Positions 1 through 64,000 of a stretch of DNA of 64,000 nucleotides are shown here, piece after piece. Location of the stretch: positions 18,308,871 through 18,372,870 of the forward strand of contig NC_092676.1 in NCBI RefSeq assembly GCF_964355755.1. Reading direction: 5' to 3'. The notes beneath the pieces were generated by a model, which did no database searches, was not told where the DNA came from, and saw only the letters and a program-made list of their open reading frames with translations. Source of the stretch: Antedon mediterranea. Its lineage: Eukaryota > Animalia > Echinodermata. Both the position numbers and the translations under genes were made by a program. Position 1 is the first letter of the stretch, and each line of letters starts with the position of its first letter.

Positions 1-3000
1 ATAAAACAAAGATAATTACATTGATATTGTTAATTTTTATAAAAATGTTTCAGGCAACCCCCTAAAATCCTATGTCCCGATCGTACATCTTCAATTTCAT
101 GATCGCCGTATATATTTGATAACAGGACTTTTGTTATCGAAAATATTGTAAAAAGTTAGTTAATCATGATTTCATGCGATTATATTCTTCGAAATACATC
201 TCTACATACATTAAATCTCAAACTTTAAAGTTTTTGTTTGGAAAAAGCTTGTCCCGCAGTTTTGTGTCATTTCCGTCACATAATTTAAATGTACCGTCTA
301 CAATTTAATGAACGGCGGGGAACATACGAAGATATTGAAAAAAAACTAGCCGCACATCATTTTCAATAAAAGAGGAAAAAAGCTAAAAAAAAACGAGGTT
401 TTAGAAAAATTTCAGTTGCGTACCTTTATTGAATGTCATATCCGAACGGTATAGAACTCATTAAATAATTATAATTTCTGGTTTTTTTCAACTGGAAGTA
501 CAAGTTATTCACGGTATCTAGAAGTATGCAATCCGTCTCCGCTGTCAGACATGCCTACGATGTGATCCTAGGCTGTCCAATGCTAAATACATCATCTCCG
601 TCACGGTCAGCTCCGTCACATTTCCCAATGTTTCGTTGTGACGGAGATGACGGCCCGTGACGGATATGACTTTTTGTTATTGCCAGGGCCTTTTTTGTTG
701 TACATTTTGTTTTGTATATCTTTATTATGTTATTACATTGTATATCCATGTGACTCTGGTCAATAAGCATAATCAAATCATATCTTAAAGTCATCTCCGT
801 CACATGATTTTTTAGGTTCGTCATATCCGTCACGGTTTCATCTCCGTCACATGGATATTTTATCCTTTTAAATCCTAAAATATTTAAGTAATGAACGCAA
901 TTATGTGGTATATTGAAATATAAACAATATTCTTCTACTATATCAATGGATAGTAATATTAGTTCAACAGAATTTTGTAAAACATCAGTGACAGTCATAC
1001 TATTTTCTGAAAATTATTATTTTTTGGAATAGTAAATGGTTTTGAACGTATAACATCATACTTATAAATGTTAAAACAATAATTTTTTGATTAATAGAGA
1101 CAAAAATAATATATAGTATCAAAGAATTAATAATGGAAATAATTTTATAATTCATAAACCGTTATTTTTTCTATCTTTGTATATTCCATAAATGTGACGG
1201 AAATGACAGTAACATAGAACCATGTATTTATAAATACGAATAAAATACGAAATATATAATAAAGATTGCGCCAAACATACGCTTGCCATGTAATACATGT
1301 TCATTTATCTGAATAAACTTTTAAAATTTTAAAAATGCAAATTTTAAAATCGATTTTTTATAAACCTGAAATTAGACACTTACTGAAGAATGACCCTTAT
1401 ATTTAATTTAATGTAATAGCTTGATCTAATAACAGGCGTAACAACACAGAATACATATTGTAGTTTAATACTGGCTTAAATATGTCTGTTTTATATAAAC
1501 TGTATTTTACAAAATTACAATAGAACTTCATTTTGCAATAGTACCTAATTTGGCGCCTTAGACGCCAAATTAAGTGCGGTACCTCATTTGGCAGTGGTAC
1601 CTCATTTGGCGTGACAGGCCCATTGTAGGCCTATTACAGGCAATTATTTAAAAACAGTGGACAAGAAAACTTCAAACTCAGACTATTTATCACCTAAAGC
1701 CTATGGATACCCTCTGATCCCCAACTTATCAATTTGATCTGTGTGTGGGATGTATCTCTTTGCCTACAAATTGCACTGGACTAAATCAAACAAGTATGCA
1801 TTTTATAATAATTGAATAAGGATGTTGATCAAATTTATTGCAACTAGGACGCACAAAGAATGTTACCACAGTGACAATGACGTTCGCTAGTCGCTTGTGA
1901 TTGGTTGAATTATTGGCGTTGCGCGTTAAAATGTGTGCTCATTTTCGGGAAAGTTTAGCTCAGTTGATTGCTGCTGGCGAATTTATTGTCGTTAGATAGA
2001 GTGGTGTGATACACTGATTGATTTTCCAATATGATTCGATAATTCACAAACAAAGCGAACCAAAATACTAAAAAATTAAACGGTATAAACAGCATCAACG
2101 CCAGTTAGATACCTCTCCTCCCTACACTGTGTCAGTGCACGACAGTGGTGAAAGGAGAAAAAATAATAAGCTTGTTGTGATGTGTGATCGATCTAGCCTG
2201 GCCCTAGCCTATAATATGATAGGCTTTGGGCCTAAACTAATTGGTTTAAATACTACATTTAGTTAAATAATGCAATACAAAAATTAAAAACCTGTGGTCA
2301 ATTTAACAGTTCATCTAAAACGAAACCAAATTAATATAAATATTTACGATTTTAGCTGGAAAGCATCCTCCTAAAACCTACACCACCACTACTAGCACTG
2401 CTGCATCATGAAGTTCTCGGGAAATTACACCGCACTGTACCACCACCGTGTGTGTACTCGACTCACAGAAAAAATTATAGTACGCTTCATTGATCATAAA
2501 ACGATTAATCTGATTGGATAACTGCCTGTTGAATATTTATAATTTCTGGTGAATGTTGATTTCATGGATTTCGTTGGTTTCATGGAAATACTATACAATA
2601 ATTTGATACCTTGTATTTCCTTGGAACAGACAAATGGATCACCCACCATAAAAACTTCCGCTTGACCATGATTTATGAGCCTATTTCTCAACAACTCTTC
2701 CCTGTCTCAAATTAAACAATCTACAGTATGTTGGCCTTTACAATTATAAAGTTTATAATTGTTTAGTTTATTGTTTAGAATAGTATATATATAGTGAAAA
2801 GATCTACAGCCCTTTTTGCGCCGCGCTATTAGTAAAAGCAGGTATATTCAAGAGGACAGAAGAATTATGAAGCTGAAGATATTACTAAAGGCTGACAGAA
2901 TTGGGAATTTGGAAACTCGGACGGATCATGCTCAACCCAACCCGTCTGGGAGAAGAGAGTCTATAAACATTTGCTGATAATTGTAGATGGTAATCTGTAG

Positions 3001-4572
3001 GATTTTAATTGTTCAATTGACAATAACTTTGTTTTAATTCACTGTAAAATATTCATTGAATAAATGGTACAAAATTGATTTTGGCTGTCAACCTATAGGC
3101 CTGTACGTTTTAATTGTTAAAACTAATTATTCAACTCAACTTAATTAGTAAACAGGGTTACATTAGGTGGTTAAAGTACCGAAAGTATGAACCAACTTTA
3201 TATTATACAATCGAGTACAAATTCAAGAAGTAACGCACGATTTACCAAAGCTCTTACGTAAATAATTTACGTAAGAGATTTAGGCTATATAAGCTAAATC
3301 AACTACAGAAGGAAAACTGAATTCAATCATAATCCCCTTCCTCAAAACAATCATGTATTTAAAAATGTTAAGTCAAAAAGTCGATCGGCGTATTTGTAAA
3401 AATATTTCTTGTCCAAAGTTAGCTTGGATGTGATCCTCCACAGTGTTCACGCCGCCGGTTTAAAAAACAGTGTTGTGTGTTTTTTTTTTGTGTAAAGGCC
3501 TATCCATTAGATTTTAGATTATAAAATCATTCACATACAAACTCAACCCATTCTGCCCCGGCGGACTGAGAACTTTATTTGGTGGAATAGAGACTTCACT
3601 GAGCAGAATATTTCCCCTTTCTACGGACAAAAAGGAGATTTGTCCATTATATAGGCTAACCGCAGTGACAGCAAGTTGAATGTCGGCTAAGTAAACCTTT
3701 CGGTCGATTGTCTGTTACGTAAACTCGTAGTTTTTTTTAAGTCAATAGAAAAACATATTGTGACCTATAGTCTATAGATGAGAAATGCGGTTGGTAGGCC
3801 TAAATAAGAGTTGTTCCCACGCACATTGTGTGGAGTCGAAAAGGTTAGTCATTAGGTGCGATCGTTGTCGAAATTGTTAATATAAAAAGAAATCATGGGC
3901 CTATTGTGAATGGGTAACGGGGAATTTCCCCCAATAACAAAAATAAATTCTACATTAGTCTATAATGTTGACCTACTTTACGGTAGAATGGATAAACTGG
4001 TATGCCATAGATAGAGGAAACTATTCATGCCGGACGGGGAATATCCGCACGATACATGATACGACCATGGAGTAACATATTAGTTTATTACTCCATGATG
4101 ACGGTGCATGGTGCATATTTCGGTAGGCCTACTATATATGTCTTCATAAAACATTCCAAGACATTTATTTAAAAACGCAAAATAGTGTAACGTACCCAGC
4201 ACTACCAATATAGGTTGTAATACTACAGTAGGCCTATAGGCCTATTTATTATTTTAGTTTCTAACAGCCTGTTAATGGATATGTCTGTTGGTGTGGAGAG
4301 TTTATAAGTTTCTTCGACACTAAAAAACAGAGTACCACCTCTTTGTATTATGTAGTTATCGACATCGTCAATAAAACAAATTGTTAACGGTAAATGAGCG
4401 TAGTGACTGTACATAATTAGGCCCACATTAAAACTCTCTAATCGCGCACAATGACAGATAGGTAGCCTATTTAGATTGCAACACTTCAAATAAATAAAAT
4501 CATCAATATAAACGGGAAGATGCGTTTTTTTGTCAAATAAAAGCATATTCATAAATAACGAATAAATAATTC

Positions 4573-4888
4573 GGCCATTAGTGCATGAATTCTGTTTTAC
4601 TGGCTGTCCGATTTCAGAATAACCTGATGATGTCGTAAGATCGGATCGGAAGCAGTCGATTTAGGAGACAATTGTTAAAAGCCATTAAATGCTAATTTAC
4701 AGTTATTTAAAACTTAGATCTTTCATATATTTGATGATATATGGATGCGTTTTGTGTCTATTAGAAACATATTCAAATTCCAATAAATCAGGAGGCCATT
4801 AGTGCATGAATTCTGTTTTGCTGCTGGGTGTCCAATTTAACAATAACATGATGATGACGTAAGATCGGATCGGAAGCAGTAGATTTAT
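4573..4888. repeat. Direct repeat of about 90 bp, 2 copies
   Basis: GGCCATTAGTGCATGAATTCTGTTTT...GTAAGATCGGATCGGAAGCAGT.GATTTA at 4573 and 4794. Confidence 0.8.
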
Positions 4889-6603
4889 GAGGAACTTAAG
4901 GGCGGGAAAAGGTAGGTTAAATATCATATTAAATGGTAATTTAAAGTTTGAAAAATCTTTTATATATTTTATGAGATATTAATTGAAAATATAACGATGA
5001 AACCAACATCTGTTCTATATTTATTTAATGTACTTAATGTTGTCATAGCCATAACAAACCATCCCCATTAGTTTTCGTATACAAATAAGTTCCCCTCAGT
5101 TAAACATAAAAATGAAGTTAGGCTACATTTAATAAAAAATCAAGTAAAAGACGTTGACGTAATTTTGAAAATGCATCTCAACAAACATTTATATTAGACT
5201 GCACTGAAGTTATAGAAAATTTAAATTGCAATCATTCATACACATTATACATATGACAAACATACTATGAAAGCTGAAATAAATCTCCATATTTTCTATG
5301 AGATTTCAGCGAGGACGGACAAGTCTCTTATGTTAGTTCAATTTTTTTAAACTGAAAACGCAAGTATTTAACGTATGAAGCGCCATATGTGCCAAATATT
5401 TCATTCTTTTGCTAATATTAATTCGAACAACGGTCTAAAACCTAGAATATTTGATTTCATCAGAAAAGGTATATAGTCACCTAAACAATAATTATGTCAT
5501 AAAAAAACTTAATACATAATCATAAATACTGTATATTATTTCTTTAAATTAAGATTGGAATTGTGAAGAGCAAAAAGGGCTTGTTTGATTTCAGCTAATT
5601 TGATTATGTTAAAAGTTAAATCTTTATGTAGCGGCACAAACAAAACAATATTTAATTCATAAAACTAATTCATAATCATAAATATATAATTTCTTTATAA
5701 TGAGCTTGGAATGTTATTAATACGGAAAAAACTATTACTACACTACTATAATACTATAAACACAAACATATTGTAAACATGATGTATTAATTTGTACAAA
5801 GTAGAGTATAACTTTAGAAAAATTCATGATACAATAATTTGACTGTATACCAGAAAGTTATACCTAATAAATACTCTATCATAAGTAAATACATTTACCA
5901 TATTTAATTGCACCATATTTATTGTTTTAAAATATTTTGAATAAATAAGTATCTAATGCTTAGTATAAATCACAAATGGAAACAGAAATATTTACATACA
6001 CTGAAATAAACAGAAATGATTTAATGTTTATTTATTTGTTTAATAAAAATAATTGTGGAAATTTAAAAAGTAACAAAAACAATTTAAAGCAAATATATAT
6101 TATATTATAATATATTCATTGAAATATATATATGTTTGAGAATTACAATGTATTTAGGTTATAATTGATGAAAATTATAATAATTTATAATACTTTAAAA
6201 GAAAAAAATGTTTTAAAGAAAATCAGCTGCTTTTGTGGAAATGTTTCAATTTTATATAAAATGAATAAAAACAAAAATAAGGATTTACTGCAGAATTTAT
6301 TTTCAAGCATGCTATTAATTACAGCAGCAACTTGCCAAATGTGCATTCAGATATACATTATTGCTTTCATGGGTAAACTTACAGTACTTGATAAAAAAAA
6401 AACCTCAGCCCCAATTATGAATACATTTTTCTTTATATCATACAGCAAGTTGGCTTCTCTGCTTCTCTCTCTTTCCTGTTAAAATTACACACATCCATGG
6501 TTCTTGATTAAAATTGAACAAATGTTTTTAGAGTTCCATTTCAGAGTTCGAGTTCAGTTTGACATGATTGTATGTTACAATGATTTACAGAATTATATAC
6601 AAA

Positions 6604-9600
6604 TTATCCAAACAAATCAGCCAAGTCATTAGCTGCAGAAGAGGATGAGGTTGATTTTTGGTTTGCTTGTGATGTTGTCATTCCACTAGTACTTATCGTG
6701 TTTTTCTGTGATTGCAAATTGATTTGATTAAATGAATTGTTAATTGTTCCTGGTTGATTACTTGACATACCTAATCCTGTATTTGACATCATTCCTTGGT
6801 TTCTCATCATCATTCCTTGGTTCCCCATCATTCCCTGGTTTCCCATCATTCCTTGGTTTCCCATCATTCCTTGGCTTCCCATCATTCCTTGGTTTCCCAT
6901 CATTCCTTGGTTTCCCATCATTCCTTGACTTCCCATCATTCCTTGACTTCCCATCATTCCTTGGTTTCCCATCATTCCTTGGCTTCCCATCATTCCTTGA
7001 CTTCCCATCATTCCTTGATTTCCCATCATTCCTTGACTTCCCATCATTCCTTGACTGCCATTTATCCTATTGTTTATTATACTTGTCTGTTGCCCAATGC
7101 CACTTCCTGTTGACTTTTGACCCACTTGATTCATGGGAATTCTTTGATTACTCTGTTTACTTGGCAATAAAGAATCAAATGCTGATAAATCTACTTTATT
7201 TTGCGATGGTTTAGACGAAGCTGATGTGGAAGTAAAATTCATAGAACTGCTGTTTACATTACTTTTAGAATAGGTTCCCATAGAATTGTTAGAACTAAAA
7301 TATGTTTGTGATGATCCTAGGCCAGCAGTGTTTGGTTTTGATGAAAGGCTTGTTAGGTTTTTGTCCATCAAGGTATGTGTAAGGTTTTTAGGTTGGGCTT
7401 TAGATGTTGTTACAGCCATTGATGGTGATAACTTTTCTTGCTGTTTGTATCGCTGATGCTGTTCTTGTTTTTTTTGCAATTTCTGTTTTTCTTCCAACGT
7501 TAAAGAAACAGAAGATGATTTTGGCGGACTCTTTTTTTGTGGCACAGCAGTTTGAACAGATTCTGGTACACTCTCTTCTCGTGTATCCTCATTGGCTGCA
7601 TCAAATCTTTTTGACGACGATCCTAGGAAACTTGCAAGCCCAAAACTTTTGAACATTGTATCCATCTAAAAAAAATTAATAGAACTTTCACTCACAAGAA
7701 ACATCTACCTCCTTGTCACAAAGTGAGAGCAACCAGGTATAAATGTGTTAAATATTCAAACATTTGGCTGCAACCAACATAGGTCACAGAACAGGGTTTT
7801 ATAATATACAAGATAATAATTATAATGAATGTTTATGAGGGAATGTTTCATTTAACATACCAAATGGATGTCAAGTGATGTGTAATTACAAGACAACCAT
7901 GTGTGTTATAAAATGTAATAATAAATATATTTTATCTCTTCTTCACTTACAACGCCATCTGATGCTTCAGGAGGTGCTCTCACGGCAGAGTTATCCTGCG
8001 TTTCTCGTGTAAACTTCAAAGTATTTCTTTTAAAAAATAAAATTATGAAATATGAAAGTCACAGGCAAGTTGGAACAAATAGAATACTGTACTGAACAGC
8101 ATATTTTATTTTATTTTTATTCAATTTCTGGCATATACAATACATAGAAAAAACAAAACAAATATAAAAGATATTTGTAAGTGATAGAGAATAACCAATC
8201 AAATGGCAAGGATATACGATACAGGTGTGTTATAAGGATGTATATACAAACCTTTGTTCTGCTTGCATGGACGCTAGTTGTTCTAGTTTACCTCTGTGGT
8301 CTGCTTCTATTCTAGATATGAGCTCATTGATCACTAAAATAAAGGCATTGAACTGAAAGAGAATATAAATAAATGACATTTTGGGATACTTCTAATTAAA
8401 TTGATTTTAGCAGCTACAGCCAGTTGAGGATATCACTGTACAACAGAATAGGTTTTGGTTTATGTGGGTTTAGTGCCGGTGATACAATACAATTTAACAA
8501 CTAATGACACCTGAAATCCACACCTGTATATACATATTTCAATAGGTCTTCCATGATATGGTTCCACATAATGAAATGAGTACTCTATCAAACATAATAT
8601 AAAATGTATTTTTCTGTTTGTACATTTGTTGCTATGGATAAAATTTTCAAAAATAAAAGAAATTGAAAAGCCAGGGTATTTCCAAATCAAGCAGACTACT
8701 CAGATTTGTTTCTAAGTTTCAAAGTAACTTTTCACTCACATGGATTGAACAATTTTCAGGTATTTACTTGTTGGGCGGTTTATTATAGTTTCTGACTATC
8801 CCTTTATAATTTACAAACACATATTACTGTATAATTGAAACAACTATACAAAAATAATTGAGAAATGTCAAACCAACTGATTCTCAATTGGGTGACTTTT
8901 CACTATCACAGATTGAACAATTCAAATGACACTGAAATTTCAATATTTCATTGTGAACTTCATGTGTTTACCTGTTCTAGATTGAGACCATTGTCAATGC
9001 ATTGTGGAATCAAGAATGGCAGTACTTTGGTTGCAATAACTTCCTTGGTCATTCCAAGCTTTTTATGTTCCATTGTGGTTTTTATTATGCCTAAAATTAA
9101 CAAAAAATTAATAAAACATAATTGTGTTTTACAATCAATCTTTCAATTAATATTTATAGTTAGACATCTACAGAACATCTCCGTGCATTCAGACGGACTT
9201 GTACAACACATCATAATTTTAATATTACAAAAATGGCAGATAATTATGGTGAGTAGGAAAACAAATGAATCTGGATTAAAATGTCTACATGTGTTTCATT
9301 ACAATCCATCACATAGATTTAAAAGCCTTTATGGCACAACATTATTGTGCATTAATTGATAACAATTGCTTGATAACAAATATAACAGATGTTCAACTTA
9401 CCTAGTGTACCCATTAATACTGCTGGTTCTTTAGATGGTATGGACATTACTAATGGTATAACTTCATCCAGTACATACCACCTGTCCATATGCATTAACA
9501 TCTTTCCTGTGCATAACAGACAGTGGACACGTATCTAGAGAAAAGAAACAGAATATTACATCTCTTTGTTCTAATGAAGATAGGCTTCTAATAGAAACAC

Positions 9601-12600
9601 TTTTAGGTTTTTTGACAAGTGACAAATGTAGTGCTTTATGATAGGTAAACCACACTATCAAACCCTCCTTCTTAATGCACTATGTTGATGGATAAAGGTG
9701 AAGAAATATCAATGTTTCTTACTGCTAAACTCTCTGTATGTAGACATAATTGCTTTATCCTAGGCATTATTGCATTTTTCATTGATGAGTATTCAATCAT
9801 TCCAGCAAACGTTGGTAAGATATTCAAGCACAACTCCTAAAAATGTAAAACATTTATAATATCAAAATGACTCAAGGCTCTATGTATTGTATGACAATAT
9901 ATAAAAGTTATTATATCATCCTATTCCCTTCCTTTGCAACACCCCTATAGTATTACTGGTACTGGTACTGGTTCAAATAACCGTCTCACAGAGACATCTG
10001 ATAGCCATTGACTTGAAGTTGGCATTTGGATGTGTTACTTTTAAATGTAGGCCTACAGTATGAGAGTGACTACTACCAAATTACACAGTCACAAAACAAC
10101 TTATAAAACAGTTCATATATACAGTTAAAACATTGCTGGGAATTATAAATTTCTGTTGAAGCAGGCTCTAATGAAGTTGCATCTAGTAAGTTGACTTTGT
10201 TGTACAACTCTATCAAGTACTGATGGTATCTTCCGACCTCTTCGTTTACTTTGTGTTGTGTGAAAAGTAAGAATTTTTGTAGGATCTTCATTTTCTTTTC
10301 TAATTACATGTCCGATCCAGTTGAATTGTTGCTTGTAGACATATTCTTCTAGCGGTTGACAGCCAGTAATTTTGTAGAGATCGTCATTATCAATTACGTA
10401 ACGCCAGTCTATATAGTTTTCATCTGTTTCTTCATCTGAGGATATGTCTACATGGTTTGGTGGGCAGACTCTTTGAAAGCCATTCACTAGCATTCTTCTT
10501 AGGAAGGTTTTGTATGTTGTGCTAAGTTTGGACATTTCACTTCCTGTTGCCCTCCAAGCATGGCAACCATAGGTGAGTCTACTCCTAACTAGACCATTAA
10601 GAAACATCATTCTTGTTTTAAGGGGGCAATTTTAGTTTTTAGGTTAGTGTCCCCTGAATAGCTGTAGTCCTATTTAGGGAAAAATTGTTTGGGTTCAAAA
10701 GGTGTTCCTGTTATTAAGGGGGTTCTACAATAATTTGGTTTTGATTGTGATACCTGGATTTGTGGCGAATGCGCTTCAAGTGCTCTGTATAACATGGGTA
10801 ATACATGGTTCTTAACATCAGCTTGTGGTGTCTTGCTCAACAGAAGGTCCATCCTCTGCATAAATATCAACAAAATCTGAAAGGAAATGTAAATAATATT
10901 AAAAAGCTTGATTTTTTCTTTGCATAAATATCAACAAAATCTGAAAGGAAATGTAAATAATATTAAAAAGCATTTTTTCTTGTTCAATATTTGCTCAATT
11001 TGCTCAAATAACGCTTATTATACTGTTTGTTAGGTGAAACAAGAGGATATTTCATTTCCATACAATAGAGTCACATTTTTTTGGCTCTCATGATAAATTT
11101 TAAATAGTAGGCAAAATTACAGTTTTAGTAGTTTTCCATTTTTCATGAAATTTTATATCAGAAGAACATCGATCAATTAGTACATTTACAGTACATTTTT
11201 ATAGTGATATTTTATTCGTAAAATGTCCACCACAGGTATATTTTATTTGGCATAAAAATTGTTTCCTTTTACCTGAACTGGTTCTTGAATTTTAAATATT
11301 GGTATTAATTCTGGTAGAATTAATTTCTTGTACTCTGCTTCTGTGCACCCATCAGCTATTAATAAAATGTTTGGCAAGACAAATGGAATCATATCTGGGT
11401 TAAAGCACTCTTTGAAAAGACAGGACAGCACTCTTTGGTGTATAACCCTCTAGAACAGAACAAATATATGGAAATATTGAAAAAAAGAAACCAAAAGAAA
11501 ACATTTGTATATCAACACCACTTAGTATAACCCTTTGGGAAAAGCCCATTAAGGGGACACCTATAATATTAAAGAGGACATATTCCTGTAACACAAAGGA
11601 AAATATATGCTTTAATAATCCAACCTATCCCTATTCAGGGAACACCCCTATTAAAAAGGCACTTTCATGTGAAACAAACTACTGTAGAGGAAATATGTTT
11701 TAAGATTATGGTGAACTTCTATTTAGGTGGGGTGGGGGGGGGGGGGGGGAACCCACATTAATGGAATACTTTGTTGGGTCATGAAGGTGGTGGAACCCTT
11801 AATAGGGATTGTACTGTATAAAAGAAATTTACCTTTGGGAGCTTTGACAAAACCTTTGGAAGTCCTTTGAAGAACTGTGACTTTTGAAGATTATCACGTT
11901 GATACAAAGAGTCTAAATATTGAAGGGTCATTGCACCAACATCATCAAAATATGGAATCTATCAACCAATAAACAAATACAACATAAAGAAAAAACAAAC
12001 ACCACCAAGATGTAACTTAAATAGACTATTTCATTATCATTGTATATACTGTATATATTTTAATATTAATATCATATAGATTTATATAGCACGTTTGAAA
12101 GTGACAAATTGCTTATCGAAAATGCTTCTGGAATATCCCTTACAGTTACAATACAAGGTTTGATCCTTTAAAAAACTGTAGAAATTATTATTAATTAGCA
12201 TTATACAATATTTGTTCGTTAAGGTTACAATTACATATTTTGCTGCATTGGTAATTATTAAACTTGACCATAAGTTTGAACATTAATAGATTAATTAGAA
12301 ATTCACCTTGGTCATTTGGTCAGCATCTGGACGAACGGTAGATGTCATACTTAGTAGCATCTTTACATATTCCTTTAAACCATCTGGAAGTTTACTTAAT
12401 TTGGCCATATTTAGATTACGTATTACCTGTAAAAGAAATAAAGATTTTACATAGATATACAGAGCTGTAAGAGAGACTTATTGCCTTTGCGACCTTTAGT
12501 AATGTTAAGAAACTGTGAGTGAGTTTCGGTTGTATTGCAATTGGAAAATCACCAGTTAAATATGGTTTATATGTTGCTGTATTCCCCAATCACACTTAAG

Positions 12601-15131
12601 TGAGATATTTCCTTTAAATATTAAAAGTATTTCACTTAACTCAATAAATATTTAAGTATTGCCTTTAAATTGTATTTTTTGTTTCCCTTAGCCTAAGTGT
12701 GAATGGTGAATATGGCCCCTACAGGCCAACTGTATTTCTTAGAAAAATAGATATTGTTGGCAACACTCTTAGAGTTATTATAGAGTTGCACAATTGTAGT
12801 TGTTGTTAAGTGTGAATAGTTTGTAACAGAGTGGACTGCAATACATTTGGCTTTATTGAAGGGAATAGAAAACGTCTGAAATTTATTTTATGTCTTTAGG
12901 CACATGCAGTCAAGGATTTAACCAATAGTAAATTAATCGCTGTCCTATCAGATAGGTGGTAATCCCTCTGTATTTTACTATTTTCACTATAGTAGAAATA
13001 ATGCCTCCTACCTCATTAACTTTTGTTTTGAACAATCTCACATCATTGTTACATGTGTAAAGCATTTTTCCAGAATTCAGCAATGTATACGTAAGCATTC
13101 CCAATGAAAACAGGTCGCTAGACGTATCACATGACATAGTCATGATATATTCCGGAGCCAAGTAGTTCAGGTTTGGTTGTGCATGTGGAGTCATCTCACT
13201 ACTCCATTCTCTATGGCTAAAAGTTGGCTAGAAAATGTAGTACTTTTCATTTAATAAATTTCTTGAAATTTTGGCTACAACACGTTTAAAACACTGGTTT
13301 TTGTTCAATAAATAAGACTCTTGAAATTAATTTATTTAGTAACTAATTAAAAATATAATTGCCTTGTATATATATGCTTTTGAACATCGAATTAAGGGAA
13401 ACTATGCTAAATAGGCCTATATAAATATATATTATAATTTGATATGTTTCATTGTGCAATTGGGACTGGACAGTTTTAGGTGTTTACCACTTCTTTGTCC
13501 TATCCTTCACTAAGTGTGTGTTCTGGCTATTTTTTTCTGTATGTACATTTTAGTGAGAAGTTGAATAAATAAAATTAATTGATTAATTTCATGCTACTGT
13601 TGATTCTGAACTTTTACTGTGAACTGTATACCTAGTGGTTATGGCCAAGCATTTTAGCAGGATATTTCAAATTATAACACTGCAAATGTTTAGAAAATCC
13701 TTTATGTCATTAACTGAACAACTTTGTATGAGTGTATAGGTACCTCTTGGTCCTGTGGACTAGATGATGATATGCAAAAGTCAAAGCCTGCTAGTTTCCA
13801 AGCACCATTTGAATTCAGCATAACACTCTCTGGACAGACATTCCCATGAACCATTTTCACATCATTATGCAAAAATGCAAGAGCTTCCGTCACCTAGATA
13901 AAAATAAAGCAATCATTTTGAAATTATAAAAATTAAAAAAGAAAACAAGATTGATTTCCATTAATGCTTAAATTAGGTATTCTTCTGAAAGCAACACAGC
14001 ACAACATCCCATCTGAAGGATAGGTTAAAGCTTCTTGCACAAACGTACAAAAGAAGGAAGTGACGTGGCATGTATCAAATGTAATGCCTTCTCACACACA
14101 AATATTGAAATTGTTGATCGTGCTAACTTAGAATCAGAATATATTACTGTATTGATTATGTGGTTAGTATTATTGAATTGGTAGTAATTAGACTTATATA
14201 GACACAACACAAAACCAGAGTAAAATGGCCTGAAAAGCATCATGTCAGAAGACAAGATGCGTAACTGATGATGATGAAAAAATCAGCAGATTCTTTACCT
14301 GAAGCAAACCATACTTGACTTCCACATCAAAAAGTTCATGACCTTTGTATTCAGGTGGTGGTGGAGATGGCATGTTCTCAGAGCTACCCAATAGGTTTAC
14401 AAGACTTGCAAATACTGGCTCAGTTGCAAACGCAAGGCTATCTCTGAAAACATTAACATTTTACTTTTAGGGGTAAAGTTGTAATGCTACAGTCTATCTT
14501 CTCTTCATAAGATGCTATGTACAATTCATAAGATGCTATGTACAATTCATAAAGTTGCCTAAAAAAATTGGCCTACAGTCATTGCAATACAGATATGATA
14601 TATTGTCATTTAAACATCAAGAATACAATAAATAATATTTTATATAAAATATTTAACTAAAGTACATTGTCTGTCCTGTATGACAAATCAAATGGTTATC
14701 TACTCGTTAATCAATTTTCATACTAACCGAGATTCTTCCAGTGGATGCTGAACCGTAAGTATACGTGGATGGCGTAAACGAGTAAGACGAGTGACTCCTT
14801 GTCGTAACACTTGTAAAACAACATCACGGTCTTTACGTATGAACTGTTCCAGTAGGCGTTTTTCAAATACAAATACTGCTACTTCCTGTTTAAATAAATG
14901 TTGAGAAATGTCAATATGCTGTAAAATGCCACCTGATTTACATTATTGGCATGTTTGACTATGCCAGTGGTCACTTCCTACCTGTTTCGTAGATCTTTTG
15001 TATGCATGATACACTTTCCACAGACATCCTGGTCCCGCACTCCCGATGTGCCGTGCAATATCAAACTCTCGATTTATAGGATTTCCAATAAGGCCTCCGA
15101 CAGTACTCTTCAATTTGTTAAACATATCCAT
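6604..15131 (-). CDS. SCYL2: SCY1-like protein 2 (CVAK104) pseudokinase, 15 coding exons, about 989 aa
   Basis: Exons in transcript order: 15131-14982, 14885-14728, 14443-14299, 13893-13744, 13227-13012, 12426-12307, 11958-11833, 11449-11273, 10876-10754, 9836-9723, 9534-9402, 9090-8972, 8352-8252, 8026-7951, 7665-6604. All introns GT-AG, total 2970 nt in frame. Motifs: GNPINREFDIARHIGSAGPG, LTRLRHPRILTVQHPLEESRDSLAFATEPVFASL, HGNVCPES, WKLAGFDF, PNLNYLAPEY, HEAT-repeat region, C-terminal DLADLFG typical of SCYL2. Confidence 0.93.
6788..7059 (-). repeat. Coding 18 bp minisatellite, about 15 copies of G(S/N)QGMM in the SCYL2 last exon
   Basis: Tandem CATCATTCCTTG(G/A)(T/C)TTCC on the plus strand; the translation is in the ORF track. 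Confidence 0.95.
9952..10625 (-). mobile_element. 5'-truncated non-LTR retrotransposon fragment in SCYL2 intron 9
   Basis: ORF 10610-10143 resembles the region C-terminal to LINE reverse transcriptase (LVRSRLTYGCHAW ... FLRRML ... WIGHVIR). It is followed by a 3' UTR and a (CCAGTA)n tail at about 9952-9972. Confidence 0.8.
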
Positions 15132-15299
15132 GGTTACACAGTATTTTTCAGCAAGTTGTTTCTGAGATAAAAAAAATATTGTACTCTGTCTGTACAGTAT
15201 GTGAGGACTGACCTACAAAGTACAAAGGTGAATCATATTTTGCATCAAGCTCGTTAGTGTTACGCTTTTTTAGTACTGTGTTACTTTGACTGTACTCAC

Positions 15300-17400
15300 C
15301 AATTGCCTAGGGCTAGACTAGGACATGGTAGGTAATGGTAGGTAGGAGGCTATGAAAGGAATTTTTAAGTATTATTCTTCATACAAAATACAAGAAGTTT
15401 ATTTTATCGTAACCGCCGGTCAGCCTATTATATACCAGCTAAAAAGCGGCCTAAATACTATCTACTACTAGGCTAGTCCTAAGTAGGTCCTGGGCCCCTA
15501 GCTAGGCCTAAATGGCATAAGGCTATGCCTACCTTAGGCCTAGCCTAGATAGTAGGGATGCCATGCCTACCTTATTAGGCCTAGCCTAGATAGTCTAGAT
15601 AGTAGGGCGATAGCCTAGTAGGGGCTAGCTAGGCTAGTAGTCTAGGCCTAGCCTAGTAGGCCTCTAGGCTAGGCTAGGTTAGGCCCTACTAGGCCTAGCC
15701 TAGTTACTAGTAGGCCTAGAGGCTAGCTACCTAGCCTACCTAGAGCCTAGGCCTAGAAATAGACTTTTTTTAAATCAAAATGGGTCAATTTATGTATTAT
15801 TAATGTTATATATAATTATACTACTACTACCTAGACCTAGTAATAGGCTAGGGTTCTAGCCTAGTTTATTCCAGATACACTATTCCTAATTACAATAACA
15901 GTTACCTTCAAAAGCAAAAGCCTAGCCCAATAAATAGGCCCGTGTGGCATATACGGTACGTAAGTGGTGATGGTGTCGCGGTGGCTCTTCTCTTACGTCG
16001 GGGGATGGTATAGAAAAAACACAGAGGAGGAAGGAGGCCTAGGCTCTAAGAAGTGACGTCACTGCCGTTACTCATTTCAAACTATGGAACGCAAATAATG
16101 TCAGAAAAGCTAATTAATCAAACAATACGAATCATCAGCATCAAACACTCAGATGTACAAATTAGTGATAAACCATTGAGTTATATCTCCATGAGTGAAC
16201 CTGATACCACTTGGTTAAAACAGATTAAATTAGAGAATATGAGTATTGACTATAAGGAATGGTATGATAAAGCAAAATCAAAGTCATCCCTAAGTGATAG
16301 ATCATGGAGGTATACCTCCATGGATAGATTATGTAAAATATAAAGGAGAACCCGGAAGTTTGAAAAGTACAGGCTATTAGATCAACTAATTTCTTGGGTA
16401 TCAACCTTAAATTTAAAGCCCGTACACTAACTCCCTTGAACTTGAAGGAAGAAAAATTGTCGTGGTCAGCTGAATTTACTGGCATTTGTAAATTGTGCAG
16501 CGATTATAAAAAAGAAACAGTTGACCACTTTCTTTTTTAATGCGCTGGTCTTACACAAAAATAAGAGACTTAAAAAACAAACTAATTTATTGCGGACTCT
16601 ACTACTACTTGGGAAGACTTTGATAAGGGATCTCTTGTATATAATCACCACTTGTTCCTTGACAATGTAATTTTTGTACTAAACAATATTTGACCATTTC
16701 ATGGACCTATAGGAAGGAAGTTTTACAAAAACTATGTCACCTAATTACCTACCACCAAGTATATTGTTTATTGTATTTTTTTAACTATATATATATATTT
16801 CTTTTTCTTTTGTATTTGTATCATCTTGCACATGTGTAGTTTGTACTATGGCGCTTCCTCCATGTTTTATTGTTTGTAGTAGGCCTATAAGTTTTTAGTA
16901 TTTTTTTTTCTTTCGTTACTTATATGTTTTGTTTTCTTACATTATTTTGCTCATTTGTTTTATTGTTTTATTTTGGTTGCACCACTAACGACAATGTGTG
17001 CCACTGATAAAAAAAAGCGATGACCAATAAATAAATAAATAATAAATAATATGGAAGCTGAAGAAGGTGGTAAGATTTAGTTTTTACTGCTTTCTAGAAG
17101 AAAAATAATTTTGCACAGTTTGCGTGCCACATATCGAAATGTGAAAGCAGTCGTTGAAAAATGGTAACCAATGTCATCAATCAAAAAATAAAAGTTTGTT
17201 TACAACATCATAAATCAATGCTTTTCATCATTAGATAGTATTTATTTTATTATTTTTTGCCATTCTCATACTGTACATAATTGCATGTAATTTATAAAGG
17301 CTATACAATGCCCAACCAAGACTTTATTCCTAGCTAGGCCTAGCCTAGTTAGCCCTCCCAAGGCACTGTCTGGCACTGTAGACTGGAAACATGAAGCTTC
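15300..17400. promoter_or_regulatory. Divergent promoter region between SCYL2 and the kinesin gene
   Basis: Start codons at 15131 (minus) and 18035 (plus) point away from each other. Both start exons have upstream acceptors (about 15162 and 17999), implying non-coding first exons. CpG-containing patch at 15940-16070, a minus-strand donor near 15903, and TGACGTCA at 16054. Confidence 0.45.
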
Positions 17401-18034
17401 TCAGATGTTAATACACAACAAAGTCGATTCGCTAACATGAGAGTAGTCTTTAATTTTAACAGTTATAAGGCGCCCAATTGGATAATTAGTAATTTTTATC
17501 AATTTAATCTTATCTGAATCTTTTTGTTTACCAATAATAAACCAGATAGCCTAACCTTAGTAGCTTCCTGAATAATAATAAAAATTAATTATTATATTAG
17601 GCCTGGCTGGTGGGCCTATAATTTATATGATTATGAAACCCTACCCTAGATTTCCAAAATAATTATAAATATATTGAAATAATGTAATTACATAATTGTA
17701 GTATTCGATTGGGAACTTTTGTTGTCAACGTAAAGATTCGTTGAGTACTTTTTGTATTCGAATTGTAAATTTGTGCTCAACAGAAAGTCATTCGAATAGA
17801 AAACGTTGACAACGAAAGCTTTTTTGTTAAGAACAATCTCAACGCTCAAAATACTCCATTAAAGAAGTACTCAACGGAAAAACTACTCAACGGTACACTC
17901 GAATACGACAAATGTTAATTTCATGATAGGCTTAGGCCTAAGTGTATGCATAATTTGTTCTTCAGTCATTATTAAATTTATATCATTTTTATTTTGCAGT
18001 TAAATGAAGCTTTTGCATAACAATACATTCAACA

Positions 18035-21000
18035 ATGGCTGAAATTAAGACATATTGCCGTGTAAAGCCTACAAACAAGATATCCAGATTCTACAATTGG
18101 GAAAATGACAAGGTCATGATTGGGGTGCGCTCAAGTGGAGCAAGTCAGGGAGATGGTGACTTAATCATGCATGACACACAGTTTTCACATGTGTTTGGTC
18201 CGACAGTTACCCAGTCTGAAATATTTGACGTCGTTGCTTCAAATATTATTGAAGGTTTAATTTTATATAAATCTAATAATATAAAAAATATTTTGGATGA
18301 GGCTAACTGTCAAAGTTTTCAATTATAGGCATGGTCGACTGAGAGTGCCAATTTTTCTGTCCACATGGTCAACATTGATGTGGGGCTATCGGCATTGTTG
18401 ACTGTGCATCAAGTTTATTGTTTCCTTTATGGCATGGTTAACCAGATGTCATACATTCGTTGCTTTCAGAAGGGTCACCTTTATTATATCTTCTCTTTAG
18501 GTTGTTTAGCTGGCTACAATGGCACCATATTTGCATATGGTCAGACAGGCTCAGGCAAGACCTACACTATTGAAGGCAGCTCAAAATGCTATGCTGATAG
18601 AGGAATGGCACCACGGTAGGGATATGAAGAAACCAACCATCTTAAACTAGACTTTTATCACCCTCTTGCTCTTAATTTCAATGTGATTTCACTATTAATG
18701 GAAGCACTCATTTGACAGATTGCACAATTCCAACAACCAGGTTGTATCATTGCACTGCAGTATCATTGCAACTGGCCATGTTTACATCCCGAGAAGGCTC
18801 ACATCATCTGCAGTATTCTGGATTTATAAAGGACGTAATGTTGTGAAACCGCTAAACGCTGTACAAATTATTACCCTGGTCATACACCCATAATGTATCT
18901 ATTAATCGCAAAGTTGTATCTTAACCTCATCCGGTTCCCATTTGTACACCAAGTGTCTTGCCCAAGAACAAACGCACTGCAACAAGCGTTAGATTCAAAC
19001 CTAGTAGTAATAGACCTTACGACCAGTAGTCCAACATCCAACAACTTGCGCCGCACGCACTCAGATATACTGTAGTAGTATATGCCTAACCAGTTCATTG
19101 TTGCTTTTTTTAAGGGCACTATCTGCTGTTTACCAATGCATAGACAAAATGAAACACTTGGACTTTACTGTTCATGTCTCCTACTTGGAGATTTATCAAG
19201 AAACTGGCTATGACCTTTTGAACCCAACTGCAAGAATGCCAGGAGTTGTAGCACACCTTCCAAAGGTATTCTACAATTAATGTTTCTCTGTTTGATAATG
19301 TCAACAATTTCCAAGTTAAACTAATTTCTTGTATATCAACAGACTACTGTAAAACAAGAAACTTTTAAACAAATTAAGCTTTCGCGAATTTTTTCACGAG
19401 TGATTGAAATTCGTAAAAGTTCCATGCCGTGAATAACTTTCAGAACGTACATTAGGCCTTGTTACAGTATTTACTTTATTTTTCAAATTTCCGAAAGTTT
19501 CATGTCACAAAAGTTTCTAGTTTTACAGTGTGCCTTGATTTCAAGAAAATTGATGATACATTGGTGGCAACACAAACCCAAGGCTGATATATTAAAAAGC
19601 ACATTCGCTTTGATCTATTTATATATACCAAGTATCTCAGTTTCAGGTTTATTTGATATGCTAATAATACTAATTTAAGTCATTTTAACCATGCATTGTG
19701 ATACATACTGTTATACAAATAATGTATAGTGTTTACCGTAAAATAATAATTTAGTTGCTTCTAAATTTTAAAATTTAGAGTGAATGAGTGGCCGAGCGGT
19801 TAAGACAGTGGAACCATAATTACGTAGCCATAACATCGGCAGGGGTTCGAGGCTCACTCACTCCATGGTTCTGGTGGTAGAACGAGTCTTCTCGGATAAG
19901 GACTATAAATCGTAGGTCCAGTGTACACAAATAGCTCGTGTGCACTTTAAAGAACCTAGTACATCTTTCAAGACGAGTAGGGGGTTACCCCGGTGTATTA
20001 GTACATCACAGCCACTGATCACCAACTGGGCCCTCTGGGAGACCAGTCTTTGACTGAAGAGGTTACCCAGTATAAATGTTTATTTCAATTAAATTATTCA
20101 TGTGAATTAATATCAAACAGTTTAACATTCTTATTTTGTTGCCAGGTGTCAGTCCGAGATGGTCCAGGAAAAACCTGCATCATTCGTAACCTTTCAACCC
20201 ATCTAGCTGCAGACGAGAATATTGCTCAGAATTTATTACACCAGGGGAGACTGAGTCGTCGTGTGGCAGAAACACCAATGAATCAACGCTCCTCACGGTC
20301 TCACGCTATTTTCACAATATACGTGACAGCACATGATAAGAAATCTGACATTATTCGAAAGTAAGCACTCCGTTTACAAGTAATACACTTTGTATGTTAA
20401 TAATATCATTAATAATCAATTACCAGTCAGATTGGTGTTCACAATAATAATGGTTTATAATTATGTTCCTGTTGACTGGTTGTATGAGAAATTCCCTGTG
20501 TGTTGATTGCTGTACAGTAGATTGTCATACTTAAACAATTACTGTAAATGTGACACAGAATACTGCACTATGGGCCAGGCTTAGTTATTTCCCCCGGTAT
20601 TTAAACCGTATGTCCAGTATACTGAGTTTGTCTGTGTGAACTTTAAAAGAACCCATTTCATCATTTGAGATGAGTATGGGTTATCCCAGTGAACTGGTTT
20701 ACAAAATAGCTGTTTAGGGGGGTTAACACCTATCTGATAGGACAGTGATTAATTTACTTGGTGCCTAATACATAAAATTAAATTTGATTTAATATTAGGT
20801 CAAAGCTTCACCTTGTGGATCTAGCTGGATCTGAACGTGCTGCAAAGTCATCCATCAAAGGTAACCAGCTTGCCGAAGTGAAATCAATCAACTTATCATT
20901 ACATCACCTTGAGGGCGTGATTATAGCGTTGCAGAAAACAGTACAAAGTGAACGAAAGGAACGAAGACAGAGAAGCAAAAGTGCAGGGCCTTTCCGCCAA

Positions 21001-24000
21001 AAAAGGTGAATACAGAATGAAAACCTCAAAATTATAATCAGGCAAAATAACTGATTATTAAAGCAATAAACTACCAACTATGAACATCCTAAGTTACTGT
21101 ATATAAATTAAGGTTCAATGTTTTACATGTATGTTTATTAATACCAAATCAATACAGTAAAATAATAATAATTAGGGAGTTTTTGCACAAGCACATAAAC
21201 GTGAACTTCAACAGATGACGTCAATATCGTACTCATTTGCATAACAGTTCAGCAAACATTTGCGTTAACACAGACGTATAGATTGCAAAACATGTCGCGC
21301 ACGCAACATACGCATCTTGCATTAAAACAAATCATGGAATGACTTCGCCTAAAGACTTAACCTAGCTAAGCATTTTAAAATTCAAATTCAAATTCAAAAA
21401 ACTTTATTGTCAAACTCATGAATGGCTTTAAACTTTGGCTGAAAGTACTCGCATTAAAATTGTCTAAAAACATTGTTGCACAAACAGTAAAAAAGAATAA
21501 AATCACATAAAACTGAGAACAAGATGTCATATTATACAGATATTGACTGCTTAGAGGTTAAATATAAGATTTGACATCCCCGAGGGAATGATATTAAGTT
21601 CGAGGGAATATATATTTCCCGAAGCGCCAGCTGAGGGAAATATATATTCCCCGAGAACTTAATATCATTCCCGAGGGGATGTCAAATCTTATATTTAACC
21701 GATATAAAAGGCAATATCTGTTATATTATATAGCCAAGAACAAGTCTGCTGGGTTGGGTGAAGCTAGGCTAGGCCTCCTATAGTATTTGTATTGTATTTA
21801 AAACAAGCCTGCCTAGACACCTTACCTTGCGAAGAATAATATACAGATAATTACTAATTGATGATTCCTTGGCAATAAAATATTCACTTAGGCCTAGGTC
21901 GTTTAAATTAACAGAAGAATTTCCATCAATAAGCCTATTAATAATAATATTATAATCAGGTAGGCCGAATAAACAATTCGTCTTCTCTCGATCTTCGAGG
22001 AGCCGAATCACCGGATGTTCAGCGCGTACTAGTTACTAGGTTACTACCGTGAGTATTGACCAATCACAAACGGTGTTTCATCACATTTAGGGTGGACTTA
22101 TAACAAATGAGGGCGCTATGTATGCATAGCTTAAATAGTTTAGAAGATTAATTTCTTCAAGCAAATTCCGTGGCCCAGCGGATGAAGCGTTGCCTTGCGA
22201 TGGAGTGACAATTCCACCCGAGTTCAAGATCGAGTAGATGACTTTTGTTTATTTATCGGCAAACTCGAGTGTTGCACACGAAAATTACACAGTCAATATC
22301 ATCGTACTCGAGAATTTATATGATTAATGACAGGGGACACGATTATTACGCGAAAATTACACAGTCAATATCATCGTTCTCGAGGATATATACGATTTAC
22401 GATCCTCGCAGCGGTAGTCATGTGATGCAGTTTCAACCAATCACGTTCGCGTATTTACATAGGCTATGTAATATAAAAAGTTAAAAGAGGGCACAAAAAT
22501 ACAAATCTGCTTTGATTGCGATGCACAATTATTTGGCTTAATTAAAAACATTGCTTTAAACTTGTGAATACTGTATAGTTATCAGTTTTTATCAGTTTTT
22601 TTTTGTAGATTTTCATTGTCTGTTGTTTTTGCAGAATCAACAGTGCAAGTAGTACACGATCACTTCCTTATGGCAGACGAAGTACAGGAGAAATGACAAA
22701 TCATAGACATATACCATACAGGAACTCCTTACTGACAATGATTCTTAAAGATAGTCTGGGTAAATATTAACATAGTATAGGAGTTCGTTTAAGGTTTACA
22801 TGGCGAAATCAATATGTTGATATAAAGTATAGAATTGCTCAAGATACTTTATTCTATTTCATTGATTTATCTCTCAAGCTCTGTCCACACTATCAAACTT
22901 TATGTGACAAAAAAATGTGTTGTGCCTATTTATGGACACGATGATGTCATATTACTACCATATTTGGGCACATCACACTTATTCTGTCACATATAGTTTG
23001 ATAGTGTCAGGATGATCCTGAAAACATAAAAACAGTACAACAAAACATTAAAAGATAGATATACACTTTTAAAATTGTGTAAAAATAACTACTAGTGTTC
23101 ATGATGATAGAATTGATTGATTTTGGTAAAATTTGATATCTTACTACAGTAGTATGTCCCCAGAGAACCATTAAAAACATTTATACTGTTTCCAGATGTG
23201 TTTACTCCTATTAATTAAACATACTGTACTCATAGACTGGTTAAAAAATTCAAAATTGTTGTCAAACATGTGAAATATTTGGTTGGACGCAAACAAACTC
23301 ACAACCTGCACATTGTATACACCAACTTCATCTGTTTAACATATCTTGTTTTCAATACTATTATGCTATACTATTTGTAGGGGGAAACTGTTTGACAGCA
23401 ATGGTAGCTACTCTTTCTGTAGAAGACATCAACTTTGGTGAAAGCTTGTCAACTTGTAGATTTTCACAACGTGTTGCTTGTATTAAAAACCATGCAAGGT
23501 ATGGGAAATTGTTACATTTTTTTTCTGATTCTGATATCTGCGTTGAAAAATTGACTGCTCTATTTTAACAATAACAAATAGAGCAGTATATTTTTTATCG
23601 AATTTCGGTTATAAGTATTTTCTTTTTATTCCAGTCGTAATGAAGAATTGGATGATAAGACGATAATTAGGAGGTTAAGAATGAGAATTCTTGAACTTGA
23701 GAAAGAAATTAACAATTTAAAAAGAGGGATAGAAAGTACACAACATCATATAACTGAGGTAGGACTATGACAAGCAATGGAAATACAATATCAATTTAGA
23801 TTCAAAAAGAAAGTAATAATATTATTCGTTGTTTAATATAGCGCTTTATTGCATGATAATTTGCATTAATTACTTATTTTTTAACACGTATGGAAACATA
23901 CTCCCATAATGCAGCTAATAATCAACGCAATGTTATGTCTGAATCTAACCGTGTACCCATTTATACACCTGGGTGGAGAGAGGGAAACGCAATTCAAGTG

Positions 24001-27000
24001 TCTTGCCTAAGGATACAAGCAATGCGACGAGAGATGGAATCGCACGATCATTAATCCAACATCCAACACATTGCACCACACGCCCTTACAAATAATAGAC
24101 CATAGGTTGAATTTAGTTTCTTTTATTATTATTTTATGATATACAATATTATTTTATGCAGCCGTAACACAATAGACATTGTGTTCATTCGTGCATACAA
24201 TGACCCCAAAATATTGTCCTAAGAGGATTGTCCACTTTATGTAGCTGCTCAAATAAAACCAATGTAACTCTGTTTATATTTGACATTTTACAATTTAAAT
24301 TCTCAGGATATTAACAATAGAAACAGTAACTATTCAGAGTGCAAAAAAAAACAGGTGATTTCCCAGAATGCTGTGAGTCTAGCTGACCCTGCTGATGTAC
24401 TGGTAACCGATCCTGTTGTTAGTCAAGAAACCAGAAAGTTGTGCATCGGTGTTATGCATGGATTCATCGGGGGAAAGATCAAAGACCCAGTATCATCTGG
24501 TAAAGTTTTTCTAACATTTCACTGATGATAATGCATTATTAAATTATTTAATCTCAGATTTTTGCAAGTTTGTTTGTTATTTATATGTAGGTAACCTCTT
24601 CAGCCAAAGACTGGTCTCCCAGAGGGCCCAGATATTATCAGTGGCTGTATTAATGCACTATTTCAATATTTCCAACTATATTGATAGTAAGAATAATGAA
24701 TAATTTTTTCATGGTACAGGAATAAAAAATGTGACTCAGTTTAGAGTTTGTCTCAAACTTCTTCGAGAAATGTTGATGAGGTCATATGGTGTAGGTCACA
24801 GGTCAAAGAGTAAACAAGAGGTTCAAAAACATCCAAATTCCAAATCAGTTAAAAGCTCTGAAATAAGGTATTCTTTAATTATAATATCGTTTCTATATTT
24901 TCTAGAGTAGTACCATATTGCATTGATACTTATTTTTAGTTTTATTATGTTGAACCACAAAAAAAAAGTTTAACCAAGGAAAGGAAAATTGAATGTATTT
25001 AACCTAGGCAATCTAACAACAGGACACTGAGCTTGCCTTACCAAGATAGGAACTCGTAACAGTCTTTTGATCTTATGTCTGGCTGCGACAAATACCAAAT
25101 TACTGTACTATGCACATATTCTCTGCAGCGTGTTGTCTGCTAAAGAGCATGGAACTGATCGTGTCGCAGCCACAGATATACCCTTTGATCTCCGGAGCTC
25201 AGCAAACTCAAGAGTTTGCCAACAAGAGGTTGCTAGTCTAAACTAGGGTATGATGTAAATTTGTGAGTTATAATTGCAATAACTTTGACATTCACTCTTA
25301 TTTCAACGATTACTTTATTTTATATATTTCTTTTCAGGTCATCAATGTCTCCTAATTTGCAGGATAAAAAGGAGCGCTATGTATCCCCGTTTGAAAAGAA
25401 GCGAGAAAATGCAATACAAAAAGTTGGCGCACGAGTAGATCGCAGACAAACTGATCAGAAACTGCAGCAGAAGAACCTTATAGAATATCAAACAAATATT
25501 CGTGAACAACAACTTATGTTGCTGAAAAAAGAAATAAAGTATGATTTATTTTGTAGTAACTATAGGGATATTGTGGTAGAAAATTATACATTTACATTGA
25601 TTGTTTGATGTTTGATTGATTCAGAGAAGAGTGAGATTGACACTATTTATATCGCAAAATTTGTTTTAGAAAAAAAAACCTGTGGTAACACTGGTAACAT
25701 TAAAAGAAAAAAGTAATCATTTTCTCCAATAGCGATAGATATAAGATGAATAAAACACAGTCAGTTCCTTTATATTTGAAAAAAAAACAGTATAAACATT
25801 TCACAAATGATGTGCCCAAAAATGGTAGTGATATGAAATCATCATGTCCAATCACATTTTTTTGTCACATAAAGTCACACTTTATGTAAAAAAAAATGTG
25901 ATGTGCCCATATATGGACACGATGATGTCATATCACTACCATATTTAGACACATCACACTTTTTTGTCAAACTAGTTTGATAGTGTAGACAGAGCTTTAG
26001 ATGGTTTAAACAAGCATGTCAACCACCAAACTATGTGTCTGTATTTTAACAATACTTTATTTTGCTTTTTTTAACAGTGGGAAAGTTTTAAAGTTGAGGT
26101 CTAAAATCGGCAGGCAGCACACATTACTACACAATCTTAAGCAAGGTTTAGGTGATGATGACAAAGAGATTGAATTTGAGGAAATAGCATTAAAACAGCT
26201 GATAAAGCGAAGGGTAATCAAAGTGTGAATTTCAATCACTTAAGCTCTGTTTTACAAAAACAGTATATGGTAGTGATTTGATATCATCATGTCCATTTTG
26301 GTGCACATCACATAAAGTTTGATAATGTAGACAGAGTTTAACATTACTCTGTTTTAATGTTGCATACCACAAATTGTCATTTTTATTTGTTATTGCGTAT
26401 GATGTTGCTCATAATAATACATATATTGAACTTTGACAGTTAGGAAAATAGGCCATTTCAAAAACATATTTTGGCACACATGGGGTGTCATACCTATACT
26501 TAAACCGCATTCTAGTTGTGGAAAAAATCTTAAAGGAAAAATAACAACATAAAAAAAAACTGCAAACTTGTGGCATGTCTGCCTATTTTGTCTACTGTAA
26601 AGTCTTATAGTACAAATAGTTTTTAGAAAGGAAAATTGATTTTACATTTTTTTTATAGACGCAATATGAAAGCAGACTTCAAGTTGTGAGTGAACAATTG
26701 AAAATCATTAATCAACATAACAAGCTTCAAAACAAAGTTGAAAATAGTAGCGTCAAGATGACCAAAAAAGTGGCAGAAGAATCCGGTAAAGAACCATTTA
26801 TCAGTCCACATATTAAGGAAGATCGAAAGGAAGTGGAATTAGACATTACTGACTCCTCTAAAGAACGAGCGACTAAACATGTTCGTGGAGGCAGTGGAAA
26901 GGTCAATACACGGAAAGTACTGGAGATCCTTAAAACAGAGGAAAAGAAGCAAGAAAAGGTATAGTACTGGTATTTTAGTATCATCTCTTATATGGTAATT

Positions 27001-28741
27001 CTTATAAAACCTGTTGTGATTGTCACAACCAAATTTTAGGTTCGAAATTGATTTCAGTTACCAATAGATTTATGAGTTCTTTTTCTGATAACTGGTGGAA
27101 TTGAGGATTTTGTGGGGCTCAGGCCCTAAAAATTGTAGAATAAAGTGTTGAACCATGTCCTTTTGCAATGTATCTTGAATCGACCTATACTGATGTACAA
27201 CAAGACATCATTACATGTCGTGAATTAAATGTGGCTTAATGGTTATACTGTATTTATACTGTAACTTACAGTAACAGTTATACAATGTATTATATTATGT
27301 ATATTTTCTTACAGATTCAATCAGTTTTGGATGATGTTCGCTTTGAAACAGTAAACAGCCATCTTGCTCTTAAGGAACAATCAACAAGACAAAAACTAAG
27401 AGAATTAAAAGAAAAGTTACAACAATCAAAAGAAAAAAACAATAAAGCAGATCATTTTGATTCTACAAGCATTCAAATGATGCCAGGCACTGGTGGTGCT
27501 TCTAATATAAATGTTAAGGAAGTGATCAACAATACTACTAATGACAATATATTATCTTCCTCTGTCAATAATGCATATGAAGCACCAAACCTCTATAAAT
27601 ATCCGCCAGAAAGTGCAGAGAACAAAACATTTCAAAAAGCTAGCTTCCAGGAATCTGTCTTCCAAGGATCTGTCTTCCAAGATGTCAAAGAAACTCTAAA
27701 TACCTCTTCTGGTTCTGTCACCAGCAATTTCTCTAAGAATGACGGTGCTCAAAACATTACAATAACTTCTCCAGATATGTCTTCCAGGATGTCATTCGAC
27801 TCTGCATTAGATTCCATGTTGAAAGATATCTCCATTGAAAGATGCAGTACACCAGATGCCATGATTACAACTGCTGTCAAGAACTCTGAGTCACCAGATT
27901 TAGAAAGTCACATATTTCATTCTTCCAAGGTAAATGGCTTCCTGAGATTGCCACACAAGACTGCTCAAGGATCTTATCGATCTTTACCCGCAAAGACAGA
28001 AGACTTCAGTGAACTTCAACAGAAACTATCAAAGTATTTAGGGCAGTCTTCCACTCACAAGATAAGACCAGCTATGATGAATATAACAGGTAAGACATGT
28101 AATAATCATTGATTCAAGTTTGTTTCTTTTTCTTATACAAGTATTCATTTTTGGTGTTGGTTTTTTTATCAGGTGTAAAACATGGCAGTGTTTATTCAAC
28201 AACCAGCATACCATCTTTTCAATCGACTGAATTCCTAACATCTTCAATGCAATCTAACATAGGTCGTCAAGGTATGGATAGCTCTATCCAAGGTTCCACA
28301 ACAACACTGACTTCTTTAGCTTCTTTTTCTTCTGACAAAGAAAGTCTTTATGATAGAGGGAGTTTCCTATCTGACAAAATAAATCCATCGTCACCAGAAA
28401 GTTTTGTATCGAGAAAGAGTTTGTCATTTGATAAGAAGAGTTCGCCACTTGACAGTCAGGATATTTTTAGCACATCATTTCCGTCATCTAGACCTGAAAA
28501 CCTTTTAATAAGGAATGAAAATTCATTTGACCTGCAGTCAGACTATTTTGACTCCTCTAAACCAACTAAGTCTCTTTCTAAACCTTCAGAGGTGACCGAC
28601 AGAGAAAGAGAAGCCTGTTTTATAAAAGCGGCAAAGGAAAATAGATTACGAGTGAATAAGATTCGGCAAGCTCAGAGATCTGCTGCAGTCATCCAGAAAG
28701 CATGGAAGAATTACCGTAATAAAAAATTGACAATGTATTGA
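18035..28741 (+). CDS. Kinesin-9 family (KIF6/KIF9-like) motor protein, 15 coding exons, about 1198 aa
   Basis: Exons: 18035-18254, 18501-18615, 19115-19265, 20146-20360, 20799-21005, 22635-22759, 23381-23498, 23635-23758, 24307-24499, 24720-24867, 25338-25538, 26078-26213, 26659-26958, 27315-28089, 28173-28741; 3597 nt in frame. Motifs: [17 protein letters not shown] (P-loop), [28 protein letters not shown] (switch I), LVDLAGSER (switch II), [51 protein letters not shown]. These are most KIF6-like, but orthology is not established. Confidence 0.9.
18720..19065 (-). mobile_element. Degenerate tRNA-derived SINE
   Basis: Minus strand reads GGTTTGAATC (B-box-like) ... GTTCTTGGGCAAGACACTT ... 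GTGTACAAATGGGAACC, a common invertebrate SINE body. Boundaries are approximate. Confidence 0.55.
19778..20080 (+). mobile_element. tRNA-derived SINE
   Basis: A box TGGCCGAGCGG and B box GGTTCGAGGC in a tRNA-like head. The 3' part (GGGCCCTCTGGGAGACCAGTCTTTGACTGAAGAGGTTACC) recurs inverted at 24590-24630, and a body fragment recurs near 20635-20690. Confidence 0.8.
21537..22475. mobile_element. Non-autonomous element with a long terminal palindrome in kinesin intron 5
   Basis: Near-perfect hairpin of about 180 bp at 21537-21720, centred on TTCCCGAAGCGCCAGCTGAGGGAA. A further inverted pair TTATATTATATAGCC (21721) / GGCTATGTAATATAA (22461-22475), and an internal 35 bp direct repeat at 22278/22351. 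Class unknown. Confidence 0.6.
22878..23010. mobile_element. About 130 bp MITE family, TIR AGCTCTGTCTACACTATCAAACT (copy 1 of at least 8)
   Basis: Other full or partial copies at about 25800-25997, 26242-26340, 32955-33115, 34765-34882, 50278-50400, 53010-53130 and 58563-58676. All share the core GATGTCATATCACTACCATATTTGGGCACATCAC. Confidence 0.8.
23830..24090 (-). mobile_element. Degenerate SINE
   Basis: Minus strand reads CCTTAGGCAAGACACTT ... CTCTCCACCCAGGTGTATAAATGGGTAC ... AAAGCGCTATAT; related to the 18.7-19.1 kb copy. Confidence 0.6.
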
Positions 28742-28956
28742 AGTACTGTAGCTTATAAGAGAGTCCCACTTGAGAATTACTTTATACTCAATATTATGTC
28801 AGAGTAGGGCAAACATCTGACAAATTACTCCTCGACGCAAAGCTACTCCACAGTAGTTAAAATCACAATCCTGTTGGTGAAGTACCCCCGATGATGTTAG
28901 GAGAATATAATATCTCCTGCTTACTTGGGATTGATCTAACCCTAGCGGTCAGTGCA

Positions 28957-29021
28957 AGCTTGTTGGTCTAGAGGAATGATTGCTAGTGATCTGGAAGTCG
29001 TGGGTTCAAGTCCCACCCGAG
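28957..29021 (+). pseudogene. tRNA-Pro-like relic or SINE head
   Basis: GCTTGTTGGTCTAGAGGAATGATT resembles the tRNA-Pro 5' half and GGGTTCAAGTCCC forms a T arm; the anticodon arm is disrupted. Confidence 0.45.
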
Positions 29022-29791
29022 AATAACTTGAAAATACAATGCTCAAATACAGTACTTCTCACGGGAAACTGAAGGAACGAACTAATCCAATATGTGATAG
29101 ACAATGCATGCCATAGACGTTGGTTTGACCTTCAGTAGGTTGTTCATTGAATTGCATCACCTGTAGCATCAGTATTTTATTTTTAGTTGCCTTATAATTT
29201 AGTGTTGCGCTACAAGTAATGTGCATGTGTGTACACAGCACACATGTATACACAGACGACTGTTGTAGTTTGGGTTTTTTAATTAGACTACAATTGTAAA
29301 ATCACCTTTACTCTTATGAAATTAGGATTTTGGAGATAAATCCTGCCAAAGACATAGAGATTGATTCAACTACTGTGCCAGAATCCATATGTCAAGTTGA
29401 TTGACATGTGTTATGAAATATCTTTCAATTTACACACACATTTATAAACCTAATGCAGTGGACTGTATATTATAAGTCATGAACATAGCTTTGGGAAGTA
29501 TTTGGTAGATTTAAAAAGATGAACTTAAGACATGATCTACAAGTCCCTGTCAATGTTTGTCTACCTTTGCTCTGGCAGTGTGTGTTAACATTTCTATATC
29601 TGTTCCACAATCTTTGTTTCAACATAGCTGGTGCTGCAAACGTTGGTTTAATGAGAAACTAAAATCTGCTACTCATACTTCATTTAACAGTGTTGTTTCT
29701 GCATTTCATACATTGGCCTCAACATTTTTTGTGTGTTAATTTTGGTATAATGGACTATATACTTTTTTTTATATTAAATCTCTCTGTAATA

Positions 29792-30278
29792 GAGGGGTTT
29801 CGCAATCTTACGAATACGATAACGGATATGTCACGCACACGTATTCGTTTTCGTAAGCCATAAAAAAATCTGTTTCGCATGGCAACGAAATATTGAGGCG
29901 TGTCCAAAATATGACTGTGGTAAATTTGAGCGAAGCGCAGGTACGTGTTGCTTGGTGCTTGGCTGCCTAGGCCTAGCGTAACATCAAATCGAGTGAGGAC
30001 TTTAAAAACTGCTATTTATCAAAATTGACTTGGCATTTTAGTAAATTACTTTCAATAAATCTATAATTATATTATAATCATGAATCATTCCTGATTCAAA
30101 TGCAAAATGTGCAAAATAGATCAAAAAATATACTCGTTTTGTAGTTACGAATATGACTGGTGATATTCGTCAACACAAATACGCTTTACGAATATGAAAT
30201 GGGGATCAGCTCAAAAGTTTCACAAATGTATGACGTATCCGTTTTCGTTATCGTATTCGTAAGGTTGCGAAACCTCCC
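29792..30278. mobile_element. MITE, about 490 bp
   Basis: Inverted termini G(A/G)G(G/A)GGTTTCGCAA(T/C)CTTACGAATACGATAACG, flanked by TA on both sides. Confidence 0.8.
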
Positions 30279-30746
30279 TATTGTCTCTGCATTCACTTTA
30301 ATCTTGTAATTTTTCATTTTGTTCTGCTGTGTCTTTAGAGAAAATACACACTTCACACTTACAGTTTATGTGCTCCTAGATCAACTACTGTTAATTGAGT
30401 CTTTTGTATTGTCTGCATGAACCTAATCGGCTTCTTCATTTTGTTCTGCTGTGCCTTTTCACTTAAAATACATTTCATTTTATCACTTTTAACAATAAAA
30501 CAGAACCATAAAGTAAATTTTATTATTAAACAAAGTATAAAAATATTATCTTTTATATTCTTTTGGCTAAAAAATGACTTAATTTTTTGTGTGTAGAACT
30601 ACACAGGAGAATAAACCAGATCCAATATAATATATAAACTTAATTGCTTAAAATAAACATATTTTTCTATCGCTTCTCTATATAACTCCTAGAGGTGGAT
30701 AATTTAAATGTATAAAATATAAAAAAGCATTGGTGGGAGTTTCTTC

Positions 30747-33700
30747 TCAAACTCGTATATTATTGGTATCTTGCTGTAGTTTTATCCATGGAACCCAGTT
30801 GCCACCATGTAACTTGGGGTCTGCATTTAAATCTGCATCTACATTGGCAGCAGGTACAACGGTAGGAAGAATTTCATCAAGCCTTGACTTCAGTTCTGAG
30901 ACAATTTCTGTAAAAGTAAAGATTTCAAAAGCTGTTAATATAATAGCAAAAAATGCATTTTGTATAAAACCTGCACAAAGCAAACATTTATATGATTGTT
31001 GAGTTGGCATTCTGCCTTGTTTAGAGGTAATCTTCTAAATAGTAGGAAGCTTTTGATGTTGATGACCTAGGAACTAGGATAGGTCATTTGGAAGTGCTTC
31101 CTCTACATCTTTTTGATCCAGTCAATGACACAATACTGTAGGCTAGGCCATAGGTTTTAGGTCATGACCTAGGAACTAGGATAGGTCATTTGGAAGTGCT
31201 TCCTCTACGTCTTTTTGATCCAGTCAATGACAATAGGTCATTTAGAAGTGCTTCCTCTACATCTTTTTGATCCAGTCAATGACACAATAGGCTAGGCAAT
31301 AGGTTTTAGGTCATGACCTAGGAACTAGATAGGTCATTTGGAAGTGCTTCGACCTCTACATCTTTTTGATCCAGTCAATGACACAATAGACTAGGCCATA
31401 GGTTTTAGGTCATGACCTAAGAACTAGATAGGTCATTTGGAAGTGCTTCCTCTACATCTTTTTGATCCAGTCAATGACACAATAGGCTAGGCCATAGGTT
31501 GTAGGTCATGACCTAGGAACTAGATAGGTCATTTAGAAGTGCTTCCTCTACATCTTTTTGATCCAGTCAATGACACAATAGGCTAGGTCATAGGTTGTAG
31601 GTCATGACCTAGGAACTAGATAGGTCATTTGGAAGTGCCTCTTCTAATTGTTAGGCCTAAATTAAATGCTTATAAATGTAAATTTGAAACCTTTACTTTC
31701 TATGCCAATATAAAATACTGCAATATTCCTTCTTTTTTATGTATTGCTAATGATGTTGTTCCTGATCGATCATGTCCATCATGTAATGATTCTTACCTGG
31801 ATGGCTATCTGCAATGTTGTAATATTCACATGGGTCATGTTTAACATTGAAGAGGCACGGTGCTTTAAATGGCTGGCAGTTTGTTGTAGCATTATCAGGC
31901 TTAGGAAGACATTCAACTCGTGTAGCTCTTTGATCTGGGTTTACTGAAATGTTGGTACAGTATACAAACTATTTGATAAACTGATTTGAGACAGCTTTGG
32001 AATTCCAGTTCATTGAATCAATTGTACTATTAAGATGCTTATACCGATATTGGACAGAGATTGGTTCCCTGCCATAGATTATTCATCATATTTAATAAGC
32101 ATAATACCAGCCCTAGAGCAATAACACACCCCACCCTCCAAATATATATTAAACCCTTCCCAGTACAATTTCTTGTCAAGTTGATACCACAGGGTATGTG
32201 TTTGGATGCGGTACAAACTCTCTTACTTATTCAAACAATCTTTATTTCATAAAAAAGTTCTGAATCTGAAAAGTACCTACCTTTTTGTTTGCCTTTTGTT
32301 GGATACCAATCATTCCAATCATTAGGCTTAAAGCTATTGACAACCAACTTGTAATCACCTTTTCTCAGTGCAGAGTAGTTCCCAACAGTGTCAATATTAT
32401 GCAGGATCTCCACCCGAGGGCTTTGTTTTCCACTAAAAATTTATTCAATAAATAAGAAATTGCTAAAGCTACTGACACTGACAGTAAATTTAATAAAAAT
32501 ATACTATACCTACCAATGACGCACCAACAGTTTCAAAAGTTTATTGGTAATTCAAATTTAACACTCAATTCCCTATCAATCACAACACCTGTGACACATT
32601 TAGACCCTATTTTATCCTCAGACACATTCATCCATATACATTTTGTTACCCGATGTGGCCGACTAGAGTGTCATAGGTCAGTTGTGAAATGAGTTGTGAA
32701 TGTTATCCGATTCTACAATACAATCAGGAGCACTGTACTGATATTGGTAACTACTGTATTGTGATATGAGATTCCCACTCGCAAGAGAGTTGATCAATCA
32801 CGTAAGCAACAGTTTGGATGATCATAATTGTTTGAGATGCGCTTACGTCCTTGTGTTACACCCAAGTGAGGAACCAAACATTATCAGTGATTAACACTGC
32901 TGCCAATGAGATTGGGTGTCATGACAACCCGAGCACAGTATTGAATGGTTTTAAGCTCTGTCTACACCATCAAAAATTATTTGACAAACAAATGTGATGT
33001 GTCCATATATGTATATGATGTCATATCACTACCATATTTGGGCATATCACTACCAAATTTGGGCTTATCACTACCAAATTTGGGCACATTGTTTTTTTCA
33101 AACTAGTTTGACAGTTTACACTATACCTTGAAACTGTGTCCCACTGATTCATGCCATATATGTTCTTCAAGTTCCTGTCATCACCTCCTGCTAACTGGTA
33201 TATCGTTGGGAACCAATCACAAACATGTATCAATTCTTTTGATACTCTTCCTGGCTTTTTCAACAAAGGGCTATTGACCAAGCCAACCCCACGCACGCCC
33301 CCTTCCCATAAAGTGTGCTTGGAGCCCCGCAGTGGTTCATTACTGGCACAGTTTCCATCAAAACCATTTGCTGGCCCACCATTGTCGGTGGTGAAGATAA
33401 TTACAGAGTTTTCATAAAGACCAGTGGATTTTAAGGTTCTTGTTACGTTGCCAACGCCATCATCTAATGCAGACACCATAGCTAAAATGATTATAAAATG
33501 GAGAAAATATACTGGATAATAATTGATTTAAAGACTGTGTGAGTTTGAATTCTGTAATCAACCAAATGTAATAAATAAGAATCATAGGTCTAAATAACAA
33601 AACCATTCCTCAATGTATAAACACAGCCATACAGTCATTATGCTTCAATGGTTTCAGTAGTTTCAGTGTCACCAATGAACACTCACTGCATGGGGCAGTG

Positions 33701-36700
33701 TTCCACCTTTCAGAGAAGTTTATTGGGAATGCACACTTTTCATCAAAATACTCCTTCACCAGTAGTTCTGGTGGTAAATAAGTACTCTTGGATAAAGACA
33801 CATCTAAGATTTCAATGTACCAAGTTCATCTGTCGGAATAATATGGAGTTACTGGTCATCCCAGCCCTGTCTCCATCATTTCGACAGAAGAACGAGTGCT
33901 ATTTGGTGCCAGCAGTGGCTATGAGCACTCACTGCCCAAAGCCAGGGGCCCCAGAGCATGAGAAGCCTCAATGCAACTACCTAGTGTTGGCGGGCCCCTC
34001 AGGAGTGCAAAACCAGGGGCCTTTGCCACATGCGCTATGCCACTGGGTGGCAGCTCAACATGAAAGGACCCTTAGGGCAGTTGTGTATGTTTGTCAACTG
34101 CTCTTTGAGATGATTATTGAATAAATCAATCCATTATTTATCATGAAAATGAAATGGTAAACAGAGAATGGATCAATCCAGTAAAAAGTTTGAATTTATA
34201 GTTTATGTGAACCTACCTGCAAATATTTGTCTGTCGTCATCACCTATATCTGGAAATCTATCAATGTATTTTTGTGGAGCCTGTAATATCTGATCTGGGT
34301 TACCACTGTGGACAGCTTGGTAAGGTAGATATAGGAACAAAGGCTGTGAGGTGCATTGATGGTAGTATGAAAGAGGAAAATGAGATTATAGAGATTCAAT
34401 CAGGAGGAACAAAGGCTGTGAGGTGCATAATGAGATTAGAGATTCAATCAGGGAGGAAAAAAGGCTGTGAGGTGCATTGATGGTAGTATGAAAGAGGAGC
34501 ATGACCTTAAAGAGTTTGATTACCAGAATGTCATTCCTTTTGGAAGCTCATGCCAGCCAAAGCACTGCAAACCAAGAGGTGTCTACTGGGCTACCCTTTT
34601 TAAAATGATTTTATGTGATGGCCGTTTATGAAAATGGAATAAAAATATTCAGTACAAGAAATTTCATCAGGATGTTTAAGCAGAGAGCAATCCTGAATTG
34701 CGTCTGAACAATTGAACATTTTATGGGAATAACAAAAAAAGCAACCAAACACTTCTGCTTTGTTTACACTATCAAACTAGTGTGATGTGCCCAAATATAG
34801 TAGTGGTATGACATCATTGTATCCATTTTATATGGGCACATCACATTTCTTGTCACATAAGTTTGATAGTGTAGACAGAGCTTTACTGACCTTTGTTGAA
34901 TTGACATGATCCCTAATAATGTTTTCCGCTTGCTCTGTAAATATTTCAGTAGAATATTGGCCGAACACAGGCTTGTAAACTCTGCCATTTTTATGAAAAT
35001 CAAACCCCCATAGCTGTTAAAATTCAACAATATTTATTATTATAAATTCTTGCACATGTAAACATAAAAACAAGTTAGAATTACTGTTGTACCATCCTCA
35101 GTCAGGGGCGGATTCAATGTATGATCAAATTAATAATAATAATAATAATAAACAGTATTTATATAGCGCCTAATGGATCACTGACCCCTCTAGGTGCTTT
35201 ACATAGGACCTTAACAAATTAGAATATGACAATCTGTCCGATTCTTCGCAAAACTCTGTATTGCTAAGCAATTTCGCAAGTTATAATGCAAAAGATAGGA
35301 CATGAAATTTAAGTGTAATAGATAAACTGAATGCTAGAAAAGATTTTGGTCAACCAGCTCATTGCAGATTATGTAGAAAAAAAGTTTAAAATCAGAAGAA
35401 TCATACCAATTTGTTGTCGGCATGAAGATCTGAAGTGTGCTCAAAATAATCCTCCTTTCCAAGGTAGTATCCGAAGGCTGTATCAAACCCTCGTTGCATT
35501 GGCAAGTACTCCTCTGCAAAATGACCTAGGTGCCACTACGAGAACGAGAATAAAGATGTTATATCATCTGCCAATTTTGTTTACACTGATGACAACATGG
35601 TTTCTGATAAGCTGCTTTAGAAAGGTTCAAGGAACTAGATGGAGATTTGGGTTGAATGTGGCGTTAATTTGTCATTTCAGATAAAATATCAGATAAAGAG
35701 AATTGCATTTATATTATGTGTTATGAACAATCAAGAAAGATTACTACTACTAGCATAACAACCAAAACTTCAAGCCCTTCTCAACTTAGAAACCCTCGTT
35801 GCATTAAACTTTACTAGTAGCAGTACAAACCTTTAAACAATATTATTGTACAAACTTATTTTGGTTAAACCATCCGACACATTTTACGTACAAAGTGGGT
35901 TAAAGTTTATGCATCAGCCAATTGGTTTACCTTTCCCACTATGTGGTTTGAATACCCAAGTGTGCGCAAGTGCTCTGCAATGGTGGTCTCATTAGGTCTC
36001 AGACCATAGGGATTTGCTCCTCCAATTGTTCCATGAAACAGGCCTGGAAAAAATTGTTCAACATATGATAGTATTATTCACCTTACTACTCTACCTATCT
36101 GGTGTTATTATGGGGTATGGTTATTATTACCCTATAATAATTGTGTAACTCACTAAACAGAAAATATTTTTCGCCTATAATAAAATCGTAATATATATTA
36201 TTATTACAGCATAATTTTTATACAGTGTACAAACGCATATTAAGACCAAGCCTTCAGGAGAATGGAACCAATGAGGTTGGGCTTGGGGCATGTGCTTTCC
36301 TCTTTTTAAAGCTCAGGTACAGGCATGAATTTTAAAAATAATATTTGGTTAATTGTACATAAATCAAATATTTGTAGCAAAAATCAAGACAAAAAAACAT
36401 GAATTTCCCTTAATATGTTCAAATACTAAATTTTGCAAAATGCTTCCATAAACACCAGAAAGACTTTTTTCAGTAGTTAGGTAGTTAACCTAATGTAATA
36501 ACATGTCTGGTGACTCCCTAGAAGGTGAAAAAAGATGGTGGATATACGGTGGATAATTTTTGCTATAGCATGAAAATAAAAATCTGAAGTTGAATAAAAA
36601 TACTAGAAATGTATATATTCAAGTTATATTACCTATATTTAGTCATCTGATTACATTTTTTACCACAATGTTTATTATTCATAGCTTTTTAAAATGCCTC

Positions 36701-37999
36701 TCTATTTACAAAATTTGTGTACAAAAGAATAGAGATTTTACTGTGTAATTTGAACTGATAAGAAAGTGCTTATTTTCAACAAGCTCGTGTAACAGCACAA
36801 ATAAAATCCCAAAAATTATGAAACATAGGGGAAACTAGATCGATAATTATTGGAATGTATGATCAATAGAAATTTTTATGAACTACTTTTTAGTATCTAT
36901 CAATACAATGTTTAGCACTCCCCTGTGAAAAATCCCTGATCATCCCCTGGACTAGCTTTCTGTATTACCATGTTTTATTTTGGTACGAATTGTGAATGTT
37001 TTCATCATTGTTCTCAACACACACTTACCGGTGTGGATTGGATGCCGACCCGTCAGAAGAGCGCTACGAGTTGGTGTGCAGATGTGCTGTACATAGTAGT
37101 TGGACAGGATGACACCTTCATACGCCAACTGGTCAATATTTGGTGTTGGAATCTGACCAGAACCATGGAAACTAACATCATTCCATCCCTAGATAAAAGG
37201 TTTAAAAACTTTCAAATTTTTTTTTTATTTTGAACAAATGAATTGAAATGTGATCTTTTGTTTCATGTAAATCATTTCTCCTTTTACTTATCTATTTGAA
37301 AAATATACTGTATTATTTTTCCAACACCTATTACCATTTACCAATTATCGACAGAAAAGAAGAAAAATTTGTAATTTCTGTGCGCTATACATTTATTTAT
37401 TTATAACACTAGGTGTGGATGCTGCAGGAAATTTCACTTGGATTAGAATCTTTAGTAAAAAATAGATTGGAATACCAATACTTACTAAATCATCGGCCAC
37501 AATTAGAATAATGTGAGGTTGTTTGTTATTTGCTTTTACAGAACCTAAAATTGTAAACAATAACAAACATAATAACATCTTCAGCGACTGAAAAAGAAAA
37601 GCATATATCTTGGAATTAGTTGATACAATACACACGCACTTCTTTCTATGTTAAAAATATGGTTTTGTAATTGAACACCATGGAGTTGAATAAGGCTTCC
37701 TTTCGGTTTGGACTTAATTTTAATATTTTTAATATTTAGTATCATGCAACCTGTAGTGTAGCCTAGTGTTGCAAGGATTAATATGTTATACAATGCTAAA
37801 TTGGTGCGTGACATACATTCCACTCTATCACACACAGCTAGCTCACAACTAACAACAAAGTAGGAGGGGTACAAAAACAAATAAATCAATGCATCATGCT
37901 ACAAACAACTAAAGAGCTCCACAGACAGAACATCCACTTCGTTTTGTAAAAATCTATTTCTGTGACACTTATGAAAACAGTTAATTGATTACTTACCAT
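30747..37999 (-). CDS. Arylsulfatase B-like sulfatase (ARSB/I/J group), paralogue 1, about 523 aa
   Basis: Exons: 37999-37997 (ATG then gtaagt; alternative ATG at 37578), 37587-37486, 37188-37029, 36043-35931, 35535-35407, 35013-34891, 34343-34217, 33481-33127, 32432-32281, 31943-31797, 30907-30747; 1572 nt in frame with no stops. Signal peptide, [28 protein letters not shown] (formylglycine motif CxPxR), [39 protein letters not shown]. Confidence 0.92.
31064..31640. repeat. Intronic tandem repeat, unit about 100 bp, 5-6 copies
   Basis: Repeated ATGACCTAGGAACTAGATAGGTCATTTGGAAGTGCTTCCTCTACATCTTTTTGATCCAGTCAATGACACAATAGGCTAGGCCATAGGTTTTAGGTC. Confidence 0.95.
33913..34045. mobile_element. hAT-type MITE
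   Basis: Termini CAGTGGC...GCCACTG, flanked by GGTGCCAG / GGTGGCAG (8 bp TSD with 1 mismatch). Same family as 51037-51131. Confidence 0.7.
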
Positions 38000-38081
38000 A
38001 CTAAAGTGTGGTTAATTATTTTGTTTATTGTTCAGAGAGTTAGTAGTGAAGTGATGCATGAGTGATCACGACACGGTGTTA

Positions 38082-38113
38082 TCATGTGACTGTTGATTTG
38101 GTGTATCACATGA
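38082..38113. promoter_or_regulatory. Two inverted M-box/CLEAR-like E-boxes upstream of sulfatase paralogue 1
   Basis: TCATGTGAC at 38082 and TCACATGA at 38106, about 85-115 bp upstream of the ATG. TCATGTGA is the MiT/TFE M-box. Confidence 0.45.
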
Positions 38114-38547
38114 TCAAACAATTGATGTGTAGAGTGAAGTAGAGAGCTATATATCCAATACCAAATTGGCGAGTAAATCATGTTTTACTTTAAATTAAAT
38201 TTATACGCTCTTCCACAAGGTCAATTGTTAGTTATACATACAGACTATATTAAAACAATGATTTTGAACACGTATGGCATTTCTTTGAATTCTTTCCTAT
38301 TGTCGTTTTGTGGTAATTTACAGCTTTTTATATGTTTAACAAACGTACATAATCAATTGCGTCTGCATCATGCTAGACTACAACTTCCGGTAGTGACGTA
38401 ATCAGCATATTTTTGGTAATAAAACTTTTTCACTAAGCTAGGGAATCTTCTGATATCAATATTCATTAGACCGTACTTTAGTTAGCCAATCAAAATAAAC
38501 GTATAAACAATTTTGCGGCGATGTTACATGTTGTTGAGGTAAAATAT

Positions 38548-41500
38548 ACTGTGTTTTACAATAACCAATTTGGTTAGAGTAAAACACAATGATAAAGAAT
38601 AGGAAACATTTAATAATATGATAAATGACATTTACATAGCAATTTATCACTGTGTTTTACTATAACCAATTTGGTTAGAGTAAAACACAATGATAAAGAA
38701 TAGGAAACGTTTAATAATATGATAAATGTCATTACATAGCAATTTATCACTGTGTTTTACTATAACTAATTTGGTTAGAGTAAAACACAATGATATAGAA
38801 TAGGAAACATTTAATAATATGATAAATGACATTTACATAGCAATTTAGCACTGTGTTTTACTATAACCAATTTGGTTACAGTAAAACACAATGATAAAGA
38901 ATAGGAAACATTTAATAATATGATATATGACATTCACATAGCAATTTAGCACTGTGTTTTACTATAACCAATTTGGTTAAAGTAAAACACAATGATAAAG
39001 AATAGGAAACATTTAATAATATGATAAATGACATTTACATAGCAATTTAGCACTGTGTTTTACTATAACCAATTTGGTTAAAGTAAAGCAGAATGATAAA
39101 GAATAGGAATTTAATAATATGATATATGACATTTACATAGCAATTTAGCACTGTGTTTTACTATAACCAATTTGGTTAGAGTAAAACACAATGATAAAGA
39201 ATAGGAAACATTTAATAATAATGATTATTTACATAGCAATTTAGCACTGTGTTTTACTATAACCAATTTGGTTATAGTAAAACACAATGATATAGAATAG
39301 GAAACATTTAATAATATGATAAATGACATTTACATAGCAATTTATCACTGTGTTTTACTATAACCAATTTGGTTATGGTAAAGCACAATGATATAGAATA
39401 GGAAACATTTAATAATATTATGATAAATGACATTTACATAGCAATTTAGCACTGTGTTTTACTATAACCAATTTGGTTATGGTAAAGCACAATGATATAG
39501 AATAGGAAACATTCAATAATATGATAAATGACATTTACATAGCAATTTAGCACTGTGTTTTACTATAACCAATTTGGTTAGAGTAAAACATAATGATAAA
39601 GAATAGAAAACATTTAATAATTTGATAAATGACATTCACATAGCAATTTAGCACTGTGTTTTACTATAACCAATTTGGTTATGGTAAAGCACAATGATAT
39701 AGAATAGGAAACATTTAATAATAATGATTATTTACATAGCAATTTAGCACTGTGTTTTACTATAACCAATTTGATTATGGTAAAACACAATGATAAAGAA
39801 TAGGAAACATTTAATAATAATGATTATTTACATAGCAATTTAGCACAATGTTTTACTATAACCAATTTGGTTAGAGTAAAACACAATGATAAAGAATAGG
39901 AAACATTTAATAATAATGATTATTTACATAGCAATTTAGCACAATGTTTTACTATAACCAATTTGATTAGAGTAAAACACAATGATATAGAATAGGAACA
40001 TTTAATAACATGATAAATGACATTCACATAGAAATTTAGCACTGTGTTTTACTATAACCAATTTGATTAGAGTAAAGCACAATGATAAAGAATAGGAAAC
40101 ATTTAATAATATGATAAATGACATTTACATAGCAATTTAGCACTGTGTTTTACTATAACCAATTTGATTAGAGTAAAGCACAATGATAAAGAATAGGAAA
40201 CATTTAATAATATGATAAATGACATTTACATAGCAATTTAGCACTGTGTTTTACTATAAACAATTTGGTTAAAGTAAAGCAGAATGATAAAGAATAGGAA
40301 TTTAATAATATGATAAATGACATTTACATAGCAATTTAGCACTGTGTTTTACTATAACCAATTTGGTTAGAGTAAAACACAATGATAAAGAATAGGAAAC
40401 ATTTAATAATATGATATATGACATTCACATAGCAATTTAGCATTGTGTTTTACTATAACCAATTTGGTTAGAGTAAAACACAATGATATAGAATAGGAAA
40501 CATTTAATAATTTGATAAATGACATTTACATAGCAATTTAGCACTGTGTTTTACTATAACCAATTTGGTTAAAGTAAAACACAATGATAAAGAATAGGAA
40601 ACATTTAATAATATGATAAATGACATTTACATAGCAATTTAGCACTGTGTTTTACTATAACCAATTTGGTTAAAGTAAAGCAGAATGATAAAGAATAGGA
40701 ATTTAATAATATGATATATGACATTTACATAGCAATTTAGCACTGTGTTTTGCTATAACCAATTTGGTTAGAGTAAAACACAATGATAAAGAATAGGAAA
40801 CATTTAATAATAATGATTATTTACATAGCAATTTAGCACTGTGTTTTACTATAACCAATTTGGTTATAGTAAAACACAATGATATAGAATAGGAAACATT
40901 TAATAATATGATAAATGACATTTACATAGCAATGTATCACTGTGTTTTACTATAACCAATTTGGTTATGGTAAAGCACAATGATATAGAATAGGAAACAT
41001 TTAATAATATGATAAATGACATTTACATAGCAATTTAGCACTGTGTTTTACTATAACCAATTTGGTTATGGTAAAGCACAATGATATAGAATAGGAAACA
41101 TTCAATAATATGATAAATGACTTACATAGCAATTTAGCACTGTGTTTTACTATAAACAATTTGGTTAAAGTAAAACACAATGATAAAGAATATGAAACAT
41201 TTAATAATTTGATAAATGACATTCACATAGCAATTTAGCACTGTGTTTTACTATAACCAATTTGGTTATGGTAAAGCACAATGATATAGAATAGGAAACA
41301 TTTAATAGTAGTTATGATAAATGACATTTACATAGCAATTTAGCACTGTGTTTTACTATAACCAATTTGGTTATGGTAAAGCACAATGATATAGAATAGG
41401 AAACATTTAATAATAATGATTATTTACATAGCAATTTAGCACTGTGTTTTACTATAACCAATTTGGTTATGGTAAAGCACAATGATATAGAATAGGAAAC

Positions 41501-42450
41501 ATTTAATAATATGATAAATGACTTACATAGCAATTTAGCACTGTGTTTTACTATAAACAATTTGGTTAAAGTAAAACACAATGATATAGAATATGAAACA
41601 TTTAATAATTTGATAAATGACATTCACATAGCAATTTAGCACTGTGTTTTACTATAACCAATTTGGTTATGGTAAAGCACAATGATATAGAATAGGAAAC
41701 ATTTAATAATAGTTATGATAAATGACATTTACATAGCAATTTAGCACTGTGTTTTACTATAACCAATTTGGTTATGGTAAAGCACAATGATATAGAATAG
41801 GAAACATTTAATAATAATGATTATTTACATAGCAATTTAGCACTGTGTTTTACTATAACCAATTTGATTATGGTAAAACACAATGATAAAGAATAGGAAA
41901 CATTTAATAATAATGATTATTTACATAGCAATTTAGCACAATGTTTTACTATAACCAATTTGGTTAGAGTAAAACACAATGATAAAGAATAGGAAACATT
42001 TAATAATAATGATTATTTACATAGCAATTTAGCACAATGTTTTACTATAACCAATTTGATTAGAGTAAAACACAATGATATAGAATAGGAACATTTAATA
42101 ACATGATAAATGACATTCACATAGAAATTTAGCACTGTGTTTTACTATAACCAATTTGATTAGAGTAAAGCACAATGATAAAGAATAGGAAACATTTAAT
42201 AATATGATAAATGACATTTACATAGTAATTTATCACTGTGTTTTACTATAACCAATTTGGTTAGAGTAAAACATTTTAACTATGATAAATGATATTTAGC
42301 ACTGTGCTGGATACAGTAAAACACAAATAAAGAATAGGAAACATATAATAATATGATACATTTACATACAAATTTAGTATTGTGTTTTACTATAGCCAAT
42401 TTGGTTACAGTAAAACACAATGATAATGAAACATTTATTATATGATGTTA
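38548..42450 (+). repeat. Satellite array, 101 bp monomer, about 38 copies (left arm)
   Basis: Monomer ACTGTGTTTTACTATAACCAATTTGGTTAGAGTAAAACACAATGATAAAGAATAGGAAACATTTAATAATATGATAAATGACATTTACATAGCAATTTAGC; period measured from 38851 to 38952. Confidence 0.97.
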
Positions 42451-42509
42451 TTTACATAGCAAAATATTATATTAAACATATCTTATTATCTAAACGTTAT
42501 GATAAAGAA

Positions 42510-44362
42510 TAGGATACATATAATGTAATAATATAATAAATACAAGTTACATAGTTTATCATCTTGTTTTACAGAACCAATTTGGTGACACAGTTAAACA
42601 CAGTGATAAAGAATAGATACTGTTTTAGGTTATATAACCCTAACCCTAGTTTAAAGCGATATAATACATTCATCGCGAAAAAGTACGTATCGTATTCAGA
42701 AACTTTTGAAATTTGTTAGATATGTTTAATAGGTTCTTACGTCTATAAAACAAACAAAAAATATAAATTTCACAAAAAATTCGTGATTTTAATAATTTGC
42801 ATTTCTAAAAATGTACACTTATGAAATACCATACATTTTCCAACACATTTTTACTTCATTGATGATTCCCAGAAATCAAAATAAAACAAATTATGATATT
42901 TCTTTTACGTTATAGATGTAAGAACCTATATTGAACATGTACCAAATTTCAAACGTTTTTTAAGACGATACGTATTTTTATCGATGAATTAAGTATGTGA
43001 TCGCTTCAAACTAGGGTTAGGGTTAAATAACCTAACAGTTCCATTCTTTAACACTGTGTTTAACTTTTAACCAAATTGGTTTTAGTACAACACAATGATA
43101 AACTATGTACATTTTATTTTTCATATTACATTATAGGATACATATAATGTAATAATAATAAATACAAGTTACATAGTTTATCATCTTGTTTTACAGAACC
43201 AATTTGGTGACACAGTTAAACACAGTGATAAAGAATAGACACTGTTTTAGGTTATATAACTCTAACCCTAGTTTGAAGCGATCACATACTTAATTCATCG
43301 CGAAAAAATACGTATCGTATTCAGAAACATTTGAAATTTGGTAAATATGTTCAATAGGTTCTTACGTCTATAAAACAAACAAAAAATAAAAGTTTCAAGA
43401 CAAATTCGTGATTTTAATAATTTGCATTTCTAAACATTTACACTTATGAAAGACAATACATTTCCAACACATTTTTACTTCATTGATGATTCCCAGAAAT
43501 CAAAATAAAACTATTAGGATATTTCTTTTGCATTATAGATGTAAGAACCTATATTGAACATATCTACCCAATATCAAACGTTTTTCAAGACGATACGTAT
43601 TTTTAGCGATGAATATTAAATATGTGATCGCTTCAAACTAGGGTTAGGGTTAAATAAACTAAAACAGTTCTATTCTTTATCACTCACTGTGTTTAACTTT
43701 TAACCCAAATGGTTATAGTAAAACACAATGATAAACTTATATGTAAATTTTATTTTTCATAACATAAAATGTTTGATATTCTTTATAATATTTAATATTA
43801 TATTTTAGGCCTACTATTAATGACGTATAAATGCACACTATACATCTGAAATAACTTTCTACTTCATTGGCGATTCTTACCAAAAAAAAAGAACTAATTT
43901 TGTTATGTATATAGAGCAACCTATTATAACATGTCTTGTATGATTTTTATCTCGTTTCAATTACATTTTATACTACAATTCAAATGAAAAAGCATCACAA
44001 AAAAATACGTCTGGTATTCAAAAAGTTTCTAAACTCGGTACACAGAAAAAACGAATATGTTGAAAATGTATGGTCTTTCATAAGTGTGAATTTTTAGAAA
44101 TGCAAATAATGGAAATCATCGATTTGTCTTGAAATTTATAATTTGTTTTGTCTTATTGAACATATCTATACAAAATGTCAAACGTTTCTGAATACGATAC
44201 GTTTTTTTTCTCGATGAATTTATAATGTCGCTTCAAACTAGAGGGTAGGGTAGTAACCTAACAAGTATCTATTCTTTATCACTATGTTTAACTGTGTAAC
44301 CATATTGGTTCTAATAAAAAACAATGATAAACTATGTAAATTGTATCTTTCATATATTACAT
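42510..44362. repeat. Two tandem hairpin units of about 620 bp plus a partial inverted third copy
   Basis: 42510-43135 and 43136-43760 each have inverted arms of about 235 bp (AACCCTAGTTT.AAGCGAT ... ATCGCTTCAAACTAGGGTTAGGGTT). A degenerate inverted copy lies at about 43900-44362. Confidence 0.85.
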
Positions 44363-44890
44363 TTTTGCCAAAAAATGTTTTTTTATCCTCATTTTAATAT
44401 TTTGGTAATGTAATTCACATGCATAAAGTTTTGTATCCAAAAATTGTTTATTCTTGGGTAGAAATGAGGAAATAAATAGTATTCCTGTATAATATAATAA
44501 TCAATAATAAAGTATTTAAAAAAGTGTTGTGTAAACGAACGTTTTTTACGCTTCGAATTTTCTGTTACATTATGTTTGAATTGAAGCTACAAATATTGAA
44601 TCATGGACCTATAAATTAGTAATTTATAGGTCCATGATTGAACATATCGTCACTCACCACACATTTTTTGTTTTGTATTTCGAAAGTATTTATTCTAAAG
44701 AACAATTGATGCAAACATCAACTGCGTATCTTATTTCATTAATTAATTATATTAATTATAATTTGGCGATTATTCGTCACACGAAGCGTCGAATATCGAT
44801 TCGTCTCGTCATATGGGAAGAAAACGTGCATTGCGCACACTGTTTACGCGCCTCAACAATAAACGGCGAATATGCGATTCGTCACTAATT

Positions 44891-45833
44891 ATGGAACGCC
44901 GTTTTACACAAGTTTTTGGCGATGATAAAAATTGCGTCGATGATGAAATTGCGTCGATGAAAATTGCATCGACGCAATGTAGATTGCGTCGATGCAATGT
45001 AGATTGCGTCGACGCAATTTACATTTTGCGTCGATGAAAATTGCATCGATGAAAATTGCGTCGATGAAAATTGCGTCGATGAAAACTGCATCGATGAAAA
45101 TTGCGTCGATGAAAACTGCATCGATGAAAATTGATGTGATGAATTTAATTGATTATGAAAATTCCAAATGGTTTTAATTCAATCAATGATGAAAATGACT
45201 ACTAGTAAAGTAAATGATGATGTTAATAATGATGTTAATGTTATTATGTTGCTAAAAATTGACGGTTTCTGAATATTTTGATATGATAAACATGTTTACC
45301 GCTTGCGCTAGCGCGCGTTATAGACAAGCGCACAGTGAGCGCGCACTAAAACAATGTTGAAATATATGCACTGATTAACATTTTAGTGATTTATTGTCAA
45401 CACATTTTAGCAATGGATCCATTATTGTCCTTTCGGACACATTATATCTTCTAGCTAATTGCTTCCGTTAATCCACCAGTTCAGTACATAAAATTCAGAT
45501 GTCCAGCATCCATGACATCATATTCAAATCATACCAGCAGGGAGATCGCAATTTTCATCGATGAAAACTGCATCGATAGAAAATTTTTTTTTTTCATCGA
45601 TGCAGTTTTCATCGATGCAGTTTTCATCGACGCAATTTTCATCGACGCAATTTTCGTCACATTAACGCAATTTTTATTACATCGACGCAATTTTCATCGA
45701 CGCAATGTTCATCACATCGACTTAAATTTTCATTACATCAATACTATATTCATCGACGCAATTTTCATCACATCGACGCAATTTTCATTGCATCATCGAC
45801 GCGATTTTATCATCGCCTAAACTGGCATTCCAT
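44891..45833. mobile_element. Nested foldback MITE with inverted 15 bp subterminal arrays
   Basis: Termini ATGGAACGCC / GGCATTCCAT. (TCGATGAAAATTGCG)n at 44920-45135 and its reverse complement at 45545-45815. Exact direct repeat ACTAATT at 44884-44890 and 45834-45840. Confidence 0.85.
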
Positions 45834-46189
45834 ACTAATTGAGTGTGATCTGATTGGTGTATTATAAATAAATTCATCGCGATGAATTTTTCAGTAGATG
45901 TAATGAGACAGTTCAGTAGATGTAATGACAGTTAATTTAATTGTTCTGCTCTTTTTGTACAAATCTATACTACTTTATATTATGGATTTTGTAGTACTGT
46001 TAAAATTATTAAATCTCTGGAAGTGTGTTTTACGAGTATGTCCGCAAATTTATGCGTTTACGGTTTTAAAATGTGAGTTTTAAATAGCGAACATGATCTT
46101 GTTAGGTGCACTACGCACGCAGTATTCCAAAATGTCTTACTAATTGGGAGAAAATCATATTGTATCATATCATATTATATCCATTCTTT

Positions 46190-48520
46190 AAATTGGTATA
46201 GTAAAACACAGTGCTAGCAATGTATCATATTATTAAATGTTTCCTATTCTTTATCATTGTGTTTTACTCTAACCAAATTGGTTATACAGTAGTAAAACAC
46301 AGTGCTAAATTGCTATGTAAATGTAATTTATTATATTATTAAATGTTTCCTATTCTATATCATTGTGTTTTACTCTAACCAAATTGGTTATAGTAAAACA
46401 CAGTGCTAAATTGCTATGTAAATGTAATTTATCATATTATTAAATGTTTCTTATTCTTTATCATTGTGTTTTACTATAACCAAATTGGTTATAGTAAAAC
46501 ACAGTGCTAAATTGCTATGTAAATGTAATTTATTATATTATTAAATGTTTCCTATTCTATATCATTGTGTTTTACTTTAACCAAATTGGTTATAGTAAAA
46601 CACAGTGCTAAATTGCTATGTAAATGTTATATATCATATTATTAAATGTTTCCTATTCTATATCATTCTGCTTTACTTTAACCAAATTGGTTATAGTAAA
46701 ACACAGTGCTAAATTGCTATGTAAATGTAATTTATTATATTATTAAATATTTCCTATTCTTTATCATTGTGTTTTACTCTAACCAAATTGGTTATAGTAA
46801 AACACAGTGCTAAATTGCTATGTAAATGTCATTTATCATATTATTAAATGTTTCCTATTCTTTATCATTGTGTTTTACTATAACCAAATTGGTTATAGTA
46901 AAACACAGTGCTAAATTGCTATGTAAATGTCATTTATCATATTATTAAATTCCTATTCTTTATCATTCTGCTTTACTTTAATCAAATTGGTATAGTAAAA
47001 CACAGTGCTAAATTGCTATGTAAATGTCATTTATCATGTTATTAAATGTTTCCTATTCTATATCATTGTGTTTTACTCTAATCAAATTGGTATAGTAAAA
47101 CACAGTGCTAAATTGCTATGTGAATGTCATTTATCATATTTTTAAATGTTTCCTATTCTTTATCATTGTGTTTAACTCTAACCAAATTGGTTATAGTAAA
47201 ACACAGTGCTAAATTGCTATGTAAATGTTATATATCATATTATTAAATTCCTATTCTTTATCATTGTGTTTTACTCTAACCAAATTGGTTATAGTAAAAC
47301 ACAGTGCTAAATTGCTATGTAAATGTTATATATCATATTATTAAATTCCTATTCTATATAATTGTGTTTTACTTTAACCAAATTGGTTATAGTAAAACAC
47401 AGTGCTAAATTGCTATGTAAATGTTATATATCATATTATTAAATGTTTCCTATTCTTTATCATTGTGTTTTACTCTAACCAAATTGGTTATAGTAAAACA
47501 CAGTGCTAAATTGCTATGTAAATGTCATTTATCATGTTATTAAATGTTTCTTATTCTTTATCATTGTGTTTTACTCTAACCAAATTGGTTATAGTAAAAC
47601 ACAGTGCTAAATTGCTATGTAAATGTAATTTATCATATTATTAAATGTTTCCTATTCTATATCATTGTGCTTTACCATAACCAAATTGGTATAGTAAAAC
47701 ACAGTGCTAAATTGCTATGTGAATGTCATTTATCATATTTTTAAATGTTTCCTATTCTTTATCATTGTGTTTAACTCTAACCAAATTGGTTATAGTAAAA
47801 CACAGTGCTAAATTGCTATGTAAATGTTATATATCATATTATTAAATTCCTATTCTTTATCATTGTGTTTTACTCTAACCAAATTGGTTATACAGTAGTA
47901 AAACACAGTGCTAAATTGCTATGTGAATGTCATTTATCAAATTATTAAATGTTTTCTATTCTTTATCATTATTTTTTACTCTAACCAAATTGGTTATAGT
48001 AAAACACAGTGCTAAATTGCTATGTAAATGTTATATATCATATTATTAAATTCCTATTCTATATCATTGTGTTTTACTTTAACCAAATTGGTTATAGTAA
48101 AACACAGTGCTAAATTGCTATGTAAATGTTATATATCATATTATTAAATGTTTCCTATTCTTTATCATTGTGTTTTACTCTAACCAAATTGGTTATAGTA
48201 AAACACAGTGCTAAATTGCTATGTAAATGTCATTTATCATGTTATTAAATGTTTCTTATTCTTTATCATTGTGTTTTACTCTAACCAAATTGGTTATAGT
48301 AAAACACAGTGCTAAATTGCTATGTAAATGTAATTTATCATATTATTAAATGTTTCCTATTCTTTATCATTGTGTTTTACTCTAACCAAATTGGTTATAA
48401 TTTATTTAATTTCATTTCAAAAGACATTTACCTAAATTGCTATTTAAATGTCATTTATCAAATTATTAAATGTTTCCTATTATTTATCTGGTTATATAGT
48501 AAAACACTGTGCTAAATTGC
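46190..48520 (-). repeat. Satellite array, same 101 bp monomer in opposite orientation, about 23 copies (right arm)
   Basis: GTGCTAAATTGCTATGTAAATGTCATTTATCATATTATTAAATGTTTCCTATTCTTTATCATTG is the reverse complement of the left-arm monomer. Confidence 0.97.
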
Positions 48521-49390
48521 TATTGTATAAGGACGAGTTCCGAGAAGATGTATTCAAAGCTACAACCAATCAGAACAGTGTTAATCAATATAATCCATGG
48601 CTACAGCCAATCAGAAACGTCCAAATCGCAATAACCCCTAGGCTAATAGAAATTATTGGTCCGAGTAGCCTTTTCAACCAGACGTTGCGAGGTTTAAAAA
48701 GTAAAACATGATTTACTCGCCAGTTTGGTATAGTTTATATACCTGAAGTAGATGAGTGCCTGGTTCACGAAAATCCTCAAGCAAAACCATTGTTTAGCCA
48801 TTTTAATGTAATCATGTTATTTTAGTTTAATATATGTAAGTACTTATCTTAAATGTTGAATTGAATCAGTAAACTTGTTTCTTGAGAAATTAATTTATCG
48901 ACAAATACTGTGTTGTTTGTCTACTACTACAGTTACACAACACAACACACACATAACAGTCCAATGTCGGTTATTAATTTATAATACTGTATTATGTTAT
49001 GTCTAGGGGTGCCTTAATAAGTTGAGAGAGTTAGGTAGCCGAGAAGAATATGATTTTTTTTTATAGATATTTGAGACACAAACCGTCAGAACATGGATGG
49101 TGCAACAATGATCAGACTGGTTGACCAGCCTACTAGAAACCATTTAGCTCGGCCTATTGTATTGTTAGTTATACTAATTCCACTTTCACCAAGACGTTTA
49201 CCTCCCCATGCCTAAATCAGCAGGTTCTCGCCTTGTCTGAAATTTTCAATTTTCACCACCCATCCCAATTCCTTGCACAGATCTTCATATTTTATATAAA
49301 TAATTATATTTAAAGCATCTTTGTCTCATCTGTTTTTAACCTCTCGCTACGGCCTTGTCTAAAGTCTTTTTTTGTTCATTAATACAGTAG

Positions 49391-52300
49391 ATGAAAATGT
49401 TGACCACCAGTGAAGGACGCTTATTCTCAGTATTTCTAACTGTTTTTTGTGTGTGGATTGTCACTGCCCAGAAACAACCAAATATTATATTTATTGTTGC
49501 TGATGACTTGGTAAAGTGCAAAATATTCTTTAAAAGCATGTCTAGTCAAGGGTCGGATGCAAGAATTTTGTATATATATAATTTAATGTTAGCTATAATT
49601 TAAAAAGGGAAAACTTGCACCTCTAGTGCTACCCAGCCACTGAATCCGTCTCTGGTAGTTATGTAATATACATGCCCACCCATCCTGCCCCACCTCCTCC
49701 CTCCAAAGTAAAAAAATTAAAAAAAATTATTTATCAAATTTTCCTGTAAAATGAATGTATTTTATTTAATGTTCAGGTACATTCAACAACATTATACACA
49801 TTTTAAAACCCTTTCTACTGATATTCCAATTTTATTTAAAACATACTATTGTCCCTTGTTTATTAAATAGCACTAAAGGCTTTATGTTATCAACATTGAA
49901 CACATCCACTGTCATATTTTATTCAAAACATACTATTGTCTCTTGTTTATTAAATAGCACTAAAGGCTTTATGTTATCAACATTGAACACATCCACTGTC
50001 ATATTTTTTTCTTTTTCACATAAATGAGTATCAAATTTGTCACTTTAGGGATGGAATGATGTGAGTTTCCATGGCTCAGAACAGATTCCAACACCAAATA
50101 TTGATAAGTTAGCATACGAAGGAGTTATTCTCTTCAATTACTATGTGCAGCCAATTTGTACCCCAACACGTAGTGCAATAATGACAGGCAGACATCCTAT
50201 ACATACAGGTAATTTATAATACAAAATGATTTATTGTGGTAAGAAAATTCTAATCTTAGGAATAATTTCCTTTTTAAGTTCTGTCTACACTATCTGTGAT
50301 GTGCCCATGGATATGAAGATGTCATATCACTACCATGTTTGGGCATATCACTACCATATCACTACTCTTTTTGTCAAACTAGTTTGAAAGTGAGACAATT
50401 TAGACATGGTTTTTTTTTTTAAATTAATTTAGGCATCAAATACCAAAACCGGCATCATACTAAACCATAATAATTGATTGTTTATTTTGTACAGTAAACA
50501 GTAATGATTGGTTTATTTTATTTGAGCTTTAAAAAAGTTTTTATATTGTACTAAAATAAATCCAAAAAGATTTTTTCAGAAAAAAAGGCCAATTCTTAGT
50601 AGCCGCAATGCAAAACACTACTTTTGTTAATATTTGTTCTGGTATTTGTAGTGTGGTATTTTAAGCGGAACCAGGTCCATTGATGATATTTATTTTATGG
50701 TAGTCTTATATCTTGACAGGATTGTATCATAACGTTATTATGGGTCAAGAGCCATTTGGCCTCAGACCAAATGAGACCACTGTTGCTCAGTATCTTCATG
50801 ACTTAAATTATTCCACAGTAATGATTGGAAAGGTGTGTTATTACTAATTAACTAAGTTGTGTTTAATTACCAAGTTTGAGGAAGTCTTTAGTCCTTTCAT
50901 TTATAACAATCATGATCTGCAACAACAGTTAAAAAGTTGATGTTTCTGCTAAGGTACTCAAGTGTTATTCTGTAGAATGTTAAGCATCAGTTTACATTCA
51001 ACTGGGTGAGGAGTGTTGGACATTGATCTTGAGATCCAGTGGCGTAACGCAGAGGCCCCTGGTTTAGGAACCCTAAGTGGCCCTCCAACTCTGGGTTTAG
51101 CCAGTGAGCGCTCATAGCCGTTACGCCACTGTTGAGATCATGAGTTTGAATGCTTGTCGCTTTGCTTGTATTATTGAGAAGCCCATAATTACAATACAAT
51201 ACAAAAATGTAATCTGTAAACTGACAGAGTGTTCTAGATGGCATATAATAAATAATGCAGATTCAAAATAAGCGGCCCTTCGAGTTGTTAATGAAGGCTT
51301 GGCTGACCATTCCAACATTATCGAGAACTTGTTTGAATATTGTGTTTGTATTTCGATTACGCTTCGAGCATTTTTCATCTTGGAAGAATAGCTTTTTCGT
51401 CATCTGATCCGATTGGAAGGTTTGGAAGAGGAATGGGGTTCTGCATCAGCAACATTTTTTGCATCACGACATAATTATTATACATGTTTAGAAACAATAT
51501 GAAATCTTACAAAATGTGTAGAAATAAATAAAAATAATAACTTCAGTTCATCAATAGTAGTCTGTTTTGACTTTACCCTTTGACCCGTAAAATTGTGCTT
51601 TTCAGGCTTATTTCATAGTGTAATAACGGCTGCCCAGCCAGATGGACTTAGGCCAAATGAGACCACTATCCCTGAACACTTACGCCAACTTGGTTATGAA
51701 AACCACATGGTTGGCAAGGTAGGTTTTTATAAAAAGATAATGTTTATTCCAATTAAAAAGTAAATTATAAAATATAATTACAACAAAAATAAATATGACA
51801 ATCACAAGCAGTCACCCTAATAAAAAGAAAGGATACATTATATACTGTACAGTATATCAAAAAATTGAATATATTGTAATGTTTTTGGCAGACGTCTGTC
51901 GCGAATGAATATTCATCACAGAAGCCTCGAACACAATACAAAAATTAAATACATTAAAAATAAATTCATTACTATAAATTATAATAGATATTCAATTATG
52001 TTCAATCGGGAAAAGACAAAAAGCTCAAACATGTATTTTTCTTTGAAAACTCAATAGACAGTACAACAATGACTTCATTAAGAAATACCTTTTAAGAGAA
52101 AAAAAAATGTACAGTATGATGTTCATGGAAAGTGCAAACTCTAATGCTCAAATGGACTCTTTTTGTATGTCAACAGTGGCATTTAGGTCATTTTGCCAAA
52201 GAATATCTCCCAATAAATCGAGGATTTGATTCAAGTTTTGGATATTACCTAGGAAAAGAGGACTATTGGGAACACACCTCCTCATTCAACTTCTCCAAGG

Positions 52301-55300
52301 TATAATATTGAGGGATTTGATTTGCAACAGCCGGTAACTAAAATATTCCTTGCATAAGTCAGCTGGGTTAAAAAACAAGACAAGCATCTGAAATAAAATT
52401 GTTTAAATTTGACAAACAAAATTCAAAACAAATTTGAGGAATATGACAGAAATTCCATATTATTTTAAGGAATTTGTATTCGTTTGAATGCCATTTACAT
52501 ATGTAAACTAGTCGCTATTTTTGCTGGTAGAAGAAAGATGTATAAATATCTTAATACTAGATGGCGTGTGAAGTGAATAATATTTGTTCACATAATTTAC
52601 ATATAATACTGAAACAGTTTGGCTGTCAGTGATATAATAGTAAATACTTGGCTTTTGCAAATCAACTTCTCTCTTGTGTTTTTAAATTTATGCATGACTG
52701 TTTCCTATATAATAATTATATTTTCCTTCCCTTTCTTTTAATTATTTTTTTCATTGGTTCATTTGTTTACCTTTTTCAATTATTTTATTGATTCATCATA
52801 TTAATTGTATAATTTTACCAGACATAAATTCTCCACCTGTGGGAGGTTAATACCTCATTTTTGCGATCACATAAAATTTACCAAACTACAGCTAGAGATT
52901 TGAATGTTTAATTCTATATTAGCATTTTTTATGATTATAGATATTTTTGTTTTGATGGAGAGGGATGTCTAATCTCTAAAAGTTGTCATCTTTTCCATAC
53001 TGCTTCTTTAGCTCTGTCTACACTATCAAACTTTATGTGACAAAAAAATGTGATATGTCATATCACTACCATATTTGGGCCATCACACTTTTTTTTGTCA
53101 AACTAGTTTAGTAGTGTAGAGACAGAGCTTTGATATAAACAGTTTTCTGCATGGTTTTTGTAAGTTCTAAATCAATACACAGCATGTATTTACCAGAGGT
53201 TTTAGTGCTGCTTCAAGTGCCTATCTTGGTTTTACCAGTTGGTGAAATAGATTTTTGAAGTCCAGAATAGAAAAGTGTATGATATCTAGTTGGCCAGTTT
53301 CTTCTAATGTACAGGATAATCCCTACTTTGTATCAAAGGTTTACTATAGTATTATTAGTTAAACTGTCTTTACTATAAGAAATGGAGACCCACTTGATAG
53401 TTTGATTTAGTTCGCTTTTGGGAATCCGGTCTCTCTCTATTGTTTGTTTTTTTTTGTTATAATTATGTGAGACGAAATAAATGAAATGAAATGAAATGTA
53501 ATATTGCACACATGACCAACAACTTAACATCTCATCTGGAGATAATGAATACTGCTGCAGCCTATTCATGAATTGTTTCAATTGTCTAAGTAGCATTGTA
53601 GTCTTCAATTATAATTTGTTGTATTGTTTATTTTTATAGCATGGTGTATTTTGATGTGAAGTATAGTATTTAGATGTGCGACACATAATGTGTGTGGTCG
53701 ATTCTTAATAAGGTACTTGTCTATTAATCCCAGTGTTCAAGGGTTACTTCTTGTCTATTAATCCCAGTGTTCAAGGGTTACTTCTTGTCAAATACCAGGA
53801 TTTTTGTTATACTGTATGGTTATGTTGAGTATCATGTATATTGCCACCTTTTAGTTTTTGAGACCTTAGCAGAACATCCTAATTTTATTTTGCTAAATTT
53901 AAATTGAAAAATGCATTTAGAATGACATGAAATGACTAAAGACTTCTAAAAATAATTTTAATAATATCACTATAAAATATTCATTGTATTAATATTTTAT
54001 GAACAATTTAATTTAATATTGCAGATATTGTCATTTTTTAACATTACACAGTAACTTAAACTTTTTAAAAATAATAGCCAGTTTAAAGCTTTAATTGATC
54101 CAAACATAAACTATTGCAAAACTATCCATTGATTTTATCATCAATCATTTGTCATGTTCAGTGGCATTTAGGATTCTTTGCCAAAGAGTACACGCCCACG
54201 TATCGTGGCTTTGACTACCATTTGGGCTACTACACGGGTAAAGAAGATTACTTTGTGCATACATCAAATGAACACATTGCAGGAGATAAAGTGAGTATGT
54301 TATGCTGTCAAAACCTGGTTATCCTCATAGTACAGTTGGCTCTGTACCTGAAGTATTCTAGGCTAAAATTGTGTTCTGTGGTCTTATGTTTCAAGCAATA
54401 TGGAGCTATATTGTGTATAGGGAGAGTTTGATATCAGTGCCATCTTGTCATCATGGAGGATAGACAAAATATGTAATATTCTAATTGTCTCTTCCTTTAA
54501 AGGATGTTAAGCTGTTGTTTCTGTGTATATAAATACATTATAAAAGAAATTGGTGTCTCATAGTGTATCGATAATGGTATTAGCAGAGGACTGATTTGAA
54601 TTCTCTTGGTTTTATTTTTATATTAACACTTTATGATATACATGGTTATTTGGTTCACTAATATAAAATGAGTTGGATGTATTCTAATTCACTGCCATTA
54701 TAGGTGCTCTTGTCTGCCTGCAGAGGCCCTAATTGTTGTTGATGGATTTAACTTTAAGTCTAAATTGTTTGTATGTATGTAATCACAGATAACAACTTTA
54801 ATATTACCTTTATTTATACTGTATGAGTTCAATACTGTTACGGTCAAATTTATAGCAAATCCCTGACAAATACTGTATATAACACTCTGTTCTATACATT
54901 ACTGTACTTTCTGAATTTAGTTTTGTCTGTTTATGCTTACTCATGTTTTTTAGTTCTTCTTCTATACATATTTTATTGTATTGCTTTTTTTATTTGATCG
55001 TTTTTATTGTGCATGCCGCATTCTAAATATAACAAACAATTTAGTAACACTGTTGATGTTAATTTGCCAGCATGCATTCTGGGGATATGACTTCCATAAG
55101 AATGGTGAAGTGTACAAACCTGAATTTGGACAGTATTCTACTGAGCTCTACGCAGATGCAGCTATAAATATTTTGAAGAACCATGACACTTCAAAGGTAG
55201 AGTTTGAACACATTTCAAAGTGTTTGCTAATTAAATTAATAAATAACCAAATTATCTTGTAAAGCTTTCTAAAAAAAAGTAAAGATGAAGTCTCTCTATT

Positions 55301-58262
55301 TTGCCATTACTATCCATTGTCCAGGTTGTGAGAATATAGCATCTTCTAATACAATATGCTCTATTTTAAAGAAGCATCGGCAAAAACAGTATCTCTATGT
55401 ACAACAGTAATGATTAAAATTAGAAAGACTATAGTTTTAATTTTTGAAAACTCTTTTTAGCCACTGTTCTTGTATTTGCCATTCCAAGCTGTTCATAGTG
55501 CCAATGAAGATGATCCATTACAGGCTCCTCAGAAGTATATCGATAGATTCCCATACATACAAAATAAGCAAAGAAAAGTATATGCTGGTAAGTCAAGTAG
55601 CAATTAAGCTGACTTGTAATACAGAGATGGTGTTACATGATGCCCCATAATACATAAGAAAACTTTATTATCTCCAACAATCCGAAGAAATTACAAGCAC
55701 TTGCCATCAATCATACTGAAAGAAAATGACCCAATTTTTTATGGAAGTTGAGAATGTGCTGTTTTATTTTTGCCTAAGTAAATACTCACAGAAGATATTT
55801 TTTTTTCAATAGCAATGGTTTCGGCACTTGATGATGCTGTTGGAAATGTCACTGCCAGTTTAAAAGAGACCGGACTCTACAATAATTCAGTAATCTTTTT
55901 CACGACTGACAACGGCGGCCCCGTTTGTGGGTTCGACTACAACTGTGCAAGTAACTTCCCTCTACGTGGCGTCAAAGCAACTTTGTGGGAGGGAGGTGTT
56001 CGCGGTGTTGGTTTGGTTAATAGTCCTTTCTTAAAGAAACCTGGTAGAATTTCTGAAGACCTTGTGCATGTCTGTGACTGGTTGCCAACGATTTATCACT
56101 TGGCTGGTGGAGATACAAGTAAACTAAAGAACTTGGATGGATACAACCAGTGGGAAACTATATCAAGGTTTGTACACAAACACATCAGCTCAACACAGAC
56201 CTTACAAACAACCCGTGATGGCCAAATAAGTCTGGTATTCCAGCAGGTCAGGATTTCAGAATGAATGGCCGATATGCATGTGTGGAACCTTGGGAGATTT
56301 TTATGTTCAGGGCCAGCTGAAACTCTAGAAACCTTTGACCTATATTTTCAGTTTCATTTTTTATTTTCAATATAAACAAGTGTCATGAATATAAGCAAAA
56401 ATGGAAGGATGACCAAAAAAGAGCAAAGTCTATAGTGGCAAATTGTCTGAAACAACAATATACTTTATGTCTGAAGTATCAGTTGCTTGGCAAACAGTAC
56501 ACACTCACAGTATCTGAAAGTCCTTTTGTTTTGCAAATAATCTACAGTATGTTATGTTGTTTAAATACTACTTTTCTACTTGTTACTACTGCATCATCAC
56601 TTATCTTTACATGCAGAAACTACAATATTTTTATACAGTATCTTGGATATTGGAACAATTTTATTTATGTTCATATATTTATATTCATGTTTCATTTACT
56701 AAATTAAAATACTGTAACAAAACGTACATTTTGTTACTTATTTATTCAATTTTGGGTACCTCTTTGCTAAATTGAACAATCTTTTCTGATATTTGTGATA
56801 ATTTGATGACTTTTTAAATTTTAAATTGATGAATGTGTGTGTTTATATAGTGGTGTGACAAGCCCAAGAAAAGAGGTCATTCACAATATTGATACAGTTG
56901 GCAACTTCTCAGCCATCAGGATGGGAGACTATAAGCTTGTTGTCAATAGCAACTACAATGGATCATGGGATGGCTGGTATCCAACTAAAGACGAGGATGA
57001 AGGTACAGTATCTTATTTTTTATTTTTCTTATTCATTTTTTTAAAATTTATTTATTAATTCGGTGGGGCTTCTAAAGAGACAATGAAGCTCTATAGCTCG
57101 TAGAAGTCCCAGCTTAAAATTTACAACTAAAATAATATCAATGATGTTTCTGGACGGTCATTGTAAGTCTGTGTCCACTTACTGGCATATATTCATAGCA
57201 GATATCTACCTGTGTGTGTTTGTACTTTATACCATCTTTTCCTAATTACTTGTAAATAGTTCTTGTTCATCTTTGTAATTAATTATTAAAAATAAAATAT
57301 TCTGCTGTGTGTTTTCTCATATTATTGAATTTTCTGATTGGAATATGTACCTTAGTGAATGTTGACATTTCCTCTTTCAAACTAATTTTTTTCAGTCAGA
57401 ATAGTAATAATACAGTAATTAAATTTTCTTTCCGCCAGACTTTGTAATACCCGTAAATGTAAACCCGCAAGCAGCTGTAGTGCACTGTCCACCAAAGCCA
57501 CCAGATGTAGAGACAAACTGTCAGCCATTCAAAGCACCATGTTTGTTCAATATTAGAAATGATGCTTGTGAATATATCAACATTGCTGCGCAACATCCAG
57601 GTAGGCAAAAGAATACAATTATTTGTGATTTTGATACCATTAAAGTTTAAAATGTCAAACGATTTATGTGATTTTTCCAAATGATGTCTGATTTTCCTTG
57701 CTGGTGCCATATTTGTTTCAGTAGTGACAGCTTGGAGATTGTCGATTATATTTTGTCTGCAAGCCAAATCAGAGTTGAAACACATTTAACATAGAAGTTT
57801 TGTTTAAAAAACCTATTTTGTTTTTCATTAAAAAGGTGATCTTTTTAAGATTTTAGCCTAATTATTTGTTTAAAGTTTGGAACTTTAGTTTGAAGTGACT
57901 GTAAGAAATCTGAATTGTAAAAACAAAAATTGTAATCACATTACTTTTGGTAACATAATAATAATGATCTTTTTTAGAAAAAAATTATTTTAATATAATA
58001 TAAAAAAAATTGATTTTGATTTTCCCAAGTCTGATTTTCCTTGCTGGTGCCATGTTTGTTTCAATAACAGCTTCAAGATTGTAGATACAATATATTTTGT
58101 CTTTTTGTAGACATTGTTTCCAAACTGCAAGCCAGGATAGCTGAACTTCTACCAACAGTGGTACCAGCAGCTAACAAGCCTGAAGATGTCAATGCTGATC
58201 CCAGATTACATGGAGGAAACTGGGTTCCTTGGATAAATCTAACACAATTTAACGAAGTGTAA
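49391..58262 (+). CDS. Arylsulfatase B-like sulfatase (ARSB/I/J group), paralogue 2, 529-531 aa, with duplicated exons 3 and 4
   Basis: Exons: 49391-49510, 50049-50208, [50720-50832 or 51606-51718], [52177-52299 or 54162-54290], 55071-55196, 55461-55587, 55813-56167, 56851-57002, 57439-57600, 58111-58262. Signal peptide, [62 protein letters not shown]. Intron positions and phases match paralogue 1. Confidence 0.93.
50720..50832 (+). CDS. Sulfatase paralogue 2 alternative exon 3a
   Basis: ttgacag|...|gtgtgt; 113 nt; [38 protein letters not shown]. Confidence 0.85.
51037..51131. mobile_element. hAT-type MITE, 95 bp, between exons 3a and 3b
   Basis: 13 bp perfect TIR CAGTGGCGTAACG/CGTTACGCCACTG with an exact 8 bp TSD TTGAGATC (51029-51036 and 51132-51139). 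Confidence 0.88.
51606..51718 (+). CDS. Sulfatase paralogue 2 alternative exon 3b
   Basis: ttttcag|...|gtaggt; 113 nt; [38 protein letters not shown]. Confidence 0.85.
52177..52299 (+). CDS. Sulfatase paralogue 2 alternative exon 4a
   Basis: caacag|...|gtataa; 123 nt; [41 protein letters not shown]. Confidence 0.85.
54162..54290 (+). CDS. Sulfatase paralogue 2 alternative exon 4b
   Basis: gttcag|...|gtgagt; 129 nt; [43 protein letters not shown]. Confidence 0.85.
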
Positions 58263-59487
58263 ATTTTGGAGGTTTTTTTTTCTTTTCATTTTAGCATTTC
58301 CTTGATAAATAATTAATACAGTACTACAATTACCTCAATAATTAGTGAAATAAAAACAAAATTCTAATCTAATTTTTAAAATGTAGTATTACATATACAC
58401 AGAAACAAAAAGGAAAATACAGTTTTAGTAGTAATAAAATAAGAAACATTTTTAAATGAATGAGATTTAAAATAATTATAATTTTATGGGTTTCTAATGG
58501 GTGCAACGTTTAATAAATATGCTGATGCTGATTTGATAACGTTGTGATCATCGGCTGCCGAAAGCTCTGTCTGCACTATAAAACTAGTATGATGTGTCCA
58601 AATATGGTAGTGATATGACATTATCATGTCTATATATGGGCACATCACATATACTTTGATAGTGTAAACAGAGCTTTAGTCAATATGACATGTCAAGTAC
58701 ACTTTATGATACTGTGGCATTGTCTCTTTCTCTGTGCCGGTATGGGGGACAGGTGTATCTTTGATTATTTCTCTTGTGGAGTCTGCTTGAATAGTGGAAT
58801 AAAAAGCTCCGGTTACAAGATAAGAACAGAATTGGAAAGTACATAAATTTTCCTTTCTACAATAGGGTTACTTTTTAAAAATTGTTTTTTAAAATTCATT
58901 TATTGTTCATTTAAATTATAGTTACCATGATTATAAAATCAACGTATAAATTGCAATATTAAACCATGTAATAGAGTTAGAATACTTGGTTACTAAACAC
59001 AATATACCATGCTAATGTTAATAGTTCTTTCGTCAACTTCCTTTAAACGATACTAGGCTACCTATATCATTCTAAACGGACAAAATACATCTTTTGATTT
59101 CGGCCAAGTGTCATGTATTTAGGTATTCTATGCACCAGCTTGCCATCCGTTGCATGCAACAGTTCCTTGTATATTGTACACTACAATCGGACAAAAAGAT
59201 CTCCAGCTAATCTCCAACAACTCATTTGCATATTTTTGAATTTATTTATAGAAATGTACAATTTAATCTTACATTATTACTGGACATAATATATATCTAT
59301 TTTTCTACTGTAGAAGAAGGGTTTTTCTACAAGATTTGTATTCATCATTTAATGTTCAATAATTTTTAATTATGATTTTTTTTTTGTCAACAATAAAATC
59401 GATTGAAAAAAAGAAATTTAAGTAATTTATCGTCAGTGATTACTTCATTGATGCGTAGTGGCCTAACAATAAGAACCACATCGTCTT

Positions 59488-60220
59488 AAAACAAGGCCAT
59501 AGATGGCTGCAGTCGCGTGCTCATTATTGTTTACCGACCGACCGACCAACCTACAAACTGACCGATATTACTGAACATGTTTAAAAATGTTGAAAATGTT
59601 TAAAAACATTTATATTTTTTTAATTTACACGTGCGTATCTTGTCACTTTTGACGTGCTCGTATAACGTAATTTCGAGTTGAAAAGTAAGTCAAGAAAACA
59701 GAAATCGGCAAAAAGAGTGCGCAATAACATTTAACGCGCAGTGCGCGCGCAAAAATCTGCGCACTCATGGCAATTTTGTAAACGCTTAAAATTGCCTGAA
59801 ACGTATTCTTATTTCATCGAAAATAAATTTTGAAAATTTTAAGCGCGCGTACGCATGCGTTACATGCGCTACGCACGTAATTGTATTGCCATATGATGAT
59901 TTATGCCCTGAAATTTATGAGTACCAAATTTTATTTAATTGTGATTCATGGTTGTGAAGATATGATTACAAACGTGATTTCGTTAAATTGTGCGTAGACC
60001 GCGTCATTTTTTATTGCGCACCGTGAAAACATAACCACATCGATTCCTGGCCATAAGGAATATACTGTGAAAAATTTACTTAGCTAGATTAAACTGATAT
60101 CAAGATACGGTCAGAAAGCGATAAAACGCATAGTGATACCGGACCGACAGACAGACAGACCGACCGACCGACCGACCGACCGACATAGTGAACTATAGAG
60201 TCGCGTCCACGCGACTAAAA
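59488..60220 (+). mobile_element. Non-autonomous Helentron/DINE-1-like element (HINE)
   Basis: Starts AAACAAG, has subterminal AGTCGCGTG, (GACA)n(GACC)n microsatellites, and a terminal hairpin AGTCGCGT-CC-ACGCGACT followed by an A run. An internally deleted inverted copy lies at about 62980-63061. Confidence 0.7.
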
Positions 60221-61622
60221 ATAATATTTGTATCACCAATCCAACAATTAATGAGTTATTCATTATTCATTAATAAGTAATTCAGTAATTGACATAATTC
60301 GAGGTTAAGAATTCGTTTCTTGCTTGTAGAATTGTAATCATTTTTTATGTTATTTATTATTATTTCAAATCACAATTGTTTTTTTACAATGTCGTGATAA
60401 TGAATACAAAACGTGGCATTCAATGTTTTTGTGTTCCACCGAAAAATCTCCATGAAACGCAGGTGACGTACTTAAAAAAAGTTACCGCTAATGTAATGTA
60501 ATATAACTGTTGGCCTCATGTCACTTTTGCTTTGTAGTAATACTTCAATGAAATGTTTGTGGTTGTTGTGCACGCGCATTCGTCACAATAAAGACACTGC
60601 AAAAAATTATGTTCTTTCAAACGTGGCGCGCTGAAATAGAATTTGCGCGCTTAGAAACATACATTTAGTTGCCATCGCAATTCAAAAGAAAAAACATATT
60701 TTTTGGCAGGAAGCTGTTATCGAAGTTTATTGTTCAAAATCTGCTTTCTACGCGGTCTACACTTAGACATTACCATGAAATTTGTAATTTTAATTGCAAA
60801 ATATGACTTCTGTATAAAAACCAACGAATCATGCTTTTAACAGGCCTAATGCCTATTTGAGGTCTTAAGTTTTAAAAATGTTGTTTTATGACTCGTACTC
60901 CTCCAGCTAGGAGGAGGACGCCGCGCAAACGCGATGGCGACGAAGCCGTAAGCTGTGTTTATCATAATGGTAACGCTAAACCAACAGAAACAACAACAGC
61001 TTGTCAATAGGTACATTTATTTAATTTATTTAAATATATTTATACAGGATAAAAACATCAGGTATAGGCCTAGGCCTACTAGCCTAGGTAGCACCTTTTT
61101 TACATGTCCTATTTTTAGAATAGGTTAAAAAACATACATAACAAACATACTAGCCTAGGCTAGGCCTAATAAAACTGTAAAAATAGCAATGTAAAGACAA
61201 AAAGGAATGAAACAAGCACGAATGTGCAATACTCGGGGTACAGCGAAAGAAGCTGTAATGACGTCATAAGACCGGATGTAACGTCACATACACATCACTA
61301 ACCGCGCTACCGAATACGGCTATACGGTACCATCTTCGAGACGTGATATGGCTGCATCCGGTTTGAAATTAAAAAATCCGGCTCTATAGCTTTGAGGACA
61401 TGTCCCTGTAGTATATTCATGCTAAATCCGAGCTCAATACTACAACGAATAAGGGGGGAGTAGTACTTTATAAATCGCACTTTTTGCTCAATAGTGTGTG
61501 GATGGTAGAAGAAGAGGAAAAGATGAGAGTCCTAGACTCAGGTACCCCGAGTAATAAAACGAGATATACTCTATATCATATTACGTATACAGTATATTTC
61601 ACCATAAAGTTAAAGAAAAATA

Positions 61623-61699
61623 GGTTTCGCCAGGGCTCGAACAACCGGGACCTTCTGCGTGTTGTTAAGCAGACTTGACAACCACTACACTACAAAACC
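61623..61699 (-). pseudogene. tRNA-Val(AAC) pseudogene
   Basis: Minus strand GGTTTTGTAGTGTAGTGGTTGTCAAGTCTGCTTAACAACACGCAGAAGGTCCCGGTTGTTCGAGCCCTGGCGAAACC; extra bases in the anticodon loop and T arm. Confidence 0.75.
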
Positions 61700-61914
61700 T
61701 CTTACACTAAAAATGTGGGTTACACAAAGTTTTTTAATCCATTTAAATTACAAATAAATATGGTAATAAGCACAAAGCAAAATAAACATGTATAAAAGTG
61801 ATAATTACCGATTACACAAAATAGTTATTTAAAAAAATAATAAAAATAAGATATACTGTGTATAATTATCATATTGCGTATACAGTACTTTTCACCATAA
61901 AATAAAAAAAAAAA

Positions 61915-61986
61915 GGTTTCGCCCGGGCTCGAACCAGGTACCTTCTGCGTGTTAAGCAAACGTGATAACCACTACGCAAAGAAGCC
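61915..61986 (-). tRNA. tRNA-Val(AAC)-like gene, probably degenerate
   Basis: Minus strand GGCTTCTTTGCGTAGTGGTTATCACGTTTGCTTAACACGCAGAAGGTACCTGGTTCGAGCCCGGGCGAAACC followed by an oligo-T run. Anticodon arm and B box are intact; the acceptor stem and A box have mismatches. Confidence 0.6.
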
Positions 61987-62621
61987 GCATATAACTACCT
62001 TACGCTGTGTGGTGTGTCACACATTGTGGCTTCTTAATTAAACAAATTAATTAACAAACTAGACTCGGGTACCCCGAGTAAAAAGCACGAATGTACGATA
62101 CTCGGGGTACAGCAAATGAAGCTGTAATGACGTCATAAGACGGGATGTGACGTCACATACACATCAATAACCTACCAAATACGGCTATATGGTACCATTT
62201 TCGAGACGTTATATGGCTGCATCCGGTTTGAAATCTAAAAATCCGGCTCTATAGATTGGAGGACATGTCCCTGTAGTATATTCATGCTAAATCCCAGCTC
62301 AATACTACAACTAATAAGGGAGGAGTAGTACTTTAAAAATCGCACTTTTTACTCAATAGTGTCCAGATGGTGGAGGAGAAAAAGAGTAAGTACTAGACTC
62401 GGGTACCCCGAGTAAAAACTAGAGATAAGTGATACACATTTATCTATAGTTTTGTAATTGATAATTCAATTTAACCGTCTTTAAATGACTGTTTCGATAC
62501 TGTATCTAATATGCCTTGGCATTGCTATTAATAAATATTAGTGTTACCATGATCTTCTTTGACGCTTTTTTTAGTTTGAAGTTTACTGGTGATGCTTTAC
62601 GGTGGGTAACATTTGCATTAC

Positions 62622-62802
62622 TAAAGCGTGGTTCCCACTAGCGACGCAACGTAAGTACGTAACGCAACGCAAGTGAATTGACCAATCACAAGCGATGGCT
62701 TATACGTTTTTGATTGCTGTCTATAACTTCGCTTGTCATTGGTTAAAACGCTTGCGTTGCGTTTACGTCCTTGCGTTACGTTCTAGTGGGAACCAAGATT
62801 TA
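62622..62802. mobile_element. MITE, about 180 bp
   Basis: Inverted termini TAAAGCGTGGTTCCCACTAG / CTAGTGGGAACCAAGATTTA with inverted ACGCA-rich subterminal repeats. Confidence 0.75.
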
Positions 62803-64000
62803 CGCAGAATTGAGCCGCATAATGTTGCGAAAAAAGAGTTTTCAGATATGGCAGGTAAGACGGCAAGGTAAGTATTAAATTATTGTCTATTACTTTTAGA
62901 AATAAGTCGAGTATTATGAAAATTAACTTTGTTTGCCTATTAATTGTCAATCCAGTTTATACAGTAGTAGAACTCTACAGCTCACTATGTCGGTCGGTTG
63001 GTCGGTCGGTCGGTAAACATTAACTTGAGCACGCTACTGCCGCCATCTATATGGCCTTGTTAGTTATTCAAATGTATGCGAACCCCTACACGGCGGGTAT
63101 AAAAGGCAAAACAAGATCAAACATTGAGCTAAACACCTAAAGTTGGCCTAGACAAAACAATTAGTACAATCTACTATAAATATTCAACTTCAAAATTATT
63201 AGAATTTCGCAACAAGCTTTTTTTTAACCATGTTGTTAATGATTTTTATTTATACCGCGGTACTAATGTTCATTGAAATTGTCTCGAACGTTTCTGTTAA
63301 AAAAATATGTTTACTTAATATCTTATGATGCCCATAAAATAGGATTTTTATCTTTGTACAAAGCTAATAAACGGATGTTTTTTAGAAGTGGAAACTGTTC
63401 TTGTCATTGATGTGCAAATATGTTCCTTTGAATACAGCGTGCTTTATCATGTGAACCTTATTATAAATGTTTGCTCATGAATAATGCATGTTCACCATGG
63501 AAACAACAAACAAAGAGGGAGGGACCGAACGTAAACAGGACTCGACCCTCTCAACGATGAATGGTCTATTGTATACGCACGTCTTATTAAGGTTGTGGCC
63601 TTTGTTATAGACAGTATAAACTAAATCATGAACTAGGGTACAATAAAGGTAACGTACTTGGTACGAGTGCTTATAACACTCGGTCATAACTTGTTTGAAC
63701 AAGAACAATTTCACTGTTATAAGTGCTTGGTACAATATTTCAAGGATCACAAATCAGGATAGAAATGTTTTTTAATCGTAATCATTATAACCCAAATGAT
63801 AGCACTGCGCAAAGGTTGAATATCAATGAGGTAAAGATAGTTTTTGAAAACTCGAATGAAGTTTACTAGGATATGGGATCGAATCGACTTGACGTTACCG
63901 AAAAGTGGTTCAAATCACCGTCCTCCGACATGGATAAAGGATTTACAAAACCATTGGTTCCTTCAAGAGACAGGGTGAGTTTAATTTTACGGTGCTATTT

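Follow-up and report, generated by a model that had tools for sequence, protein, structure and literature searches.

How many enzymes does a sulfatase gene make when two consecutive exons of its active site each exist in two versions, and what decides which versions are joined? The question is raised by a gene of the feather star Antedon mediterranea, here called gene A, which lies in a window of 64,000 nucleotides (the whole stretch of DNA analysed, whose numbering is used throughout). The alternative copies stand in the nested order 3a-3b-4a-4b; exons 3a and 4b are referred to as the outer pair, and 3b and 4a as the inner pair.

49391-58262, plus strand: gene A, ARSB/I/J-like S1 sulfatase with 10 coding exon positions
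49391-49510, plus strand: exon 1, spliced models match P0001 and P0122
50049-50208, plus strand: exon 2, spliced models match P0001 and P0122
50720-50832, plus strand: exon 3a, outer pair, 113 nt, residues 95-131 including the catalytic Lys131
51606-51718, plus strand: exon 3b, inner pair, 113 nt
52177-52299, plus strand: exon 4a, inner pair, 123 nt, starts with Trp132-His133
54162-54290, plus strand: exon 4b, outer pair, 129 nt
55071-55196, plus strand: exon 5, spliced models match P0001 and P0122
55461-55587, plus strand: exon 6, as exon 5
55813-56167, plus strand: exon 7, as exon 5
56851-57002, plus strand: exon 8, as exon 5
57439-57600, plus strand: exon 9, as exon 5
58111-58262, plus strand: exon 10, as exon 5

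All four exons are intact where the original prediction had placed them, with AG/GT ends and open frames. As it had described, 3a and 3b both end in GK and 4a and 4b both begin with WHLG. The exon-3 copies are identical in 19/37 whole codons, or 20/38 if the split Gly codon is counted, and the exon-4 copies share 25 residues over their first 36. Copies of one exon have equal phases and equal or similar lengths (113/113 nt and 123/129 nt). The model 1-2-3b-4a-5..10 reproduces the stored protein P0001 (529 aa) letter for letter, and 1-2-3a-4b-5..10 does the same for P0122 (531 aa). Contigs from three DNA-type runs of one sample, possibly the assembly's own, hold 3a, 3b+4a and 4b each in unbroken pieces, none of the listed pieces bridging the repeats between them. 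A tblastn search of the window found no further copies except in a minus-strand paralog, which has one of each exon, and Rfam gave 0 matches within 49000-58700. Tandem duplication of a 3+4 block was rejected as the origin of this order, since it would yield 3-4-3-4.

Reading frame had been proposed as the reason why the choice must be exclusive, and this holds for exon 3 only. Joining 3a to 3b shifts the frame and brings a stop at residue 136, whereas a double exon 4 stays in frame, as do exon-4 skipping and both mixed combinations, 3a+4a and 3b+4b. Frame alone is thus not the cause of exon-4 exclusivity and was rejected as such. Steric exclusion by a too-short intron was also rejected, the introns measuring 773, 458 and 1862 nt with AG-free zones of 43-71 nt, and so was exclusion through non-GT/AG sites, as all introns are GT-AG.

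Only 3a+4b and 3b+4a are on record, in 4/4 Antedon cluster members and in 2/2 of Anneissia japonica, a crinoid of another family. The outer combination is that of RefSeq X1, X3 and X4 of Antedon (three of its four models) and of X1 of Anneissia, 3a always being accompanied by 4b, and the inner combination is that of RefSeq X2 in both crinoids. Mixed forms would be 96-97% identical to these and would fall within the same 90% clusters. The same annotation pipeline lists all four combinations plus a double exon 4 in Mercenaria, and most of them in amphioxus, and thus does report mixed forms elsewhere. Among short proteins over the exon 3-4 region, no fragment exceeded 68% identity in the best 120 of 143 matches, and a metagenome scan retrieved 45 loci at 24-67% identity, none of them a crinoid gene.

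Transcript evidence comes from one run of one study, X1, which is perhaps itself among the data underlying the annotation. None of the listed runs carrying the sequence is recorded as RNA, and X1 was treated as such since GT-AG introns are precisely missing from its contigs. The path 2>3b>4a>5 is directly visible there: one spliced contig has exon-2 letters before 3b and a 3b>4a joint across GT..AG, and exon-5 letters follow 4a. Over 51378-53000, the 7 contigs aligned there contain no 3a>4a, 3b>4b or 4a>4b joint, and neither 3b nor 4a has another partner. The contig for exons 5-10 starts at exon 5 base 1 (its letter 923 is the start of exon 10, exons 5-9 totaling 922), which implies a second upstream exon whose last base is not G; exon 4b ends in A and fits. 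Of the junctions proposed for checking, 2>3b, 3b>4a and 4a>5 were therefore seen and 4b>5 is indicated by a contig end. Direct RNA junctions cover the inner pair, and 2>3a and 3a>4b are known through annotated proteins.

Mutually exclusive use of both pairs, as originally predicted, is supported by the annotated models of two species and, for the inner copies alone, by run X1. The expectation of up to four enzymes is not supported: two of the four in-frame combinations are on record, the identical two in both species, and run X1 is also devoid of mixed joints on the stretch it covers. Two independent cassettes from which all four enzymes are made, with the mixed forms missed by annotation, would fit the facts that 3a+4a and 3b+4b are in frame, that free block combinations are annotated in clam and amphioxus and that contigs drop rare variants. 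We regard this as unlikely, because the choice can be read from a single short-read junction and both species nevertheless have the identical two combinations, because run X1 has no mixed joint at 3b or 4a, and because the RNA duplex predicted below encloses exactly the inner pair.

The outer exons might also be a relic that is seldom spliced in, or an artifact of annotation, leaving essentially one enzyme (3b+4a), as in the paralog; inner junctions alone were seen directly, and the paralog works with inner-type exons alone. Conservation speaks against this reading, which we consider very improbable. Between Antedon and Anneissia, 34/37 residues are identical in 3a, 33/37 in 3b, 38/41 in 4a and 36 of the first 36 in 4b (33-36/36 for the exon-4 copies and 33-34/37 for the exon-3 copies), exceeding the identity between copies (19-25 of 36-37). 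The outer exons are as conserved between the two families as constitutive exons are, in line with the purifying selection on all four that had been proposed. In addition, three of the four Antedon models use the outer pair, and the contig ends indicate that exon 5 is also entered from another exon. Values of pN and pS between copies (0.15-0.37 vs 0.63-0.89) are near saturation and were not used for dating.

What, then, could tie 3a to 4b and 3b to 4a? Arms in the introns that follow 3a and precede 4b are predicted to pair as two nested helices that enclose exactly 3b and 4a.

50873-50901, plus strand: arm S1a, 41 nt past the 3a donor, pairs with Da
50932-50963, plus strand: arm S1b, pairs with Db, nested within S1a:Da
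53856-53887, plus strand: arm Db, putative docking element in the intron that separates 4a from 4b, partner of S1b and, more weakly, of S2
53926-53954, plus strand: arm Da, 207 nt ahead of the 4b acceptor, partner of S1a
54363-54387, plus strand: S2, a weak candidate for competing pairing with Db, which would put 4b in a loop

Predicted energies are -28.5 kcal/mol for S1a:Da (19/20 complementary) and -31.4 kcal/mol for S1b:Db. The combined value of -57.3 kcal/mol was reached by 0/500 dinucleotide shuffles (mean -33.7, best -46.2) and ranks first among the 55 intron pairs of gene A. Spacers between the arms pair poorly, and the arms have no other match longer than 12 nt within the window except one 18-nt AT-rich match in a spacer. 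A strong helix alone is no proof, because inverted short-repeat copies also give strong intron pairs (-49.2 in gene A, -71.7 in its paralog gene B); the pairing of intron 2 with intron 4a and those of gene B derive from such copies and were rejected as functional. Db:S2 (-22.6 kcal/mol), chosen after looking, was reached by 9/300 shuffles and occurs in the local MFE, but with a mean pairing probability of only 0.10. Exon 3a also pairs with the 4a acceptor (-23.8) and the 3a donor with intron 4b (-25.1), both within the range that chance produces for the strongest helix between two introns (mean -22.0, sd 2.3). Apart from repeats, no pairing was found that would place 3a in a loop, and in local folding without the arms splice-site accessibility is hardly altered. 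The two-helix duplex, as modeled from one species, is likely the coupling device.

Coupling could instead be real and yet depend on cell-type splicing factors or on an alternative 5' end, with the duplex incidental or a helper. RefSeq X3 and X4 of Antedon indeed carry 3a+4b with other 5' ends, the 3b contig of run X1 extends upstream through exon 2 over 240 letters without a break and retains no 2>3a branch, the duplex leaves the skipping of 3a in the inner form unexplained, and exclusive exons are described as linked to first exons in TrpA1 (PMC11471635). This explanation nevertheless seems improbable, if less so than free combination, as both crinoids have an annotated full-length RefSeq X1 whose exons include 1-2-3a-4b, and as position and strength of the duplex fit coupling beyond all 500 shuffles.

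We thus favor, with a probability of roughly two in three, two nested exclusive pairs whose choices are coupled by one duplex, giving two enzymes with predicted pocket differences. When the duplex forms, 3b and 4a would lie within a 2.9-kb loop, leaving about 250 unpaired bases rather than 3329 between the 3a donor and the 4b acceptor and favoring 2-3a-4b-5. When it is absent, the 3b donor, as the stronger one, together with the short intron between 3b and 4a would favor 2-3b-4a-5, and the free docking arm may pair, if weakly, downstream of 4b and hide that exon. A product joining 3a to 3b, frameshifted as described, would be lost by decay.

The paralog mentioned above lies head-to-head with gene A and helps to place the cassette in time.

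30750-37560, minus strand: gene B, approximate coding span
36043-35931, minus strand: gene B exon 3, single copy, inner type
35535-35407, minus strand: gene B exon 4, single copy, inner type

Protein P0006 maps onto gene B with 96-100% identity on most exons. Exon 3 of gene B shares 27/37 residues with 3b vs 20/37 with 3a, and its exon 4 shares 29/36 with 4a vs 25/36 with 4b. Protein pairs at the core identity of A and B are 0.77 and 0.82 identical in exons 3 and 4, and the inner exons compare with B at 0.73 and 0.81, i.e., no closer than the core predicts; the outer exons, at 45/73, show a value reached by 1/153 such pairs. The idea that gene A received its inner pair by insertion from gene B once the gene had duplicated was rejected on both counts, the inner exons being no closer and the outer exons too distant, on the assumption that the outer exons have not evolved faster. 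Judged from these similarities, the cassette predates the A/B duplication, and gene B has likely lost its outer exons.

As to what the switch would change, the product of gene A matches Pfam Sulfatase PF00884 at 187-195 bits (cut-off 25), and its closest solved structure is human arylsulfatase B, 1FSU, top hit in both phmmer (E 1.5e-118) and Foldseek (TM 0.83 for the outer-form model). Outer and inner forms are both predicted as complete ARSB-like folds (pLDDT 93.7 and 93.3). The original prediction that a constant catalytic set is flanked by swapped segments was borne out: both isoforms keep CxPxR and the metal/sulfate ligands (D38, D39, C77, R81, K131, H133, H226/228, D289/291 and K311/313), and their differences, 33 aligned positions in all, fall between residues 96 and 171. 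Counterparts of the ARSB residues D53, D54, C91, P93, R95, K145, H147, H242, D300 and K318 (PMC9399948) are all present, with Thr in place of S94. ARSB and ARSI act on GalNAc-4-sulfate (bioRxiv 2025.10.08.680342); by analogy with them, a 4-sulfated GalNAc glycan, e.g., chondroitin or dermatan sulfate, would be the most likely substrate of gene A's enzymes.

Substrates of S1 sulfatases are described as selected by leaving-group contacts and not by catalytic residues (PMC9096561). Across species, exon copies vary at position 98 in 10/11 copy pairs, at 101 in 11/11 and at 136 in 6/6. The exon-3 loop aligns with the PsS1_19B loop carrying F103, a -1 subsite residue (PMC6923384). Positions 98 and 101 lie 33 and 30 residues before Lys131, and GALNS Tyr108 and Gln111 lie 32 and 29 residues before the catalytic Lys (PMC5926073), a spacing that was counted and not aligned. 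The copies thus differ most at positions that map, by homology, to sugar-contact loops of solved relatives, and the two forms would be tuned to different leaving groups.

The arrangement, for which the original prediction had cited no precedent in ARSB-family genes, is not peculiar to this gene. In 16 species of four phyla, annotated isoforms of ARSB-like genes exchange the exon-3 or the exon-4 block, a count based on annotated isoforms that leaves aside variants of Amphiura (exon-3 start, exon 5) and Stylophora as possible paralog mixtures. Branchiostoma, Mercenaria, Mytilus, Dreissena, Diadema and spiders share the block boundaries and the most variable positions; clam and amphioxus models combine the blocks freely, unlike crinoid gene A. 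In short-exon trees, the copies group by lineage, which points to repeated duplication rather than one ancestral cassette; exon-3/exon-4 duplication apparently arose repeatedly. It is a tentative idea, held at a little under even odds, that one conserved RNA bridge acts as a binary switch rebuilding two walls of the sulfatase pocket and, at the same time, that repeated exon-3/exon-4 duplication across four phyla is an undescribed route to glycan-specific isoenzymes.

Active-site exon swaps as such are already known, and our literature searches, including queries joining sulfatase with splicing, found no nested coupled exon switch in a sulfatase. The human ARSB, ARSI and ARSJ genes are not known to have duplicated exons; ARSB is the best sequence and fold match of gene A, at 41% identity. 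Otherwise identical isoform pairs would reveal the residues responsible for glycan preference among the relatives of ARSB, the MPS VI enzyme, a family-wide natural experiment on sulfatase specificity in which swapped exons keep the catalytic residues and vary a few putative leaving-group positions.

Exclusive splicing by competing or bidirectional RNA pairing is described for Drosophila srp exon 4 and the Dscam clusters (PMC4691838; PMC6071210), and through RNA pairing for human ATE1 7a/7b (PMC7797038). As described in these sources, these genes resemble gene A in their tandem duplicated exons and, as far as the pairing predicted here goes, in complementary intronic arms that place an exon in a loop and draw splice sites close. 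A centrally placed element that can pair to either side, as these genes have between two copies, would have its candidate counterpart in Db. TrpA1 resembles it in producing fewer isoforms than free combination would yield, its first exon being partially linked to the distant exon 10 (PMC11471635); in gene A, the two clusters are adjacent, internal and nested, and are joined by one junction. Each structure described for srp, Dscam and ATE1 picks one exon inside one cluster, whereas the single duplex predicted in gene A reaches from one cluster into the next and would take one exon out of each, coupling the two choices. Gene A may offer a compact case of two exclusive splice choices locked by one RNA structure with two 30-nt arms.

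Gene A, an ARSB/I/J-like sulfatase gene on the plus strand, comprises ten coding exon positions between 49391 and 58262. The four exons originally predicted from the sequence were confirmed, all with AG/GT ends and open frames:

50720-50832 (+), exon 3a
51606-51718 (+), exon 3b
52177-52299 (+), exon 4a
54162-54290 (+), exon 4b

The double exon-pair arrangement is real, and both isoforms match stored proteins. Joining 1-2-3b-4a-5..10 (inner pair) reproduces letter for letter the 529-aa arylsulfatase J-like isoform X2 of Antedon mediterranea (P0001), and 1-2-3a-4b-5..10 (outer pair) the 531-aa isoform X1 (P0122); just 2 of 14 translated exon combinations, these two, had a stored-protein match. 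The original prediction held that splicing in both exon-3 copies shifts the frame, making the choice exclusive. This stands for exon 3, whose double inclusion stops at residue 136, but not for exon 4, where the double copy stays open, so frame enforces exclusivity at exon 3 only; 3a+4a, 3b+4b and exon-4 skipping are likewise in frame.

Annotated isoforms keep the pairs together in all four members of the Antedon cluster (X1, X3 and X4 with 3a+4b; X2 with 3b+4a) and both of the Anneissia japonica cluster (X1 with 3a+4b; X2 with 3b+4a). These clusters were built at 90%, within which mixed 3a+4a or 3b+4b forms would belong, and the two species represent separate families within Comatulida. RNA evidence came from a single run of spliced contigs (run X1, distinct from the isoform label), typed as RNA by guess, whose contigs lose rare forms and are possibly among the annotation's own input. 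Seven of them were placed on 51378-53000: a first contig connects exon 2 with 3b, and 3b with 4a over a GT..AG intron; a second links 4a with exon 5; two lie over introns, one lies over 4a, and two are short pieces at the start of the stretch. None of the seven joins 3b or 4a to any other partner. The contig of exons 5-10 begins with base 1 of exon 5; since the last two bases are AG in both 4a and the intron, a break there needs another upstream partner with a different last base, and 4b ends in A. The 2>3a branch is absent from this assembly, in which the 3b contig runs unbroken for 240 letters upstream through exon 2, and neither the 2>3a nor the 3a>4b joint was seen among run X1 contigs.

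How the choice is made can be addressed by prediction, throughout from one species. Steric exclusion by a short intron is ruled out by intron lengths of 773, 458 and 1862 nt. A search for pairing that loops out 3b and 4a found 50881-50900 complementary to 53927-53946 at 19/20 positions, within the outer of two nested predicted helices:

50873-50901 with 53926-53954, outer helix, -28.5 kcal/mol
50932-50963 with 53856-53887, inner helix, -31.4 kcal/mol

Together they score -57.3, first among 55 intron pairs of gene A. None of 500 dinucleotide shuffles attained this score (shuffle mean -33.7, strongest -46.2), and 3/500 attained that of the best single helix. Pairings of greater or comparable strength at other sites (gene B, -71.7; gene A, -49.2) derive from inverted short-repeat copies, whereas the duplex arms do not recur within the window; they sit within unbroken single contigs of DNA runs. 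Paired, the introns after 3a and before 4b would loop out 3b and 4a, leaving 40 + 207 bases instead of 3329 between the 3a donor and 4b acceptor. The downstream arm of the inner helix has a second candidate partner 73 nt after 4b (-22.6; reached by 9/300 shuffles; pairing probability 0.10), which is suggestive only; 4b would lie in the resulting loop. Predicted U1 pairing is stronger at the 3b donor (-9.8) than at the 3a donor (-5.7), which fits 3b as default; no structure silencing 3a was found among predicted pairings of Antedon gene A. Two further predicted pairings, 50765-50794 with 52164-52190 and 50815-50841 with 54879-54905, would cover the 4a acceptor and 3a donor, respectively, and are within chance range. 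The short repeat is high-copy, partly palindromic and MITE-like, occurs in introns and 3' flanks of genes A and B, and gives strong intron pairings that are probably incidental.

Between Antedon and Anneissia, identity is 34/37 in 3a, 33/37 in 3b, 38/41 in 4a and 36/36 over the opening 36 residues of 4b, similar to the range across constitutive exons other than exon 1 (35/42 to 54/54), whereas copies within one gene share only 19-20/37 (exon 3) and 25/36 (exon 4). Gene B, the head-to-head paralog (about 30750-37560, minus strand), has a single exon 3 and a single exon 4, both nearer the inner pair. In a set of 153 protein pairs, not independent of each other, with the identity of the A-B core, means were 0.77 in exon 3 and 0.82 in exon 4. 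Compared with gene B, the inner pair fits this expectation (0.73 and 0.81); the 45/73 of the outer pair against B was reached by 1/153. On the simplest reading, the cassette would be older than the A/B duplication and the outer pair lost from B. Other features of the region are as follows:

38548-42273, 37 copies of a 101-nt satellite, between genes A and B
46223-48399, 22 copies of the same satellite in opposite orientation to the first array, between the genes
48698-48744 (+) and 38191-38145 (-), 47-nt non-coding stretch upstream of both paralogs, 89% identical
31233-31638, tandem array of a 96-nt unit, last intron of gene B
6787-7053, tandem array of an 18-nt unit
50270-50392, 53003-53131, 58564-58678, 34757-34885 and 32951-33115, short-repeat copies

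The opposed satellite arrays and common upstream sequence suggest that the gene pair arose by inverted duplication. Introns of A and B no longer align, and the 47-nt stretch is a candidate for a conserved element of the promoter.

Both isoforms match the Pfam Sulfatase domain, have human ARSB (1FSU) as top sequence match and are confidently folded (pLDDT 93.7 and 93.3; outer-form model against 1FSU, TM 0.83). D38, D39, C77, R81, K131 and H133 are retained in both, as are His, Asp and Lys residues further along; all are counterparts of ARSB pocket residues listed in PMC9399948. ARSB and ARSI remove GalNAc 4-sulfate (bioRxiv 2025.10.08.680342), from which we infer a putative substrate. Each isoform carries seven N-glycosylation sequons, one of them private: Asn123 in 3a, missing from Anneissia, and Asn169 in 4a.

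The isoforms differ at 33 aligned positions, all within residues 96-171. In partly related copy pairs, position 98 differs in 10/11 and position 101 in 11/11 for exon 3, and position 136, directly after WHLG, in 6/6 for exon 4; scallop copies differ at the two exon-3 positions only. The exon-3 loop aligns with the PsS1_19B loop carrying F103, which lines the -1 sugar subsite (PMC6923384), and positions 98 and 101 match, by counted distance from the catalytic Lys rather than alignment, GALNS Tyr108 and Gln111, active-site or docking contacts (PMC5926073). Since variable positions map to sugar contacts and S1 sulfatase specificity is set by the leaving group rather than by the catalytic residues (PMC9096561), glycan preference would likely change between isoforms.

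A survey of annotated proteins in clusters picked for high member count (30 look-ups) found the exact exon-3 or exon-4 block swapped between isoforms in 16 named species:

Echinoderms: Antedon mediterranea, Anneissia japonica (both crinoids), Diadema antillarum
Branchiostoma: B. lanceolatum (three versions of each block), B. floridae
Bivalves: Mercenaria, Ruditapes, Dreissena, four Mytilus species, Pecten, Ylistrum
Spiders: Stegodyphus dumicola, Trichonephila clavata

Of 22 isoform pairs picked by hand, 17 differed in these blocks only. Listed proteins showed no swap, perhaps through annotation only, in Strongylocentrotus, Lytechinus, Apostichopus, Ptychodera, Crassostrea, Mizuhopecten, Pomacea, Octopus, Haliotis, Patella, Spodoptera, Nematostella, Pocillopora or Orbicella. 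In exon trees, weak at 37 and 36 columns, copies group by their own lineage (exon 3 support 96/88 in spiders, 92/80 in crinoids), which favors repeated duplication or homogenization over one ancient cassette. Isoforms also differ only at residues 262-302 in Nematostella (P0085/P0216, 14 changes) and 166-205 in Amphiura (P0127/P0129, 5 changes), which may reflect additional exon duplications or mixed paralogs.

The literature search, which reached few subscription papers, returned no arylsulfatase or sulfatase with mutually exclusive or tandem-duplicated exons, as judged from titles and the opening of abstracts, and no matching title among those listed on the amphioxus duplication or on coupled or nested exon clusters; supplementary exon catalogues may list such a case. 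Both isoforms were already present in automatic annotation. The two crinoids are annotated with 3a+4b and 3b+4a only, whereas Mercenaria has all four combinations plus double exon 4 and skipping, and amphioxus most of the combinations. Control of the swap by RNA pairing and linkage of the two choices would be of known kinds: exclusive exons under RNA-pairing control (PMC4691838, PMC6071210, PMC7797038) and partial linkage of splice choices (PMC11471635) are already described.
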